Assembly (NCBI GenBank): GCA_014905635.1
Contig: JABVCE010000014.1
Span: 248,001 to 312,000 of the forward strand
Reading direction: 5' to 3'
DNA from: Scenedesmus sp. PABB004
Lineage: Eukaryota
DNA: 64,000 nt
The notes beneath the pieces are model-generated. The model did no database searches. It saw nothing but the letters and a program-made list of their open reading frames with translations, and was not told where the DNA came from. Of this stretch, positions 1 through 64,000 are shown one piece after another (within the stretch, counting starts at the first letter, position 1; every line of letters begins with the position of its first letter). Both the position numbers and the translations under genes were made by a program.

Positions 1-120
1 CCGCCGCTGCACCCGCAGTAGCAGCCGCCCCTGCCGGCGCGCCGCGCCTGGCGCGCCCGGCCGGCGGCACGCAGGCGCCGCCGCCGGCGCGCCGCGCCCG
101 GCGCGGCCCCGGGGCCGGGG

Positions 121-249
121 TCAGTCGCCCCACGCGTCCCGCTCGTGTGGCTCGCCCTCCTTGATGATGCTGTGCTCCTGGGCGTAGCGCCCCAGGCGCT
201 CCATGAAGCCGCCGCCTGGGGAGGGGGGGGGGGCGGCGTATGTGTGTGT

Positions 250-280
<31 letters not shown>

Positions 281-1181
281 TGCGTGCGTGCGTGCGTGTG
301 TGTGTGTGTGTGTGTGGGGGGGGGGGGGGGGTCGTGAGGAGCGCCGGCAGCAGCGGCGGCGGCAACGGCGCGCGCGCGCGCGGCGCGCCGCGGCGGCAGA
401 GCTGGCTGGGCAGCCGGCCGCGCGCCGCGCGCCGCGCCGCACCCTCGGGCGGGCCGGGGCCGTCGGGCAGCTCGTACTCTGGCAGCATCGCGTCGGGCGG
501 GACCTCGGCAAACTGCACGCCCGGCGCGGCGCCGAGGTGGCGCAGGTTCTCCAGCACCTCCACGCGCATGCGCTCCACGTACTGCGCGCGGCGGCGGCGG
601 CGGCGGCGGCGCGGCGGGCAGGCGGCGGCGGCGCGGGGGCGTGGGCGCTCGCGGGCGGCGCGCGCTCGCGGGCGGCGCGCGGGCGCGGCCGTGCTGCTGC
701 CCGCTGCCCGTCGCTCCACCTCCCTCCCTGTCCTGAAACCAGGCCTCGCGCAGCCCGCGCCCGCCCGCCTTTGTGCCCCCCCCCCCGCCGCGCCCCGTGC
801 CGCTGCCGCGCGCACGTCCTTCTTGTTGCAATCGTCCATCACGCGGTGCGCGGCGACGTTGAGGCTGTAGTCGGGCGCAAAGTACCTGCGGGCGGGCGGT
901 TCAGGGGCGGTTTAGCGGCGGGGCGACGCGGGGCGGCAGGGTTCAGGGCGCGGCGCGCGGGGCGCGGGAGGGCGCGGCGCGCGGCGCGGGAGGGCGCGGG
1001 GCGCGGCGCGCTGCGGTGCGCGCGTCGCGCGTGCGCGGCGGGCGGGCGCTCACTCGTGGTAGTGCGTCTCTGGCAGCTCCTCGTGCACGCGCGCGCCGAC
1101 CAGCAGCGCTGTCTCGTACGTCCAGCACCTGCGCGACGGCACCGGCACCGGCGGCGGCGCGGCCGGCTCAGCTCCCCCGCC

Positions 1182-1215
<34 letters not shown>

Positions 1216-3893
1216 GCCCTCCCGCCCCCGTCCCGCCCCCGTCCCCGCCGGCTCGCCGCAGCAGCCCCGCGCCCCCGCGCCGCCGCCCTCCCCTCCCCCC
1301 CCCCTTCTCCCCCCGCGCCGCACCGCGCGACGTTGTGCTTGGTGTAGCCGCCGCCGCCCGTGACGAGCATGGGGACGCCAAAGCCCTTCATAAAGCTCAC
1401 CGCCTCGCCGTGGCCCTTCATGCTCAGGTTGAAGCACCCCAGGCGGTCGTTCGCGAGCGAGTCGGCGCCTGCGCGCGCGTGGGGTGTGTGCGGGCGCGTG
1501 GGTGTGTGGGTGTGAGCGCGCGCGCGCGGCGGCGGGAGCGCGCCGCCAGCAGCCCCAGCCGCGCCCCGCTCGCGCCGCCGCGATGCACCCGCCCGCCCGC
1601 CCGCCCGCCCGCCCGCCCGCCCGCCCGCGCCGCGCCCAGCCCGCGCCTCGCCCCGCCCGCGCCCCGCCCGCGCGCCCGCACCGCACTGCATGACCACCGC
1701 GCCGGGCTGGAACGTCTCCATGACCTTGGCCATGATGGGCTTGAACAGGCCGTGGAAGGTGCGGTCGTCGGTGCCGTCCTGCGCGCGGGGCGTGCGCCCG
1801 GGGCGTGCGTCGGGGGCGTGCGCGCGCGCGCGCGCGCGTGGGTGCTTGTGTGCGCGTGTGTGCTTGTGTGCGTGGGCGGGGAGGCAGCGGCAGGGGCGCA
1901 CGAGCAAGCACACAAGCCAACGCTCCATCAGACGCACAAGCAGACGCGCAAGCAAACGCGCAAGCGAGCGCAAGCAAACGGAGAACGGGGCCTGCCCCGC
2001 GCCCCGCCGCCCCCCCCCCCCCCCCCGCGCCGCGCCTTGAGCGGGACGTTGAGCGTGTAGTAGCGCCCGCGCTGCTCGCCGACGTCCTTGAGGTCGCCCG
2101 TGCCGGGGAAGAAGTAGTCGCCGTACTTGTGGAACGAAACCTGTCGCGGGGGTTTGCGGGCGACGGGGCGCAGGGTTTAGGGCGGTTCGAGGGGGCTTAG
2201 CATCGAGTGAAAGAGGAGGGGCGAGCGAGGCAGGGGGAGGGAGAGGGCGGGCGGGCGCCCCCGAGCCCCCGCCCGCCCCTGCGCCCCCGCCCGCCCTCCT
2301 GCGCCCCGGCCCGCCCTCCTGCGCCCCGGCCCGCCCTCCTGCGCCCCGGCCCGCCCACAAACCCCTGCCCTGAACCCTAAACCCCCTTAGGCCCCCGGGG
2401 TTTACCGTCATGACGCGGTCGCTGAGGTAGAAGGCCTCCTCTACGCCGTCGCCGTGGTGGATGTCGATGTCCAGGTACAGCACGCTGCACCAGGGGGGGG
2501 GGAGCGTGGTGGTGGTGGGCGGGTGCGCGCACCGGTGTGGGAGGGTGTGGGTGGGTTGGCGGGCCGTGGTGGTGGTGGTGGGCGGGTGCGCGTGTGCGGC
2601 AGGGGGGGAGGCGGGCAGCGCGCGCGTGCGTGCGTGCGTGCGTGGGTGGCTTGGGGAGGGGGAGGGGGGCTGTGTGTGAGCGCGGGGCGCGCGCAGACGA
2701 TGCGCCGCGTGCTCACAGACAGCCCCCGCCCCCCTCTCCTTACGTGCACGCACGCGTGCGCCCGCGCGCCCGCGCGCCCGCGCGAGCCCGGCCCGCGCTC
2801 CCCCCCCCCCCCTCTCACCGGGCGTGGTACTTGAGCAGCTCGAGTATCGCCAGCACCAGGTCGTTCACGTAACAAAACCCACTCGCCTGCGCGTGTGGAG
2901 CGGCCGGGTCGGTGCGAGCCCAGCGCGCCCAGCGCGCCCAGCGCGCGCGTGCGCTGGGGCGCGGCAGGGCCGGGGAGGGCATGCCGCGGCGCGGCGCGGC
3001 GCGCGCACCTCGCCCTTCTTGGCGTGGTGCAGGCCGCCGCTCCAGTTGATGGCGGTGTCGCAGAGCCCGTGGTTGAGCCGCACCGCGCCCTGGATCGACG
3101 CGCCCGCGTACAGCCTGCGGCGCACGCGCGCGCGGCGGCGCGCGCGGGTCGGCGCCCGCCCGGGTCGCGCCCCCGCAGGCCGGCCGCGCGGGGGCGGGAG
3201 GCACACACGCCTGCGCGTGCGTCGCCTGCCCATCCCCCACCCCCAACGCCCACACAAGGCAGCACACAGCCAATGAGTCAGCCATCCCACCCACCGGCAG
3301 TACTCGAACAGGCCATCAAAGACGGGGCAGTCCTCATTGAAGTTGTGGCGCCCCATCGCGGCCGCGTGCGCGGGCTCGGCCATGTTGTCGGGCGTCACGC
3401 TCGACAGGAAGTCGACGTACTCGGCGCTGTGGAACTGGCCCAGCTGCGCGGGCAGCGCCTTGACCGCGCGCTGCGCGGCGCGGCGCGGCGGGCGCGGCGG
3501 GCGCGGCGGGCGCGGCGGGCGCGGCGGGCGCGGCGGGGCGGGCGAGGGAGGGTGGGCGGGCGGGCGCACCGCCGCCTGCGCCTGCCGCCGCGTGCGCGCG
3601 CTGCCGCTGCCGCTGCCAGCTGCCGCTGCCAGCCGCTGCCGTCGCCGCGCACGCAGCAGCAGCGCCCCCGGCCGCGCGGCAGCTGCCGGCAGCGGCGCCG
3701 CAGTCACTCACAAAGACGTCCATGTGCTTGTGCAGGTCATAGCCGAGCACGAGCTGGTGCGTCATGGTGAGGCGGTGGGGCTTCATGGGGTGGTTCTGGC
3801 CAAAGTAAAAGGTGCTGAACTCGCCTGGCGCGGGCGCACGGGCGCGGGCGCGGCGTCGGCGGCGGACCGCCGCCGCGGCTGCCGCTGCCGCCC

Positions 3894-3934
<41 letters not shown>

Positions 3935-4157
3935 GAGCCAGAGCTACTTCCGGCGTGCCGCGAGCCAGCACCAGCGAGCGGGCGGCGGCGCGGCAGCGGC
4001 GCGACAGCAGCGGCGCCGCTGCGGGCGCCCGCGGCGCGCCGCCGCGGGCGCGGCCGGCCGCCGCGCGCGGCGAGCGCGTGGCGCGCGTCCCTCCGGACGC
4101 CCCGGGGTGCTCACTGTCGTAAAAGTAGGCCACCTTGCGCTTCCGCTCGCCCGACAT
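121..4157 (-). CDS. HDA9: Class I (RPD3-family) histone deacetylase, HDA9/HDAC3-like; multi-exon
   Basis: Exons give [127 protein letters not shown] at 4157, TGA at 121-123. The HDA9 orthology is inferred from the N-terminus. Confidence 0.95.
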
Positions 4158-4406
4158 GGTGGGGAGCGGGAGCGGGCCCTCCCGGCCCCGCCCGCCCCCG
4201 GGGGCTCGCGGCGCCTGGCCGGCGCGAGTACCTCAAGCCATGGACACCCACAGGGCGCGCCCACAGGCCGGTTGGCGCGCGGCGCAGGGTCGGCGGCGGG
4301 CGGCGGCGGCGGTGGCGGCGGTGGCGGCGGGCGACTAAGGAGGGCGTGGCAGGGCGGTGTGCAGGCGCCGGGGGCGGTCTGTCCACTTGCGCGGCGCCGC
4401 CCCGCT

Positions 4407-4418
4407 ACTGACGTCAGT
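4407..4418. promoter_or_regulatory. 12-bp palindrome ACTGACGTCAGT (CRE/bZIP-type TGACGTCA core) in a divergent promoter
   Basis: Perfect palindrome between the HDAC ATG (4157, -) and the snoRNA host transcript (+). Confidence 0.4.
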
Positions 4419-5260
4419 GCCGGCGGTGCTGTGCCGCCGTGGCACATCTACCAGCGCAGCGCAGCCCCGCATCCAGTTCCCCGCCCCCCGGCGTCCCCCC
4501 CGGCACCCGCACCAACGGGTGCAGCCGCCGGCCTCGCCCCACGCCGCGCCAGGGGCAGCCGCCGGCACAGCAGCAGCGGCAGCCGCCGCCAGCCGCCGCC
4601 GTCCAGCCGCGGCGCGCAGGCCGCCGCGGTCGCCGCCATGAAGACGGCACCACGATCAGCATCGCGAGGTGCCGCTGGGCAAGCACGTTGTCGCGGTGTG
4701 GCCGCCAGGTGCGGGTGGCGGGCGCATGCCGCCCGATCGCGAGCCGCCCCGGCCCAGCGCAGCGCCGCCCGGTGCAGCGCGGCGGCGACCGGCCGCACTG
4801 GTGGCCCGGGCACCTGTCGCGCCCGCTGTCGGCAACGCAGCGGCCACCCCGGCGAGCGCGCCGGGATGGCGGCGCCATCACGCTCCGGGCCCCGAGCCCG
4901 TCCGGCGCGCCCGCGGCCCCGCGCCGCGCCGGCAGCGGCGCCCCGGCCCCACCACCGCGCCCGCCCCGGCCCCGCCGCCTGCCGCGCCGCGCCTGACCCC
5001 CTCCGGACGCTTCCGCCGCCGCCGCCGCCCCAGGCCGCCGCCGCCATGATGTGAAGCCATCGAGGATGGCTCCTCTCCTCCCCTCCTCCTGCCGAGCCCC
5101 TGACCCGATGCCATCAACACCACAGCCGCCATGACCCACACCCACGCGCCGCCGGCCAAGGTGAGCGACACGCCGGCGGCAGCCGCCGGCTGCAGCCTGC
5201 CGGGGTGCGTTCGTGTCGTGCGTGCTGTTGCCGCGCCCGCACCGCCAGCGCGCGCACCGC

Positions 5261-5354
5261 CGTGGGACGTGACGATTGTTTTTGTCGCCCCAGTCCTATT
5301 TGGCCCACAGCCAGGGCGCAAACAATGAGGATTGACACCATGTCTGATCCCACG
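5261..5354 (+). ncRNA. Box C/D snoRNA, U31/snR67-like (LSU rRNA Gm in GGCUGGGGCG)
   Basis: Terminal stem CGTGGGA/TCCCACG, C box GTGACGA 5269, D box CTGA 5344; antisense CGCCCCAGT 5286-5294. Confidence 0.75.
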
Positions 5355-5431
5355 CCGCGTGCGCGCGCCCGGCCTCGCGGGCCGGCTTTTCATCTTGTGT
5401 TTTTTCCTGCCTGCGCGCGCGCGTGCGCCGC

Positions 5432-5519
5432 CGCGTCCCTGATGACAATCCTTATCCCAGCTCACTCTGAGCTACTGCATTGAGGAAAAACAAAGTTTCA
5501 CGTTCATGTCTGAGACGCG
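5432..5519 (+). ncRNA. Box C/D snoRNA, snR71/U29-like (LSU Am in GUGAGCUGGG)
   Basis: Stem CGCGTC/GACGCG, C box CTGATGA 5439, D' CTGA 5467, D CTGA 5510. CCCAGCTCAC pairs with LSU GUGAGCUGGG and the +5 rule hits the A (yeast Am2946 equivalent). TCACGTTC pairs with the adjacent GAACGUGA. Confidence 0.85.
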
Positions 5520-5590
5520 TGCTGCGCCGCGCGCCGCGCGCGCGTGTGCTGCTGCTGCGTGTGGCGTGCGCGTGCTGCGCTGGCTGGCTG

Positions 5591-5700
5591 GCGGCAAGGG
5601 GATGACGAGAATTTTCCCCGGATGATCGACGCTGATTCGAAGCACTCTGTTGTTGCGGTGTCAACAGCCGCAACCAAGCCAGACAACCTGACCCTTCCGC
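5591..5700 (+). ncRNA. Box C/D snoRNA, target unresolved
   Basis: Stem GCGG.AAGGG/CCCTTCCGC, C box ATGACGA 5602, D box CTGA 5688, internal hairpin TTGCGG..CCGCAA; AT-richer than its flanks. Confidence 0.65.
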
Positions 5701-5773
5701 CGCCGCCGCGCGCGCTGCTCTGCTCTGCGCGCGTGTCGTGTGTGCCTCTGCCGTGGTGGTGTTGTTGCGGCCG

Positions 5774-5866
5774 CGTGGTGAGAGGTGACGACTTACCCCT
5801 TTTGGTCCGTGTTTCGTAGCCAGGCACGCACTGGTGACGAGAGAAAGGCTCGCCGATCTCACCACG
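5774..5866 (+). ncRNA. Box C/D snoRNA, U18-like
   Basis: 10-bp stem CGTGGTGAGA/TCTCACCACG, C box GTGACGA, D box CCGA. TTGGTCCGTGTTTC is complementary to LSU GAAACACGGACCAA, the U18 target. Confidence 0.85.
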
Positions 5867-5939
5867 CCGCGCTTGTGCTGTTGCTGTGCTGTTGTGCTGC
5901 ATGCTGTGTGCTGTGTGCTGCCGTGTCGCGCGCGCGCGG

Positions 5940-6036
5940 CGCTGCTGCGGGGATGACAAACCGGATTTCGGACTAGAGTATCCGAGGCGCGCCGCGCCCC
6001 TGACGATACTCTCCCTTGGCTGTCTGAGCACAGCGC
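5940..6036 (+). ncRNA. Dual-guide box C/D snoRNA (U52/snR78-like plus U53-like; plant snoR37-type)
   Basis: C box GGGATGA 5950, D' CCGA, D CTGA 6024. TCGGACTAGAGT pairs with LSU ACUCUAGUCCGA; CCCTTGGCTGT pairs with LSU ACAGCCAAGGG. Confidence 0.85.
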
Positions 6037-6124
6037 CCGCGTGCTGTGCCGCGCGTGCCGCCGTCGTCTGCCTGCGCTGCGCGCGCACCACCACACCACA
6101 CCACCGCACACCCGCATCGCACAA

Positions 6125-6299
6125 CGCTTCTATATCAGTTGGTCCCGCGGCCGCGCGGTGCCGCGGGGCCCGTTCCCAGAAGCGAGATCGATGAGGCCGC
6201 CGCGGTTTTGGAAGAGCTGCGTGTCGGTCGTTGCTCCCGGGCCCCGCTATCCTGGCTGGCGCGCGCGACGCCCCTCCGGGACGATGGGCCCGGACATCC
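6125..6299 (+). ncRNA. Box H/ACA snoRNA, snR37-like (LSU Psi in GGGAACG-U-GAGCUG)
   Basis: Hairpin CGCTTCT/AGAAGCG with pocket strands CAGTT and CGTTCCC flanking the target U; AGA/H-like box 14 nt downstream. Second hairpin CCGGGCCC/GGGCCCGG is followed by ACA at 6294. Confidence 0.75.
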
Positions 6300-6513
6300 C
6301 CCCTCGCCGGCCGGCGCCCTGCCTGCGCGGGCCCGCGCCGCCGCTCACGCGCGCCGCCGCCGCCCGGCACGCGCCGCAGGCCGACCGTCGCCACCGCCAG
6401 TCCATAAGGGACGGCCCCGAGGGCGCCGCCTCCGAGGTGAGCGCGCGGGCTCGCAGCGCAGCGCTGCGCCGCGCCGCCGCGCCGCGCGCACGCTACCACG
6501 ACGGTCGATGCGG

Positions 6514-6627
6514 GGCCTGCGTCCGTGCCCTTGACGTCAACAATACGGGTAGCCACACCAAACGGGGCGCGTTTCAGTGCTGGCAGCGCGCGCGGTGCTG
6601 CCAGCATGTATAGTCGCCCCGACACCC
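6514..6627 (+). ncRNA. Box H/ACA snoRNA; predicted target SSU rRNA UUAUAC-U-GUGAAAC
   Basis: H box ACACCA 6555-6560. 3' hairpin CGGGGCG/CGCCCCG with upper stem TGCTGGCAGC/GCTGCCAGCA and pocket GTTTCA / GTATAG; ACA at 6622, 14 nt from the pocket. Confidence 0.75.
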
Positions 6628-6909
6628 CCGCCGCCGGGCTGGGCTCACCCGACGCCCCCCGCCGGCCCCGTGCCGCCGCCGCGCTCACCCGCCCGCCGCG
6701 CCGCCGCCGCTGCCGCCGCTGCCCAGGCGTCAAGGGCAGCCTGACGCCTGGCCGAGCTCCAGCCCGCGCGCTCAGCAGGTGAGCACGCCGGGCGACCGCG
6801 CGGGTGGTTGGTGCGTGGCTTTGCGTGGTCGAGCGTCTGCGTGCGCGCTGCGCGGGCGCGGCGCCCACGCCGCGGCGCCCCCGCCGCGGCGGCTCCCTGC
6901 ACGGCCGGC

Positions 6910-6997
6910 TGCGCTGTGACGACACCTTAGAGGCTGTTTATGATCACCCGCTGATTTCAACCTCTAAACAAAACGACTTCTCTTTCCACTGAGCGCA
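6910..6997 (+). ncRNA. Dual-guide box C/D snoRNA (LSU GAACAGCCUCUA, U95-like; SSU 3' GGAAGGAGAAGUCGU)
   Basis: Stem TGCGC/GCGCA, C box GTGACGA 6916, D' ATGA, D CTGA 6989; antisense TAGAGGCTGTT and ACGACTTCTCTTTCC. Confidence 0.8.
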
Positions 6998-7070
6998 CCC
7001 CGGCCGTGCACCTGCGCCCCCCTTGTGTGCGTGCGTGTGTGCGTGCGTGCGCGTGCGTGCGTGTGTGAGC

Positions 7071-7830
7071 GAGCACCGTGACGACGCCCCGCTGCACCGG
7101 GGGTTTCCTGCCCCCGCCTGCTGACGCGTGTCGGACGCCGCAGCGCCCGAGTGCTCCTCCTTGCTGTGTGCGCGCGTGTGCGCTGATGAGACTCGCTGCG
7201 CTGGGGGTTTCCTGCCCCCGCCGACCGGCCTGTGCCGGACGCTGCAGCCTCTGAGCACACCCCTGCCGCCGTTGTGTGCGTGCGTGCGTGGCGCCTGCGT
7301 TGATGAGCCTCGCTGCCCTGGGGGTTTCCTGCCCCCAACGGCCGACGCTTGTCGGACGCCGCAGCTGCTGAGCAGCGCCCGCCTGCCGCGCGTGTGTGCT
7401 GTGCCGCCTGCCGTGACGACGCCCGCTGCGCCGGGGGGGTTCCTGCCCCCCGCGTCCGGCCCCGTGCCGGAGCCAGCAGCATCTGAGCATCCCTGCCCCG
7501 CTTGTGTTGTGCGTGGCGCCTGCGTTGATGAGCCTCGCTGCCCTGGGGGTTTCCTGCCCCCATCGGCCGACGCTTGTCGGACGCTGCAGCTGCTGAGCAG
7601 CGCCCGCCTGCCGCGCGTGTGTGCTGTGCCGCCTGCCGTGACGACGCCCGCTGCGCCGGGGGGTTTCCTGCCCCCCGCGGCCGGCCCCGTGCTGGAGCCA
7701 GCAGCATCTGAGCATCCCTGCCCGCTTTCTCTGTGCTGTGTGTGCCGCCTGCCGTGACGACGCCCGCTGCGCCGGGGGGTTTCCTGCCCCCCGCGTCCGG
7801 CCCCGTGCCGGAGCCAGCAGCATCTGAGCA
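7071..7830 (+). ncRNA. Tandem array of 7 paralogous orphan box C/D RNAs (~75-85 nt each)
   Basis: C boxes at 7078, 7183, 7300, 7413, 7525, 7638, 7754. D boxes at 7147, 7251, 7368, 7483, 7593, 7708, 7824. Each has a terminal stem, a GCTGC/GCAGC helix, a GGGG-TTTCCTG-CCCC hairpin and a second variable hairpin; copies are separated by GT-rich spacers. Confidence 0.8.
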
Positions 7831-7997
7831 TCGCCCTCCCCTGCCCCGCCGTGCGTGACGCGCCCGCCTCCGCCCGTCTGCCCGCAGGCACGCCCCGAGA
7901 CCCCTCGCCCAGCCCGGCAGTCAGCAAAGGAGGCCGACCGCGCCCACCCCACACCCTCCAACGGTGAGCGACTGCGGCGCTGCCGGCTGGGCTTGCT

Positions 7998-7998
<1 letters not shown>

Positions 7999-8051
<53 letters not shown>
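7999..8051. repeat. (TG)n microsatellite
   Basis: About 25 TG units inside the host-gene intron. Confidence 0.95.
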
Positions 8052-8054
<3 letters not shown>

Positions 8055-8083
8055 CGTCGGTGCTGCGCGGTTGGTTTTGCGGC

Positions 8084-8294
8084 GGACGGTGACGACACTG
8101 CGCTGCGCCTGGGGGTTTCCTGCCCCCACCGGCAGCGCTCGCTCGCTGATGCAGCAGCCGCCGAGTCCTCGCCCCAACCTGCGTGCGCGTGTCTGTGCGT
8201 GCGTGTGCCGCTGGCGATGACGACGCCTGCCTCAACCGGAGGTTTCCTGCCTCCGCCGTCTGACCAACCGCGACGACGCCCGGGGCGCTGAGCC
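8084..8294 (+). ncRNA. Two further, more diverged copies of the orphan C/D RNA family
   Basis: C box GTGACGA 8089 with D CCGA 8161; C box ATGACGA 8217 with D CTGA 8288. The last copy has the compensatory stem CGGAGG-TTTCCTG-CCTCCG. Confidence 0.75.
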
Positions 8295-8417
8295 GTGCCC
8301 TGTCCCTCCGCTGCGCGTGTGCGTGTGCGTGTGGTTGCTCGAGGCGTCGCGCGCAGCCCGGCGCGGCGCGGCGCGGCGCGGCGCCGTCCCGCGCCGCCGC
8401 GCCGCCGCGCCGCCGGC

Positions 8418-8689
8418 GCACATCTGTGATGCAGCTCGCCACTGTTGCACAGCGCCGCAGTGGAGCCGGGTCCCAGCCCCGAGCTGGGAGAACCTACTCG
8501 GTGCAAGCTGCGGGCGGCCCCGCCACCGGGGCGGCGGCCCTGCTCTCGCAGGCCGCCCGCCCCGGCGGCCTCATGCCCGCCGGCGCGCGCCGCGCGCCCC
8601 GCGCGCGCGGCGCCGCCGGCCCCGGATGCAGCGGCGGGTGCCCGCCGGCGTGTGCTCACGGCGCGGCTCGGCCGCAGTCTGAGATGTGC
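8418..8689 (+). ncRNA. Long (~270 nt) orphan box C/D RNA candidate
   Basis: 7-bp terminal stem GCACATC/GATGTGC abutting C-like GTGATGC (8426) and D box CTGA (8679); internal hairpins such as TCCCAGC/GCTGGGA. Confidence 0.5.
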
Positions 8690-8861
8690 TCCGCCGCCGC
8701 CGCGCCGCCGCTGCTCCTGCAGCGCGCGGCGGGCGCGTGCTCGCGCGTGCTCGCGCGCGCGCCCGTGCGTGCTTGGTGTTGAGGCCAGCCAGCCAGCGCT
8801 GTGCTGTGCTTTGGTGTTGAGGCCAGCCAGCCAGCCAGCCAGCCCGTGCTGTGCGTGTGCA

Positions 8862-9001
8862 TTGGTGTTGCCGGTGATGAAGATTCCAACTTGGGCTTTT
8901 CTCAGAAAACATTCGCAGGGCCCGTCTAGAGCTTTCGCCTTTCGCCGGGCTTGAGAGCTGTTGCGGTGGATACCTTCCTTGGATGTCTGAGGCAACACCA
9001 A
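8862..9001 (+). ncRNA. U14: U14 snoRNA
   Basis: 11-bp stem TTGGTGTTGCC/GGCAACACCAA, C box GTGATGA 8874, domain A ACATTCGCAG, domain B CCTTCCTTGGATGT directly before D box CTGA 8987. Confidence 0.95.
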
Positions 9002-9100
9002 CGCGCGCTGCTGCGTGTGTGGCTCTGCGCGCGTGTGCCGTGTCCTGTGTCGTCGCGTGCGCGCGCGCGCGCGCGCGTGTGGGGCCTCTGCCGCGGCGTC

Positions 9101-9201
9101 GCTGGGGGATGAGAGCACAGTTGGACAATCACGACGGTCTTCTTAGCGGCCTTCCCACAAGGGGGCCGGGCAGACAATCCACTGACTCACTGGCTGACAG
9201 C
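9101..9201 (+). ncRNA. Box C/D snoRNA, U35/snR73-like
   Basis: Stem GCTG/CAGC, C box GGGATGA, D box CTGA 9194; TCACGACGGTCT is complementary to LSU AGACCGUCGUGA. Confidence 0.8.
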
Positions 9202-9969
9202 TCCTGCTGCGGCAGCAGGCCCCCCGCGGCGCGCGCCCCGCGCCGCCCGCGCGTCGCCGCGCCGACGCCGCTGCGCCCCCCGCCGCCCCGCCGCCGCCCC
9301 GCTCCGCCCGCAGGCGCTGGGCTGTGCTGCCGCTCGGCGACTGCTGCGCCGCCGCCGGGGGACTCCATCGACGACGTCCGGCGGGCGCGCCGGGCCGGCA
9401 AAGCGGCGCCGCCCTGGCCGGCAGCGTGCGCAGCGCGCGCGCTCGGGCGTGTAACTCACCCGGCGCTGCGTGCCCGCGCTGGTGCCTCTCTCCGCGACGG
9501 TGCCAGCCCAGGCAGCGTCGCCCCCGCAGCCGGCCCACACTCGCCCAGCCCGGCCAGCACACCGGCCGGCGGGTGACGCACGCCGACCCCGCCGCCGCCG
9601 CTGCAGGCGCCGTGAGGCCGGGCTCAGGCGACGGGCGATGCCAGCGCAATATCCATCACTCGCCGGCCTGGCGCCAGGCTCGCGGGGGGCTGGGACGAGC
9701 GGGGCGGGCGGCAGCCAGGGCCGGGCGCATCATCGGCGCGCCGTCCTCCGCCCACCCCGCCGCCGGCGCGCCACCCCATCACTCCTTCGCCACTCCGCCA
9801 GCTCGCGGCCCGTTAGCGGGAGAGCCCAGACCAAGCTCTCCCAGCGCTGCCAGGCCGCGCGCTGGCCCACCACCCGCCTCTCTCCCCCGCTGCCTCTCGC
9901 CCGCCGCCGCGGACCGCCAGTCCCGGCCACCCGGCCCCGCGCGCTCCCTCACCGCCATCGCGCGCAGCG

Positions 9970-11524
9970 ATGGCGCCCGCGTGCGAGCAGCCGGAGGCCT
10001 TTGCCTTCAAGCAGGCGCCGCGCCGCAAGGCGCCCTGCTGCTGGGCCTTCTTCGTGCTCACAGCGCTCCTGGGACTCACCGTGGTCGTCTGCACCGCCGT
10101 CTGGTGAGCGCGCGCGCGGGGGTGCCCAAACGACCTGCCGCCCGCGGCGTCAAGCGCCGCCCGGGCGCCCCGGCTCGCTGGCGATCGTGCATTGCGTGGA
10201 TCGTCACGGAATGAGCGCCCGCCGCGGCGCGCGGGCACGGGGGCCGGTGTCGAGCGCGGGCAGCGCTGCTGCCAGGCCCGCCGCGCCGCGGCCGCGGCGC
10301 CATCGCGGCCCGGCGGGCGCCCGGGGTGCATAGCTCCATCAGCGCACGCCTCTGGGCTGCCCCGCGGCCGCAGCGGCGCCGGCGCGCCGCGCCGCGCCGC
10401 CTGACCGCGCCGCCGCCCGCGCGCGCGCGGGGCACGCCGCAGGCACCACTTCAGCAGCCTCGCGCTGACTGACACCAAGATCATCGCCGCCCTGATCAGC
10501 ATCCCGCCGCCCAAGGCCTTCACGCGCTACCTGCCCGCGCTGCTCGGCGCGAGCGTCGGCCTCGCCGTGCTGTCCGCGCTCGCGGTGTGGGGCACGTTTG
10601 CGTGGCGCGCGCTGCGCGTGCGCGCCGCGTCGTCGTCGCCGGGCGGCGCCGGCCGCGCGGCGCCGTTCCTCGTCGCGTCGGGCGCGACGGTCGGGCTGCT
10701 GTACCTCGTGCTCGTGTGGTTTGTCGTCATGTTTGCCATCAGCCTGCTCTGGGCAGGCGGCGGCCTCATCGCGAGCAAAGCGACCATGGACGGCGCCAAC
10801 ACGCTGCTCGTCGTCGACGAGACGCTGCCAAAGCTCATCAAGACCGCGATGGGCATCGACCCAGCCAAGACGGCGAGCGGCGGCGGCGCGGCGCGGCGGC
10901 GGCGCGCGCGGGCGCAGGGCGACCGGCGGGCGGCGGCGGCGCAGCGGCGGCGGGCGGCGGGAGGCGCGCGGGCGGGCCCGGCGCGGCGCGGCCCGCCGCC
11001 TGACGCCCGCCGCGCCCCGCCTCACGCCCGCCGCGCCCCGCGCCGCCGCGCGCGACGCGGCGCCGCAGGGCTACCTGGTGCACGTCGCGGGGCGGGACGT
11101 CAACATCGGGCGCTCCTCGTGCAGCCTCTTCTGCTTCACGCTCGCGCGCGCGATGCTGGCCGACACGATCGACTGCACCTGCGACCGCGACCTCGCGGCG
11201 CGCCTCATGCCGCCCGGCGGCGCGACGCACGACATCGCCGACGCGGCCGTGTGCGCGGCGACGCCGGTGATGTGCAGCATCAACGCCTACGCGTTTGCGC
11301 TGTACAAGCGCCACATGGTCCCCGCGGTCGGCGCGGTCGCGGTCGCGCTGCTCGCGCTCGCGGCGCTGCTCGCGCTCGCGGCCGGCACGCACGCGCGCGC
11401 GCGCGCCGAGGCGCGCGCGGGCGAGATGAGCCGCTGCGGCAGCGCCGACGCGCAGCTGCGCCTGGACGGCGGCAGCAGCGCCGACGGCGGCAGCCCTCGC
11501 AAGGGCGGCGCGGCGCCGGCGTAA
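9970..11524 (+). CDS. Multi-pass membrane protein of unknown function (3 exons)
   Basis: MAPACEQPEAF..CCWAFFVLTALLGLTVVVC; several hydrophobic helices; Cys-rich loop (CSLFC, DCTCD); TAA at 11522. Confidence 0.7.
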
Positions 11525-12079
11525 GCGCGGCGCCGCCGGCGGGGCGGGCGGGCGAGCGTGTACCACCACCAGCAGCAGCGCCGACGACGAGCGAGGGCGG
11601 GACGAGCGCAACGCAACGCATGCGCGCGGGGCGGCGCGCAGGGCGGGGCGCCGGAGCGGCGCGCCCGCCCGCCCGCGCGTGCAGCCGCGTGGCCCAGCTG
11701 GCGAACGCTCGACGCACGGCTGCCGGCGGTCTGTTGGTCTGTGGTTGGTTGCAAAGGGTCGGTCGGTTGACTTGGTTCTTTACGCAGCACTTGCGCGCGC
11801 GATTGCGGCGCGGCGGCGGCGGCTCGCTGGCCGCCGCGGCGCGCCTGACGCTGATGATGATGCCTGCGTGCAGCGCGAGCCACGGGCCGTCACGCACACA
11901 CGCACACACATACAGACACACATACACACAAGCGCGATGACTCAATCCTGCAGGAAGGCGGCCGCTTTCATCCCACCACCAACTCACCCGCGGCGGCGAC
12001 GGACGCGGGCGGCGAACAGATCGGCGCGGGAGAGATAACCGAACCACGTTTCAAAGCCCCGCGCGCGACCGGCCGCCGC

Positions 12080-13189
12080 TCAGCTGCTGAACATCCCGCA
12101 GCGCCGCAGCCACAGGCTGAACGCGACGGTCACAACGCAGCACGACGTCCAGAAGTACAAATACCCGTATTCCCAGTGTATTTCCGGGAACTGCGTAAAG
12201 TTGGTGCCGTACACGCCCGCGAGGAAGGTGATGGGCAGGAACAGGCACGACACGACTGCAAGCAGCTGCATCGACGAGTTGTTGGCGTGGCTGACCGTGT
12301 TGAAGATGAGGTCGATCAGCGCCTGCCGGGGGAGAGGAGAGGGGGCGGGGGCAGGATCAGCAGGTGGCGCGGCCGGCGCGGCGGGCCGGCGCGGCGGGCC
12401 GGCGCGGCGGGCCGGCGCAGCGCGCAGGAGCGCGCAGGAGGGCGCAGGCGCCGGGCGCCTGGCGCGCAGGCGCAAGGTGCCCGACGCCGGCCGCGCTCGG
12501 CCGGGGCGGCGCCCGCGGGACCCGGGGGCCGCCCCGCCCCGACCCCAGCGGCGCGCGCGGCGCGCGCCTTGGTGTCCTCTGCCAGCACGTCCAGGTCCTC
12601 GCACAGCGTGCTCACGTGGTCCAGCACGTCCGACAGGTACAGCGCCTGTGGGGCGGGGCGCGGCGGCACGCGAGAGCGCGCGCGCGTCGGCAGCCGAGCG
12701 CCGCAGCCGGCGTGCCGGGCCAAAACGAGCGCAGCGGGCGCGCCGCGCCCACTGTGAGCGGCGTGAGGAACTGGGTGCTGTCGCGCGCGGCGTGCCCGCT
12801 CTGCAGCTTGTGGATGAGGTGCTGCGTCGGCACCAGCGTGCGGCGCAGCACTGCGCGGCGCGGCGCGGCGCGGCGGGGGCGTGGGCGTGGGCGCGGCACA
12901 GGCATGGGCTCCGGCGGGCGCGGCCGGCCGGCTGGGCGCGCGCGCGCGATGCCGTCGCGCGCGTCGCTGCCGCCGCCGTGCGCGCGCGCGTGCACCCTTG
13001 AGGTCGTTGCCCAGTAGGTGCAGCTCCTTGGTGAGCGCCGCGGGGGGCCGCTTGTTCAGCAGCACCTGGGGGCGCGGCGGACGGGCGCGGCGCGTGAGCG
13101 CACGCGCACGCATACGCGCCGCCCGCAGCCCGCCCGCCCGCCGCACACTCGCCTGGCTCTCGAGCGCCGCGATGCGCGACGAGTACACC

Positions 13190-13222
<33 letters not shown>

Positions 13223-16101
13223 GTGGGCGAACAGCGCAGCACAGCGCGTGTGCCCTGCGTGCGCCGCCCCGCGCGCGCCGCCGCTGCCGCGCGCGCGCGC
13301 CTCTCGCCTGCACGACCGGCAGCGTGTGGTCCACCACGGCGTCGAGCAGGGAGTTGAAGAGGAAGCTCGCGTTCTCGCTGTCCGTCAGCAGCGTCTTGAA
13401 GCCCTGCGTCAGCGCAACCAGCCCAGACCCCGGGGGAGAGGGCAGCGGGTGCGGGCGTCAGGGCGCTGTGCTCGCTGAGGCGCACGCCGCCGCGGCGCGG
13501 GGCGGGGCGGGCGGGCGCGCGGCGGCGCCCGCGGACCCGCAGGCGCTCGAGGATGCCGTGCGCCACGCCCTCGCCCTCCGAGCTGAACATGCTGATCACC
13601 GTGCCGTCCCTGCCGCGGTGCCAGGGGGCGCCGGGCGCGTCGGCGGCGGCGCTGCGCCGGGGCGCCGCCGCGCGCGGCGACCGCCCGCGCCCGCGCGCCG
13701 CCGGCGGCGCGGGCGCCGCGCGCGTCGCGCCTCGCGCACGGCGCACCGAAAGAGAAACAGGCTCGCCTGCTCGATGCCCAGCTCCATGGGCCGCAGCGAG
13801 CCGCAGCTGGCGCTGCTGCCCGCGCTGGCCGCGCCAAGCGCGGTGGGCGCCGCCGCACTGCCGCCGACCTCGCGCGGCGCGAGCCGCCTGGCGGGTGCGC
13901 GGCGCGGCGCGTGTCGGCGGCGGCTGCGGCGGCGCCGCCCGTCCGCGAGCGCGCTGCGCCGCCCCGCCCGCGGCGCCCCACCGGCGCAGCTTGGGCATGC
14001 CGCGGCGGTCGCGCGCCGGCGGCGCGGCGGCCGGCGGCGGCGGCGCGCCGCGCCAGCCGCCGTCGAGCGCGGCCGGCCCGAGCGCCGCGCCCGCTGCGGG
14101 CGTGATGGTGGAGGGCTCGCCCACACTGACCATGATGACGCTGGCATACAGGTACTCCTGCGAGGCCCCCCACCGGGGCGCGGCGGCGGCGGCGGCGGCG
14201 GGCGTCGGGGCTGCTGCGCGCGCGCGCCCCGCGCCCGCGCGCGGGCGCGGGGCCGCCGCCGCCGCGGCCGTCCGTCGTGCTGCACGCGCACGCTGCCCGA
14301 CCCCTGCAGCGGCACGTGCCGCCTGCACGTCCGGATGACCATCGCCCAGCCAGGCCACGCGGGGCGGCACACGGAGGTCAAGTCGGCGGCGGACGCCGCC
14401 TTCTACAGCGTCGCGTGCCCGCTCCGCTCTACGCGGCGGTGATCGAGCTCGTCGACAGCGCTGACGACGCGATGGGCGTCGCCATCGCCGCCGGCGTCGG
14501 CGCGGCGCAGCTGGTGACCGCGGCCGGCAAGCGCGCGGTCGACGGCGACGTGCTCGCGGCGGCGCGCGGCGCCGAGTCCGCTGCGCGCGGCGGCGCGGAG
14601 CGCCCGATCTACAGCCAGGCCCTCGCGGGCCGCCGGGCCTTTTTCACCAGGTGCCGCGTCGTGTCGGAGCCGGCGGCGCGCGAGCGCCGCAACGTGCTGG
14701 TCGCGGCCGCGGGCGAGCTCGTCGCGGCGGCGCGCGCCGCGGCGGCGGCCGTCGCGCCCGGCGACGCCGTCGAGGCGGCGCGCGCGGTGCTGGAGGCGCT
14801 GGCGCCCGACGCCGGCCCGGCGGCGCTGGCGCCGGGCAGCACCACGACCGCCACGACGCTCGCCAACGCCGTGCGCGGCGTGCTGAGCGTGCCCGCCGAC
14901 GGCGCGGTTTGAAGCCGAGCGCTGAGCGCCGTGCGCGCGCGTGCGGCGGCGGGGCTCCCCGACGGCAATGGCGCCGCGCTCGGCGCGGCGCGCGGCGCGG
15001 CCGGCCGCAGCACTTAATGTTGGCCGGGGCGCGACCGGCGCCGTCAGCGTGTGCGTGGGGCACGTGGACTATGTCCTCCACACTCAGGGGGTGCAGCTCG
15101 TACGCGGCAGCGAGGGCGCTGATGACGTCCCAGCTCAGGCCCTGGCGGCAGCGCGGCGGCGGCGGCGGCGGCCGGGGCGGCGCCGCTCGGGCCCCGACAG
15201 CGCGGCGGCGGGCGGCGGCCGGCACGCCGGCGCCGCGCGCGCGCCCACCTGGACGTTAATCCAGCGGACCCTGGACCAGGGCGGGCGCGGCTGCTGCAGG
15301 AACGCGGCGAGCGAGTCGTTGCGCACGCCGTCCACCACCTTGACCTGCTCCTGGCTGCGCGGTGTGGCGAGGGGCCGGGCGTCGTATCAGGGCGCCGCGC
15401 GGGCGTGGGGCGGGCGCGTAGCGGCGGCGCCCCGCCGCGCGGCGCGGCGCACGCGGCTCGCGCGCGCCGCTCACTTGTAGTCAGCGACGGTGATCTGGAC
15501 CTCGCAGTCGAGCAGCGGGCGGAGGAGGCTGTCGTAGTTGTGTCGCTTCACGTCGAGGCCCTGCAGGCCGACGTGGGGCTTCAGCCCCGCCGTCGCGCGG
15601 TGCAGGCGGACCACGGCCTGCGCCGCGCTGCGCCAGCGCTGCGCCGGCGCCGCCTTGGCGCCGCCGCACGGCGGCGCCGCGCTCGCGCGGCCGCCGGCCG
15701 GGACGGACGTGCTGCGCGACAGCTCGCGCGCGCGCGCGCCCGCCAGCAGGCGCTGCTTGGTGGGCGACCCGCCGCCGTCATCGCTGCTGTCGTCCGCCTC
15801 CTCGGCGTCGTCGGCCGCGGCCGAGCCGCGCAGCTCCCGCAGCGCCGCCGCGTCGGCCGGTTCGACCGAGGCGGCCAGCCAGTACTCCTGCTGCCGGAGG
15901 CCACCCGGCAGCTGTAGCTGCGGGTCGTCTGGCCCCAGGTCGATCAGGACGTCACCTGCGCAGGCGCGGGCTTTTCAGCGGGCGGCGGCGCGGCGAGCGC
16001 AGCCGGACACGACCGCCCGCGCTGGGCGCACCTGGGTCCGACCCGCCGCCCGCTGCCGGCACCGCCGGCACCGGCTCGCCACCCCCATCGCCGCCTGGCA
16101 T
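12080..16101 (-). CDS. CorA/ZntB-like divalent metal transporter (possibly interrupted)
   Basis: RVRWINVQGLSWD..YELHPLSVEDIVHVP, FLFNSLLDAVVD, LYLSDVLDH, LLAVVSCLFLPITFLAGVYGTNF..PEIHWEYGYLYFW. Start at 16101 is inferred. Confidence 0.85.
14290..14912 (+). pseudogene. Frameshifted coding-like fragment lying antisense inside the CorA gene
   Basis: Codon-biased stretch (MTIAQPG..AAFYSVACP / LYAAVIELVDSADD..VLSVPADGAV*) with a frame switch near 14425. Confidence 0.35.
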
Positions 16102-16442
16102 CTGAAAGCGCGCCTGCGCCGGCTCGCCGCTGCCTGGCCGCCCGCGCAGCGGGCAGACGCAGCAGCGGCGGCCTGCCCGCGAGGGCGCGGCGAGTGCGCG
16201 CCCGCAGCTGCGGCTGCCGTGTGCGATCGCAGAGCTGCTGCGGGCAGGCGCGTGCGGCTGGTCGGGCTGCGGCGCGCGGACGGCGCGGACGGCGCGCGAG
16301 CAGCGGCGACCAAGCGCTGACGGCGCGCTGCTGCCCCTAGGCCGCGGCACGAGCTCTCGTCGGACGGGGTGAGTGAGGGGCGACGGGCCAGCGACGATCG
16401 GACGACCACCGACGCAGGGGCTCAGCGTTCCAAACCCCGCGC

Positions 16443-19400
16443 TCACACGCGGCCCGCCGCCGCGCCGGCGCCGCCCAGCTCGCCCGCGCCGGCGGCGTCG
16501 CCGCCGCCCCCAGCCGCGCGCGCCGCGCCGCCGCCGCGCCCGTACTGCGCGCGCAGCAGCAGGCTGTTGCTGACGACGGCGACCGACGAAAAGGCCATCA
16601 TGCCGCCCGCGGCGCTCGGGTTGAGCGCGAGGCCGAGGCTCGGCAGCAGCGCGCCCGCTGCGAGCGGGATGCCGACCACGTTGTACACGAGCGCCCAGGC
16701 CAGGTTCTGCCGGATTTTGGCCAGCGTCGCCTGGCCGAGGCGCACGCAGTCGACGACCTGGCCCAGCCGGTCGCCCATGAGCACGACCGACGCGGCCTCG
16801 CCTGCGCGGGCGGGCGCACGCGCACGGCAGCGGCGGCGGCGTTGCAGAGGCGCGCACGAGAGCGGCCGCCACGCCCCCGGCGCGTCCCCGGCGCGCCGAG
16901 CGCCGCGGACGGCGGCCCCGCGCCGCGCGCCGCGCGCCGCGCGCCGCGCGCCCCACCCGCCGCGTCGAGGCCGCCCGAGAGCGCGATGCCGACGTCCGCC
17001 GCCGCGAGCGCGGGCGCGTCGTTCACGCCGTCGCCGACCATGGCGAGCCGCATGCCCTCCGCCTGCAGGCGCGTGATGACGGCGAGTTTGTCCTGCGGGC
17101 TGTTGGACCCAAACGCGTCGCCCGGCGCGATGCCGGCCGCCGCCGCGACGGCCTGCACCGTCGCGTCGTCGTCGCCTGAGAGCAGGAACACGCGCAGGCC
17201 CATGCCCTGCAGCGCCGCGACCGTGCGCGCCGCGTCGGGGCGCAGCGCGTCGCGGAAGGAGAGGCCGCCCAGCAGGCGCGGCCCGACGGCGACCAAGACC
17301 TGCGTGCCCCGCGCGCCGCCGGGCTCGCCGGGCGGCGCCAGCTGCGCCGCGGCGGCGCGCTGCGCCTCGGGGAGCTGGCCCAGCACCCACTCCGGCCGGC
17401 CCACGAGCACGGGCTGCCCGCCGATCACCGCGGCGACGCCTGCGGCGCGGCGCGGCGCAACGGCGGGCGGGCGGCTGGTCAGCGGGGTGCCGCCCACACG
17501 GCCACGCGGCGGGCCACACCCCGGGCGCTCGCCGCCCGCCGCCCACGCCGCGCACGCCGCCGCGGCGCGCACCTGAGCCCGGCTCGGTGCGCGCCTCGTT
17601 CGCCGCCGGGAGCTTGAGCCCGCGCGCCGCCGCCTCGGCCGCGAGCGCGGCGGCGAGCGGGTGCCGCGTGTTGGCCTCGACCGCTGCCGCGACCCGCAGC
17701 AGCAGCGCCTCGCCGTCGCCGCCGGCGCCGGCACCGCCGCCGCCGCCGCCGTCCAGCGCGGCGGCGACGGCGTCCGCCGCGCCGGGCGCGAGCGCGAGGC
17801 CCGCGAGGCGGAGCCGGCCCTCGGTGAGCGTGCCGGTCTTGTCGAAGACCACGCCCGTGATGCCCGCGACGCGCTCGAGCACGTCGCCGCCGCGCATGAG
17901 CAGGCCGCGCGTCGCGCCGAGGCTGGAGCCCACGAGCACCGCCGTCGGCGTCGCGAGCCCCAGCGCGCAGGGGCAGGCGACGACGAGCACGTCGACCGCG
18001 AGTCGAATAGACAGCAGCAGCGCCGAGGGGCTGCCCGACGCCGTGAGCGCGGCGGGGAAGAGCTGCGTGCCTGCGCCGCGGGAGCGCCGCGCGGACGGCG
18101 GCGCGACCGAGCCCGTCGCACGGGCGCGCGGCGCGCGCGCGGGCGCAGCGCGGGCAGCGGCCGAGAGCGGCTGTGCGCGCGCGCGCGTGCTCACCGAGGA
18201 GCTGCCAGAAGCCAAACGTCGCCGCGCTGGCAGCCATCACGCCGTAGCAGAACTTGCCCGCGACGGCGTCGGCCACGCGCTGCACGGGCGCCTCGCGCGC
18301 CTGCGCGGCCGCGACCAGCCGCCCGATGCCTGGCCGGCACGCGCGGCGCCGGCGCGGGGCAGGCCGCGGTTCGGGCAGGCAGGCGCGGGCGTGGGCGGGC
18401 GAACCGCCGGCGGCGGCGGCGGCGCAGGGTGCGCCAGGGCGCGGTGCGCGGCGGCGCACCCGCGAGCGTGCTCTCCGCGCCCGTGGCGGTGGCGCGGATG
18501 GTGAGCGGCCCCTCATACACCACAGTACCGCCCGCGACACCCGCGCCGGCGCGCTTGGCCACGAGCACGCTCTCGCCTGCGCGCCAGGCAGGCGTGCGTT
18601 CGTGTGAGTGCGCGCGTGTGTGCGTGCAGGTGTGTGCGGCGGCGGCGGCAGCACGACGCCCGGACAGCTGCCGGCTGAGCCGGCGGCGGCACTGTGGCGC
18701 CCGCCGGGCCCCTCGGCCCCGCCAGCCGGGGCGCGCACCCGTGAGCATGGCCTCGTCCACCGCCGCCACGCCGTCAAGCACCTCACCGTCGCACGGCACG
18801 CGCTCGCCTGCAGCGGCGGCGACGGCGGCGGCGCGGCGCGGGCGTCGGCCGCGGGCCCGCCGCGGCGCCGCCGCCCGAGCCGGCCGGCACCGTCGCTGCG
18901 GGCGGCAGCCCCCCCGCAGCTGCGGGCGCCGCACCCGGCAGCACGCGCAGGATGTCGCCCGGCCGCACGCTGCTCGTGGGCACCAGCACCAGCTCGACGC
19001 CCTCCGCCACGCCGCCGCCGCCGGCCGCGCCCGCGGCCGCTGCCGCGGGCTTGGCGCCGCTCGGGTCCAGCACCAGCCGGCTGCTGGCGGGGATGAGCTT
19101 GGCCAGGGCCTTGAGGTCCGACGCGGCGCGCACCTGCGCCCAGCGCCAGGGCGGCGGCGGCGGCGGCGCGTGTCGCGCCGCTCCGGCCCGGGCCCGTCGC
19201 CGCGACTGCGCCCCGGTGCGTGCGCCGCCCCCGCGGCGCGTGGCGCGCACCTTGGCCCGCGCCTCGAGCGCGCGGCCGAGCAGCACAAAGGCGAGCAGCA
19301 TGACAGGCTCCTCGAGGAAGGAGGAGTCAAAGCCCAGCCCCGGCAGCGCCGCGGCGGCGGCGCCGACGGCAAAGCTCGTGGTGCTGCCGATCGCTACGAG

Positions 19401-20694
19401 GCTGTTCATGTTTGGCGCGCCGCCCCAGAGCGAGCGCAGGCCGTCGACGAGCAGCCTGGCCGGCGGGGGGGGGGGGGGGGGGCGGCGCGGCGGCGCGGGC
19501 GTGAGCGCGGATGCGGGGGGCTGTGGGCTCGCCGGCGCGGCGCGCGGCGGCCGCCGCTCACGTGCGCCCCGGGCCGAGCAGCGCGAACGCGCCGAGCGCG
19601 CCGCTGACGGCGGGCTGGCCCATGAGGGCCATGAAGGGTGTGTGGGCAAACTGGTGGTAGCCGAGCGCGTGCAGCAGGTGCCCCAGGTGGTGGCTGCAGC
19701 AGAGCAGCACGAGGGCCCAGGCCAGCCCGAGGTTGACCAGGCTCGCGCGCGCCTCCTCGGCGCGCCGCGCGTCGGCCTCGTCCGACGCGAGCGCGCCGTC
19801 GGCCTCGGGCGCGCGCAGCTTCGCGGGGAAGCCCTGCCGGCGGGGACCGGGGGGCAGGGGGGTCGGCCCGTGGCACGCCGGGGCCGTCTGCCGGCCGCAG
19901 GCACGCCGCTGCGGCAGCGCCGCCGCCGCCGCCGCACCTTTTTTGTGAGCATCTCGGCGGCCGCCGACACGGTGCCCGCCTCGCCCGCGCTGCGGTCGCG
20001 GCGGCGGCAGCGGCGGAGACGGCCATGTGGTCGCAGCCCTCGGCCGTTGCGCCGCCGCCCGCCCCCCGCAGCTGCCGCCGCCGCCCCGGCTCGCGCCGCT
20101 GCGTACCGCACGGTCACGGCCGCCGTCTCAGTGAGCAGGTTGACCGCCGCGCCCTGCACGCCCGGGTGCTTCGCCAGCATCGACTTGACCGCCGCCGAGC
20201 AGCCGCCGCACTTCATGCCGCCCACGTCCAGCACGACCGTCTCAACCGCGGCGGGGGCCTCCACGTCGGACGGCGGCGCCGCGAGCGCTGCGGCGGCGCG
20301 GAGCGGCACCGGCGGGCGGCGTCGTCGCGCGCGCCCGAGCGCCGCCGCTGCCCGCGGTGCGCCGACCCCGGCGCCCGCCGCTCGTGCGCCCACCTGCACC
20401 CGCCTCCACCGCGGGCTCCGCGGACGCCGCGCGCGCGGCGAATGAGGCCCGCTGCGGCCCGCGCAGGGCGCCGTGTGCGAGCGGCAGCAGCGGCGCCGCC
20501 GCGCCGGCCGGCGCGGCGCCGCTGGCGCCCGGCGCGACGCCTCGAGCTGCGGGCCATGCGCAGCTGCCGCTCCGGGTGGCCGCCCGCCGGCCGTGGGCGC
20601 GCAGGAGCCGCGGCAGCAGCAGCGCGCCCGGGCGCAGCGACATCGCGGGCGCGGCGGGGGCGCGCAGGGCGTGCGCCCGCGCCGGCGCGCTCAT
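16443..20694 (-). CDS. PAA1: Chloroplast Cu-transporting P1B-type ATPase (PAA1/HMA6-like)
   Basis: Transit-like N-terminus; HMA motif GMKCGGC; PNMNSLV, FLEEPVML, TGES, CPCALGLATP, DKTGTLT, HP, GDGVNDAP, YN, MMAFSS. Confidence 0.93.
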
Positions 20695-21069
20695 GAGGCC
20701 GTGCCAAGCTGGAGGCTGGCGCGACAGCTCGCGCACGCGCCGCGAGCAGATCTCCGGCCCAGGCGCGACGCCCGCGCCAAGGGCCCGCCTGAGGCACGCG
20801 GGAGCTGAATGTGCGACGACAGGAGGCGCGGCGGCGGGCGCCGGAGCGTTCATGCGCTGCGCCCCGCTGCTTGCGCCGCCGCGCGCCCGGGCGCCGAAAC
20901 CTCCTGCGTTTCACTCTCCCGCACGCGCGGGGGTCCGCTCGCTCACTCACGCCACGGGAGGGCCTGCTCTTGCCGCGCCGCGCCGCGCTCGCGCGCTCCG
21001 TGCTCCGCGCGCTCCGCGCGCGCCACGCCGCCGGCCCTTATTCGCGCTCGCCCGCCGTCCGCGCTGCGC

Positions 21070-21225
21070 TCAGGCCTTGAGCGCCTTGAGCGCCTCCGCG
21101 ACGTGGGCCTCGGCGTTGAGCTGGTCGTTGAAGGAGAGCACGCACTTGCCGGCGGCGTTGAACACAAACGTCTGCCGCCCCGGCAGCAGGCCGAGCAGGT
21201 CGCCCTTGATGCCAAAGGTCTGCCG

Positions 21226-21258
<33 letters not shown>

Positions 21259-22380
21259 GGGGGGGGGTGCGTCAACGCATGTGCTTTGAAAGAGGTGCGC
21301 GCGCACGTTTTGTGCACGTGTGTGAGAGCAGGCGCGTGCGCGGCCCGACGCCCGCGCCCCGACGCCGGCGCCCACCTTGCGCATGATGCTGCTGGGGTCG
21401 GTGAGCAGCGGGAAGGGCAGGCGCTGCGCGTCGGCAAACGCCTTGTTGTCGGCCGGGGCGTCGCTGCTGATGCCAAACACCTGCGCGGGGCGTCGACGAC
21501 GAGGCGTTCGCCGCCGCCCTGGCCGCTGCCGCCGCCCCCGCCGCCGCGGCCGCCCTGGCCGCCGCCGCCCTGGCCGCCGCCGCCGCGGCCGCCCGCACCT
21601 GCGCGCCCGCCTTGACAAAGGCGTCGTACTCGTCGCGGAACTTGCACGCCTGCGCAGCGGCAGGCGGGGCCGGGGCGCGGCGCGCTGTCGGGACGGGCAC
21701 GCGCCGGGCGGCCGAGCCACCGACAGCGGGCGGGCGCCGCAGGGCCCCGCGGCTGCGAGCGCCGCGCCGCGCCGCGCGGCGCGCGCGCCTCCTTGGTGCA
21801 GCCGGGCGTGGCGGCCTTGGGGTAGAAGAAGAGGACCAGCGGCTTGCCCTCGAAGCTCGCCAGGCTCACGGTCTTGTTGTCGCTCGTCTTGAGCACGCTG
21901 CGCGCGCGCGCGCGGCGCCCGAGCACGTGAGCGCGGCGAGGCGAGGCGTGTGCCAGCGGCGCCGCGCGAACGCGGGAGCCGCCGGGCGTGCGCCCAATTG
22001 CCCCGATCTGCGGCGCACCGGTAGTACTCGGCGCTGTCCTTGAGCGACTCGCCGACCTGCGGCCGGGGCGAGATCGGCGCGGGCAGCGCTCGGCGGCGCG
22101 GCGGCTGCTGGCCCAGGCGCCGCGCCGCTGGCCGCGGTCCTCGCTGCGACCTCCCCGTCGCGCGTGGCGCCGCCGACGTGGCGGTGCGCCGCGGGCAGCG
22201 CGCGAGTGCCGGCGCGGGGGCGGGGCCCGCGATTCGCCGGGCGGCAGCAGCTCCGCACACCTTCATCGCGGCCACGCGCACGCTGCTCGTGCGGCTGCGG
22301 GACGCGCGCGCGGCCACGAACGCGGGGCGGCTGCCGGTCGCGCCGGCGCGGCTGGCCAGGCGCTGCTGCTGCGCGAGCAT
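21070..22380 (-). CDS. PRXQ: Chloroplast peroxiredoxin Q (BCP family)
   Basis: Transit peptide; LFFYPKAATPGCTKE|ACKFRD; VFGISSD; LPFPLLTD; FGIKGDLLGLLPGRQTFV. Confidence 0.95.
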
Positions 22381-22791
22381 CGCTGCTGCTCCTGCGCGTG
22401 CGACGGGCGACGGCGGCAGCGAGAGGACGGCGGGGAGACGATGTGTGAAGGCGCAATTGCAGTTGGAGGGCCGCGGTTGGCGCCGCTGTCTGCGCGGCGG
22501 TTTGCCGGCGGTCCGCGCTGGTCCAGCCGCACGGCCTGCGTCAAGAGGTACGGTGCCGATCGCGAGCTGAGGCAGCGCCCGGGTCTGGGAGTGGCGTGGC
22601 GAGCGACGACGGCCCGAGCTCGAGCGCGCACCTCAGCGTCAACTCGCCCGTCACAGGACCGCTCCGCGATCGCGCCTCACTGCACCGCACCCACTGCCAG
22701 CTGTCCACGGGGACGCGTTTTGGCCCCACACAGCCCACACGCAGCGCACCGCCCAATGGTTGACTCTGACCCAGACATCGCCCGCCTCGGA

Positions 22792-24186
22792 TCAGGCGGT
22801 GAGCTTGGCCACGACGGTGGCGAGATTTTTGCCCTGGAACACCGCGAGCTCGAGCTCCTCCGCGCTGGGCTGGCGGGAGCCGTCCTGCCCCGGGAGCGTG
22901 CCTGCGCCCCAGGGCGAGCCGCCCTTCGCCGCGTCCAACTCCAACATGAAGCCGCCGGCCGCGTAGCCGGTGGGCACGAAGATCATGCCGTGATGGGCCT
23001 GCGCGCACGCGCGCGCGCGTGCGAGAGGGCGGGCGGGCGGCGGCGACGGCAGCTCGGGGCGGCGTACGCTCCGGCGGCGGTGCGTGCCAGAGCCGTGGCA
23101 CGGCGGACGGCGCGGCGTGGCGCGCGGCGTGGCGCGGCGCGGCGCGGCGCGGGGCCGCCCGCCCGCGCACCAGCTGGGTGATGGCGGTGAGGATGCTCGT
23201 CTCCTGCCCACTGCCCTGGCTGGCGGTGCTGGTGAACATGGACGCCGCCTTGCCGGCCTGGCCGGCGCCGGGGCGCGGCGCGGCGCCGGGCGCGGCGGGT
23301 GAGCGAGCAAGCATGGCGCATGGCCTCGCGCCATCGGGGCGCGGCGCTGCCGCGAGCGGCCGCGCACCAGCGCCCTTCTGCCAGTGGACACCCGTCGCGT
23401 CTGCGCGGCGGCGGCGGCGGCGGCGGCGGCGCGCATGAGCGGCGACCCGGGCTCGGCCGGCCCCGCCCGCGCCCGCCCGCGCGCCGGGGAGAGGAAGCCC
23501 ACAGCCGCGCGCCGCCGCCCGGGCCCCGCATTCACCGAAGAACGCCTTCATCTGGGCGCACATCATGCCGAAGCGCGTGGGGAAGCCAAAGACAAAGCCG
23601 TCGGCCTCGTTGATGGTGCGCGGGTAGGCGACCGGCACGTCGGCGGGCTTGGCCGGCGCGTGCCTGAGCGACGGCAGGCGGCGTCGTTGGGGCGGCGCGG
23701 GGAGGGCGGCGTCGGCGGGCGGGGCGGAGAGCACACGCAGCGGGCGCAGGCGGCGTCGGCGGGCCCCGCCGCGCACATCTTCTCGAGCACGTCGGCAGGG
23801 AGCGTCTCGGCGACCTGGTACAGCACCCCCTCCACGCCAGACACGCTGTCCACGCCCTGCTTGACCGCCTTGGCCAGCGCGCCGATGTGGCCGTACGTGG
23901 CTGGGGCGGCGGTGATCACGCGCGTGAGCGGGGCGATCACGCGCGGCACGCGAGCGAGCGAGCGGCGAGCGGCGGCCGCGCGGCGGCGGCGAGCGCTGCG
24001 CGCGCGTACAGTAGTAGATGATGTACACCTGGGGGCGGGGCGGGCGCGGCAGCGGCCGGCGCGGTCACACGGCGCCGCTGCCGAGAGCTCATGTGCTCTC
24101 GTCGAGAGCTCCCTGCCCGCGCAGCGACGCCTCGCGCAGCTGCGTATCGCCTCGCGGAGCTCTCGCACCTTTTTGGGGGCGCTCAT
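22792..24186 (-). CDS. FQR1: WrbA/FQR1 flavodoxin-like NAD(P)H:quinone oxidoreductase, copy A
   Basis: MSAPKK|VYIIYY-YGH, QVAETLP, ADGFVFGFPTRFGMM, GKAASMFTST..GGQET-like, HHGMIFVP, GGSPWGAGT, DGSRQPS. Confidence 0.93.
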
Positions 24187-24478
24187 GGTTGGGGGTATTC
24201 GGGTGCTGCTGTCGCGGCGGCGGCGGGCGCTGGCCGCCTGCTGCTGCGGCGGCGATTGGCGCAGGCGAGCTGAGGCAGGACCCGGGGTTGGGAGTGGCGT
24301 GGCGAGCGACGACGGCCCGAGCTCGAGCGCGCACCTCAGCGTCAACTCGCCCGTCACAGGACCGCGCCTCACCACACCACTGCCAGCTGCTGTCCACGGG
24401 GAGGCTGTTTGGCCACACGCACACACACAATGTACCATCCCACACTGTTGACTCTGCCCAGACATCGCCCGCCTCGGA

Positions 24479-25832
24479 TCAGGCGGTGAGCTTGGCCACG
24501 ACGGTCGCGAGGTTCTTGCCCTGGAACACTGCCTGCTCCAGCTCCTCCGCGCTGGGCTGGCGGGAGCCGTCCGGCCCCGCGAGCGTGCCCGCGCCCCAGG
24601 GCGAGCCGCCCTTGGGCTTGTCCAGGCCAAACATGGCGCCGCCCGACCCGTAGCCGGTGGGCACGTAGATCATGCCGTGGTGGGCCTGAGGGTGGACGGG
24701 CGGGCGCGTGCGAGAGGGCGGGCGGGCGGGCGGGCGGCGCCAGCTCGGGGCGGCGCGCGCGTAGCACGGCGCGCGGCGCGCCGCGCGCGGGGCCGCCCGC
24801 CCGCGCACCAGCTGGGTGACGGCGGTGAGGATGGTCGTCTCCTGCCCACTGCCCTGGCTGGCGGTGCTGGTGAACATGGACGCCGCCTTGCCGGCCTGGG
24901 CGGCGCCGGGGCGCGGCGCGGCGCGGGGCACAGCGGGTGAGCGAGCGCGGCGCACGGCCTCGCGTTGTCGGGGCGCGGCGCTGCCGGGAGCGCCAGGCGC
25001 CGCTGCGCACCAGCGCGCCCTTCTGCCAGTGGCCGCCCGTCGCGTCTGCGCGGCGGCGTCGGCGGCGGCGGCGGCGGCGCGCGTGAGCGGCGACCCGGGC
25101 GCGGCCGCGCCCGCCCGCGCGCTGGCGAGAGGAGACCAGCAGCCGCGCGCCGTCCCCGCGCCGCCCGGGCCCCGCACCCACCGAAGAACGCCTTCATCTG
25201 GGCGCACATCATGCCGAAGCGCGTGGGGAAGCCAAAGACAAAGCCGTCGGCCTCGTTGATGGTGCGTGGGTCGGCGACCGGCACGTCGGCGGGCTTGGCC
25301 GGCGCGTGCCTGAGCGACGGCAGGCGGCGTCGTTGGGGCGGCGCGGGGAGGGCGGCGTCGGCGGGCGGGGCGGAGAGCACACGCAGCGGGCGCAGGCGGC
25401 GTCGGCGGGCCCCGCCGCGCACATCTTCTCGAGCACGTCGGCGGGGAGCGTCTCGGCGACCTGGTACAGCACCCCCTCCACGCCAGCCACGCTGTCCACG
25501 CCCTCCTTGACCGCCTTGGCCAGCGCGCCGATGTGGCCGTACATCGCTGCGGCGGCGGTGATCACGCGCGTGAGCGGAGGCGATCACGCGCGGCGCGCGC
25601 GAGCAGCGGCGACTGCGTGGCGGCGGCGGCGAGCGCTGCGCGCGCGTACAGTAGTAGATGATGTACACCTGGGGGCGGGGCGGGCGCGGCCGGCGCGGTC
25701 ACACGGCGCCGCGGCGCGATGCTAGCGGCGCAGCGCCGCGCGCGGCGCGCACGCCCGCCCCTGGCCGCGCAGGCGCCTCGCGCAGCTACGTGTCGCCTCG
25801 AGGAGCTCTCGCACCTTCTTGGGGGCGCTCAT
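24479..25832 (-). CDS. FQR1: WrbA/FQR1 flavodoxin-like NAD(P)H:quinone oxidoreductase, copy B
   Basis: Near-identical tandem paralogue with the same motifs and intron positions. Confidence 0.93.
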
Positions 25833-26074
25833 GGTTGCTGCTGTCGCGGCGGCGGCGGGCGCTGGCGGAGCTGCTGCAGCAGCGGCGGCGATCGGCGCGG
25901 GCGAGCTCAGGCAGGAGCCGGGCATGCTGAGAGTGGGTCTGGCGCGCGAGCGGGGCGCGGATCGAGCGCGCACGGGCGCGGACGAAGACCCTTAAAACCC
26001 TCGCGGGTAGTCACCAGCGTGCACAAAGGACCGGCGGGGGCCGCCGCCCGGCCACCGAGCGACCGCGCCGCCTC

Positions 26075-29000
26075 TCACCGCACCCACCACTGCCAGCTGC
26101 TGTCCAGGGGGAAGCTCGACCCCGCCGCGCGGGCGGCCGCGGCCGCCGCGCGCGCCGCTGCGCCGCCGCCGCGCGCCGCGCCCTCGCGCTCGCGCTGCTC
26201 CGCGCCGCCCTCCGCCCCGCTGCGGGCGGCCCGCCCGCCGCCCGGCTGGTCCTCCTCGTTGGCGAGGACGATGAACTTGAGCCGCGCGTCGCCCCGGTTC
26301 CACGCGCGCGCCTCGCCCCGCGTCGCGCCGGGCGGGCAGAGCACGGCCTCGATCGTCGCTTCCGCAGTCGCGGGGAGCAGGTAATAACCAAGAAGCACGT
26401 GCCCCAGCAGCTGCGCTCGCCGCATCAGGGCCCAGAACGACACCTGCGGTCGCCGCGGCGGCCGCTCGGGCGCCGCCCGCGGCGCCGGCCGAGCCCCGCC
26501 CGGCGCGCCCCGCCCCGCCCCGCCCCGCCCGGCGGCCGCCACACCTTCTCGCCCGGCGCCGCGTACAGGTCGGCGTCGACGATGAGGGGATCGATCGCGC
26601 CGCTCAGCGCGCGGCCGCCGCTGCGCCCCGGCAGCACCTGCGGCGGCGCGCGGCGCGCGCGGGAGGGCGTCGGCCGCCGGCGCGCGTTCGGGCCCCCCGC
26701 GCCGCGGGCGCGGCGGCGCTGCGGCGATGCGGCGCACGCAGCGGCGCACCATGAGAGGGCAGACGGCCAGCTGCGCCGCCATGCACGCGGTGGACGCGGC
26801 GAGGTTGACCGGCACGCCTGGCGGGGCGCGGGCGCGGCGCGGCGCGGCGTGCGGGGCGCAGCGGCGCGGGCGGCGCGGGCGCGGAGGCGGGCGGCAGGCG
26901 GCGGCCGGCGGCCGGCGGCGCGCGCACCGAGGGGCAGGCGCGCCTTGTCCTCGAAGCGCGTGTCCTGCTCGGTCCCGACCTGCGCGGCGCCGGCGGGCCG
27001 CGTGTCGCCCCACGCGAGCAGCGCGCCGCGCGCCGGCGCACGCAATGCGAACGCCCCCCGCACACGGGCAGCGCGCTGCGTTTAGGGCACCCTAGGGTGT
27101 CCTAAACCCTAAATCTCAACCCTAAAGCCCCACACCCACCTTCTCACTGATGAGGTTGATCTCGGCCCCGCCCCCCGCGCGGCCGTCGAGCAGGCTGCGC
27201 AGGTTGAGCTGCACGCGCAGCAGCAGCGCGTCCAGCGCGAGAACGTCCGCGTCGCCGCCCCCGCCGCCGGCCGGCGCGCCGCCGCCGCTGGCGCCGCCGC
27301 TGGCGCCGGCACCGGCGCTGGCGGCGGCGCCGCCGTCCACGCTGCCGCCGGCGCCGCCGCCGTAGAGCGTGTCGCCCGACGCCGTGCCGCCGCCGCCGCC
27401 GCCGCCGCCCGCGCTCGCCTCGGCCGCGACCTGGTGCCGCCAGCCGTCGTCGCAGAGCACGATCGCGGCCGCCACGTCGGTGAGGTCAAGCTGCTCCTCG
27501 AGCTGCCGCCGGCGCAGCGGGTCGACGCGCACGTGGCGCATCGTCAGGCCGTCAAACAGCGCCGGCGGCCCCGCGGCCGTGAGCGCGGCGCGCAGCGTGC
27601 GCCGCGGGCAGTGCGTGTTGGCAAACGTGACGCGGCTGCCGCGCGGCAGCGCGCTCGCGCCCGTCGCGAGCGCGAGCAGGAGCTGAGTCATGAACGCCTG
27701 CTCGCCCCACCCCAGCACGACGAGGCCGAGCGGCGTGTTGCGGTCGAGCTGCACGCTCGTCTCCGCGAGCCGGCTGATGCGGCAGGTCGGGCCCCTGCGC
27801 GGCGCGGCGCGGTCGCGCGGCGGCGCGGTCGCGCGGCGGCGCGGTCGGGCGGAGGGCACGTGGGCGCGCTGCGCGCAGCGCACGCGGCGCGTGCGCGCGG
27901 GGCGGGCCTGCGGAGGGGGGGCTCACCGCGCGCCCGAGAGCAGGCCGAGGATATCGCCCGGCGCGAGGGGGTCGTCGGGGTCCGAGGCCTCCCCCGCGCT
28001 GCTGCCGTCGCCCGAGCCCGAGCCCGACGCCCAGACCGCGGCGGCGGCGCCCGCCATCTGCACCTCCAGCTGCGCCAGCGCGGGCCCGTCGTCGTCGGTT
28101 GTGCTGCTCAGCTCGTCGCCGTCGGGCAGCGGCAGCGGCACGCCCGGCTCGCAGCCGCACGACACCACCGTGGGCATGCTGAGGCTGGACTGCCGCCACG
28201 CGGCGATGGCCGCGTCGGCGTCGTAGGCGCCGATTGGCGCGACGACGGGCGCCGGCAGCGGCTGCACCTCCGACTGCGGCGCCGGCGGCCGGCCGCGCGC
28301 GCAGGTCGGCGGCGGCGGCGGTGGCGGCGGCAGCGGCGGCGGTGGCGGCGGCGGCGGCCAGACCGGCGGCGGCAGCCAAGCGGCGCACCTGCTTGACGCC
28401 GGTCGGCCGCAGGAGGATCAGGTGCTCGCCGCCGGTCAGCACCGTGTCTGGCGGCGGGTTGATCAGCACCGCGCCGCTGCCCGCCTCCAGCAGGCCAAGC
28501 ACAATGCCGTCCTGGAAGCGCAGCGCGACGTCTGCCCCGCGCGCGGCGGCGGCGGCGGCAGGGGGCGCACGTTGGCGACGCGCCGCGCGCACGAGCGCGC
28601 CCGGGGGGAAGGGGGGGGCGGCGCGGCCGCACCCCCGAACGAGGCGCCGGCGAGCTGGGGGAACGTGTGCAGGTGCAGCGCCGGCGCGCCCTCATCAAAC
28701 TCCCAGAGCGTGTCGGCGATGTGGCTGACCACCGGGCGCGTCACGAGCAGCGCAAGCCTGGCGGCGGCGGGCGGGGCGGGGCCGTTGCCGGCGCCGCGCG
28801 GCGGCGCCGCGCCGGCGGCAGCGCTGCGCCGCTGCTGCGCACCGAGCGGCGTTAATTCGGTGCGACGCGAGCGGCAGCACGGGCTTGGTGGCGCAGAACT
28901 TGAGCAGCGGCATCGCGTCGTCGCACTGCGCACACGCGCGGCGGCACACGAGCGGGCGTGGGCGCAGCGCCGGCGCCCGGCGGCGCCGGTGCGGGCAGGC

Positions 29001-30424
29001 GCGCGTGGCTGCGCACCAGCAGCTCCGCGACGACGTGGCCGGGCCGCGGCCGCGGGCGGCCCTCCTGGCGTGCCATCATCTCTGCCTCGTCGAGCAGCAC
29101 CAGCACGCGCAGCACCTGCGGCCGCCCGGCGGGCGCTCAGGCAGGCTCAGGCAGGCTCAGGCAGGCGCGCGCCGAGCGCCCGGCAGGGCGCTGCGCGGCG
29201 CAGCGCGGCGCGGCGCGCCGACCTGGCTGTCCGAGGCGTCCGCGCACGCCGCCGAGTCGGCGAGCAGGATCACGGCGGCCGCGTCGTCTGCGCGAGCGCG
29301 GCGACGGGCGCGGCCGGCCGTCGGCGCCCCTGGCTCGCTCAGCTGCTTGCTCACGCGCCGCGCACGCTGTGCGCGCTGTGCGTGCTGTGCTGCGCGCGTG
29401 GCGCACCCGCGGCCACGAGGCGCAGGTCGGCCGCGTCGAGCGGGTTGCCCGTGCGGAACACAAAGCGGCTGCCCCGCCGCGCCGGCTCGGGGATGGCCGA
29501 CGAGAAGACGCCCTCCATCTCGGTCTTCTTGCGCTGTGTGTGACGCGGCGGGGCGGGCGGGCGGGCGGCTCGCGCGCCTCACGCGGTGCGGCGCGCAGCG
29601 GGCGCAGCGAGGCCGCGGGGGGGGGGGGGGGGGCGCGGCGGCGCCGCGCCACGCGTGCCTGCGTGAGCACCACGAGCGTGCGGCCGCCATAGCTCGCGTA
29701 CGCGGCGCAGAGCTGGCGCAGCACGGTCTCGAGCTTGGCCACGTCGGCGTCGCTGCGCGCCCACGCGACGATGAGGACATGCCCCACCTCCAGCACGGGC
29801 GAGCCGAGCTCGACGCGCTGCTCGTAGACTTGCAGCACGCTCTGCTCCACCAGCGCGAGCACCACGGCAAAGCCGATCACGCCGGTCAGGTAGAGCGCGA
29901 TGGAGCTGACCTGGCAGGGCAGTCGGCGGGCGGGCGGCCGGGCGGTCGGGCGGGCTGCGGCGCGCGGCGGCGCGCGGCGGCGGCGCCTGAGGAGCACTCC
30001 TCCGCCGCACCTGCGCGCCCACAGGCGCGGTCGTGTCCGGCCAGGCGCCGCCGAAGAGAACGACAGCACCCCCGTAGTACTCATCCCACGCGTCGCGCGC
30101 GCTCTCGTGCCCAAGCACCTTGGCCGTGCCCGCGACGACGCTGACCGCGAGGACGAGCAGCAGGATGGCCTGCAAGTCGCTGAACGCGCTGCGGCGCCAG
30201 TCCCGAAAGTATACGTACGTGAGCTGCGCAGTCCAGCGGTCGAGGTCGGCGCGGCGCGCCGCGAGCCAGCCGCCCAGGTCCTCCGGGCTGGTCGCGTGCT
30301 GCCGCTCCCGCTGCTGCTGCGCCCGCGGCGCCGCCAGCACGGCGCGGCGCCGCGGCCGGAGATGGCGCGACGGCGACGACAGCGGCGCCAGCAGGCGTTG
30401 CCCAGCCGCGCGGCGGGCCAGCAT
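26075..30424 (-). CDS. CASTOR/POLLUX/DMI1-like cation channel with RCK domains, probably organellar
   Basis: Transit-like N-terminus; TM segments; FAVVLALVEQ..GSPVLEVGHVLIVAW, FRTGNPLDAADLRLVA, FQDGIVLGL..INPP, VVLGW. The 3' end is less certain. Confidence 0.8.
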
Positions 30425-30722
30425 CGTGCCGCGGCGGCGGAGTGACTGCTGCTGCGCTGGCACGACCTCTCCACGCGAGCACGCGATCGCGCTCGGTGTC
30501 GTCGCACGACCGGGAATGTCAGAGCGCGACCGGCGGTCGCTGGGCGCTCTCGCGCGGGCTGGCGGGGGCGGCGTGTGCGCCGCTGCTGCTGCGTGCGCCT
30601 GTGCTCACGGGCTGGGCTCCCTGCGCCCGAGTGAGCGGCTGCCCGCGCTCACCACGCCCAGTTAGTGCCACCCGGCCGCTGCGCGCGCCGCCCGCCGCGT
30701 CTCAGGCGCCGCCCGCCGCGTC

Positions 30723-32189
30723 TCAGGCGCCGGCGCCCCGCGCGGCGAGCGCGGCGGCCACGTCGTCCCGCACGACCGCCCACATCTTCTCCGCCAGGCG
30801 CGGCGCCGCCGCGAGCGCGACGTTGGCCTCGACGTGCTCCTGCGCCTGCGGGCGCGCGCGCGCGCACGCGCGCTGTGGGCGCCCCGTCCGGCGCGGCGGC
30901 GGGCGAGCGCGGCACGGCCGAGCGCGGCGCGGCGCGCGCGCACCTTTTGGCCCAGCAGCACGCTCGTCACGCCCGGCACGCTCCGCACAAACTGCACCAG
31001 CTTGCCCGCGGTGCTGCGCACGTCGCGCATGCCCAGCAGGTGGTCGAGCGGGCCCACCAGGCCCTGCAGCAGCTGCGCCTGCGTGCGGAGCGCGCGCGCG
31101 CGCCCCGGCAGCGGGCGTTGGCGGGCGCCAACGCGCGCCCGGCGCGCCCGCGGCCGCGGGCGCGGCAGCGGTGCCGCGCTGCGCGCCTCGCACCTCCATG
31201 AGCGGCCCCGACGCAAACACGAGGAGGCCCAGCCGCCGCGCCGCGTCGATGGCGGTCATGTTGTCATAGATGATCGGCGGCGGGGGCGGCGGCGGCGGCG
31301 GCGGCGGCCGCGGCGGCGCCATCGCCGCGAGCGCGGCCGCCTCCTGCGCCGCCTCCTCCTCGCCGTCCAGCAGCGGCGGCGGCGGCGGCGGTGACGGCGG
31401 GTTGGCGGCCGCGGCGGCGGCGGCAGCGGCCGCCGCCGCCGCCTCGGTCGCCGCGTGGTTGACCATGCGCTGCCAGGGCTGGGTGAAGGCCTCTGTCATC
31501 TTGGCGTTGATCGGCAGCTGCACGGCCATGAAGCCGTGGTGCTCGCCGCCCACCTCCTTGGCCAGGTTCACCACCTCCTCCAGGCTCACGTGCTGCGCAG
31601 CGCGCCGGCGGCGCGCGAGCGACGCGGCAGCGGCGGTGAGCGGTGAGCGGCGTGCGGCCGCAGCGCGCCGCAGAGGCGGGCAGCGCGCCGCCGCCGCTGC
31701 CGCGCACCAGCGGGCCGCCGGGCGGCTGCCGGAAGCAGTCCCACGTGGCCATGCCGTAGCCCATGAGCTTGCCCTGCGTGCACGCGCCGCACCCGGCCGG
31801 CGTCGGCCCCGCACCCGCACGCGCGCGCCCCCGCCCGCGCCCGCGCCCGCCCCCGCGCCGCGCGCCCGTGGCCACGCGCCCGCGATGGCCGCGCCGCCGC
31901 GCGCCGACGCTCGTGTGCCCGCGGCGGCGCGGCGCACCTCCTTGCGCAGCGCCTCGAGCTCCGCGAACGCGCCGCGCAGGAGCTGCATGAAGCCGTCGCG
32001 CCCGCGCGCGAGCAGGTGCACCTCCGCCGCGTTGTGCAGGTAGACCAGGTCGACCATCTCCAGCCGCAGCGCCGCGAGGCTCGACGCGACGCTGCCGCGG
32101 ATGCACGCGCGCGTGAGGCAGTGCGCGCCGCCCGCGAGGTCGCCCGCCGACGCGGCGCCCTGCGACAGCAGCTGCTGCTTCAGGGCTGC

Positions 32190-32236
<47 letters not shown>

Positions 32237-32541
32237 GCCGGTGAGCGCCGGGCGTCTGCCGGGACGAGCTGCTGCCGCCAGCGGCGGCTGGCACCGCGCC
32301 CGCCGCACCCGGGCTGAGGAAGCCGGCCTTTGTCGAAATGAAGAGCGCGTCACGCGTGACCTCGGCGCGCTCGTGCGGGAACATGTCGCCTTTGCTGCCG
32401 ACGAGCAACAGCGACAGCGCGCGCCCGATCGCCGCCTCGGCGCGGCCCTCGCGGTAGTTGGGAGCTGCGTTGCGCGCGGCGGCGGCGCGGCAACGGGTGA
32501 GCCGCGCCGCGCGCGATGCGCGCACGCCCTTGCTGCTGCTG

Positions 32542-32572
<31 letters not shown>

Positions 32573-33445
32573 GACTGCTGCGACCGCGCCGCCGCTGCTG
32601 GGCTGCTCCGCTGGGCCTCGGCCGCCCGGGGGCTCGCCCACCTGTGTCAATGACATTCCAGCCCCGCGTGGCGCTGTAAAGCAGCGCCGACAGCACCTGC
32701 TCGTCCGTGGTGTCATCCGCCGCGCCCAGGTAGGTCCCCAGGCCGAGGCTGCTCAGCTGCAGCCGCTGGTCTGCGGCGGCGGCGGCGGCGCGGGCCCGCC
32801 GGCGGCGGCCGGTCGGCGCGGGCCCGCCACCGCTGGCGGCGGCGGCGGCGCGCCGCCGCGGTGCTGCCCGGGCGGAGGCGGCGCATGACAGCTCACTGGG
32901 GCTGGTGGGGTCGGCCGGCCGCGCGCGCCCAAACTCGGCGGTGTTGAAGTGGTTCACGCCGACCGAGCCGCCGAGCGCGCCCGCGTAGATCGTGGTCCCG
33001 CTCTCGCTCGCGTAGCCCTTCCACACGAACTTGTCCTGCGGCGGCGGCGGCGGCGGCGGCGGCGCGCGGCGCCTGCTGCTCAGCAGCGCGGCGCGCGGCG
33101 GGCACGGCCGCCGCAGCAGCAGCAGCAGCGGGCGCGCCGCGGCGCCAACCGCCGCCGCACCACCAGCGCGCCCGCGGAGACGCAGGGCTCCAGGCCGCAG
33201 GAGACGGGGCATGACCGGCGCATGTTGTAGGGGTCGGTGAGGCAGCGGTTGAGGCTGGCGTCGCGCTCGCAGGTGTCCAGCTTGTCCGCGCAGTGGCCGT
33301 ACCCCCGCTCGCCCTCGCTGTAGCCGATGAACGCGCCGCTTCGATCGCTCTCCAGGCCGGCGGCGAGCCCAGCCGCGACCAGCAGCAGCAGCACCGCCAG
33401 GCGCGCCCCGGCGCCGCGGCCCGGGCCTTGGCGCGCAGCGCGCAT
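30723..33445 (-). CDS. Signal peptide + ShKT domain + aldo-keto reductase
   Basis: LAVLLLLVAAGLAAG; CADKLDTCERDASLNRCLTDPYNMRRSCPVSCGLEPC (ShKT pattern); LSSLGLGTYLG, NVIDT-APNY, ISTKAGF, DLVYLHN, VQLPIN. Confidence 0.85.
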
Positions 33446-33812
33446 GCTGCTGCCGCCGCCCTCGCGCGCCGCTGCGGGCCCGGCTCACGCGCGACGGCCG
33501 ATCATGCAGGACCGACGGGAGCACCAGCTGGGCGCAGCTGGAGCCCTGCCACGCGCAGGGGGGCCGCGCAGGAGACCGACGCAGCGAGCGAGCTGCTCCC
33601 GGGCGCGGTTGCTGCGCGTGGCGGTGGTGTGGAGGCAGCCTCCGAATGTGTGGTGTCGAGTCGAACGGCTGGCTGGCGCAGCAGGCTGCGGTTTTGTTAG
33701 CGGTTGGGGCGCTGCGCGCCGCCGCCGCTGCTGTCCGCAGCGCCGCGCCGCACACGCCGCACAAGCCGTCCCCCCGAGATCCCGTCCTGGCGAACTTCCC
33801 GGGGCGCGTCAG

Positions 33813-36800
33813 ATGCAGCGCGGCACGGGGCCGCACGATGTGGGCGGCCTGGAGCTGGGTGCGGCCGCCCGCAGCAGCAGCGGCGCGGTGCCACGCGCGC
33901 GCTCATCAGCCGCCGCCGCACCGCGCGCAGGACCGGTCGACAAGCGCGACCGCCCCTGGATGCACTGGGAGCGGGAGGTCAACGCCATCGTCTGGTGCGC
34001 CGCCGCCGGGGCGCGCGCGACCCGCCGCTGCGCGCCGGCTGCGCACGCACCGCCGCACGCGCCGCCGCTGCACACCGCCGCTGCACGCCCCACACGCCGG
34101 CCGCGCCGCAGGCTGCTGGTTCAGAAGGGCCTCATGTCGCTGGACGAGCTGCGCCGCGGCACCGAGGCGCTGCCCGGCCACGCGGCGCTGATCTACTACG
34201 AGAAGTGGGCCGCCGCGGCGGCGGCGATCGCGGTCGAGCGCGGCACGATCACGGCGGCGGAGCTGGAGGGCCGCCTTGGGCAGGACCCCGCGACGCTCGA
34301 CGCCCGCGTGCGGTGCGCGCGTGTGCGCGCGCGTGTGCGGGGCGGCAGGGCGCGGCGCACGGCGCACGGCGCGGGGCGGCGGCGCAGGGCGCATGCAGCG
34401 CGCGGCACATGGCGCGGCGCGCGCGGCCTCTGCCGCCGGCAGCGCCGCCGAGCAGGCTGGCGCGCCGCCGCAGGTTTTCGGCGGGGGACTACGTGCGCGT
34501 GAGGCCCGAGGACGCGGCGGTGCGCTGGCGCCGGCCCCACCTTCGCACGCCCGGCTACGTCTTTGGCCTGGTCGGCCAGGTCGAGCGCCCCTGCCTCGGC
34601 GCGTTTGGGGACCCTGAGCTCAAGGCCTTCCGGGAGGACGGCCCGCGCCAGCCGCTGTACCGGTGCGGCGGCGGCGCCGGGGGCGGCGCGGGCCCAGATT
34701 GCAGCGGCGCGGCCGCGCGGCTTTTTCTTACAGCTCCGCTGCGCCTCACGCCGCCCCTTTTCGCCTCCGCCGCAGCGTACGCTTCCACCAGGGCGACGTG
34801 TGGGAGCTCTACGAGGGTGCGGCGCCGCGCGCGCGCTGCGAGGCGGGGGTTGGGGGTTCAAGGTTGAGGGTTAAGGGTTGTAGGAACGGGCTGGCGCCCC
34901 ACCGCACCCCGCCCCGCCCCGCCGGTCGGGGGCGGTGCAGGCGGGCCCGAGGACACGCTGGAGCTGGAGATCTATCAGCCCTGGCTGCAGCCGGCGACCG
35001 CAGAGGAGCTGGACGCGCAGCGCGGCGCCGCGGCGGCCGCGCGCGCGGCGCTGCGCGCCGGGGCGGCCGCGCACGGCCACGGCCACGAGCACCACGAGCA
35101 CCACGAGCACCACGAGCACCACGAGCACCACGAGCACCACGAGCACCACACACACGCCGCGCGCCACGGCCACGACGGCTTCGGGCACCGCGACGGCGCG
35201 CACCGCGGCGAGGCGGGCGTGCCGCGCGCGCACGTCGCGGGGGTCCACCTCCACTTGCCGCGGCGCGTGCCGGCCGCGCGGCAGCACCACGAGCAGCACG
35301 GCAGCGACGGCGGGCACCACAGCCACGGTGAGCACAGCGACGGCGGCCACCACGGCAGCCACCACAGCCACGGCGAGCACAGCCACGGCGACAGCCACCA
35401 CAGCCACGGCGAGCACAGCCACGGCGACAGCCACCACAGCCACGGCGCGCACAGCCACGGCGACGGCGACCACCATGTCCATGAGGCGCGCAGCAAGGTG
35501 ACGCCGGTCACGCACAGCGTGTTGCGGCCGCCACGTCGGCCACCCCCGCCCTGCAGGGCGGCCGCGCCGGCCGGGCGTGCGCCGCGCCGAGCCGCCGCGC
35601 GCCCCGCGCGCCGCGCAGGTGGAGGCGGACGCGGTGGCGCTGGAGGGCGAGGACGACGACGCCGCGGCGCCGCAGCGCCGCGTGGCCGAGGCGCTGAAGG
35701 CGCTGCTGCTGGCCAAGGGGGTGATCACCCGCGAGGTGGGGCGGCGACGGGGCGGCGGCGGCGTCGTCGTCGGCGGCGGCGGCGGCGATGGCGGCGGCGG
35801 CGGGGCTGCATGACCGGGGCCCACCACCGCTCAGCCTCGGCCGCCGTCGGCGCCGTCGCCGCCGCCGCAGGAGGTGCGGGCGGAGCTGGAGGCCATGGAC
35901 GCGCGCGGCGCGCGCGGCGAGGGCGCCCGCCTCGTCGCGCGGGCGTGGGTCGACCCCGCGTTCAAGGCCCGCCTCCTGCAGGCGCGGCGCTGGGGGGGGG
36001 GGGGGGCAGGCGGGCGGGCGGGCGCGGCGTCGGCCTGCGCAGCCCCGGGGGCGGCGCGGCACCGGGCCACATGGGCGAGAGGCCGAGCGCTGCGCCGCGC
36101 GTGGCGCCCGCCCGCCGCGCAGGACACGGCGGCGGCGGCGGCGGAGCTCGGCATCAGCACCTCCAACCTGGCGCCCAAGCCCGGCGCGCCGCTGCCACCG
36201 GCGCCGCCGGCGCCGGCGCCGGGCGAGGCGGCGCCGCGCAGCGGCACGGTGCTCACCGCCGTCGCCAACGAGTCGGGCGTCGTGCACAACCTGGTCGTGT
36301 GCACGCTGTGCAGGTGCGCGGCTGGCTGCTGGAGGGAGGCGTGCGCGGCTCCGCGGCCGCCAGGCGGGGGGCCCGCGCGCCCGACCGGCGGCGCGGCTGC
36401 GGCCGCCGCGGCCCCGACGACCCCGACGCGCGCGCACGCGCACGCGCCTGCCCGCCGGCCGGCGCCGCAGCTGCTACCCGATCTCCGTCCTGGGCATGTC
36501 TCCGCACTGGTACCGGAGCCGGGCCTACCGCGCGCGCGCCGTGCGGGACCCGCGGGGCTTGCTGGCCGAGTTCGGGCTGGTGTTGCCCCCCGGCACCGCG
36601 GTCCGCGTGCACGACTCGACCGCCGACCTGCGGTGCGGCGCCGCGGGGCCGCCGCCACGCGCGCGGCTCGGGGCCGCGCGGCGGCGGCAGCGGGGCGAGC
36701 GCGCCCGTCCGCGCTGGCCCTGCGCGGTGCGCGGGCGCGCAGCTCAGCTCAGCTCAGCTCAGCTCGGCTGAGTCCGGCGCGCCCGCCGCCGCGCCGCGCC

Positions 36801-37019
36801 CGCCGCCTCCCCAGCTTCATTGTAATCCCTGCGCGGCCGGACGGCACCGAGGGCTGGAGCGAGGAGGCGCTCGCGCGGCTGGTCACGCGCGACAGCATGA
36901 TCGGCGTCGCCCTGGCGCTCACGCCGGAGCAGCTCGCGCGGCGCGACGGCGCGGCGGGCGGCGCGGCCGCGGCGGCGGGCGGCGCAGGGGCAGCGGAGGC
37001 GGGCGCGGCGCGCGCGTGA
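33813..37019 (+). CDS. nthB/nthA: Fused beta-alpha cobalt-type nitrile hydratase with His-rich linker
   Basis: Beta part: [49 protein letters not shown]. Alpha part: [87 protein letters not shown]. Confidence 0.95.
35072..35497 (+). repeat. Coding His-rich tandem repeats: (GAGCACCAC)x7 and HSHG units
   Basis: Encodes (EHH)7 and repeated [10 protein letters not shown]. Confidence 0.9.
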
Positions 37020-38290
37020 GCGCGAGCGTGAGCGCAGCGCGGGCGGGGCGGTCGCGGCCGTTACGGTCTGCCGTCCTGGGTGAGGGTCGTGTCCTGGGTA
37101 AAGGCAGTGCAGTGCAGGGTCCCGCGGCGTGCACGCCGCCCAAAGTTCCAACTTGCAGCTCAGCCCACGCAGCGCAGCGCTGCCGTTCGTGCAAAACCGC
37201 CGGTGTTGAGTGAAGTTGAAGCTCTCCTGCACAGGCTGACAGCAAAAACAACGTTGGACAGGTTCCTCCAACTGTGAACCGCCCGGCGAGACCGGCGCCT
37301 GCCACGGGCAAGCGCTCAGAGGCCGTGCCCGCGGCGACGCCGCAGCCAGGGTGTGCGAGCCGCCGGCACCGCTGGCAGGCCAGGGGCCAGGGCAGGCCAG
37401 GGGCGTTGTGTGATCATGCGCGCGCGAGAGAACCAGCAAAGTGCTACGATTAGAACAAGTAACAACACGGCTGCGGCGACAAGCTTTGTGGTCGTCCGAC
37501 CCGGCGCAGCACGGTCGTGCGAAGGTGCTAGTGCGTGGTGCCGGCAGCGCCGCGCACCACGCGCGGGAGACTGCGCAGTCTCCCGTCGACGGCAGCCAAC
37601 GGTCGGGCGCAAGGTGCGCCCCCCGGGCCGCAAGACGCGGGCCCCGCTCCAGCGCCGGCCGGCTCTGCAAGGGGTGAGTGTGTGTGTATGGAGAGAGGGG
37701 GGTGCTTGACTGCCTGTGGCAGGCCAATGACTCCCGCGCGGGGCGGCGGCGGTCGCCAGGGAGCCGGAACGCCAGCCGCCCGCGCTGGCGGGTGAGGCGG
37801 GTGGGTGAGGGCGCCGCGGGCGGCGGCCCCGGGGCAGAGCTCGCGCGCGTCGGGAGCATCTGCGTTCGCCTCGTCGCAGCGACGCGGCACACTCCCCTGG
37901 CCCCAGGGGTGCAGCGTGCACACGCCGCACTCGCAATGGGCGTGGCGTCACCGCCGCGGCCTGCCGCGGGGGCACGCAATTGGTGGCCCGCGCGGCGCAA
38001 GCAAAGGCAGCTGATGCAGGTCAGGCAATGAGTGCGGGGCACACACGTGAAGTCGAGCACCACAGCTATGGCCCAGCGGGGCGCGAGGCGCGCGGCGGCT
38101 GGGCGCAATCGGCGCCGTGCCGCCGCGGCGCGCGCGCGCGCGCCCGTGCCCGCGCGGCGCGCAGTCCCGGCGCGCCCTCCCTCCCTCCCTCCCTCCCTCC
38201 CCCGGCTCGCCACCCACCCCCCGGCCCGGCGTTGACGCAGGCGCCTCCCCGCCCAGGGGTTAGGAGCCCCACCCAGGTCGGCGGGTTCCA

Positions 38291-38363
38291 AAAACCCGTC
38301 CCTGGTCTGGGACGGTTTCAAAACCCGTCCCAGGGTCTGGGACGGGTTTAAAACCCGTCCCAG
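38291..38363. repeat. Tandem ~30-bp palindromic units AAACCCGTCCCAG-ggt-CTGGGACGGGTTT
   Basis: About 2.5 units; overlaps the subtilisin stop codon. Confidence 0.85.
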
Positions 38364-41300
38364 AGCAGGTAGCCCACGTACTTGCCGTTGAGCGTGCCGA
38401 CCGCATCGCCGCTGAAGCCATACCCGGGCTGCGCCTCGCGCTTGCCCTTGGCCGCGCCGAAGAGGAGCTGCATCTTGTCGTACCCGGTCGCGCCCGCGCA
38501 GCGCCCGCTCATGATGCAGCTCGCGGCGACGGCCGACACGTGCGGCGCGGCCATGCTGCGGGCGGCGGGCGCGGTCTCGTGCGCGTGGGCGCGCGCCGCG
38601 TCCGCGTCCGCCGCGGCAGCCCCGCGCGCAGACTCACACACCCACACCCCCGCACGCGCGCCGACCTGGTGCCGCTGAGCTCCTTGTAGCCGCTGCTGTC
38701 CTTGTCGAGGCTCATGGTGCTGAAGATCGCCGTCCCAGGGGCGGCCAGCACAAAGTGGTGCTCGTCGACGTCGTCGTCGGGGAGCCAGTTGGTGTAGGAC
38801 GCGGCGGCGGAGCCCTCCGCGTCAACCGCGGTCACCGCGGCGATGCCGGGGCAGCTCGCGGGGAGGTAGTAGTGGAGGTCGCTGCCGTAGTTGCCCGCCG
38901 CGACGACGACGCCGATGCCTGCGGGGAGGGGGGGGGTGCGCGCAGGTTTGGTGGCGCAGACGCAGACGGGGCGCGGGCGTGGGAGAGCGCGCGCGCTTTT
39001 GTGTGTTGGGGGGGGGGGCGGAGCGGGGCGGGCGGGCGGGAGCGTCGCAGCCACAGCGGCGGCGCACCCGCGTCGCTGGCCTCCTTGAAGACGCTGCAGA
39101 TGTATGCGGCGGTGGCGTCGTAGTCCTCGCTGGTGGGGTCCAGGTAGGCGGCGAGGCTGCAGCGCGGGGCGAGGAGGGGGAGGGGCAGCGGGGCGGCGCG
39201 CGGCGTCGGCGGGAGGAGCCGGCGGGCGCGCGCGGCGAGCGCGGCGGGGCGCGGGGCGGGAAGGCCAGCTCAACGCAACGCCGGCGCGCCGCCGCACCTG
39301 AGGTTGATGACCTGAATGCCGAGCTTGACGCCCTCGGTCGCGGCCCACTGCACCGCCGCGAGCACCGACGACAGGGTGCCGCGGCCGTCGCCGTCCTGCA
39401 CGCGCGCGCGCGCGCGGCGCGGCGCGTGGGCGTCAGCGGCGCGGCGCCGGCGCGCCGCAGGGGGGCCGGCAGCTGCCAGCGCGGGCCGTCACACGGCAAG
39501 CCCTAAACCCTCAACCCTTGCGCCCGCCGCGCACCAGGACTTTGAGAGAGTAAAGCCCGATGCCGGGCGCGACGCCGACGGTGCCCACGCCGTTGTTGAG
39601 CGCGCCGACGATGCCTGCGGCGGGCGGCGGGCGGGCGGTGTTTGGCGCGGGGGCGGCCCGGCGGCGGCAGCGACTAAACAGCGGCGGCGGCGGCCGCGCA
39701 CCCGCGACGTGGGTGCCGTGGCCGTAGTGGTCCGTGCCGGCTTCAACGGTGTCGCCCGGGTGGCTCGGGCTCGGTGTGGTAATCCAGGTCGTGCCGCCGA
39801 CTGCGCGGCGGCGCGGTGGCAGCGTCGGCGGCAGCGCGTCGGGCGGGGCCCGGCCGGCGCGCGCGCGGGCGGGGGAATGGCCGGCGGCGCCGCGCCGCCG
39901 CGGGGGGCGCGCCCCGCGGCGCACCGTAGTTGAGGTCGGGGTGGCGGCTGTCGATGCCGCTGTCCACAATGCCCACGACCACCTGCTGCGGCAGCGTGCC
40001 GAGGTCGACCACGTGCGGCACGCCGTCGGTCACGACCGAGGCCTCAATGCGGGGCATTCCGCTGGGCATGATCTGGCCGTCCTGCAGTGCGGCGGCGCAA
40101 CGGCGGCGCGAGGGGTGGGTGCACGCGCGGCGCGCAGAGCCGGCCCTCGCTCTCTCTTTTCTCTCTAGTGCGCACGCCCGAGCTGGCACAGGTGCCGCCG
40201 CACCTTGACGGGCGCGCGCGGCAGCGGCGGCGGGCCCTCCTGCACAGGGCAGGGGTCGCCGGCGCATATCTGGGCCTTCTGGTCGCCGCTGGCGTGGTCG
40301 CACGCGGCGCCGCCGTTGGCCGCGGGCTGCAGGATGGTGAACGTGGACAGCTGGTTGCCCGGCCCGCACGGCGTGGAGCACGGCGACCACTCGCCCCACG
40401 CGCCCTCGCAGTCCACCGGCGGCGGGGCGGCCACGCAGAGGCGCGAGCGCGTGCCCGCCGGCGCGAGCGCGGGCGGCGCGCCACAGCCGCCGAGCGCGTC
40501 GGCGAGCGCGCGCGGCGTCGCCGCGAGCGCGTCGCGCGTGAGCGTGCAGCCGCCCGGCGTGACGGCGCTCGCCCACTGCAGCAGGTCGTTGCCCGCGCCG
40601 CATGCTTTTCCCGACAAGCGCAGCTTCGTCGCGCTCTCGGCCTTGCACTTGACCGGCGCAGTCAACGTGAGCTCTGCCGCCACCGGCGCGGTGAGCGCGG
40701 CGACCTCGGTGCAGCCGTCGTCGGCGACGCCGACCGGCAGGTCGCGCGCGAGCGTCGGCGCGACGCCGCAGCCGCCGAGCCACTGCACGTTCTGGGGGTC
40801 GCTCGGGGTCTTTTTCCGGAGCTTGGAGCACTCTGCCTTGCCCTTGAGCTTTGCGACGGTGCCGTTGGACTTGAAGACCGCGACCACGGCGGTGTAGTAT
40901 GTCTTGGTCGCGTCCTCGGGGCAGCGCTGCCCGAGCCACTTGAGCGAGGTGTCCTTGGTGTTGCACCCCGCCCACGCGAGGGTCGCCCCCGCCGCGCTCG
41001 TCACGCCCGCGCTGAGCGCCGCCGGCGACACCGGCCCCACCGCTGCGCGGGCGGCGGGCGGCGGGCGCGGGGCGGTGCGGGGGCGGGGCGGCGGGTGAGG
41101 GCGGGGCGAGGGGCGCGGCCGGCGCGAGGGGCACGGCCCAGCCGCCGCGGGCGGCGCGCGCGGCGCCGCCGAACGCACCCTGCGCCGCCGCGCGCGGCCG
41201 CCGGGGCCGGCGGCGCGGGACGACCAGCGAGCCGCGCGGGACGACCAGCGAGTCGCGCGCGAGCGCGGGCCCCGCGACGCGGTCCTGCAGCACCGAGCGC

Positions 41301-42144
41301 ACGCCGTCCGCGCCGCGCATGGCTTGCACCACGTCGCGCTCGAGCTGCTTGTGGTGCAGCTCCACCACCACGCCCCGCACGCCGCGCCGCGCGCGCCAGC
41401 GGCAGGCGTCGTCCTCGGCCGCGGCCGCCGCGGCGCCGCGCGCGCCCGGCTCGCCGCCGGCGCCGCCCGACAGCGCCGTCGCGGCGGCGGCCGTGAGCCG
41501 CGCCGCGCGCTCCTCCGCGGCGGCGGGCTGCTGGTCCGCGCCGATGGCGCGCGCGACCGTGAACAGCGGGCGCGCGGCCGGCTGCTCGGACGCGAGGCCC
41601 GCGGCGCCGCGCATGCTCCCCAGCGGCGGCGCCTCCGCCGGCATCACGGCCGCCAGGCGCGGCGCGACGGTCGCGGCGACGTGCCGCGCCAGGCTGCGCG
41701 GCGCGCGGCGCGCGGCGGTGAGCAGCCGGGCGCGGCGCGCCCGCGCGCACAACGAGCCCGGCTGCGGCCGCGGCCGTCTCACCGGGCCGTCGCGATCTCG
41801 TCGTCGTCGCAGGCGTCCTCGCCGAAGAGCACGACGAAGCGCCCCGCCACGCGCGAGTGCAGCACCAGGTCGGGGTCGCCCGCGGGCTCGCGCGCGGCGG
41901 TCTCACGCGGCTGGGGGGACCGCGGCGCCTCTCCAAGCGGGCGCACGAGCAGGGCGTCCAGCCCTGCGCGCCGGGAGGGCGGCGGGAGCAGTGAGATGGC
42001 GCCGCGCCGGCGCGGCGCGCTGCCGCGGCACGCACCCGCCGGTTCCGCGGCGGCCGAACGGTCATCATCTGCACTCTGGCACGCCGCCAGCCGGGCGGCG
42101 AGCAGCAGCAGCAACGGGATGAAGCAGGCTTGTCTACGCGCCAT
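38348..42144 (-). CDS. Secreted subtilisin (S8) protease with a Cys-rich/TSP1 insert
   Basis: Signal peptide; I9-like prodomain; TSP1 DCEGAWGEWSPCSTPCGPG; triad VGIVDSGID, HGTHVAG, GT|SMAAPHV; oxyanion motif AAGN. Confidence 0.9.
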
Positions 42145-42530
42145 GGCGCATCGTAAGCTGAATTCGTGTCCTGATTGGGGTACGCGAGCTCAAATCAGTG
42201 AGCAATGCCGGCGCTCGGGAGCGGGGGAGGCCCCTGCGCGTCAGGCTGAGTTAGGGGGTCCCGAGAACTTCTCCGCACGGCTCCGTTGCTTGTCTGCGCC
42301 ACCTGTCGCCCTGATGATACGTTGTTTGTGCCATAAGGCTTCCATTCGCCGAACGTACGGGCCGCGCGGCGACACCACCCCTGACTTCCTGTTCCGACAC
42401 CACGCCGAGCTCCCGCACACGCGCCGCACGGCGAGGCGAGGGCGGCGCAGTCGGTGCCGTCACACCCTAAGGAAGGCTCCCTGGCATGGGCGCCTTGCGG
42501 CGGCACCGAGCCGCGCCGGGGCGGGGCGCC

Positions 42531-44393
42531 ATGTCGCGCCTGTGCTTGGCACTGCTCCTCGCGGCCGCAGCAGTGGACGGCCGCTCGATAGGGGCAACTA
42601 GCAAGCCCAAGGGTGCGTGAAGACCGGCGGCAGAGCGGCAGAGCGGCCGCGCCGGCCGCACCAGCTGCGGCAGCGGCGGCAGCGGCGCGGCGGCCAGCTA
42701 ACGCGCGACCACGCTGAGCCCCCCCCCCACCCTCCCCTCGTCGCCCCTGCTGCCCCACCCGCAGCCAAGCGCGCCACGGGCGCGTGCGTCGCCGACAGCT
42801 ACGCGGCGCTCGCGGCGCTGTCGGCGAGCGCGTCTGCGCTCGCCGCCTGCGTGCCGGCGGGCGGCGGCGACGCGGCAATCACGCTCGCCTGCGACGCCGG
42901 CGCGGCGCCCGGCGAGGCGACGGTGTTTGCGCGGCGCGCGGGTGACCCCGCCTGGGTGGTCGGCGCCGCGTCCGGCGGCCCGGCGGGCGTCGCGGTGAGC
43001 AGCGCGTGCGGGCACGTGCTCCTGTTCGACCTCAACGCCAACCCGGCGCTCCCCGCGCTCGCCGTGCGTGGCGCGGACGCGGCGGGCGGGCTGCGGCGGT
43101 TCAACCTCACCGGCGTGCGGCTGCGCGTGCTGCGCCGCGCCGGGGACGCGCTCCCCGACTGCGCCGGCGCCGCGCGGCCGTGCCCCGCGCCGTCCGTGCT
43201 GCGCGCGACCGGGCTAGAGTCGCTGAGCCTGTCGCGCGTGAATGTCACCTCGCCCGGCTCGAGCGCGGGGCTGGCGCAGGGCCTCGAGCCCGACCAGCTG
43301 CCCTACACGGGCATTCGCGTCGACGGCGTGCGCGGCGTGAGCCTGACCAATGTGTCGGTCGTGTGGTGCGTCGACGGCGTCGCCATCACCGGCGGCGGCG
43401 CCGTCACCGCGACGCACCTGCGCGCGTCGCGCAACAGCGCCGCCGGCCTCTACTACGCCTGCGGCGCGGGCAGCGGCGGCGGCGGCGGCGGCGGCGCGGG
43501 GCCCAACAGCCTCGCGGTGCTGGGGCAGAGCGGCATGGTTGACAACGGCGCCGCGGGGCTGTGGGTCGACTGCGAGGGCAGCGCGGCGGGCGTGGACCTC
43601 GCCGTGCGGGACCACGCCGGCCTCGGCCGCAACCGCCAGGGCGCGGTGCTCCTGGGCCACGTGCACGCCAGCATCGGCCCGGGCGCGAGCTTCTGGCAGA
43701 ACGGAAACGGCAGCGACCCGGCCGCAAACATGACCGAGTGCGGCGCCGGAGGTGCGCCGCGCGCGCAGGGCCGCCGGCGCGCCGCCGGGCTGCGCTGCCC
43801 GCGCCCGCGCGCCGCCCGCCGCGCGCCGCCTACCGTCGCCGCCGCCGCCGCCGCCTCTCTGCCGCGCGCCGCCTCGCCTGCAGTGTACATGAACTTCCAG
43901 GAAGGCACACCCTCCTTCACGTTTGAGGACGCCGCGTTCTACAACAACACCGCAGGCACGCGCCGCCGCCGCCGCCGCAGCCGCGCGCACCGCCGCCGCG
44001 CCCCCGCGCCGCGCCCGTGCGCCGCGCCCACGCCGCCGCGCCCACGCCGCCGCGCCCACGCCGCCGCGCCTACGCCGCCGCGCGCGCGCGCGCGCCGCGC
44101 CCGCAGAGTACGGCGCGGCGCTGTGCCTGCAGATCCCGATCGACGGCGAGTCTGCCGTGCCCGCGGTCACAGCGCCGATCCAGCTGCTGGACAAGGTGCT
44201 CATCCACGCCAACTGGGCGCGCGGGTGCGGCGCGGCGCTCGCGACGGTCGCCAACCTGCACAAGGCGGCGCTCAAGGTCAACGTCACCGCCGGCGCGCGC
44301 GTGACCGAGGCCAACGCCGCCGGCGCGGCGCCGGGGTGGTGCCTGCTCTACTCCATGAACACAAAAGACCTCATGGAGGTTGCACTGCACTGA
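42531..44393 (+). CDS. Secreted right-handed beta-helix (pectin-lyase-like fold) protein, paralogue 1
   Basis: Signal peptide MSRLCLALLLAAAAVDG; LPYTGI..NVSVVWCVDGV..GLYYAC, repeating xxN motifs, NNTA-YGAALC, APGWCL. Confidence 0.75.
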
Positions 44394-45046
44394 GCGCGGC
44401 GCCGGCCGCTGCGGCAGCGCCGAGCGCGCACGCCGTGCTGGGCGAGCTGCGGTGCCTGCTGGTCGCCATGCCTTTTTTTCAAAACACCGGCCGGCCACAT
44501 CTGTTGCGCTTGATCACTGCAGCGGACGCTGCACAGAAGACTGCGCGCGCCCGCTGCAGGGCGCCGGCGGTGCCGTCTGGGCTGCCCCGCAGCTGAACGC
44601 GCCGGCCCGCGCCGTGCGGCGCGGCCGGCTGCCAGGGCGGAAGGTTTTTTCAGTCGGCTCGGCTGGCCCGCTGCGCGCCCCGCGCAGCGGGCGTGGCCAG
44701 CGCACGTGCGACTGCCGCCTGGTCGACCAGGCGACGTCGCGGCAGGCGGAAGGCCCAGGCTGGCTTGCACTGTGCTGGGAAATGAAGGGTGGGCTGAACC
44801 CACTGAGTTGGTGGTGGTGAGTCTGAAAGCTTGAGACTGACATCCGGCAAGCGAATTCGAACTGAGGGGGGGACTGGCACCATCGCACCTCTGCTTTCAG
44901 CCGCACCGCCACATATGCATGCCAGCCATGCTGGCGCCGGCCGCGCCAGCATCCGCACCCCACCCACGCGTCCATGCTCGGCACCCTTGGACACTTGACT
45001 GGCGCGCGATGGCCCTTGCTTGCCTGCGGCCGCCGCGGCCGCGCGC

Positions 45047-45692
45047 CCGCGCCTACCCGAGCCTCTCAGCGCGCCTGAGGTAACGTTGAATGACTAGGAA
45101 GGCCGCGAGCACAGGCGCCAGGCGCGGAGCGGGCGGCGCCCGCGCGCAGCGCTGGCGGCGGCGGCGGCGGCGCGGCGCAGCAGGCTGCGGTTCGTGCCAC
45201 CACGCAGCTGCAGCATCATAGTGTTCGCTCGTAGAGCCACGCTGCAGCAGGCACACGCGGCGGGCGTGGGAGGCAGGGCGTGTCGCGAGCCCGCCGACCT
45301 TCTCCTGCCGCCGTGCGCTCACCGCTCGCCCTGTCGCCGCTGTCAAGCGTCATTCACGCCACGCCACACTCACCGAGCACACGCCGCACGCGCACCGAGC
45401 CCGCACCTGACCACTCCCCACCGGCCGCTTCCGCGCAGCGACGCCTCAAGCCCGCACGGCACGCGACAGACAAGCAATCGGTTTCGGCATCGTTTAGCCA
45501 GGCAGCACCAGCACGCGCCCCGCCGCCCGCGCCGGGAGCAGTCCGCGAGCTTTGGCGAAGCCTGCACGCAGCAGGCCGCCGCACGCGCGATGCGGAGCTG
45601 GAAGGGAGCGCAGGGCCGGTGTCGAGACCCGTCGCCGCGAGCTGCAGCGCTGCTGGCCCTGCTGCTGCTGGCAGCGGCGGCCGCGCCGGGCA
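45047..45692 (+). repeat. ~645-bp direct repeat, copy 1 (upstream region plus signal peptide)
   Basis: Nearly identical to 48191-48836. Confidence 0.95.
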
Positions 45693-47727
45693 GCGGCGGC
45701 AGCGGCCCCGCGCAGGCGCCGCCGAGCCCGTCGCCGCGGCCCTACGTGCCCGGTGCGCCGCGCCCGACGGAGCGCTCACCGCGGCCGGCAGCCGGTGGCG
45801 CACACGGCAGGCGCCCGGCCCGCCCTGCCCGCCCCGCCGCCACGTGGCGTGCACACCCGCCCCGCCCTGCGCGCCCTGCGCCGCCCCGCCCGCCCCGCCG
45901 CCACGCCCGCCCTGCGCGCCCCGCCCGCCCCGCCGCCACGCCCGCCCTGCGCGCCCCGCCCGCCCCGCCCGCCCCGCCGCCAGGGGATGTCGAGGAGGAG
46001 GACCCGCCCTGCACACTCGCCAGCTACGCCGAGCTCGTGGTCGCCGCGAACGACGACGTCGCGTGCGGCGACGACTACAAGGGCATGCTCCTCTCCTGCA
46101 ACGCCTCGGCCGTGTGGGAGCGCGGCGCCGCGCCGGCGCTGTCGATCGAGCATGACGAGTACGAGCCCGATATTGACAGCCCGTGGATCAAGCTCCTCGG
46201 CGCCGCCGACGCGTCGTGTGCGCCCGGCAGCCGGCACACGCTCGTGTTTGACCTGGCGCAAAACCCCGAGGTCCCGCTCATCACCGTGCGGGGCGACATC
46301 GGGGTCGACAAGTTCACGATGGCCAACCTCCGCCTCGTCGTAAAGGGCGCGCCGCCCGGCCCGCCGCCCGCGTGCGCGGCGCGGCCGTGCCCCGTGCGCG
46401 CGCTCATAGAGGTGCGCCGCGACGCGGCGGAGACGAGGGCGCAGGCGCGCGCCGCGCGCGCCCCCCCGCGGGCGCTCGCCGCGGCGCAAACGCCGCCGCC
46501 GCCGCCGTGCACGCGCGCGCGCTGCGTCAGGTGCGCAACCTGATGCAGCTGGAGCTCGACAACGTGAGCATTGAGTTCGTGCCCAGCCCCGGCGGCCCCG
46601 CGCGGCTGCCCTACGCCGGTATCAGCATCACCAACATCGCCTACGGCACGCCGGTGCGCCCGCGCGCGCGCGCGCGCCCGCTGCGGCCCGCGGCGCGGGG
46701 GCGGCGGGGCTCGGCGCTGGCGGGGCGGGGCGCCCTGCACAAGGGCTGGCGCGCGTGCGTGCGCGCGCGGCGGGCCGGCGACCGAGCGCGCACACGACCG
46801 CGGCGCCCCCGCGGCGGCGGACACACGCAGGTCATATCCCTGAATAACGTGTCGGTCTCGGGCTGCGTGGACGGGCTCGTCGTGTTCGGCGGCGGCATGA
46901 CGACGCTGGACGGCGTGCGGCTCGCGGACAACGCCGAGCTGGGCATGTATTACAGCTGCAGGTGCGCCGTGGCGGCGGCGGCGGCGGCGGCGGCACGGCG
47001 CCGACGGGTGCGGCCGGGGGCTGCCTCACACACACGCTGCCCGCCGCCCGCGCGCCCGCGCTCGGCCGCCCGCAGCATGGTGCAGGCGAGCAGCCTGACC
47101 ATCCGCGACGGCTCGCTGCTGACCGACAACGGCATGGCCGGCCTGCTCGCCGAGTGCGAGGGCGACCTGTCGCCGCCGCTCAACGTGACGCTGTTTGACC
47201 GCGTCGCCGTGACCGACAACCAGGGCCCTGGTGTGCAGCTGCTGGGCAACATCGACGCGGTGCTGGGGCCGCACGTGTCGATCTCCGACAACGGCTGGGG
47301 CGGGCCGCCGCGCCTCGGCGGCGGCGCCGCCGCGCCGCCGCCGCCCGACTGCGGCGGCGGTGTGCACCTGCGCAGCCGCTTCGGGTCGCCGAGCCTCGCC
47401 CTCACTGAGACGGTCGTGCGGAACAACACCGCGCGCCTCGGCGGCGGGCTCTGCGCCGAGGTGCCCGCCGAGGCGCAGCCGCTGTTCAGCAAGGTCGCCG
47501 GCCGCGTCGACCTGCTGCAGGGCACGGTGCTGACGGGCAACGTCGCGACCGAGTGCGGCGGCGCGCTCGCGACGCTGGCCGACCTCGCCAAGGCGCGATT
47601 CCGCGTCGACCTCGGCGTTGGCGCGCGGCTGCTGGCCGACAACGCCGCGCCCAAGGCGCCCGGGTGGTGCCTCATGTTTGAAGCCGACGGCGACGAGGAG
47701 CCGATCGACGTCACGGTGCTCACGTGA
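45590..47727 (+). CDS. Secreted beta-helix protein, paralogue 2
   Basis: MRSWKG..AAALLALLLLAAAAA; CGDDY, EYEP, VRGDIGV, LPYAGI, VSGCVDGL, GMYYSC, ECEGDLSPP, APKAPGWCLMFEADGDEEP. Confidence 0.8.
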
Positions 47728-48190
47728 CCGGGATGATGGCAGAGGGTCTTGTGTGCGTGCGTGCGCGCGCGTGGGTGGCGGCGCCGACCGCAGTGCAGGC
47801 GGCGTGCCGCGCCGCACAGGCTGCGGGGCGCCCCGGGTGAGCTGCGGCATCGCGACTGAACACAATGATCAAGTGCTTGGCTGGGGCGCATTGCTTGAAC
47901 CTCACCGATTGCCTGGAGCGCCGTCGTGTGCCTCGCAGCATCTGCCCGCACTGCTGCCCGGCACCTCCCTTCAGAACCTCATCGCATGGGCGCTGATCGC
48001 TGCGCTCTCACAACTCAACGCGCGGCATGTCCCTCGCTCATGTATGCCGGCTGGGGGCCCATGTGATGAACTGAACTGCACCGAAGCACAACCGCAGCCG
48101 CTGTGAGCGAGCGGCCAGCACTCCGCACGTGCTTGCGCTGTGCTGAAGCGGCGTCGGCGTGCTGGCGGCCGCGGCCGCGCACCCGCGCAT

Positions 48191-48836
48191 CCGCGCCTAC
48201 CCGAGCCTCTCAGCGCGCCTGAGGTAACGTTGAATGACTAGGAAGGCCGCGAGCACAGGCGCCAGGCGCGGAGCGGGCGGCGCCCGCGCGCAGCGCTGGC
48301 GGCGGCGGCGGCGGCGCGGCGCAGCAGGCTGCGGTTCGTGCCACCACGCAGCTGCAGCATCATAGTTTTCGCTCGTAGAGCCACGCTGCAGCAGGCACAC
48401 GCGGCGGGCGTGGGAGGCAGGGCGTGTCGCGAGCCCGCCGACCTTCTCCTGCCGCCGTGCGCTCACCGCTCGCCCTGTCGCCGCTGTCAAGCGTCATTCA
48501 CGCCACGCCACACTCACCGAGCACACGCCGCACGCGCACTGAGCGCGCACCTGACCACTCCCCACCGGCCGCTTCCGCGCAGCGACGCCTCAAGCCCGCA
48601 CGGCACGCGACAGACAAGCAATCGGTTTCGGCATCGTTTAGCCAGGCAGCACCAGCACGCGCCCCGCCGCCCGCGCCGGGAGCAGTCCGCGAGCTTTGGC
48701 GAAGCCTGCACGCAGCAGGCCGCCGCACGCGCGATGCGGAGCTGGAAGGGAGTGCAGGGGCGGTGTCTAGACCCGTGGCCGCGAGCTGCAGCGCTGCTGG
48801 CCCTGCTGCTGCTGGCAGCGGCGGCCGCGCCGGGCA
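48191..48836 (+). repeat. ~645-bp direct repeat, copy 2
   Basis: Nearly identical to 45047-45692. Confidence 0.95.
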
Positions 48837-50480
48837 CCGCCGGCAGCGGCGCCGCGCAGGCGCCGCCCCGGGCCGCCGCCGCCGCGGTCGCCGCGTCGCC
48901 GGCGCCGAACGTCACCGACATCGAGCTGGGGCACGGCGGCTGCACCGTGCACGACTACGCGGGCCTCGCGCAGACCGCGAACGACGACGCGGGGTGCGGC
49001 GACGACTACCGGACCATCACGCTCAGCTGCGTGCCTGGGCCCAACGGCGGGACGGGCACGTACGTGCGGCGCGCCGGCGACGACGTGCTGCACGTCGCGC
49101 ACAACGAGTACGAGCCGGAGATACAGAGCCCGAGCGTGACGATCGCGGGCGACGCGGCGTCGTGCGCCGCGTACGGCGGGGTGGCAACGATCGAGGTGGA
49201 CCTGTCCGCCAACCCAGCCATGCCCGTGCTGACGGTGCGCGGCGACATCGGCGTCGAAAAGCTCGTCCTGTCCAACCTGCGCATCGTGCTGCGCGGCGCG
49301 CCGGCCGACGCCGACCCGGGCTGCGTCGCGGCGGGCCTGCACGCGCGCTGCCCAGCGACGCCGATCATCGACGTGCGCAATGTGCAGCACGTGGAGATGG
49401 ACAACGTGACGATCGAGTACGAGGGCAACGGCACGCTGCCCTACAGCGGCATCGTCATCTCGACCATCGCCTACGGCGCGCCCTGGGTGCGGCTCGGCAA
49501 CGTGCGCGTGTCGGGCTGCGTCGACGGCCTCGCCGTCGCTGGCGGCGGCGACACGAGCTTGAGCGGCGTCGCCTTTGACGGCAACTCCCACGCGGGCATG
49601 TACTACAGCTGCAGGTGCGCGTCGCCGCGGCTGCCACGCCGCGCGCCGCGCCGCGCCGCGCCGCCCGACCGCCCGCGTCGCTGACCGGCGCGCGCCGCGC
49701 CCCCCGCGCGCGCGCGCGCGCGCTGTGCCCCCGCCAGCATGGTCAACCCCTCGTCGCTCAACGTGAGCGCCGCGTCGCTCAGCGGCAACGGCCTGCTCGG
49801 CCTGCTCGCCGAGTGCGAGGGCGACCTGTCACCGCCGATGAACATCACGCTGAGCGACGGCGTGCGCGTGGAGGACAACGGCGGCGGCCTGGAGCTGCTC
49901 GGCAACGTGCACGTCAACATGGGCCCCGGCACACGCATCGCCGGCAACGGCTGGCGCGCGCCGCCGGCGTGCGGCGGCGCGGGTGCGCGCGCGCGCGGCG
50001 GCGGCGGCGGCCGTGGCCGCTGCGCAGGGGCGGCTGCGCACGCGAGCCCTGCACCCGGCGCCTGCGCGCCCAGGCGCCGCCTGAGCCCTGCCCGCCCGCC
50101 GCCCCCGCCGCGCAGTGCACGCGCGGCTGCGCTTTGGCTCGCCGAGCCTCCTGCTGAACGCGACACACGTCCTGAATAACACCGCACTCAGCGGCGGCGG
50201 GCTGTGCATGGAGGTGCCGGCCGACTCTACGCCGATGCTCTCCAAGGTCAGCGGCCGCCTCTTCCTGCTCGGCCGCACGCTGCTGGCGGGCAACGTCGCG
50301 CGCGACTGCGGCGGCGCGCTGACCACGCTCGCCGACCTGGCCAAGGCGCGCATGCGCGTGGAGGTCGGCCTCGGCACGGTCGCGGTGGGCAACGTCGCGC
50401 CCAAGGCGCCAGCGTGGTGCCTCATGTTTGAGGCCGACGGCGACGAGGAGCCGGTCGAGGTGGGGCTGCCCACGTCCTGA
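48734..50480 (+). CDS. Secreted beta-helix protein, paralogue 3
   Basis: Same motif series as paralogue 2; TGA ends at 50480. Confidence 0.8.
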
Positions 50481-50922
50481 CCCTGGTACGCGCGCGCCGA
50501 GGCCCGGCGCGGGCTCTGCTCAACTGACTCTTGGCGGCTTGCACCAAGCTTGTCACACTGCTCGGAGGCGGTGGGGGTCAAGAAACGTCGATTGTGCACT
50601 GCTGAGTTCTTGTTTGTTGTTTCAAGGCGGACTGCACGCAGTCTCGCCGCACGCTCCTCTCCGCACGCTCCTCTCATCACGCATGCTGGCCGCGCACGCG
50701 GCCTCACTCAAACCAGGGCCTGGCTTTGATTCTAATTCGCGGCGCGCGGCGGCCGCCGCCGGAGGTGCATCCTAATGCTCTCATGCGCCCTCGCGAGGGC
50801 GTGCGAGGAGCTGGCAGGCTCTGTCTGCTGCACTGCGGCACGCGCGCTCATGCGAGCGCGGCCTCGCCCGCGTGCGCTGGTGAGCGCGCAGGTAATGTCC
50901 CCTGGCCCCTCCACGCTGCCGC

Positions 50923-51237
50923 TCAGGAGCTGAGCGGGCTGCCGCCGGCCTTGAGCGGCGCCGGGCGGCCCAGCGCGCGCGCTGTCGGCGTGCCGGCGCC
51001 GCCGCCTGCTGCGCCGGCGGCCAGCGCCGCCGCCGCGCCGCGCCCGGCCGCGACGTGCTGCGCGATCGACCGCTCCACGTCGTCGATGCGCGCCGCCACG
51101 TCGCTGACGCGCGCCAGGAGCTTGGCGCTGGCCGCCTTGTAGCTGCTGCGCGCCTGGCGCTCGGCCGCCCGCGCGGGCGCAGGCTTGCCACCGCGCGCCT
51201 CGCCGCCAGGGCTGCGCGGCGGCGGCGAGGCCGGCAT
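50923..51237 (-). CDS. Small coiled-coil protein, HSBP1-like
   Basis: YKAASAKLLARVSDVAARIDDVERSIAQ resembles the HSBP1 core (RIDDMSSRIDDLEKNI); start uncertain. Confidence 0.45.
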   Translation of the reverse strand: MPASPPPRSPGGEARGGKPAPARAAERQARSSYKAASAKLLARVSDVAARIDDVERSIAQHVAAGRGAAAALAAGAAGGGAGTPTARALGRPAPLKAGGSPLSS

Positions 51238-51815
51238 GCCGGAGCGGCGTGATGGCGTGTGCCGTTCGGCGGCGGCGGTGCCGCTTCAGGGGCTCTCGTG
51301 CGCTGCTGCTGCGGCGTGTGCGGGCAGGCCGGCAAGTCGTGCCGTCGTGGGAGCGAGGCGGTCTTGCCTCCAAGGCAGCGAAGGACAGGTTTCCAGCTGG
51401 TGAACGCCCGCAGGGCGTTCACCAGCGGGAGCTGTCGCGGGCTTTTGCGACGACTTGACCGCCCCGCCCGCGTCTGCCGCGCAGCGCTTGCCCGGACGCC
51501 GCCTGCGCCACAGGCAACCGGCCCAGAGCCAGCCCGGCCCCAGCCGCGACGCGCAGCGCGCGCGACCGCGAACAGGCCCCGACAGCTCCCGCCCTGCGCG
51601 CTGCTCGGTCCCAGGCTGCTCGCCCGAGCTACCTGAACGGCGTGACCGACCCACGCCCGCCGCAGCACCGCCTGCACGCGCCCGGACACGCGGCAGCGCG
51701 GCGGAGCAGCAGCGGCGCTCGCGCGAGCCGCCCCCGCGCGCCGCCGCCGGCCCCGCGCGCCCCAGCCGCCGGCCCTGCGCGCTCCCAGACCCGGACGGCG
51801 CGTCGGGCGCCCGCC

Positions 51816-53102
51816 ATGGCGCGGCGGCGCGAGAAGGAGGAGAGCGTGTACGACTGGGGCCGCGCCGCGCCGGGCGGGCGCTGCAGCGGCGCCGGCGGGG
51901 CCGGCCCACGCACCAAGACCTACAACGTCGCCGCGCCCGCCGCCGGGGGAAAGCCCAAGATGCACGTGGACAGCTCCCAGGCGCGCGCGGCGCGCTGGCG
52001 CGTGCGCGCAAGTGCGAGCGCCGCGCCGTGCGAGCCGCGCGCTCAGCCGCCGCGCCGCGCGCCGCGCCGCGCCGCGCCGCGCCGCGCCGCCAGGTGGAGG
52101 CCATCCTCAACCCCGTGCGGGGCATCAGGGACGCGCAGGCGCGCGCGGGCATCACGCCGACCAACCACGCGCGGCACAACGTCACCGTGATCAAGGAGCA
52201 GAGCCGCCTCAACGCGCTGCACAAGGCGGCGGCCGCCGAGGAGGCCGCCGCCGCCGCGGCGGCCGCGTTCCGGCCGCAGCTGCGCCGCACGAGCTCCGGC
52301 GGCGGCGGCGGCGGCGGCGGCCTCGCGCGCAGCAGCAGCGGCGGCGGCGGCGGCGGCGGCGGCGGCAGCCTCGCGCGCAGCAGCAGCGGCGGCCGCAACT
52401 TTGTGGAGGAAAACAAGGCCGCCGCGGCGGCGGCGGCGCGGCCGGTCAAGGCCGAGGCGCGCGGCGAGCCGGGCGCCGCCTTCCTGAGCAAGAGCGAGTA
52501 CGGCCAGGTGCGAGCGCGCGGCTGGCGCGCCGGCGCGGCGGCGGCGGCGTGGCGTGGTGGCGGCGGCGGCGACGTCCAGAGAGAGCGCGCGCGAGCGCCA
52601 GCAGTGTGCGCCCCACCGCCGCTCGCCGCGCGCCGCTGCCAGGTGCCCGCGTACCTGCTGGAGCGCAAGATGCAGATGGTGCAGGAGCAGGACGCGCTGC
52701 TGGCGGCAAAGCAGGCGGCGCAGATACCGCCGGGTGCGCGCCGCGCGGCGCCGCGCGCGCGCCGCGCGCGCAGACGCCGCGGCCCGACCCTGCACGCGCG
52801 GCGCGGCGCCCGCCGCGGGCGCAGGCCTGCGCCGCATGCCGGACGACGAGCGGCGCGAGGCGCTGCGCCTGCTCGAGGCCAACCGCGGCGAGGTGGAGGC
52901 GCGGCTCGCGGCGCTGCCGATCATCATCGAGACGCCCAGCCAGGTGCGGCACAAGGACGACCTCGAGCGGCGGCTGCGGGAGATTGAGGACGCGGCCAAG
53001 ATCTTTGCGCGGCCAAACGTGCTCGTCGCGGCGGCGGCGGCGCCGCCCGGCGGCGCGGCGGCGGGGCTGCCGCCGCGGGCGCAGCAGCGCGGCGCGCGCT
53101 AG
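51816..53102 (+). CDS. ENKD1: Enkurin-domain protein (ENKD1-like)
   Basis: NHARHN, RNFVEEN, YGQ|VPAYL, IPPGLRRMPDDER, LP.IETPSQVRHKDDLERRLREIEDAAKIFARPNVLV. Confidence 0.8.
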
Positions 53103-53287
53103 CGGCGGCGCGGCGCGGCACGCGCGGCGCTTTAGCGCCGGCGGGCGGCGGTGCAACCGGCGTCCGAGCGTGTTTCACGTCGGCCGCCGCCGTCCCGCGG
53201 AGTGCCAGCCCCGCTCGGCACCCGCCCGCACCGCTGCGCGCCCCGGGGCCCGCCCGTCCACGCGCCCATCCGCGCCCGTCCACGCGC

Positions 53288-56531
<3,244 letters not shown>

Positions 56532-56831
56532 CGCGAGAGGGCGCGCTGGGCCACGCGCGCTGGCGGCGGCGGCGCGGGGTGGGCGGGCGGCGGCGCGCTG
56601 CTGCTGCGCTGGCGGGCGCGGCGGGCGCGCGCGGGGAGGAGCCGGCGCGGACGCGCTGGCGGAGAGAGAACTGGTGGTGCCGGCGGAGCAGTGATCAGAT
56701 TGACCGCGGCCACGATCACGTGCCGTGCCGGCGGTGAACCGCGGAAAGCGCCAGCCGCACGAAACTCCCACTCTTTTCGAGCTCCCGTAAGCCAGGGGCG
56801 GCCCCCCACACCCCGGACCCACACACACACC

Positions 56832-58282
56832 ATGTCGGCGCATCGACGACCGGTGCTCGTGCATCGCCGGCCGCGGCACACGCCGCAGCCGCCGCCGCCG
56901 CCGCTGCTGCCGCTCCTGCTGCTGCTGTGCGCCGCGCGTGGCGCGTGGGCGGCCGACAGCGGCGACGACGCGCTGTTCACGCCGGGCACGCAGCCGGCCG
57001 ACCGGGACGGCGTGCCGGTGAGGGAGGGAGGGCGACGGACGCGCCGGCGGCGTGGTGCGAGTGCGAGCGCGGCGCGGCGGCCGACACCGCGCCGCCGCGG
57101 CGCATCGCCGCGCTGCAGGTCCGCGCGCACGAGGGCTGGCTGCTGCGCATCGAGGACCAGTTCTTCTGGTACGGCTCCGGCGCCAAGGCGCTGACCAACG
57201 CCTCCGCGCCCGGCGGCGGCGCCGACTGGCTCTCCGGCAGCGTGAACCTTTACACCTCCTACGACCTCACCTCCTGGAAGCGCCGCGGCGCGGTGTTCAC
57301 CGCGGCCGGCCTCCCGCCGGCGCTGCGCGGCGGCGTCGGCGACGCGCCGGTGCGGCTGGAGCGGCCAAAGGTGCTGTACAACGCGGCGCGGCGCTTCTAC
57401 GTTCTGATTTTCCACCTCGACGGCCTGGCCAACGACCGCGGCCTCGTGGGCTGGGCGATCTCGCCGAGCGCGGCGGGGCCGTTTTCCTTCCAGGGCGCCG
57501 ACCAGCCCGACGGCCTGCCCGCGTGGGACCTCTCCGTCGCCGCGGGGGAGGGCTCGGACGCGTGGCTGGTGCGGCTGCGCCCCGCCCCCGCCCCCCGCGC
57601 CGCGCGGCCGCGGCCGGGACGCGTGCGAGGCCGCCGCCGCCGCGACCGCCGCAGGTGCGCAACGTGCCGGGCGCGGGCCTGGCGATCAGCCGGCTCGCGG
57701 GTGACTTCCTCGGCACGAGCGGGGGCGTGTGCAGCCGCATCCCCCGCGCGTGGACGGGCGGCGCCGACCCCGGCGCGCCCTGCCTCTTCGCCTGGCGGGG
57801 GCGCTGGTACCTGCTCGCAAGCCAGCGCCGCGGCTGGGCGCCGAGCGCGCCGCGGATGTGGGTCTCAAACGGCAGCGACCCCTGCGCGGGCTGGGCGCCC
57901 GTGCGCTGGCCCGCCGGCGGCGCCGGCGGCGGACGGCTGTACGACTCGAGCCCTGCCTTTGTCTTTCCCTACGCCTTTGCCGGCGGCGACGCGGACGTGA
58001 GCGCGCGTGGGCTGGGGACTGCAGCGTGGCGCGGGCGCGCGCAGCCAGACGTGGGCGCGGGCACGGGCGCGTGTGCGCGTCGCTGACGCTGCCGCCGCCG
58101 CCGCGCGCGCGCAGCCACTGCTGATCTACTTTGGCGACCGCTGGCAGCCCGACGTCGGCAACGCGAGCTACGTGTGGGCGGCGATGCTGCCGGGCGCGGA
58201 CGGCGCGCCGCGGTTAGTCGACCCCGGGACCGGCTGGCGGCCGTCGGACTTCCGCCCGCCGCCGTCGCTGGCCGCGACGTGA
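56832..58282 (+). CDS. GH43 five-bladed beta-propeller, subfamily 24-like (exo-beta-1,3-galactanase family), with altered catalytic motifs
   Basis: Signal peptide; AHEG, FFWYG, YTSYDLTSW, ERPKVLYN, GPF, GRWYLLAS..GWAP, IYFGDRW, ASYVW. Confidence 0.85.
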
Positions 58283-58381
58283 GCGGGCCACCACAACGCG
58301 GGCGCCGCCAGCGAGCCGGCGAGTTCACGCGCCCCGCGCCCGCCCCGCGCACGCGCTCGTGTAACCGGCCCGGCCCCGCCT

Positions 58382-60993
58382 CTAGAGGCCCCGCCGCCGG
58401 CGCCGCCGCGTGCCCGCGACGCGCGGGGGCGTGCGGCCGTCCGCGAACGTCGCCTCCAGCCAGCTCACGAGCGCATACACGTCCTCAAAGGTCGACAGGA
58501 AGCCCAGGCTGGCGCGCACGCTGCCGATCGGCAGCTCCAGCCGCACCGCCGGCGCGCTCGCGTTGGCGCCCGGGCGCTCGACCGCCATGAAGCCGGACGA
58601 GCAGTCCACGCCGCTGCTGCTCACGTGCCGCTCCTCCTCGGGGGGTATGCCCAGCCGAAACTGGCACTGCCCCGGGTTGCCTGCGCGGGCGCGGCGGGCG
58701 GGGCGAGGCGAGCGCGGCGGCGTGACGCGCGGTCGCGCGGGGCCGGCGCGGGCGTGCCCGTGCCCGCCGGGCCCGGCACGCGAGCACGTGCGCACGCACA
58801 CATGCAGCCCGTGCGCAGCGCGAGGCCGGCTTCGTACGCGGCGTCCTCGACCACGACCTGGCTCGTGGGCGAGCCGTCCGGCTGCAGCACGAGAAAGTTG
58901 AACACACAGCTCTGCTGCGCCTGCTCGCCGCCCGGGGCGCCGTGCGCGCCAAAGAGCCGCACGAGCGGCGCGCCGTTGCTGTGCGCGAGGCGGCCGAGCG
59001 CGGCCGCCGTCCACGCCTGCAGCGCGCTCGTGTGCGCGTGGATGGCCTGGCGCGCCGCGCGGGGCGGCCGCGTCGGCGGCCCGCGCGCGCACGCCGCTCG
59101 CCCGCCGCCGCGCGCCCCGCGCGCTGCACGCGCCGCACGCCCTGCGCGCGCCTGCATGCCACCGAGGCGGCGCAGCTGGTCAAATCCGAACTGCAGCTGA
59201 CTGATGCCCAGGTAGTCGGTGGTCCCGTCCATATAGCCGGTCGGTGCGGGCGCAAGGAGACGCCACGCGTCCTGCGCCGTCGCGTCGGCGACGCTGCCAC
59301 CGCCAAAGTAGACCTGGCCGCGGTGCGGGCGGGTGGGTGGGTGGGTGGGCCGCCGGCGCGGCGCGCGGCGCGGCGCGCGTGGGCGGGCCGCCGCAGCGGG
59401 CCGCCGCGGCGGCCGCGCCTTGTGCAGCAGTGCGATCGCCTCACGCCGGGCGATGAGGGCGCCCAGGCCGGTCGGGTATCCAAACATCTTGTAAAATGAG
59501 ATCTGTGAGTGGCCCCGCGGCAGACGCGGCGGCGGCGGCCCGGGTCTTGGGGTTCGGCGGCGGTCTCGGGACCAGCGGCGCCGCGGCCTGGGCGTGGCCT
59601 AGACCCAGGGTGCCGCGCGCCGGCGCGGCGCGGCGCGGCGCGGCGCGCACCGGCACAAAGTCGGGCCGCACCGCCCGCAGGTCGAGCGCGTGCGTGGGCA
59701 CGTACGCGGCCGCGTCCGCGACGACGAGCCAGCGGTGCCGGGGCGTCGAGCGCGCGTGGGCGGCCTCGATCCAGGCCTGGGGGTAGAGCCGACCCTCGTA
59801 GTTGTCTGAGGGAGGGCCCGTGGCATGCGGTGTGTGTTGAACGTGTCGGCGCCGCGCCGCGCGGGCGGGCGGGCGGGCGGCGGACGGCGAGGCGCCCCTC
59901 CCTCCACGCGCGCGCACGCCCTCACCTTTGAGCGGGAAGGCGAGCAGGCTGTACGTCACGTCGTCGCCACTGTCGCCGTCCCCGCCCGCCTCGCCGACCT
60001 CGCCGCCCAGCTCCCTGCCGCCGGGCGCCGCGAGCAGGGCGGCCATGCCGTCCTCGTCGACGCACGAGAGCGGCACGCCGCGCTCGCGCGCGTAGGCCCC
60101 GATGCCGAGGACGCTCTTGTGGTTGGCGCGGAGGTACACAAAGTGGCTCGACCGCGGCGCGCGCCGCGCCGCGTCGGCGCGCGCCGCGCCGCACGCCGCC
60201 GGCGTGCCGCCCGGCGCGTCGCTCACGCCGCCCGGGCGCACGGCGCGCGGGGCCGTCCAGTCGGCGGGCGACGTCCAGGGGAACGCCTCGCCGACGAGCT
60301 TCAGGCCCTGCGTGGCACCCGAGTTCCACACGACCGTGTACTCCTCGGGGTCGGCGTTAAACCACTCCAGCACGGTGCGCGCCGCCGCCTCCAGCTCGCG
60401 CGTCGTGCGCAGCCCGCACGCCGAGCGCGAGTGCGGGTTGGACAGCGTCGCGCGTTGCAGCAGCGCGCTCGCGGCCGCGAGGTTGGAGCGCGTCACCAGC
60501 GCCGCGGCTGCGGCGGCGGCGGCGGTGGCGGCGGCGATCGCAGCGGCGGTCAGCGGGCGGCCGATCGCCGAGCGCGAGGCGGCGGCGGCGGCGGCGGCGC
60601 ACCCGTGTAGTCGAGGTAATGCTTCAGCTTGTCGCCCAGCCGGCTGCCCACCTCGCGGTGGAAGTTGCAGTCGAGCCAGCCGTCGTAGCCGTACGCGCCG
60701 GCCGCGGTGCGCAGGAACGCGGCCTTCTCGGTGCGCAGCCCGCGCAGGCTGCCGCCGCCGCCCGCGCGCACGCTGCGCGAGCTGCTGCCGCCGCCCGGCG
60801 CGGCGGCAGCGCGCGGCAGGTAGCTGCGGGAGACCGCCAGGCAGGCGAGCAGCAGCAGGGCGAGCACCGCCGCCGCGCCGGCGCGGCGCGGGGGCGAGGC
60901 GTGGAGCAGGCCCGAGTGGTGGCTGGCCCGCGGCGCCGACGGCAGCAGCTGCCCGCCCGACCTCAACCAACGACGCTCATTGCCCAGCTGCAT
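58382..60993 (-). CDS. PLP-dependent molybdenum-cofactor-sulfurase-like protein (NifS-like domain only, N-terminal TM)
   Basis: YLDYTG, NPHS, SGATQGLKLVGEAFPW, NHKSVLGI, DAAA, SFYKMFGYPTGLGAL, YFGGG, LRTGCM|CNPGQC, VRASLG; stop follows soon after. Confidence 0.88.
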
Positions 60994-61326
60994 CTGAACG
61001 TCACTGTCGGCGGCCCGCCCGAAAGCGCAGCTGCTTCACCGCAGCGCCGGCAGCAGCGGCATTCGCAGGCCGGGCCGCGCCGCCGCAGCGGCGGCGCGGG
61101 CCGCGCCCCAGCGCCCCACCCGTGGGTTCTCTGCTCGCGGCTCCGACGGCAGCGGCGAAAAAGCTGCGTCCGCGGCCTCGCACGAGCTCGAGCAGCGGCG
61201 GCGGTGTCGTGCGCGACTGGCGCGTGCGGCGATCGAGCGGCTGTGGCTGTGCGGCGAGAGGCCTGATGCTGCCGAGTCCACGACGCACCCCGCCGTTGCC
61301 GCCGCCAGCGAACCCTGGGCCCTGCT

Positions 61327-64000
61327 TCAGGCGCGCGAGACGATGCTCGCGCGCAGCGGACTCAGCGTGGCCGCCTCGCCCGGCGTCAGCGGCCGGCCCA
61401 GCGGCGCGAGCGGCTCCGCCACGACCGCCGCGCGCGCGGCGGCGCCGGCGCTGAAGCTGCTGCCCGAGCGCGCCACCAACGCCGCGCGCGCCGCCTCGCC
61501 GGCGAGCGCGGCGACCGCGCCCGCGGCGGGGCTGGCGGCGCGCCAGGGCGGCGAGCCGCGGCCGCCGCCCGCGCCGGCGGCGTCCTCCCCGTCGCCGGCT
61601 GCGCCCTGCGAAGCGGGGCGGCCGCCGGCGCCGGAGAACATGCGCTTCGGGCTCATCGCCCGCATGATCTCCCGCGCCCGCCTGAGCGAGGGGCTGCCGC
61701 CGGCGCTGCCCGCCCGGGCCGGGCGCTCGGCCTCCTGGTCAGGCGCCGGCGCCGCCTCGAGCAGCGCGAGCCGGCGGAGCGCGGCCGCGACGCCGGGGCC
61801 CTCCAGCGCGCCGTCCGGCGCAGCCCCGGCGGCGGCCTCCTGCAGGCCGCCGGGGGCGGCCGCCGGCGCCGACACCAGCACGCCCGCGCGCTCAAGCGCC
61901 GCCTGCTGCAGCGCCAGCTGCTCCGCCTGCGCGGCCAGGAGCCGCTCCAACGCGCTGTCGCCGCCGCCGCCGCGCGGCGCGGCCGCGCGGGGGCTGGCGC
62001 TCGGGCTCCGCCCCGCGCCGCTGCGGCGGCTGCCGCCGTGCAGGCTGCCGCTGTGCAGGCCGCTCGCGTGCAGGCCGCCGCCGGCGTCGCTGGGCACGGT
62101 CGTGAAGGTCACCGCCGCGCCGCGCCCGGCGGCGCCGCCGGCGCTCGACGCGTGGCGGCTCGCGCTCGCGCGCAGGCGGCGGCTGAGCTCGTGGTCGCGC
62201 AGGATGGCACTGATGTGGTCCGCCAGCTGGTCGCCGGCGGCGAGGCGCTCCTCGCCGCGGATGGTGTCCTCGTCAATGACCACGCGCACCGCGCCTGCGC
62301 ACGCGCGCGCGGCGCCAGCGGCGACGGCGGCGACTGAGCAATTGCTCAGTCTTGCTTGCAAGCGCGGCACACGCGAGTGAGCCGGGGCTCGGCGGCCGCG
62401 GCCCACCCACCGTGCTCGTCTGGCGGCGCCGCCGCCGGCGCGCGCAGCTCCGCCGCGCGCGCGCCGCCGGGCGCCGGCTGCGGCGCCTGGGGCTGCTGCG
62501 CCAGCGGCTGCTGCGCGCCCGGCCCGCGCGCCGGGGGCAGCGCCTCCAGCATGGCGGTGGCCTCCTCGAGCGTGCGGCGCATTGCCTCGGTGCGCTCGCG
62601 CTCCACCCTGCGCGCGGTGGGCAGGCGGCGCGTCGGCGCGCCGTGCTGCCTTCAAACTGCCGCGCCGGGGCCGGCCGGCGCCCGCGGGCGCTGTCGCCGG
62701 CGCCCCACCTCAGGTCCCACTCCAGCTGACCCATCTGGTGCCACATGCACCCGGCGCCTGTGAGGCTGACGAGCGGCGCGCAGCACGGCGGCGTGGCGGC
62801 GACCGCGCGCGGCTGGCAATCAGCAGCCGCCTGCCCGCACGCGGCGCAGCACTGGCCGCCGGCGGCGCGCTGTGGGGCGCGCGGCGAGGCGCCGCAGCCG
62901 CCGCAGCAGTGCACAGGCGGCGAGGGGGGCTGCCGCAGCACCTCCGCCGTGCGCGGCGGGGGACTGGCGGGGGGCCAGCCGGGGCTGGCGCCGCGCGGCG
63001 ACGCCGCGTCGCACGCGCTCGGCGCGGTGTCGAGCGCGCTGAGCGCGGCGGCCAGGGCCGCGCGGACCTCCTCGGTCGTCGTCGTGAGCTCTGGGATCGC
63101 CGTGCTCGCGGCCGCGAGCGCCTGCGTCTGGCGCTCCTGCGCCGCAGCGGCGCCGGCGGGTCGCGGCGTCACCGCTGGCTGCGCCAGCCGCGCGCCGCGC
63201 GCACGCTCCGCGCCGACATCGCACCATGACCTGGCTCGTTGCCAGGCAGATGGCCCACAGGTAGTCGAGGCAGGCCTGGCCGAGCGCGAGAAGCTGGCGG
63301 TAGTGGCGCGGCGTGAGGCTCGCGGGGTGCTCGCCCTGAACGCTGCCAAACGCGACCTGCGGCAGCAGCCCCTCCAGCGCGCCCACGTCGCCGCGCGCGA
63401 CCTGGCGGCGGCGGCGGCGCCGCCGGCGGGCGTGCTCCGCCGCGGGCCGCCGCTCGATCAGGCGCCGCGGCCGGCTCAGCAGCACCGGCGGCCGCCAGCC
63501 GCACCAGCTGCGCGACGTCCACGCCAAACACGAGCCGCCAGCTGATGTCGAGCCGGTGGCGCTGCAGCGAGTGGCGCCGCGCCGCCGCGTCTTCCGCCTG
63601 GCGCGCGGCGGCCGCGGCAGCGCGCGGTGCGCGCGCGCCGGCGGTCAGCTGGCAGGGCACCCCTGTGCGCGACGCCTCCCGCCCCTGCGAAGCGCCCCGC
63701 GCGCCTCGAGGCTGTCCAGCGCGGCATTGTAGTGCCGGTCGGCCTTCTCCAGCGCCTCGCGCGCGGCCGCCACGCCCGCCAGCATGCCCTCTGTCAGCAG
63801 CGCGCCGCGGCCGCGCAGCTGGCCGAGCAGGCGGCCGCCCTGGCCGAGGTAGTCGCCGGCCGCCGCCTTCCAGCTGCGCGCAAGGGCCAGCGGGCAGCGG
63901 GCGGCTCGCCGTGGCAGCGCGGGCGCTGCAGCGGCGCGGCCGCCCCCTGCGTGTGCGCGCGGCGCGCACCTCTCGGCCGCCGCGAGCGCGGTGACGTAGA
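61327..64000 (-). CDS. DZIP1/Iguana N-terminal-domain protein, 5' end outside the window
   Basis: RLDISWRLVFGVDVAQL|VARGDVGALEGLLPQVAFG..LLALGQACLDYL matches Dzip-like_N; coiled-coil and low-complexity tail. Confidence 0.65.

Follow-up and report, generated by a model that had tools for sequence, protein, structure and literature searches.

Nine C/D-type units of 85–89 nt each, measured from terminal stem to terminal stem, were located in a 64,000-nt stretch of Scenedesmus sp. PABB004 DNA (hereafter the window), where they lie in tandem on the + strand at 7071–8297 within two predicted introns, all at the positions claimed for them in the original prediction. We regard it as probable, and hold this with good confidence, that the nine units are a real, selected box C/D RNA family. 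As read from the sequence, the interior of the units is a Y-shaped fold and not a free guide, and selection has kept the boxes, the pairings and one loop, with drift in the linkers and in the bases beside box D (Table 1).

Table 1 Positions in the window of the nine units, the predicted introns and the neighbouring snoRNAs
Feature	Positions	Strand	Terminal stem	C box	Hairpin 1	D box	Remarks
Predicted intron 1 snoRNAs	5265–6035	+					U31b-like 5265–5350; snoR69Y-like 5432–5521; Z103-like 5596–5696; SNORD18-like 5780–5860; Z157-like 5940–6035
Predicted intron 3	6779–7887	+					GTGAGC...CCGCAG splice-site words; holds Z152-like snoRNA 6910–6997 and c1–c7
c1	7071–7156	+	GAGCAC/GTGCTC	GTGACGA 7078–7084	7099–7115	CCGA 7147–7150	
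c2	7176–7260	+	GTGTGC/GCACAC	CTGATGA 7183–7189	7203–7219	CTGA 7251–7254	
c3	7293–7377	+		TTGATGA 7300–7306	7320–7336	CTGA 7368–7371	
c4	7406–7492	+	3 clean pairs only	GTGACGA 7413–7419	7434–7450, loop GTTCCTG	CTGA 7483–7486	
c5	7518–7602	+		7525–7531	7545–7561	7593–7596	98% duplicate of c3
c6	7631–7717	+		7638–7644	7659–7675	7708–7711	97% duplicate of c4
c7	7747–7833	+		7754–7760	7775–7791	7824–7827	97–98% duplicate of c4 and c6
Predicted intron 4	7964–9313	+					(TG)n run; c8–c9; 271-nt C/D-like RNA 8420–8690; U14-like snoRNA 8869–8994; further C/D unit ~9100–9200
c8	8082–8170	+	GGAC/GTCC	GTGACGA 8089–8095	8111–8127	CCGA 8161–8164	Second hairpin CAGCG/CGCTG
c9	8210–8297	+		ATGACGA 8217–8223	GGAGG-TTTCCTG-CCTCC 8238–8254	CTGA 8288–8291	Internal CTGA

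Because c3 and c5 are 98% identical and c4, c6 and c7 are 97–98% identical to one another, the nine copies appear to represent about six independent lineages. All nine carry the boxes of the C/D class. The claimed C box is present in every unit and follows TGAYGA (TGATGA in three, TGACGA in six), and the TGACGA variant is also used by canonical snoRNAs next to the array. The claim of a D box in each unit stood as to position, near the 3' end in 9/9, but the word CTGA itself was found in only seven, c1 and c8 having CCGA, one base off. Directly outside the boxes lies the terminal stem of the class, 3–7 pairs long and weak (three clean pairs) in c4, c6 and c7; across the six lineages, 80.6% of its cells pair, and four of its six pairs carry changes in both strands of the stem. 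The predicted unit size of 85–89 nt fits the 70–120-nt range of stable C/D snoRNAs.

The surroundings of the array are those of a snoRNA host gene. With introns predicted from splice-site words and neighbouring snoRNAs identified from Rfam matches, the units are flanked on the same strand by Rfam-recognisable U31b-, Z103-, Z157-, Z152- and U14-like C/D snoRNAs, in GTGAGC...GCAG intervals, and all nine sit with other snoRNAs within predicted introns. The canonical C/D snoRNAs of predicted intron 1 have a GC content of 0.43–0.58. Rfam matches among the neighbours are of plant type, and these, with a freshwater metagenome as the source of matching DNA, point to an alga. The host gene is probably non-coding, and inspection of its predicted exons by eye revealed a short open frame only.

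Between the boxes, the consensus layout consists of a closing stem GCUGC/GCAGC, a 5–6-bp G/C hairpin (hairpin 1) that presents UUUCCUG as its loop, and another hairpin whose sequence varies. The pairings named in the original prediction were all recovered, namely GCTGC...GCAGC in c1–c8, the second-hairpin variants that still pair (CCGAC/GTCGG, CCGGC/GCCGG and CAGCG/CGCTG) and the compensatory change in c9 (GGAGG/CCTCC). When the consensus structure was applied to the six lineages, on the same sequences from which it had been derived, 90.2% of cells paired versus 78.5 ± 2.1 in shuffles, and 10 of 22 pairs had changed on both sides versus 4.3 in shuffles, neither value being reached in any of 500 shuffles; slid controls gave 0–3 pairs changed on both sides. 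With all nine copies, 89.4% of cells paired versus 79.0, and 10 pairs had changed on both sides versus 4.1. All of this covariation comes from paralogues of one array, about six of them independent, which gene conversion may link.

Every cell of hairpin 1 pairs (100%). Its sixth pair is C-G, U-A, G-C or U-G, and at the third pair c9 alone has A-U, the other eight copies having G-C. For the closing stem, which does not vary among c1–c8, only c9 is informative. Folded alone, the interior took the Y-shape in 7/9 copies (exceptions c6 and c8), with c9 using a different closing stem, GCCUC/GGGGC. Minimum-energy folds of whole units reproduced the consensus in 0/9 copies, the consensus energy being 9–26 kcal/mol worse, and single-sequence fold z-scores ranged from −0.07 to −3.4, near 0 for c4, c6 and c9.

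The loop is the best-conserved part of the unit. As had been noted, it is nearly invariant, reading TTTCCTG in 8/9 copies and GTTCCTG in c4, and its mean pairwise identity among the six lineages is 0.95, compared with 0.91 for the C box, 0.87 for the D box, 0.82 for the hairpin 1 stems and 0.23–0.58 for the linkers; the two bases preceding box D reach 0.23. Six of the seven loop columns are invariant, versus 4 of 34 other unpaired non-box columns. The mean unpaired probability is 0.68–0.73 in the loop versus 0.21–0.40 in the rest of the unit. The original description, of a box C/D family whose interior is paired and whose loop is conserved, is thus supported.

We then considered what the units might pair with. 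No Rfam family matched any unit at E ≤ 10 over 7060–8310 and 4500–10500, nor did a gathering-threshold search of the window return one on the units. Antisense searches used ten proxy eukaryotic rDNA loci, which are conserved cores of other eukaryotes, and it is against these that the units are orphans. The longest complements were 10–12 nt and were reached by 44–200 of 200 shuffles, so the reported lack of an rRNA antisense element was upheld, with no above-chance match in the ten loci. In the same test, the SNORD18-like, U14, s5432 and U31b neighbours were reached by 1, 5, 6 and 9 of 200 shuffles; the test is crude, and four of eight canonical neighbours (Z103, Z157, Z152 and the unit at 9100) were also not significant. 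The loop complement CAGGAAA is missing from 8/10 proxy loci, and a 10-mer loop match occurs in L051 only. Within the window, CAGGAAA and GGCAGGAAACC were found only on the reverse strand of the units and in one spacer. The suggested complementarity of CCUGC to the splice context found no support: of this 5-mer only CCUG belongs to the loop, whose full complement, CAGGAAA, does not form a splice-site word.

Several other candidates were set aside. A 9-mer complement of c1 to proxy rDNA was at chance level. By recall and eye, T-arm or anticodon-loop mimicry was dropped, mimicry of the U1 5' end is one base off with a complement lacking GU, and likeness to the 18S 3' end, sense strand, extends over 7 nt only.

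Ordinary 2'-O-methylation guides for lineage-specific sites in the G+C-rich expansion segments or spacers of the alga's own rRNA, with hairpins that open on binding or are incidental, would be the closest alternative, though we think it unlikely. The units share host gene and strand with the canonical guides; c1 and c9 have an internal CTGA at the D' position, c8 and c9 have C'-like words, and a variable region of an angiosperm-like 25S (loci L045 and L038) is matched by 12-nt complements, one in c2 and one in c9, that of c9 ending 2 nt before box D. These 12-mers, however, were matched by 44 and 45 of 200 shuffles, which is chance level, and the c9 "guide" is an internal copy of the C-box segment (8268–8289, 19/22 bases). 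The bases beside box D and the putative D' differ between copies (identity 0.23–0.58), and the copies therefore have no guide in common where one would canonically lie. The conserved 17-mer, GGGGGTTTCCTGCCCCC, ends 5 nt before the putative D', and the fifth position is variable. Furthermore, the paired changes preserve intramolecular pairs, which a common target would not require, and the D' GA has become GG in 4/9 copies with a change of the partner base that keeps a Watson-Crick pair. This last observation also removed a C'/D' kink-loop formed from the second hairpin from among the candidates.

Somewhat less probable still is that a former snoRNA left the units behind as duplicates, neutral or in decay and lacking a function of their own, which spread by unequal crossing-over and are alike through recent duplication and gene conversion. 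Recent duplication is plain in the array, in which a 225-bp two-unit block is repeated at 98% and c4, c6 and c7 are nearly the same; in addition, the array includes weak terminal stems, CCGA stands in place of CTGA in two D boxes, and the G+C content of c1–c9 equals that of the background, the surrounding DNA being 74–78% G+C. Against this, the older lineages, which differ by 25–42% overall (c9, the most diverged copy, has 58–60% identity to the others), still keep boxes, loop and pairings while their linkers drift. Compensatory changes are present in four helices, and the U-rich loop holds four U despite the strong G+C pressure of its surroundings.

The units might instead be protein decoys, or the capped ends of longer intron-derived RNAs of sno-lncRNA type, with the repeated UUUCCUG/pyrimidine element as a candidate site for an RNA-binding protein. 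The several units per intron, the display of one element nine times in an accessible loop, and a tenth TTTCCTG in a spacer of the same host gene would suit this reading. We judge it improbable: the spacers between units are only ~15–35 nt long, and plant and algal snoRNA clusters are normally processed to single snoRNAs.

That the array is a dispersed MITE or satellite with box-like words by accident is very improbable, in that its tandem periodicity of 104–117 bp would suit a satellite, whereas all nine copies are confined to a single snoRNA cluster and share a strand, with none elsewhere in the window, their boxes, terminal stems and size fit snoRNAs, and a pattern scan of metagenome contigs gave only four loci, which by eye were unrelated, having neither an array nor GCTGC/GCAGC and lying in a bacterial-looking context. 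The original view that the units are not dispersed was thus sustained within the window. In line with it, GGGGGTTTCCTGCCCCC with ≤3 mismatches had nine matches there, all in the array and on the + strand, compared with a mean of 0.44 in shuffles (0/100 reached nine), and a covariance model built from the units found only the nine (70–97 bits), the next match scoring 15 bits (E 0.3). The metagenome scan, for a D box, a hairpin with a free third pair and a C box, yielded no relatives.

Our preferred explanation, taken as a whole, is a lineage-specific, intron-encoded C/D snoRNA family that acts through its loop and has its likeliest partner in pre-rRNA, and we hold the case for and against it to be evenly balanced. 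That the loop, in place of guided methylation, is how the units work is a claim we make more tentatively. Under this explanation, the nine tandem duplicates would be transcribed from one host gene together with U14 and the canonical guides of rRNA modification and released from two introns, and the ends of each unit would be capped by the C/D kink-turn RNP. The RNP would then act via its exposed loop, an element that may include part of the stem and so reach ~11 nt (GGUUUCCUGCC), and that may contact RNA or protein. The likeliest partner would be a fast-evolving, G+C-rich part of the alga's own pre-rRNA, such as a spacer or expansion segment, and the units may serve as folding or processing helpers made together with other ribosome-biogenesis snoRNAs.

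A more specific form, which we offer as doubtful, is a guide-less C/D RNP whose kink-turn scaffold serves only to stabilise and localise a small Y-shaped RNA, with the apical loop UUUCCUG as the working part, nine copies for dosage, and an array resembling SNORD116 that arose independently of mammals in a high-G+C organism of plant or green-algal type. In such an RNP, UUUCCUG could be a protein-binding site, or could engage a lineage-specific site in pre-rRNA or in another RNA by a kissing or seed-type interaction. We propose a likeness to U3, U8, U13, U14 domain A and U22, in which a C/D scaffold pairs with pre-rRNA outside the methylation register; plant U13, for example, pairs with the 18S 3' end, according to the part of PMC2875012 consulted. 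The host gene of the units also contains a U14-like gene. However, U3, U8, U13, U14 and U22 have a long linear complement to conserved rRNA and are widely conserved, whereas the units had no such complement in the proxy rDNA and no relative was found.

Many box C/D snoRNAs are orphans, few of them with an established mode of action. In mammals, SNORD115 and SNORD116 form tandem orphan C/D arrays in the introns of host transcripts, one unit per intron. The array described here would resemble them in placing tandem orphan C/D units in predicted introns of a putative host transcript, and differs from them in having several units per intron, a host that also carries canonical rRNA guides, and a conserved element that is a hairpin loop and not a linear antisense beside box D; the conserved element of SNORD115 (HBII-52) is thought to act on mRNA (PMC2875012, in part). 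Of the likeness to SNORD115/116 drawn in the original prediction, the analogy of layout remained; homology fell away, as there was no Rfam match of any kind to the units at E ≤ 10.

Closer in lineage, the statement that nothing of the kind had been described in algae proved too broad, since orphan C/D snoRNAs have been published for the green alga Ostreococcus tauri. Its 17 orphan snoRNAs, which are species- or class-specific, include abundant ones; one C/D RNA, Ot-CDsno131, is described as having "an unusual structure", spans 259 nt and is single-copy (PMC7671301, as far as the source was available). In the same portion of that source no tandem family is described, and in the supplementary sequences consulted TTTCCTG occurs once, in an H/ACA RNA. 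Searches of the literature for the loop word with snoRNA gave no paper on a C/D hairpin, judging by titles and abstract openings, and those for tandem orphan C/D snoRNAs in algae gave nothing relevant among the entries listed.

Arabidopsis has multi-variant orphan C/D snoRNAs, with no target in rRNA or snRNA, within polycistronic clusters, including SnoR4a/b in the U31/HID2 cluster, snoR28 with six variants, SnoR6, SnoR43 and SnoR106 (PMC2875012 and PMC8053127, both in part). Like these, the units are C/D RNAs in several variants clustered with canonical guides, and U31 is present in one Arabidopsis cluster and here. Unlike them, on a comparison by description only, nine copies lie in one gene, in an intronic setting versus independent clusters, and full pairing of the interior leaves a single invariant loop, a feature not reported for the Arabidopsis orphans in the parts of these sources consulted. 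Clustered orphan C/D snoRNAs in multiple copies are on record from Arabidopsis and Ostreococcus.

The agreement of six diverged paralogues on boxes, three helices and one seven-base loop is an unusually clean signal that these are what selection sees, and the usual guide positions of the units drift freely or are held within a stem. Provided that the RNAs are made, the units would give a small and testable model for C/D RNPs that need no linear guide, and would indicate that such arrays arise outside mammals too. Should the target lie in a spacer or expansion segment, the family would illustrate how snoRNA repertoires track the fast-evolving parts of rRNA in genomes of extreme G+C content.

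Freshwater-metagenome DNA contigs (two runs, one study) cover the array region in low-depth fragments, with 7769–8221 uncovered. In one such contig, at a depth of 3.1, base 7439 in the c4 loop is T, which is the consensus loop; the difference may be an error. A 732-aa open frame on the minus strand spans the array and has no Pfam match. Open frames of at least 250 aa number 138 in this DNA and occur everywhere in it, and among 15 long ones searched with Pfam the only matches were pieces of histone deacetylase, HMA and aldo/keto reductase.

The nine units (c1-c9) lie head-to-tail on the + strand with a period of 104-117 bp, as found by reading 6600-8800 and by alignment, and measure 85-89 nt from stem to stem (n = 9). 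Each opens with a short 5' stem strand and a 2-nt spacer, followed by the C box (TGATGA in three units, TGACGA in six), an interior of 61-65 nt, the D box (CTGA in seven units, CCGA in c1 and c8) and the 3' stem strand. Four features of the box C/D class were found, namely C box, D box, terminal stem and an intronic, clustered setting with snoRNAs, and by this anatomy the units are a box C/D snoRNA family. Allowing up to three mismatches, a search of the whole window for the 17-mer GGGGGTTTCCTGCCCCC gave nine matches, all inside the array (0.44 expected per shuffle; nine reached by none of 100 shuffles), and a covariance model made from the units and run across the entire window with filters off matched c1-c9 at 70-97 bits, the next best match scoring 15 bits (E 0.3). 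By both measures the nine units of the original prediction stood well above chance. Their G+C content (71-78%) is at background level (window 74-81%), and that of the canonical neighbours is 43-58%.

A two-unit block of 225 bp, c3-c4, is repeated as c5-c6 at 98%, and c7 is 97-98% alike to c4 and c6, so that the array comprises about six independent lineages (c1, c2, c3/5, c4/6/7, c8 and c9), which diverge by 22-42%. Folding the nine units with RNAalifold gave four helices, namely the terminal stem, a GCUGC/GCAGC closing stem, hairpin 1, in which five or six G-C pairs enclose UUUCCUG, and the sequence-variable hairpin 2. With the consensus derived from the same sequences on which pairing was tested, all paralogues of one array, 89.4% of cells were paired in the nine-unit alignment fitted to the covariance model, compared with 79.0 ± 1.3 in shuffles (0/500 reaching this value), and 10 of 22 pairs had changed on both sides, compared with 4.1 in shuffles and 0-4 when partners were slid by 1-3 columns. 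Recounting with the six lineages only, aligned by plain MAFFT, gave 90.2% versus 78.5 ± 2.1 and 10 of 22 pairs versus 4.3, neither reached in 500 shuffles, with 0-3 pairs in slid controls. Across the lineages all cells of hairpin 1 (100%) are paired; the outer pair varies among C-G, U-A, G-C and U-G, and the third pair is A-U in c9 and G-C in all others. One pair of hairpin 2 switches from A-U to G-C, the c8 version of this hairpin being wholly different in sequence, and four of the six terminal-stem pairs have changed on both strands. Because the closing stem does not vary in c1-c8, evidence for it comes from c9 alone, which closes with GCCUC/GGGGC in the interior-only fold. Whole-unit minimum-energy folds depart from the consensus in all nine units, the consensus being 9-26 kcal/mol worse, and single-sequence z-scores span -0.07 to -3.4; folding the interior only, with boxes and terminal stem set aside as in a kink-turn RNP, gave the Y-shape in seven units, the exceptions being c6 and c8.

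The bases adjoining box D differ between copies, as do those adjoining what may be an internal D' (CTGA in c1 and c9, CCGA in c3 and c5, CCGG in c2, c4, c6 and c7, CAGC in c8). The conserved 17-mer stops five bases 5' of this D', so the fifth position, which would select the methylated base, is variable. In four copies GA of D' has become GG while its hairpin 2 partner has changed too and kept the Watson-Crick pair, which favours a plain hairpin over a C'/D' motif. The 3' part of c9 (8268-8289, +) matches the C-box segment of c4-type units at 19 of 22 positions, which argues that c9 is a chimera produced by internal or unequal duplication; its apparent C' box lies in this segment, which accounts for C'-like and D'-like words without counterpart in the other copies.

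The Rfam search named in the original prediction returned no family for the units at E ≤ 10, either over 6 kb or over 1.25 kb with laxer filters, which places them outside all curated Rfam families. As rRNA proxies we used ten eukaryotic rDNA loci from prokaryote assemblies (67.6 kb in total, whole LSU in only three), found by a conserved 18S 3'-end motif; this 26-base motif occurs on at least 51 contigs with eukaryotic rDNA in prokaryote assemblies (L005-L055), which are therefore contaminants. Three of the proxy loci we take, from the start of ITS1, to be angiosperm-like. Positive controls gave complements of 14 nt in 8/10 loci (SNORD18-like), 14 nt in 3/10 at one 18S place (U14), 13 nt in 3/10 (the unit at 5432) and 12 nt in 3/10 (Z157). 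The longest complements of the nine units were 10-12 nt, G+C-rich, and either common to the angiosperm-like loci alone or limited to a single locus; they were matched by 44-200 of 200 shuffles per RNA, compared with 1 for the SNORD18-like gene, 5 for U14, 6 for the 5432 unit and 9 for U31b, four other canonical neighbours being likewise non-significant by this crude measure. The loop complement CAGGAAA was not found in eight of the ten loci; in locus L051 it lies at the 5' end of the LSU, a position at which the angiosperm-like L045 has GCGGAGGAAAAG, and in the window it occurs only on the reverse strand of the units and of one spacer (5403-5409). The earlier reading recognised no rRNA antisense element; against the conserved cores of the ten loci the units showed no complement above shuffle level, and with respect to such cores in the proxy eukaryotes the family appears as an orphan. 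That the units are canonical guides for lineage-specific sites, a reading open to the D'-like words and burdened by the variable fifth position and compensated hairpin, is doubtful.

Regional conservation, taken as mean pairwise identity across the six lineages, was 0.95 in the hairpin 1 loop, 0.91 in the C box, 0.87 in the D box, 0.87 and 0.73 in the closing stem strands, 0.82 in the hairpin 1 stems, 0.23-0.58 in the linkers and hairpin 2 loop, and 0.23 in the two bases 5' of box D. Six of the seven loop columns are invariant versus 4 of 34 remaining unpaired non-box columns (binomial chance about 2e-5, which is only approximate because the relatedness of copies is not taken into account), and the predicted unpaired probability is 0.68-0.73 in the loop versus 0.21-0.40 in the rest of the unit. 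Only c4 departs from the loop consensus, with G at 7439; a 506-nt contig of sequencing run X1, covering 7003-7501 with five substitutions, has the consensus T there, which at a depth of 3.1 could reflect either an error or variation between strains. The U-rich heptamer retained at this base composition, the paired changes in the helices and the drift of the linkers together speak for purifying selection on an RNA and against a young-repeat pattern. Neutral, decaying duplicates, which the repeated c3-c4 block might suggest and the kept loop opposes, are unlikely. A spacer of predicted intron 1 carries, within TTTTTTCCTGCC at 5397-5412 (+), the tenth TTTCCTG of the window; all ten are on the + strand of one host gene, versus about one expected.

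A larger + strand snoRNA gene cluster, whose best-matching Rfam families are plant families, encloses the nine units. A box-and-stem scan recovered its Rfam-found genes plus one long C/D-like RNA, 257 nt from C box to D box and about 271 nt from stem to stem. Its boxes are GTGATGC (C) and TCTGA (D), its terminal stem spans 8 bp (GCACATCT/AGATGTGC) and its G+C content is 81%; Rfam returned nothing for it at E ≤ 10. The further unit 3' of U14 holds a stretch, TCACGACGGTCT, complementary over 11-12 nt to an LSU region of proxy loci L031 and L035. Short exons and introns of the host region are delimited by GTGAGC donors and YGCAG|G acceptors, and the host-gene introns are predicted solely from such splice words. 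The DNA of the stretch was present in two public runs only, both freshwater-metagenome and from one study. Taken with the plant-type Rfam families and the high G+C content, this makes a green alga a plausible source.

Features of the snoRNA cluster and of long open frames
Feature	Coordinates	Strand	Basis or content
U31b	5265-5350	+	Rfam, gathering score
Z157, Z103, Z152	same cluster	+	Rfam, below gathering score
snoR69Y-like, SNORD18-like	same cluster	+	weak Rfam matches, below gathering score
Predicted intron	6779-7887	+	splice words; contains c1-c7 and Z152-like gene
Predicted intron	7964-9313	+	splice words; contains c8-c9, long RNA, U14 and one more C/D unit
Long C/D-like RNA	8420-8690 (C-to-D part about 8426-8682)	+	box-and-stem scan
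U14	8869-8994	+	Rfam, below gathering score (61.7 bits vs 64)
Further C/D unit	about 9100-9200	+	3' of U14
TG/TGCG-rich spacers	7017-7073, 7163-7182, 7271-7290, 7993-8065, 8177-8215, 8310-8329	n/a	sequence reading
Histone deacetylase domain	1050-2864	-	long open frame, E 1.6e-22
Heavy-metal-associated domain	18783-20690	-	long open frame, E 3.4e-9
Aldo/keto reductase	30723-33902	-	long open frame, E 1.9e-5 (just above cut-off)

What the sequence establishes is intact kink-turn elements, a Y-shaped interior and an accessible loop that bear the marks of selection, and co-location with ribosome-biogenesis snoRNAs. The original prediction of a non-methylating, loop-acting family is partly supported, the signal from structure and selection being good at this one locus; its functional part we only infer. 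The units would be released from the predicted introns and assembled with core C/D proteins, would not serve as canonical-register methylation guides, and would use the loop, perhaps with adjoining stem bases, as contact surface. Since the units would be transcribed together with U14 and rRNA guides, context would favour a fast-evolving, G+C-rich part of pre-rRNA as partner, and a variable-region target would also account for the lack of sightings elsewhere of either RNA or target. Action as a protein decoy, or an origin as ends of longer intron RNAs, is quite improbable; a mobile element or satellite, for all the head-to-tail layout, is very improbable given 17-mer matches confined, within the window, to the array.

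Clustered orphan C/D snoRNAs are already published and orphan snoRNA families are common. Arabidopsis orphans SnoR4a/b lie in a cluster holding U31 (HID2), with further orphans listed (PMC8053127); snoR28, also of Arabidopsis, has six variants, with 13 orphans tabulated (PMC2875012); and Ostreococcus tauri has 17 orphans, including a 259-nt C/D RNA of unusual structure (PMC7671301); the claim of no description in algae was thus too strong. The long C/D-like RNA recalls this O. tauri orphan, Ot-CDsno131, in length, and the suggested resemblance of the array to SNORD115/116 extends to layout and nothing beyond. In the literature covered, none of three features was found: a family of nine copies, a covarying three-helix fold in place of the guides, and a single invariant loop. 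A similar family could already be in print.

UGACGA in place of UGAUGA is frequent as a C box among the canonical snoRNAs of 5265-9200 (U31b-, Z103-, SNORD18- and Z152-like) and may reflect G+C drift at a tolerated fifth position. Low-complexity TG/TGCG-rich spacers, including a pure (TG)n tract at about 7999-8051, lie 5' of nearly all snoRNA units in the cluster, canonical ones included, and could be processing signals or merely microsatellite. Two lower-G+C islands in predicted introns 1 and 2 (6130-6300 and 6490-6640, +) matched no Rfam family at E ≤ 10; they are hairpin-rich with ACA-like ends and may be H/ACA snoRNAs. The 64 kb contain 138 stop-free frames of 250 aa or more, which makes an open frame by itself uninformative in the window.
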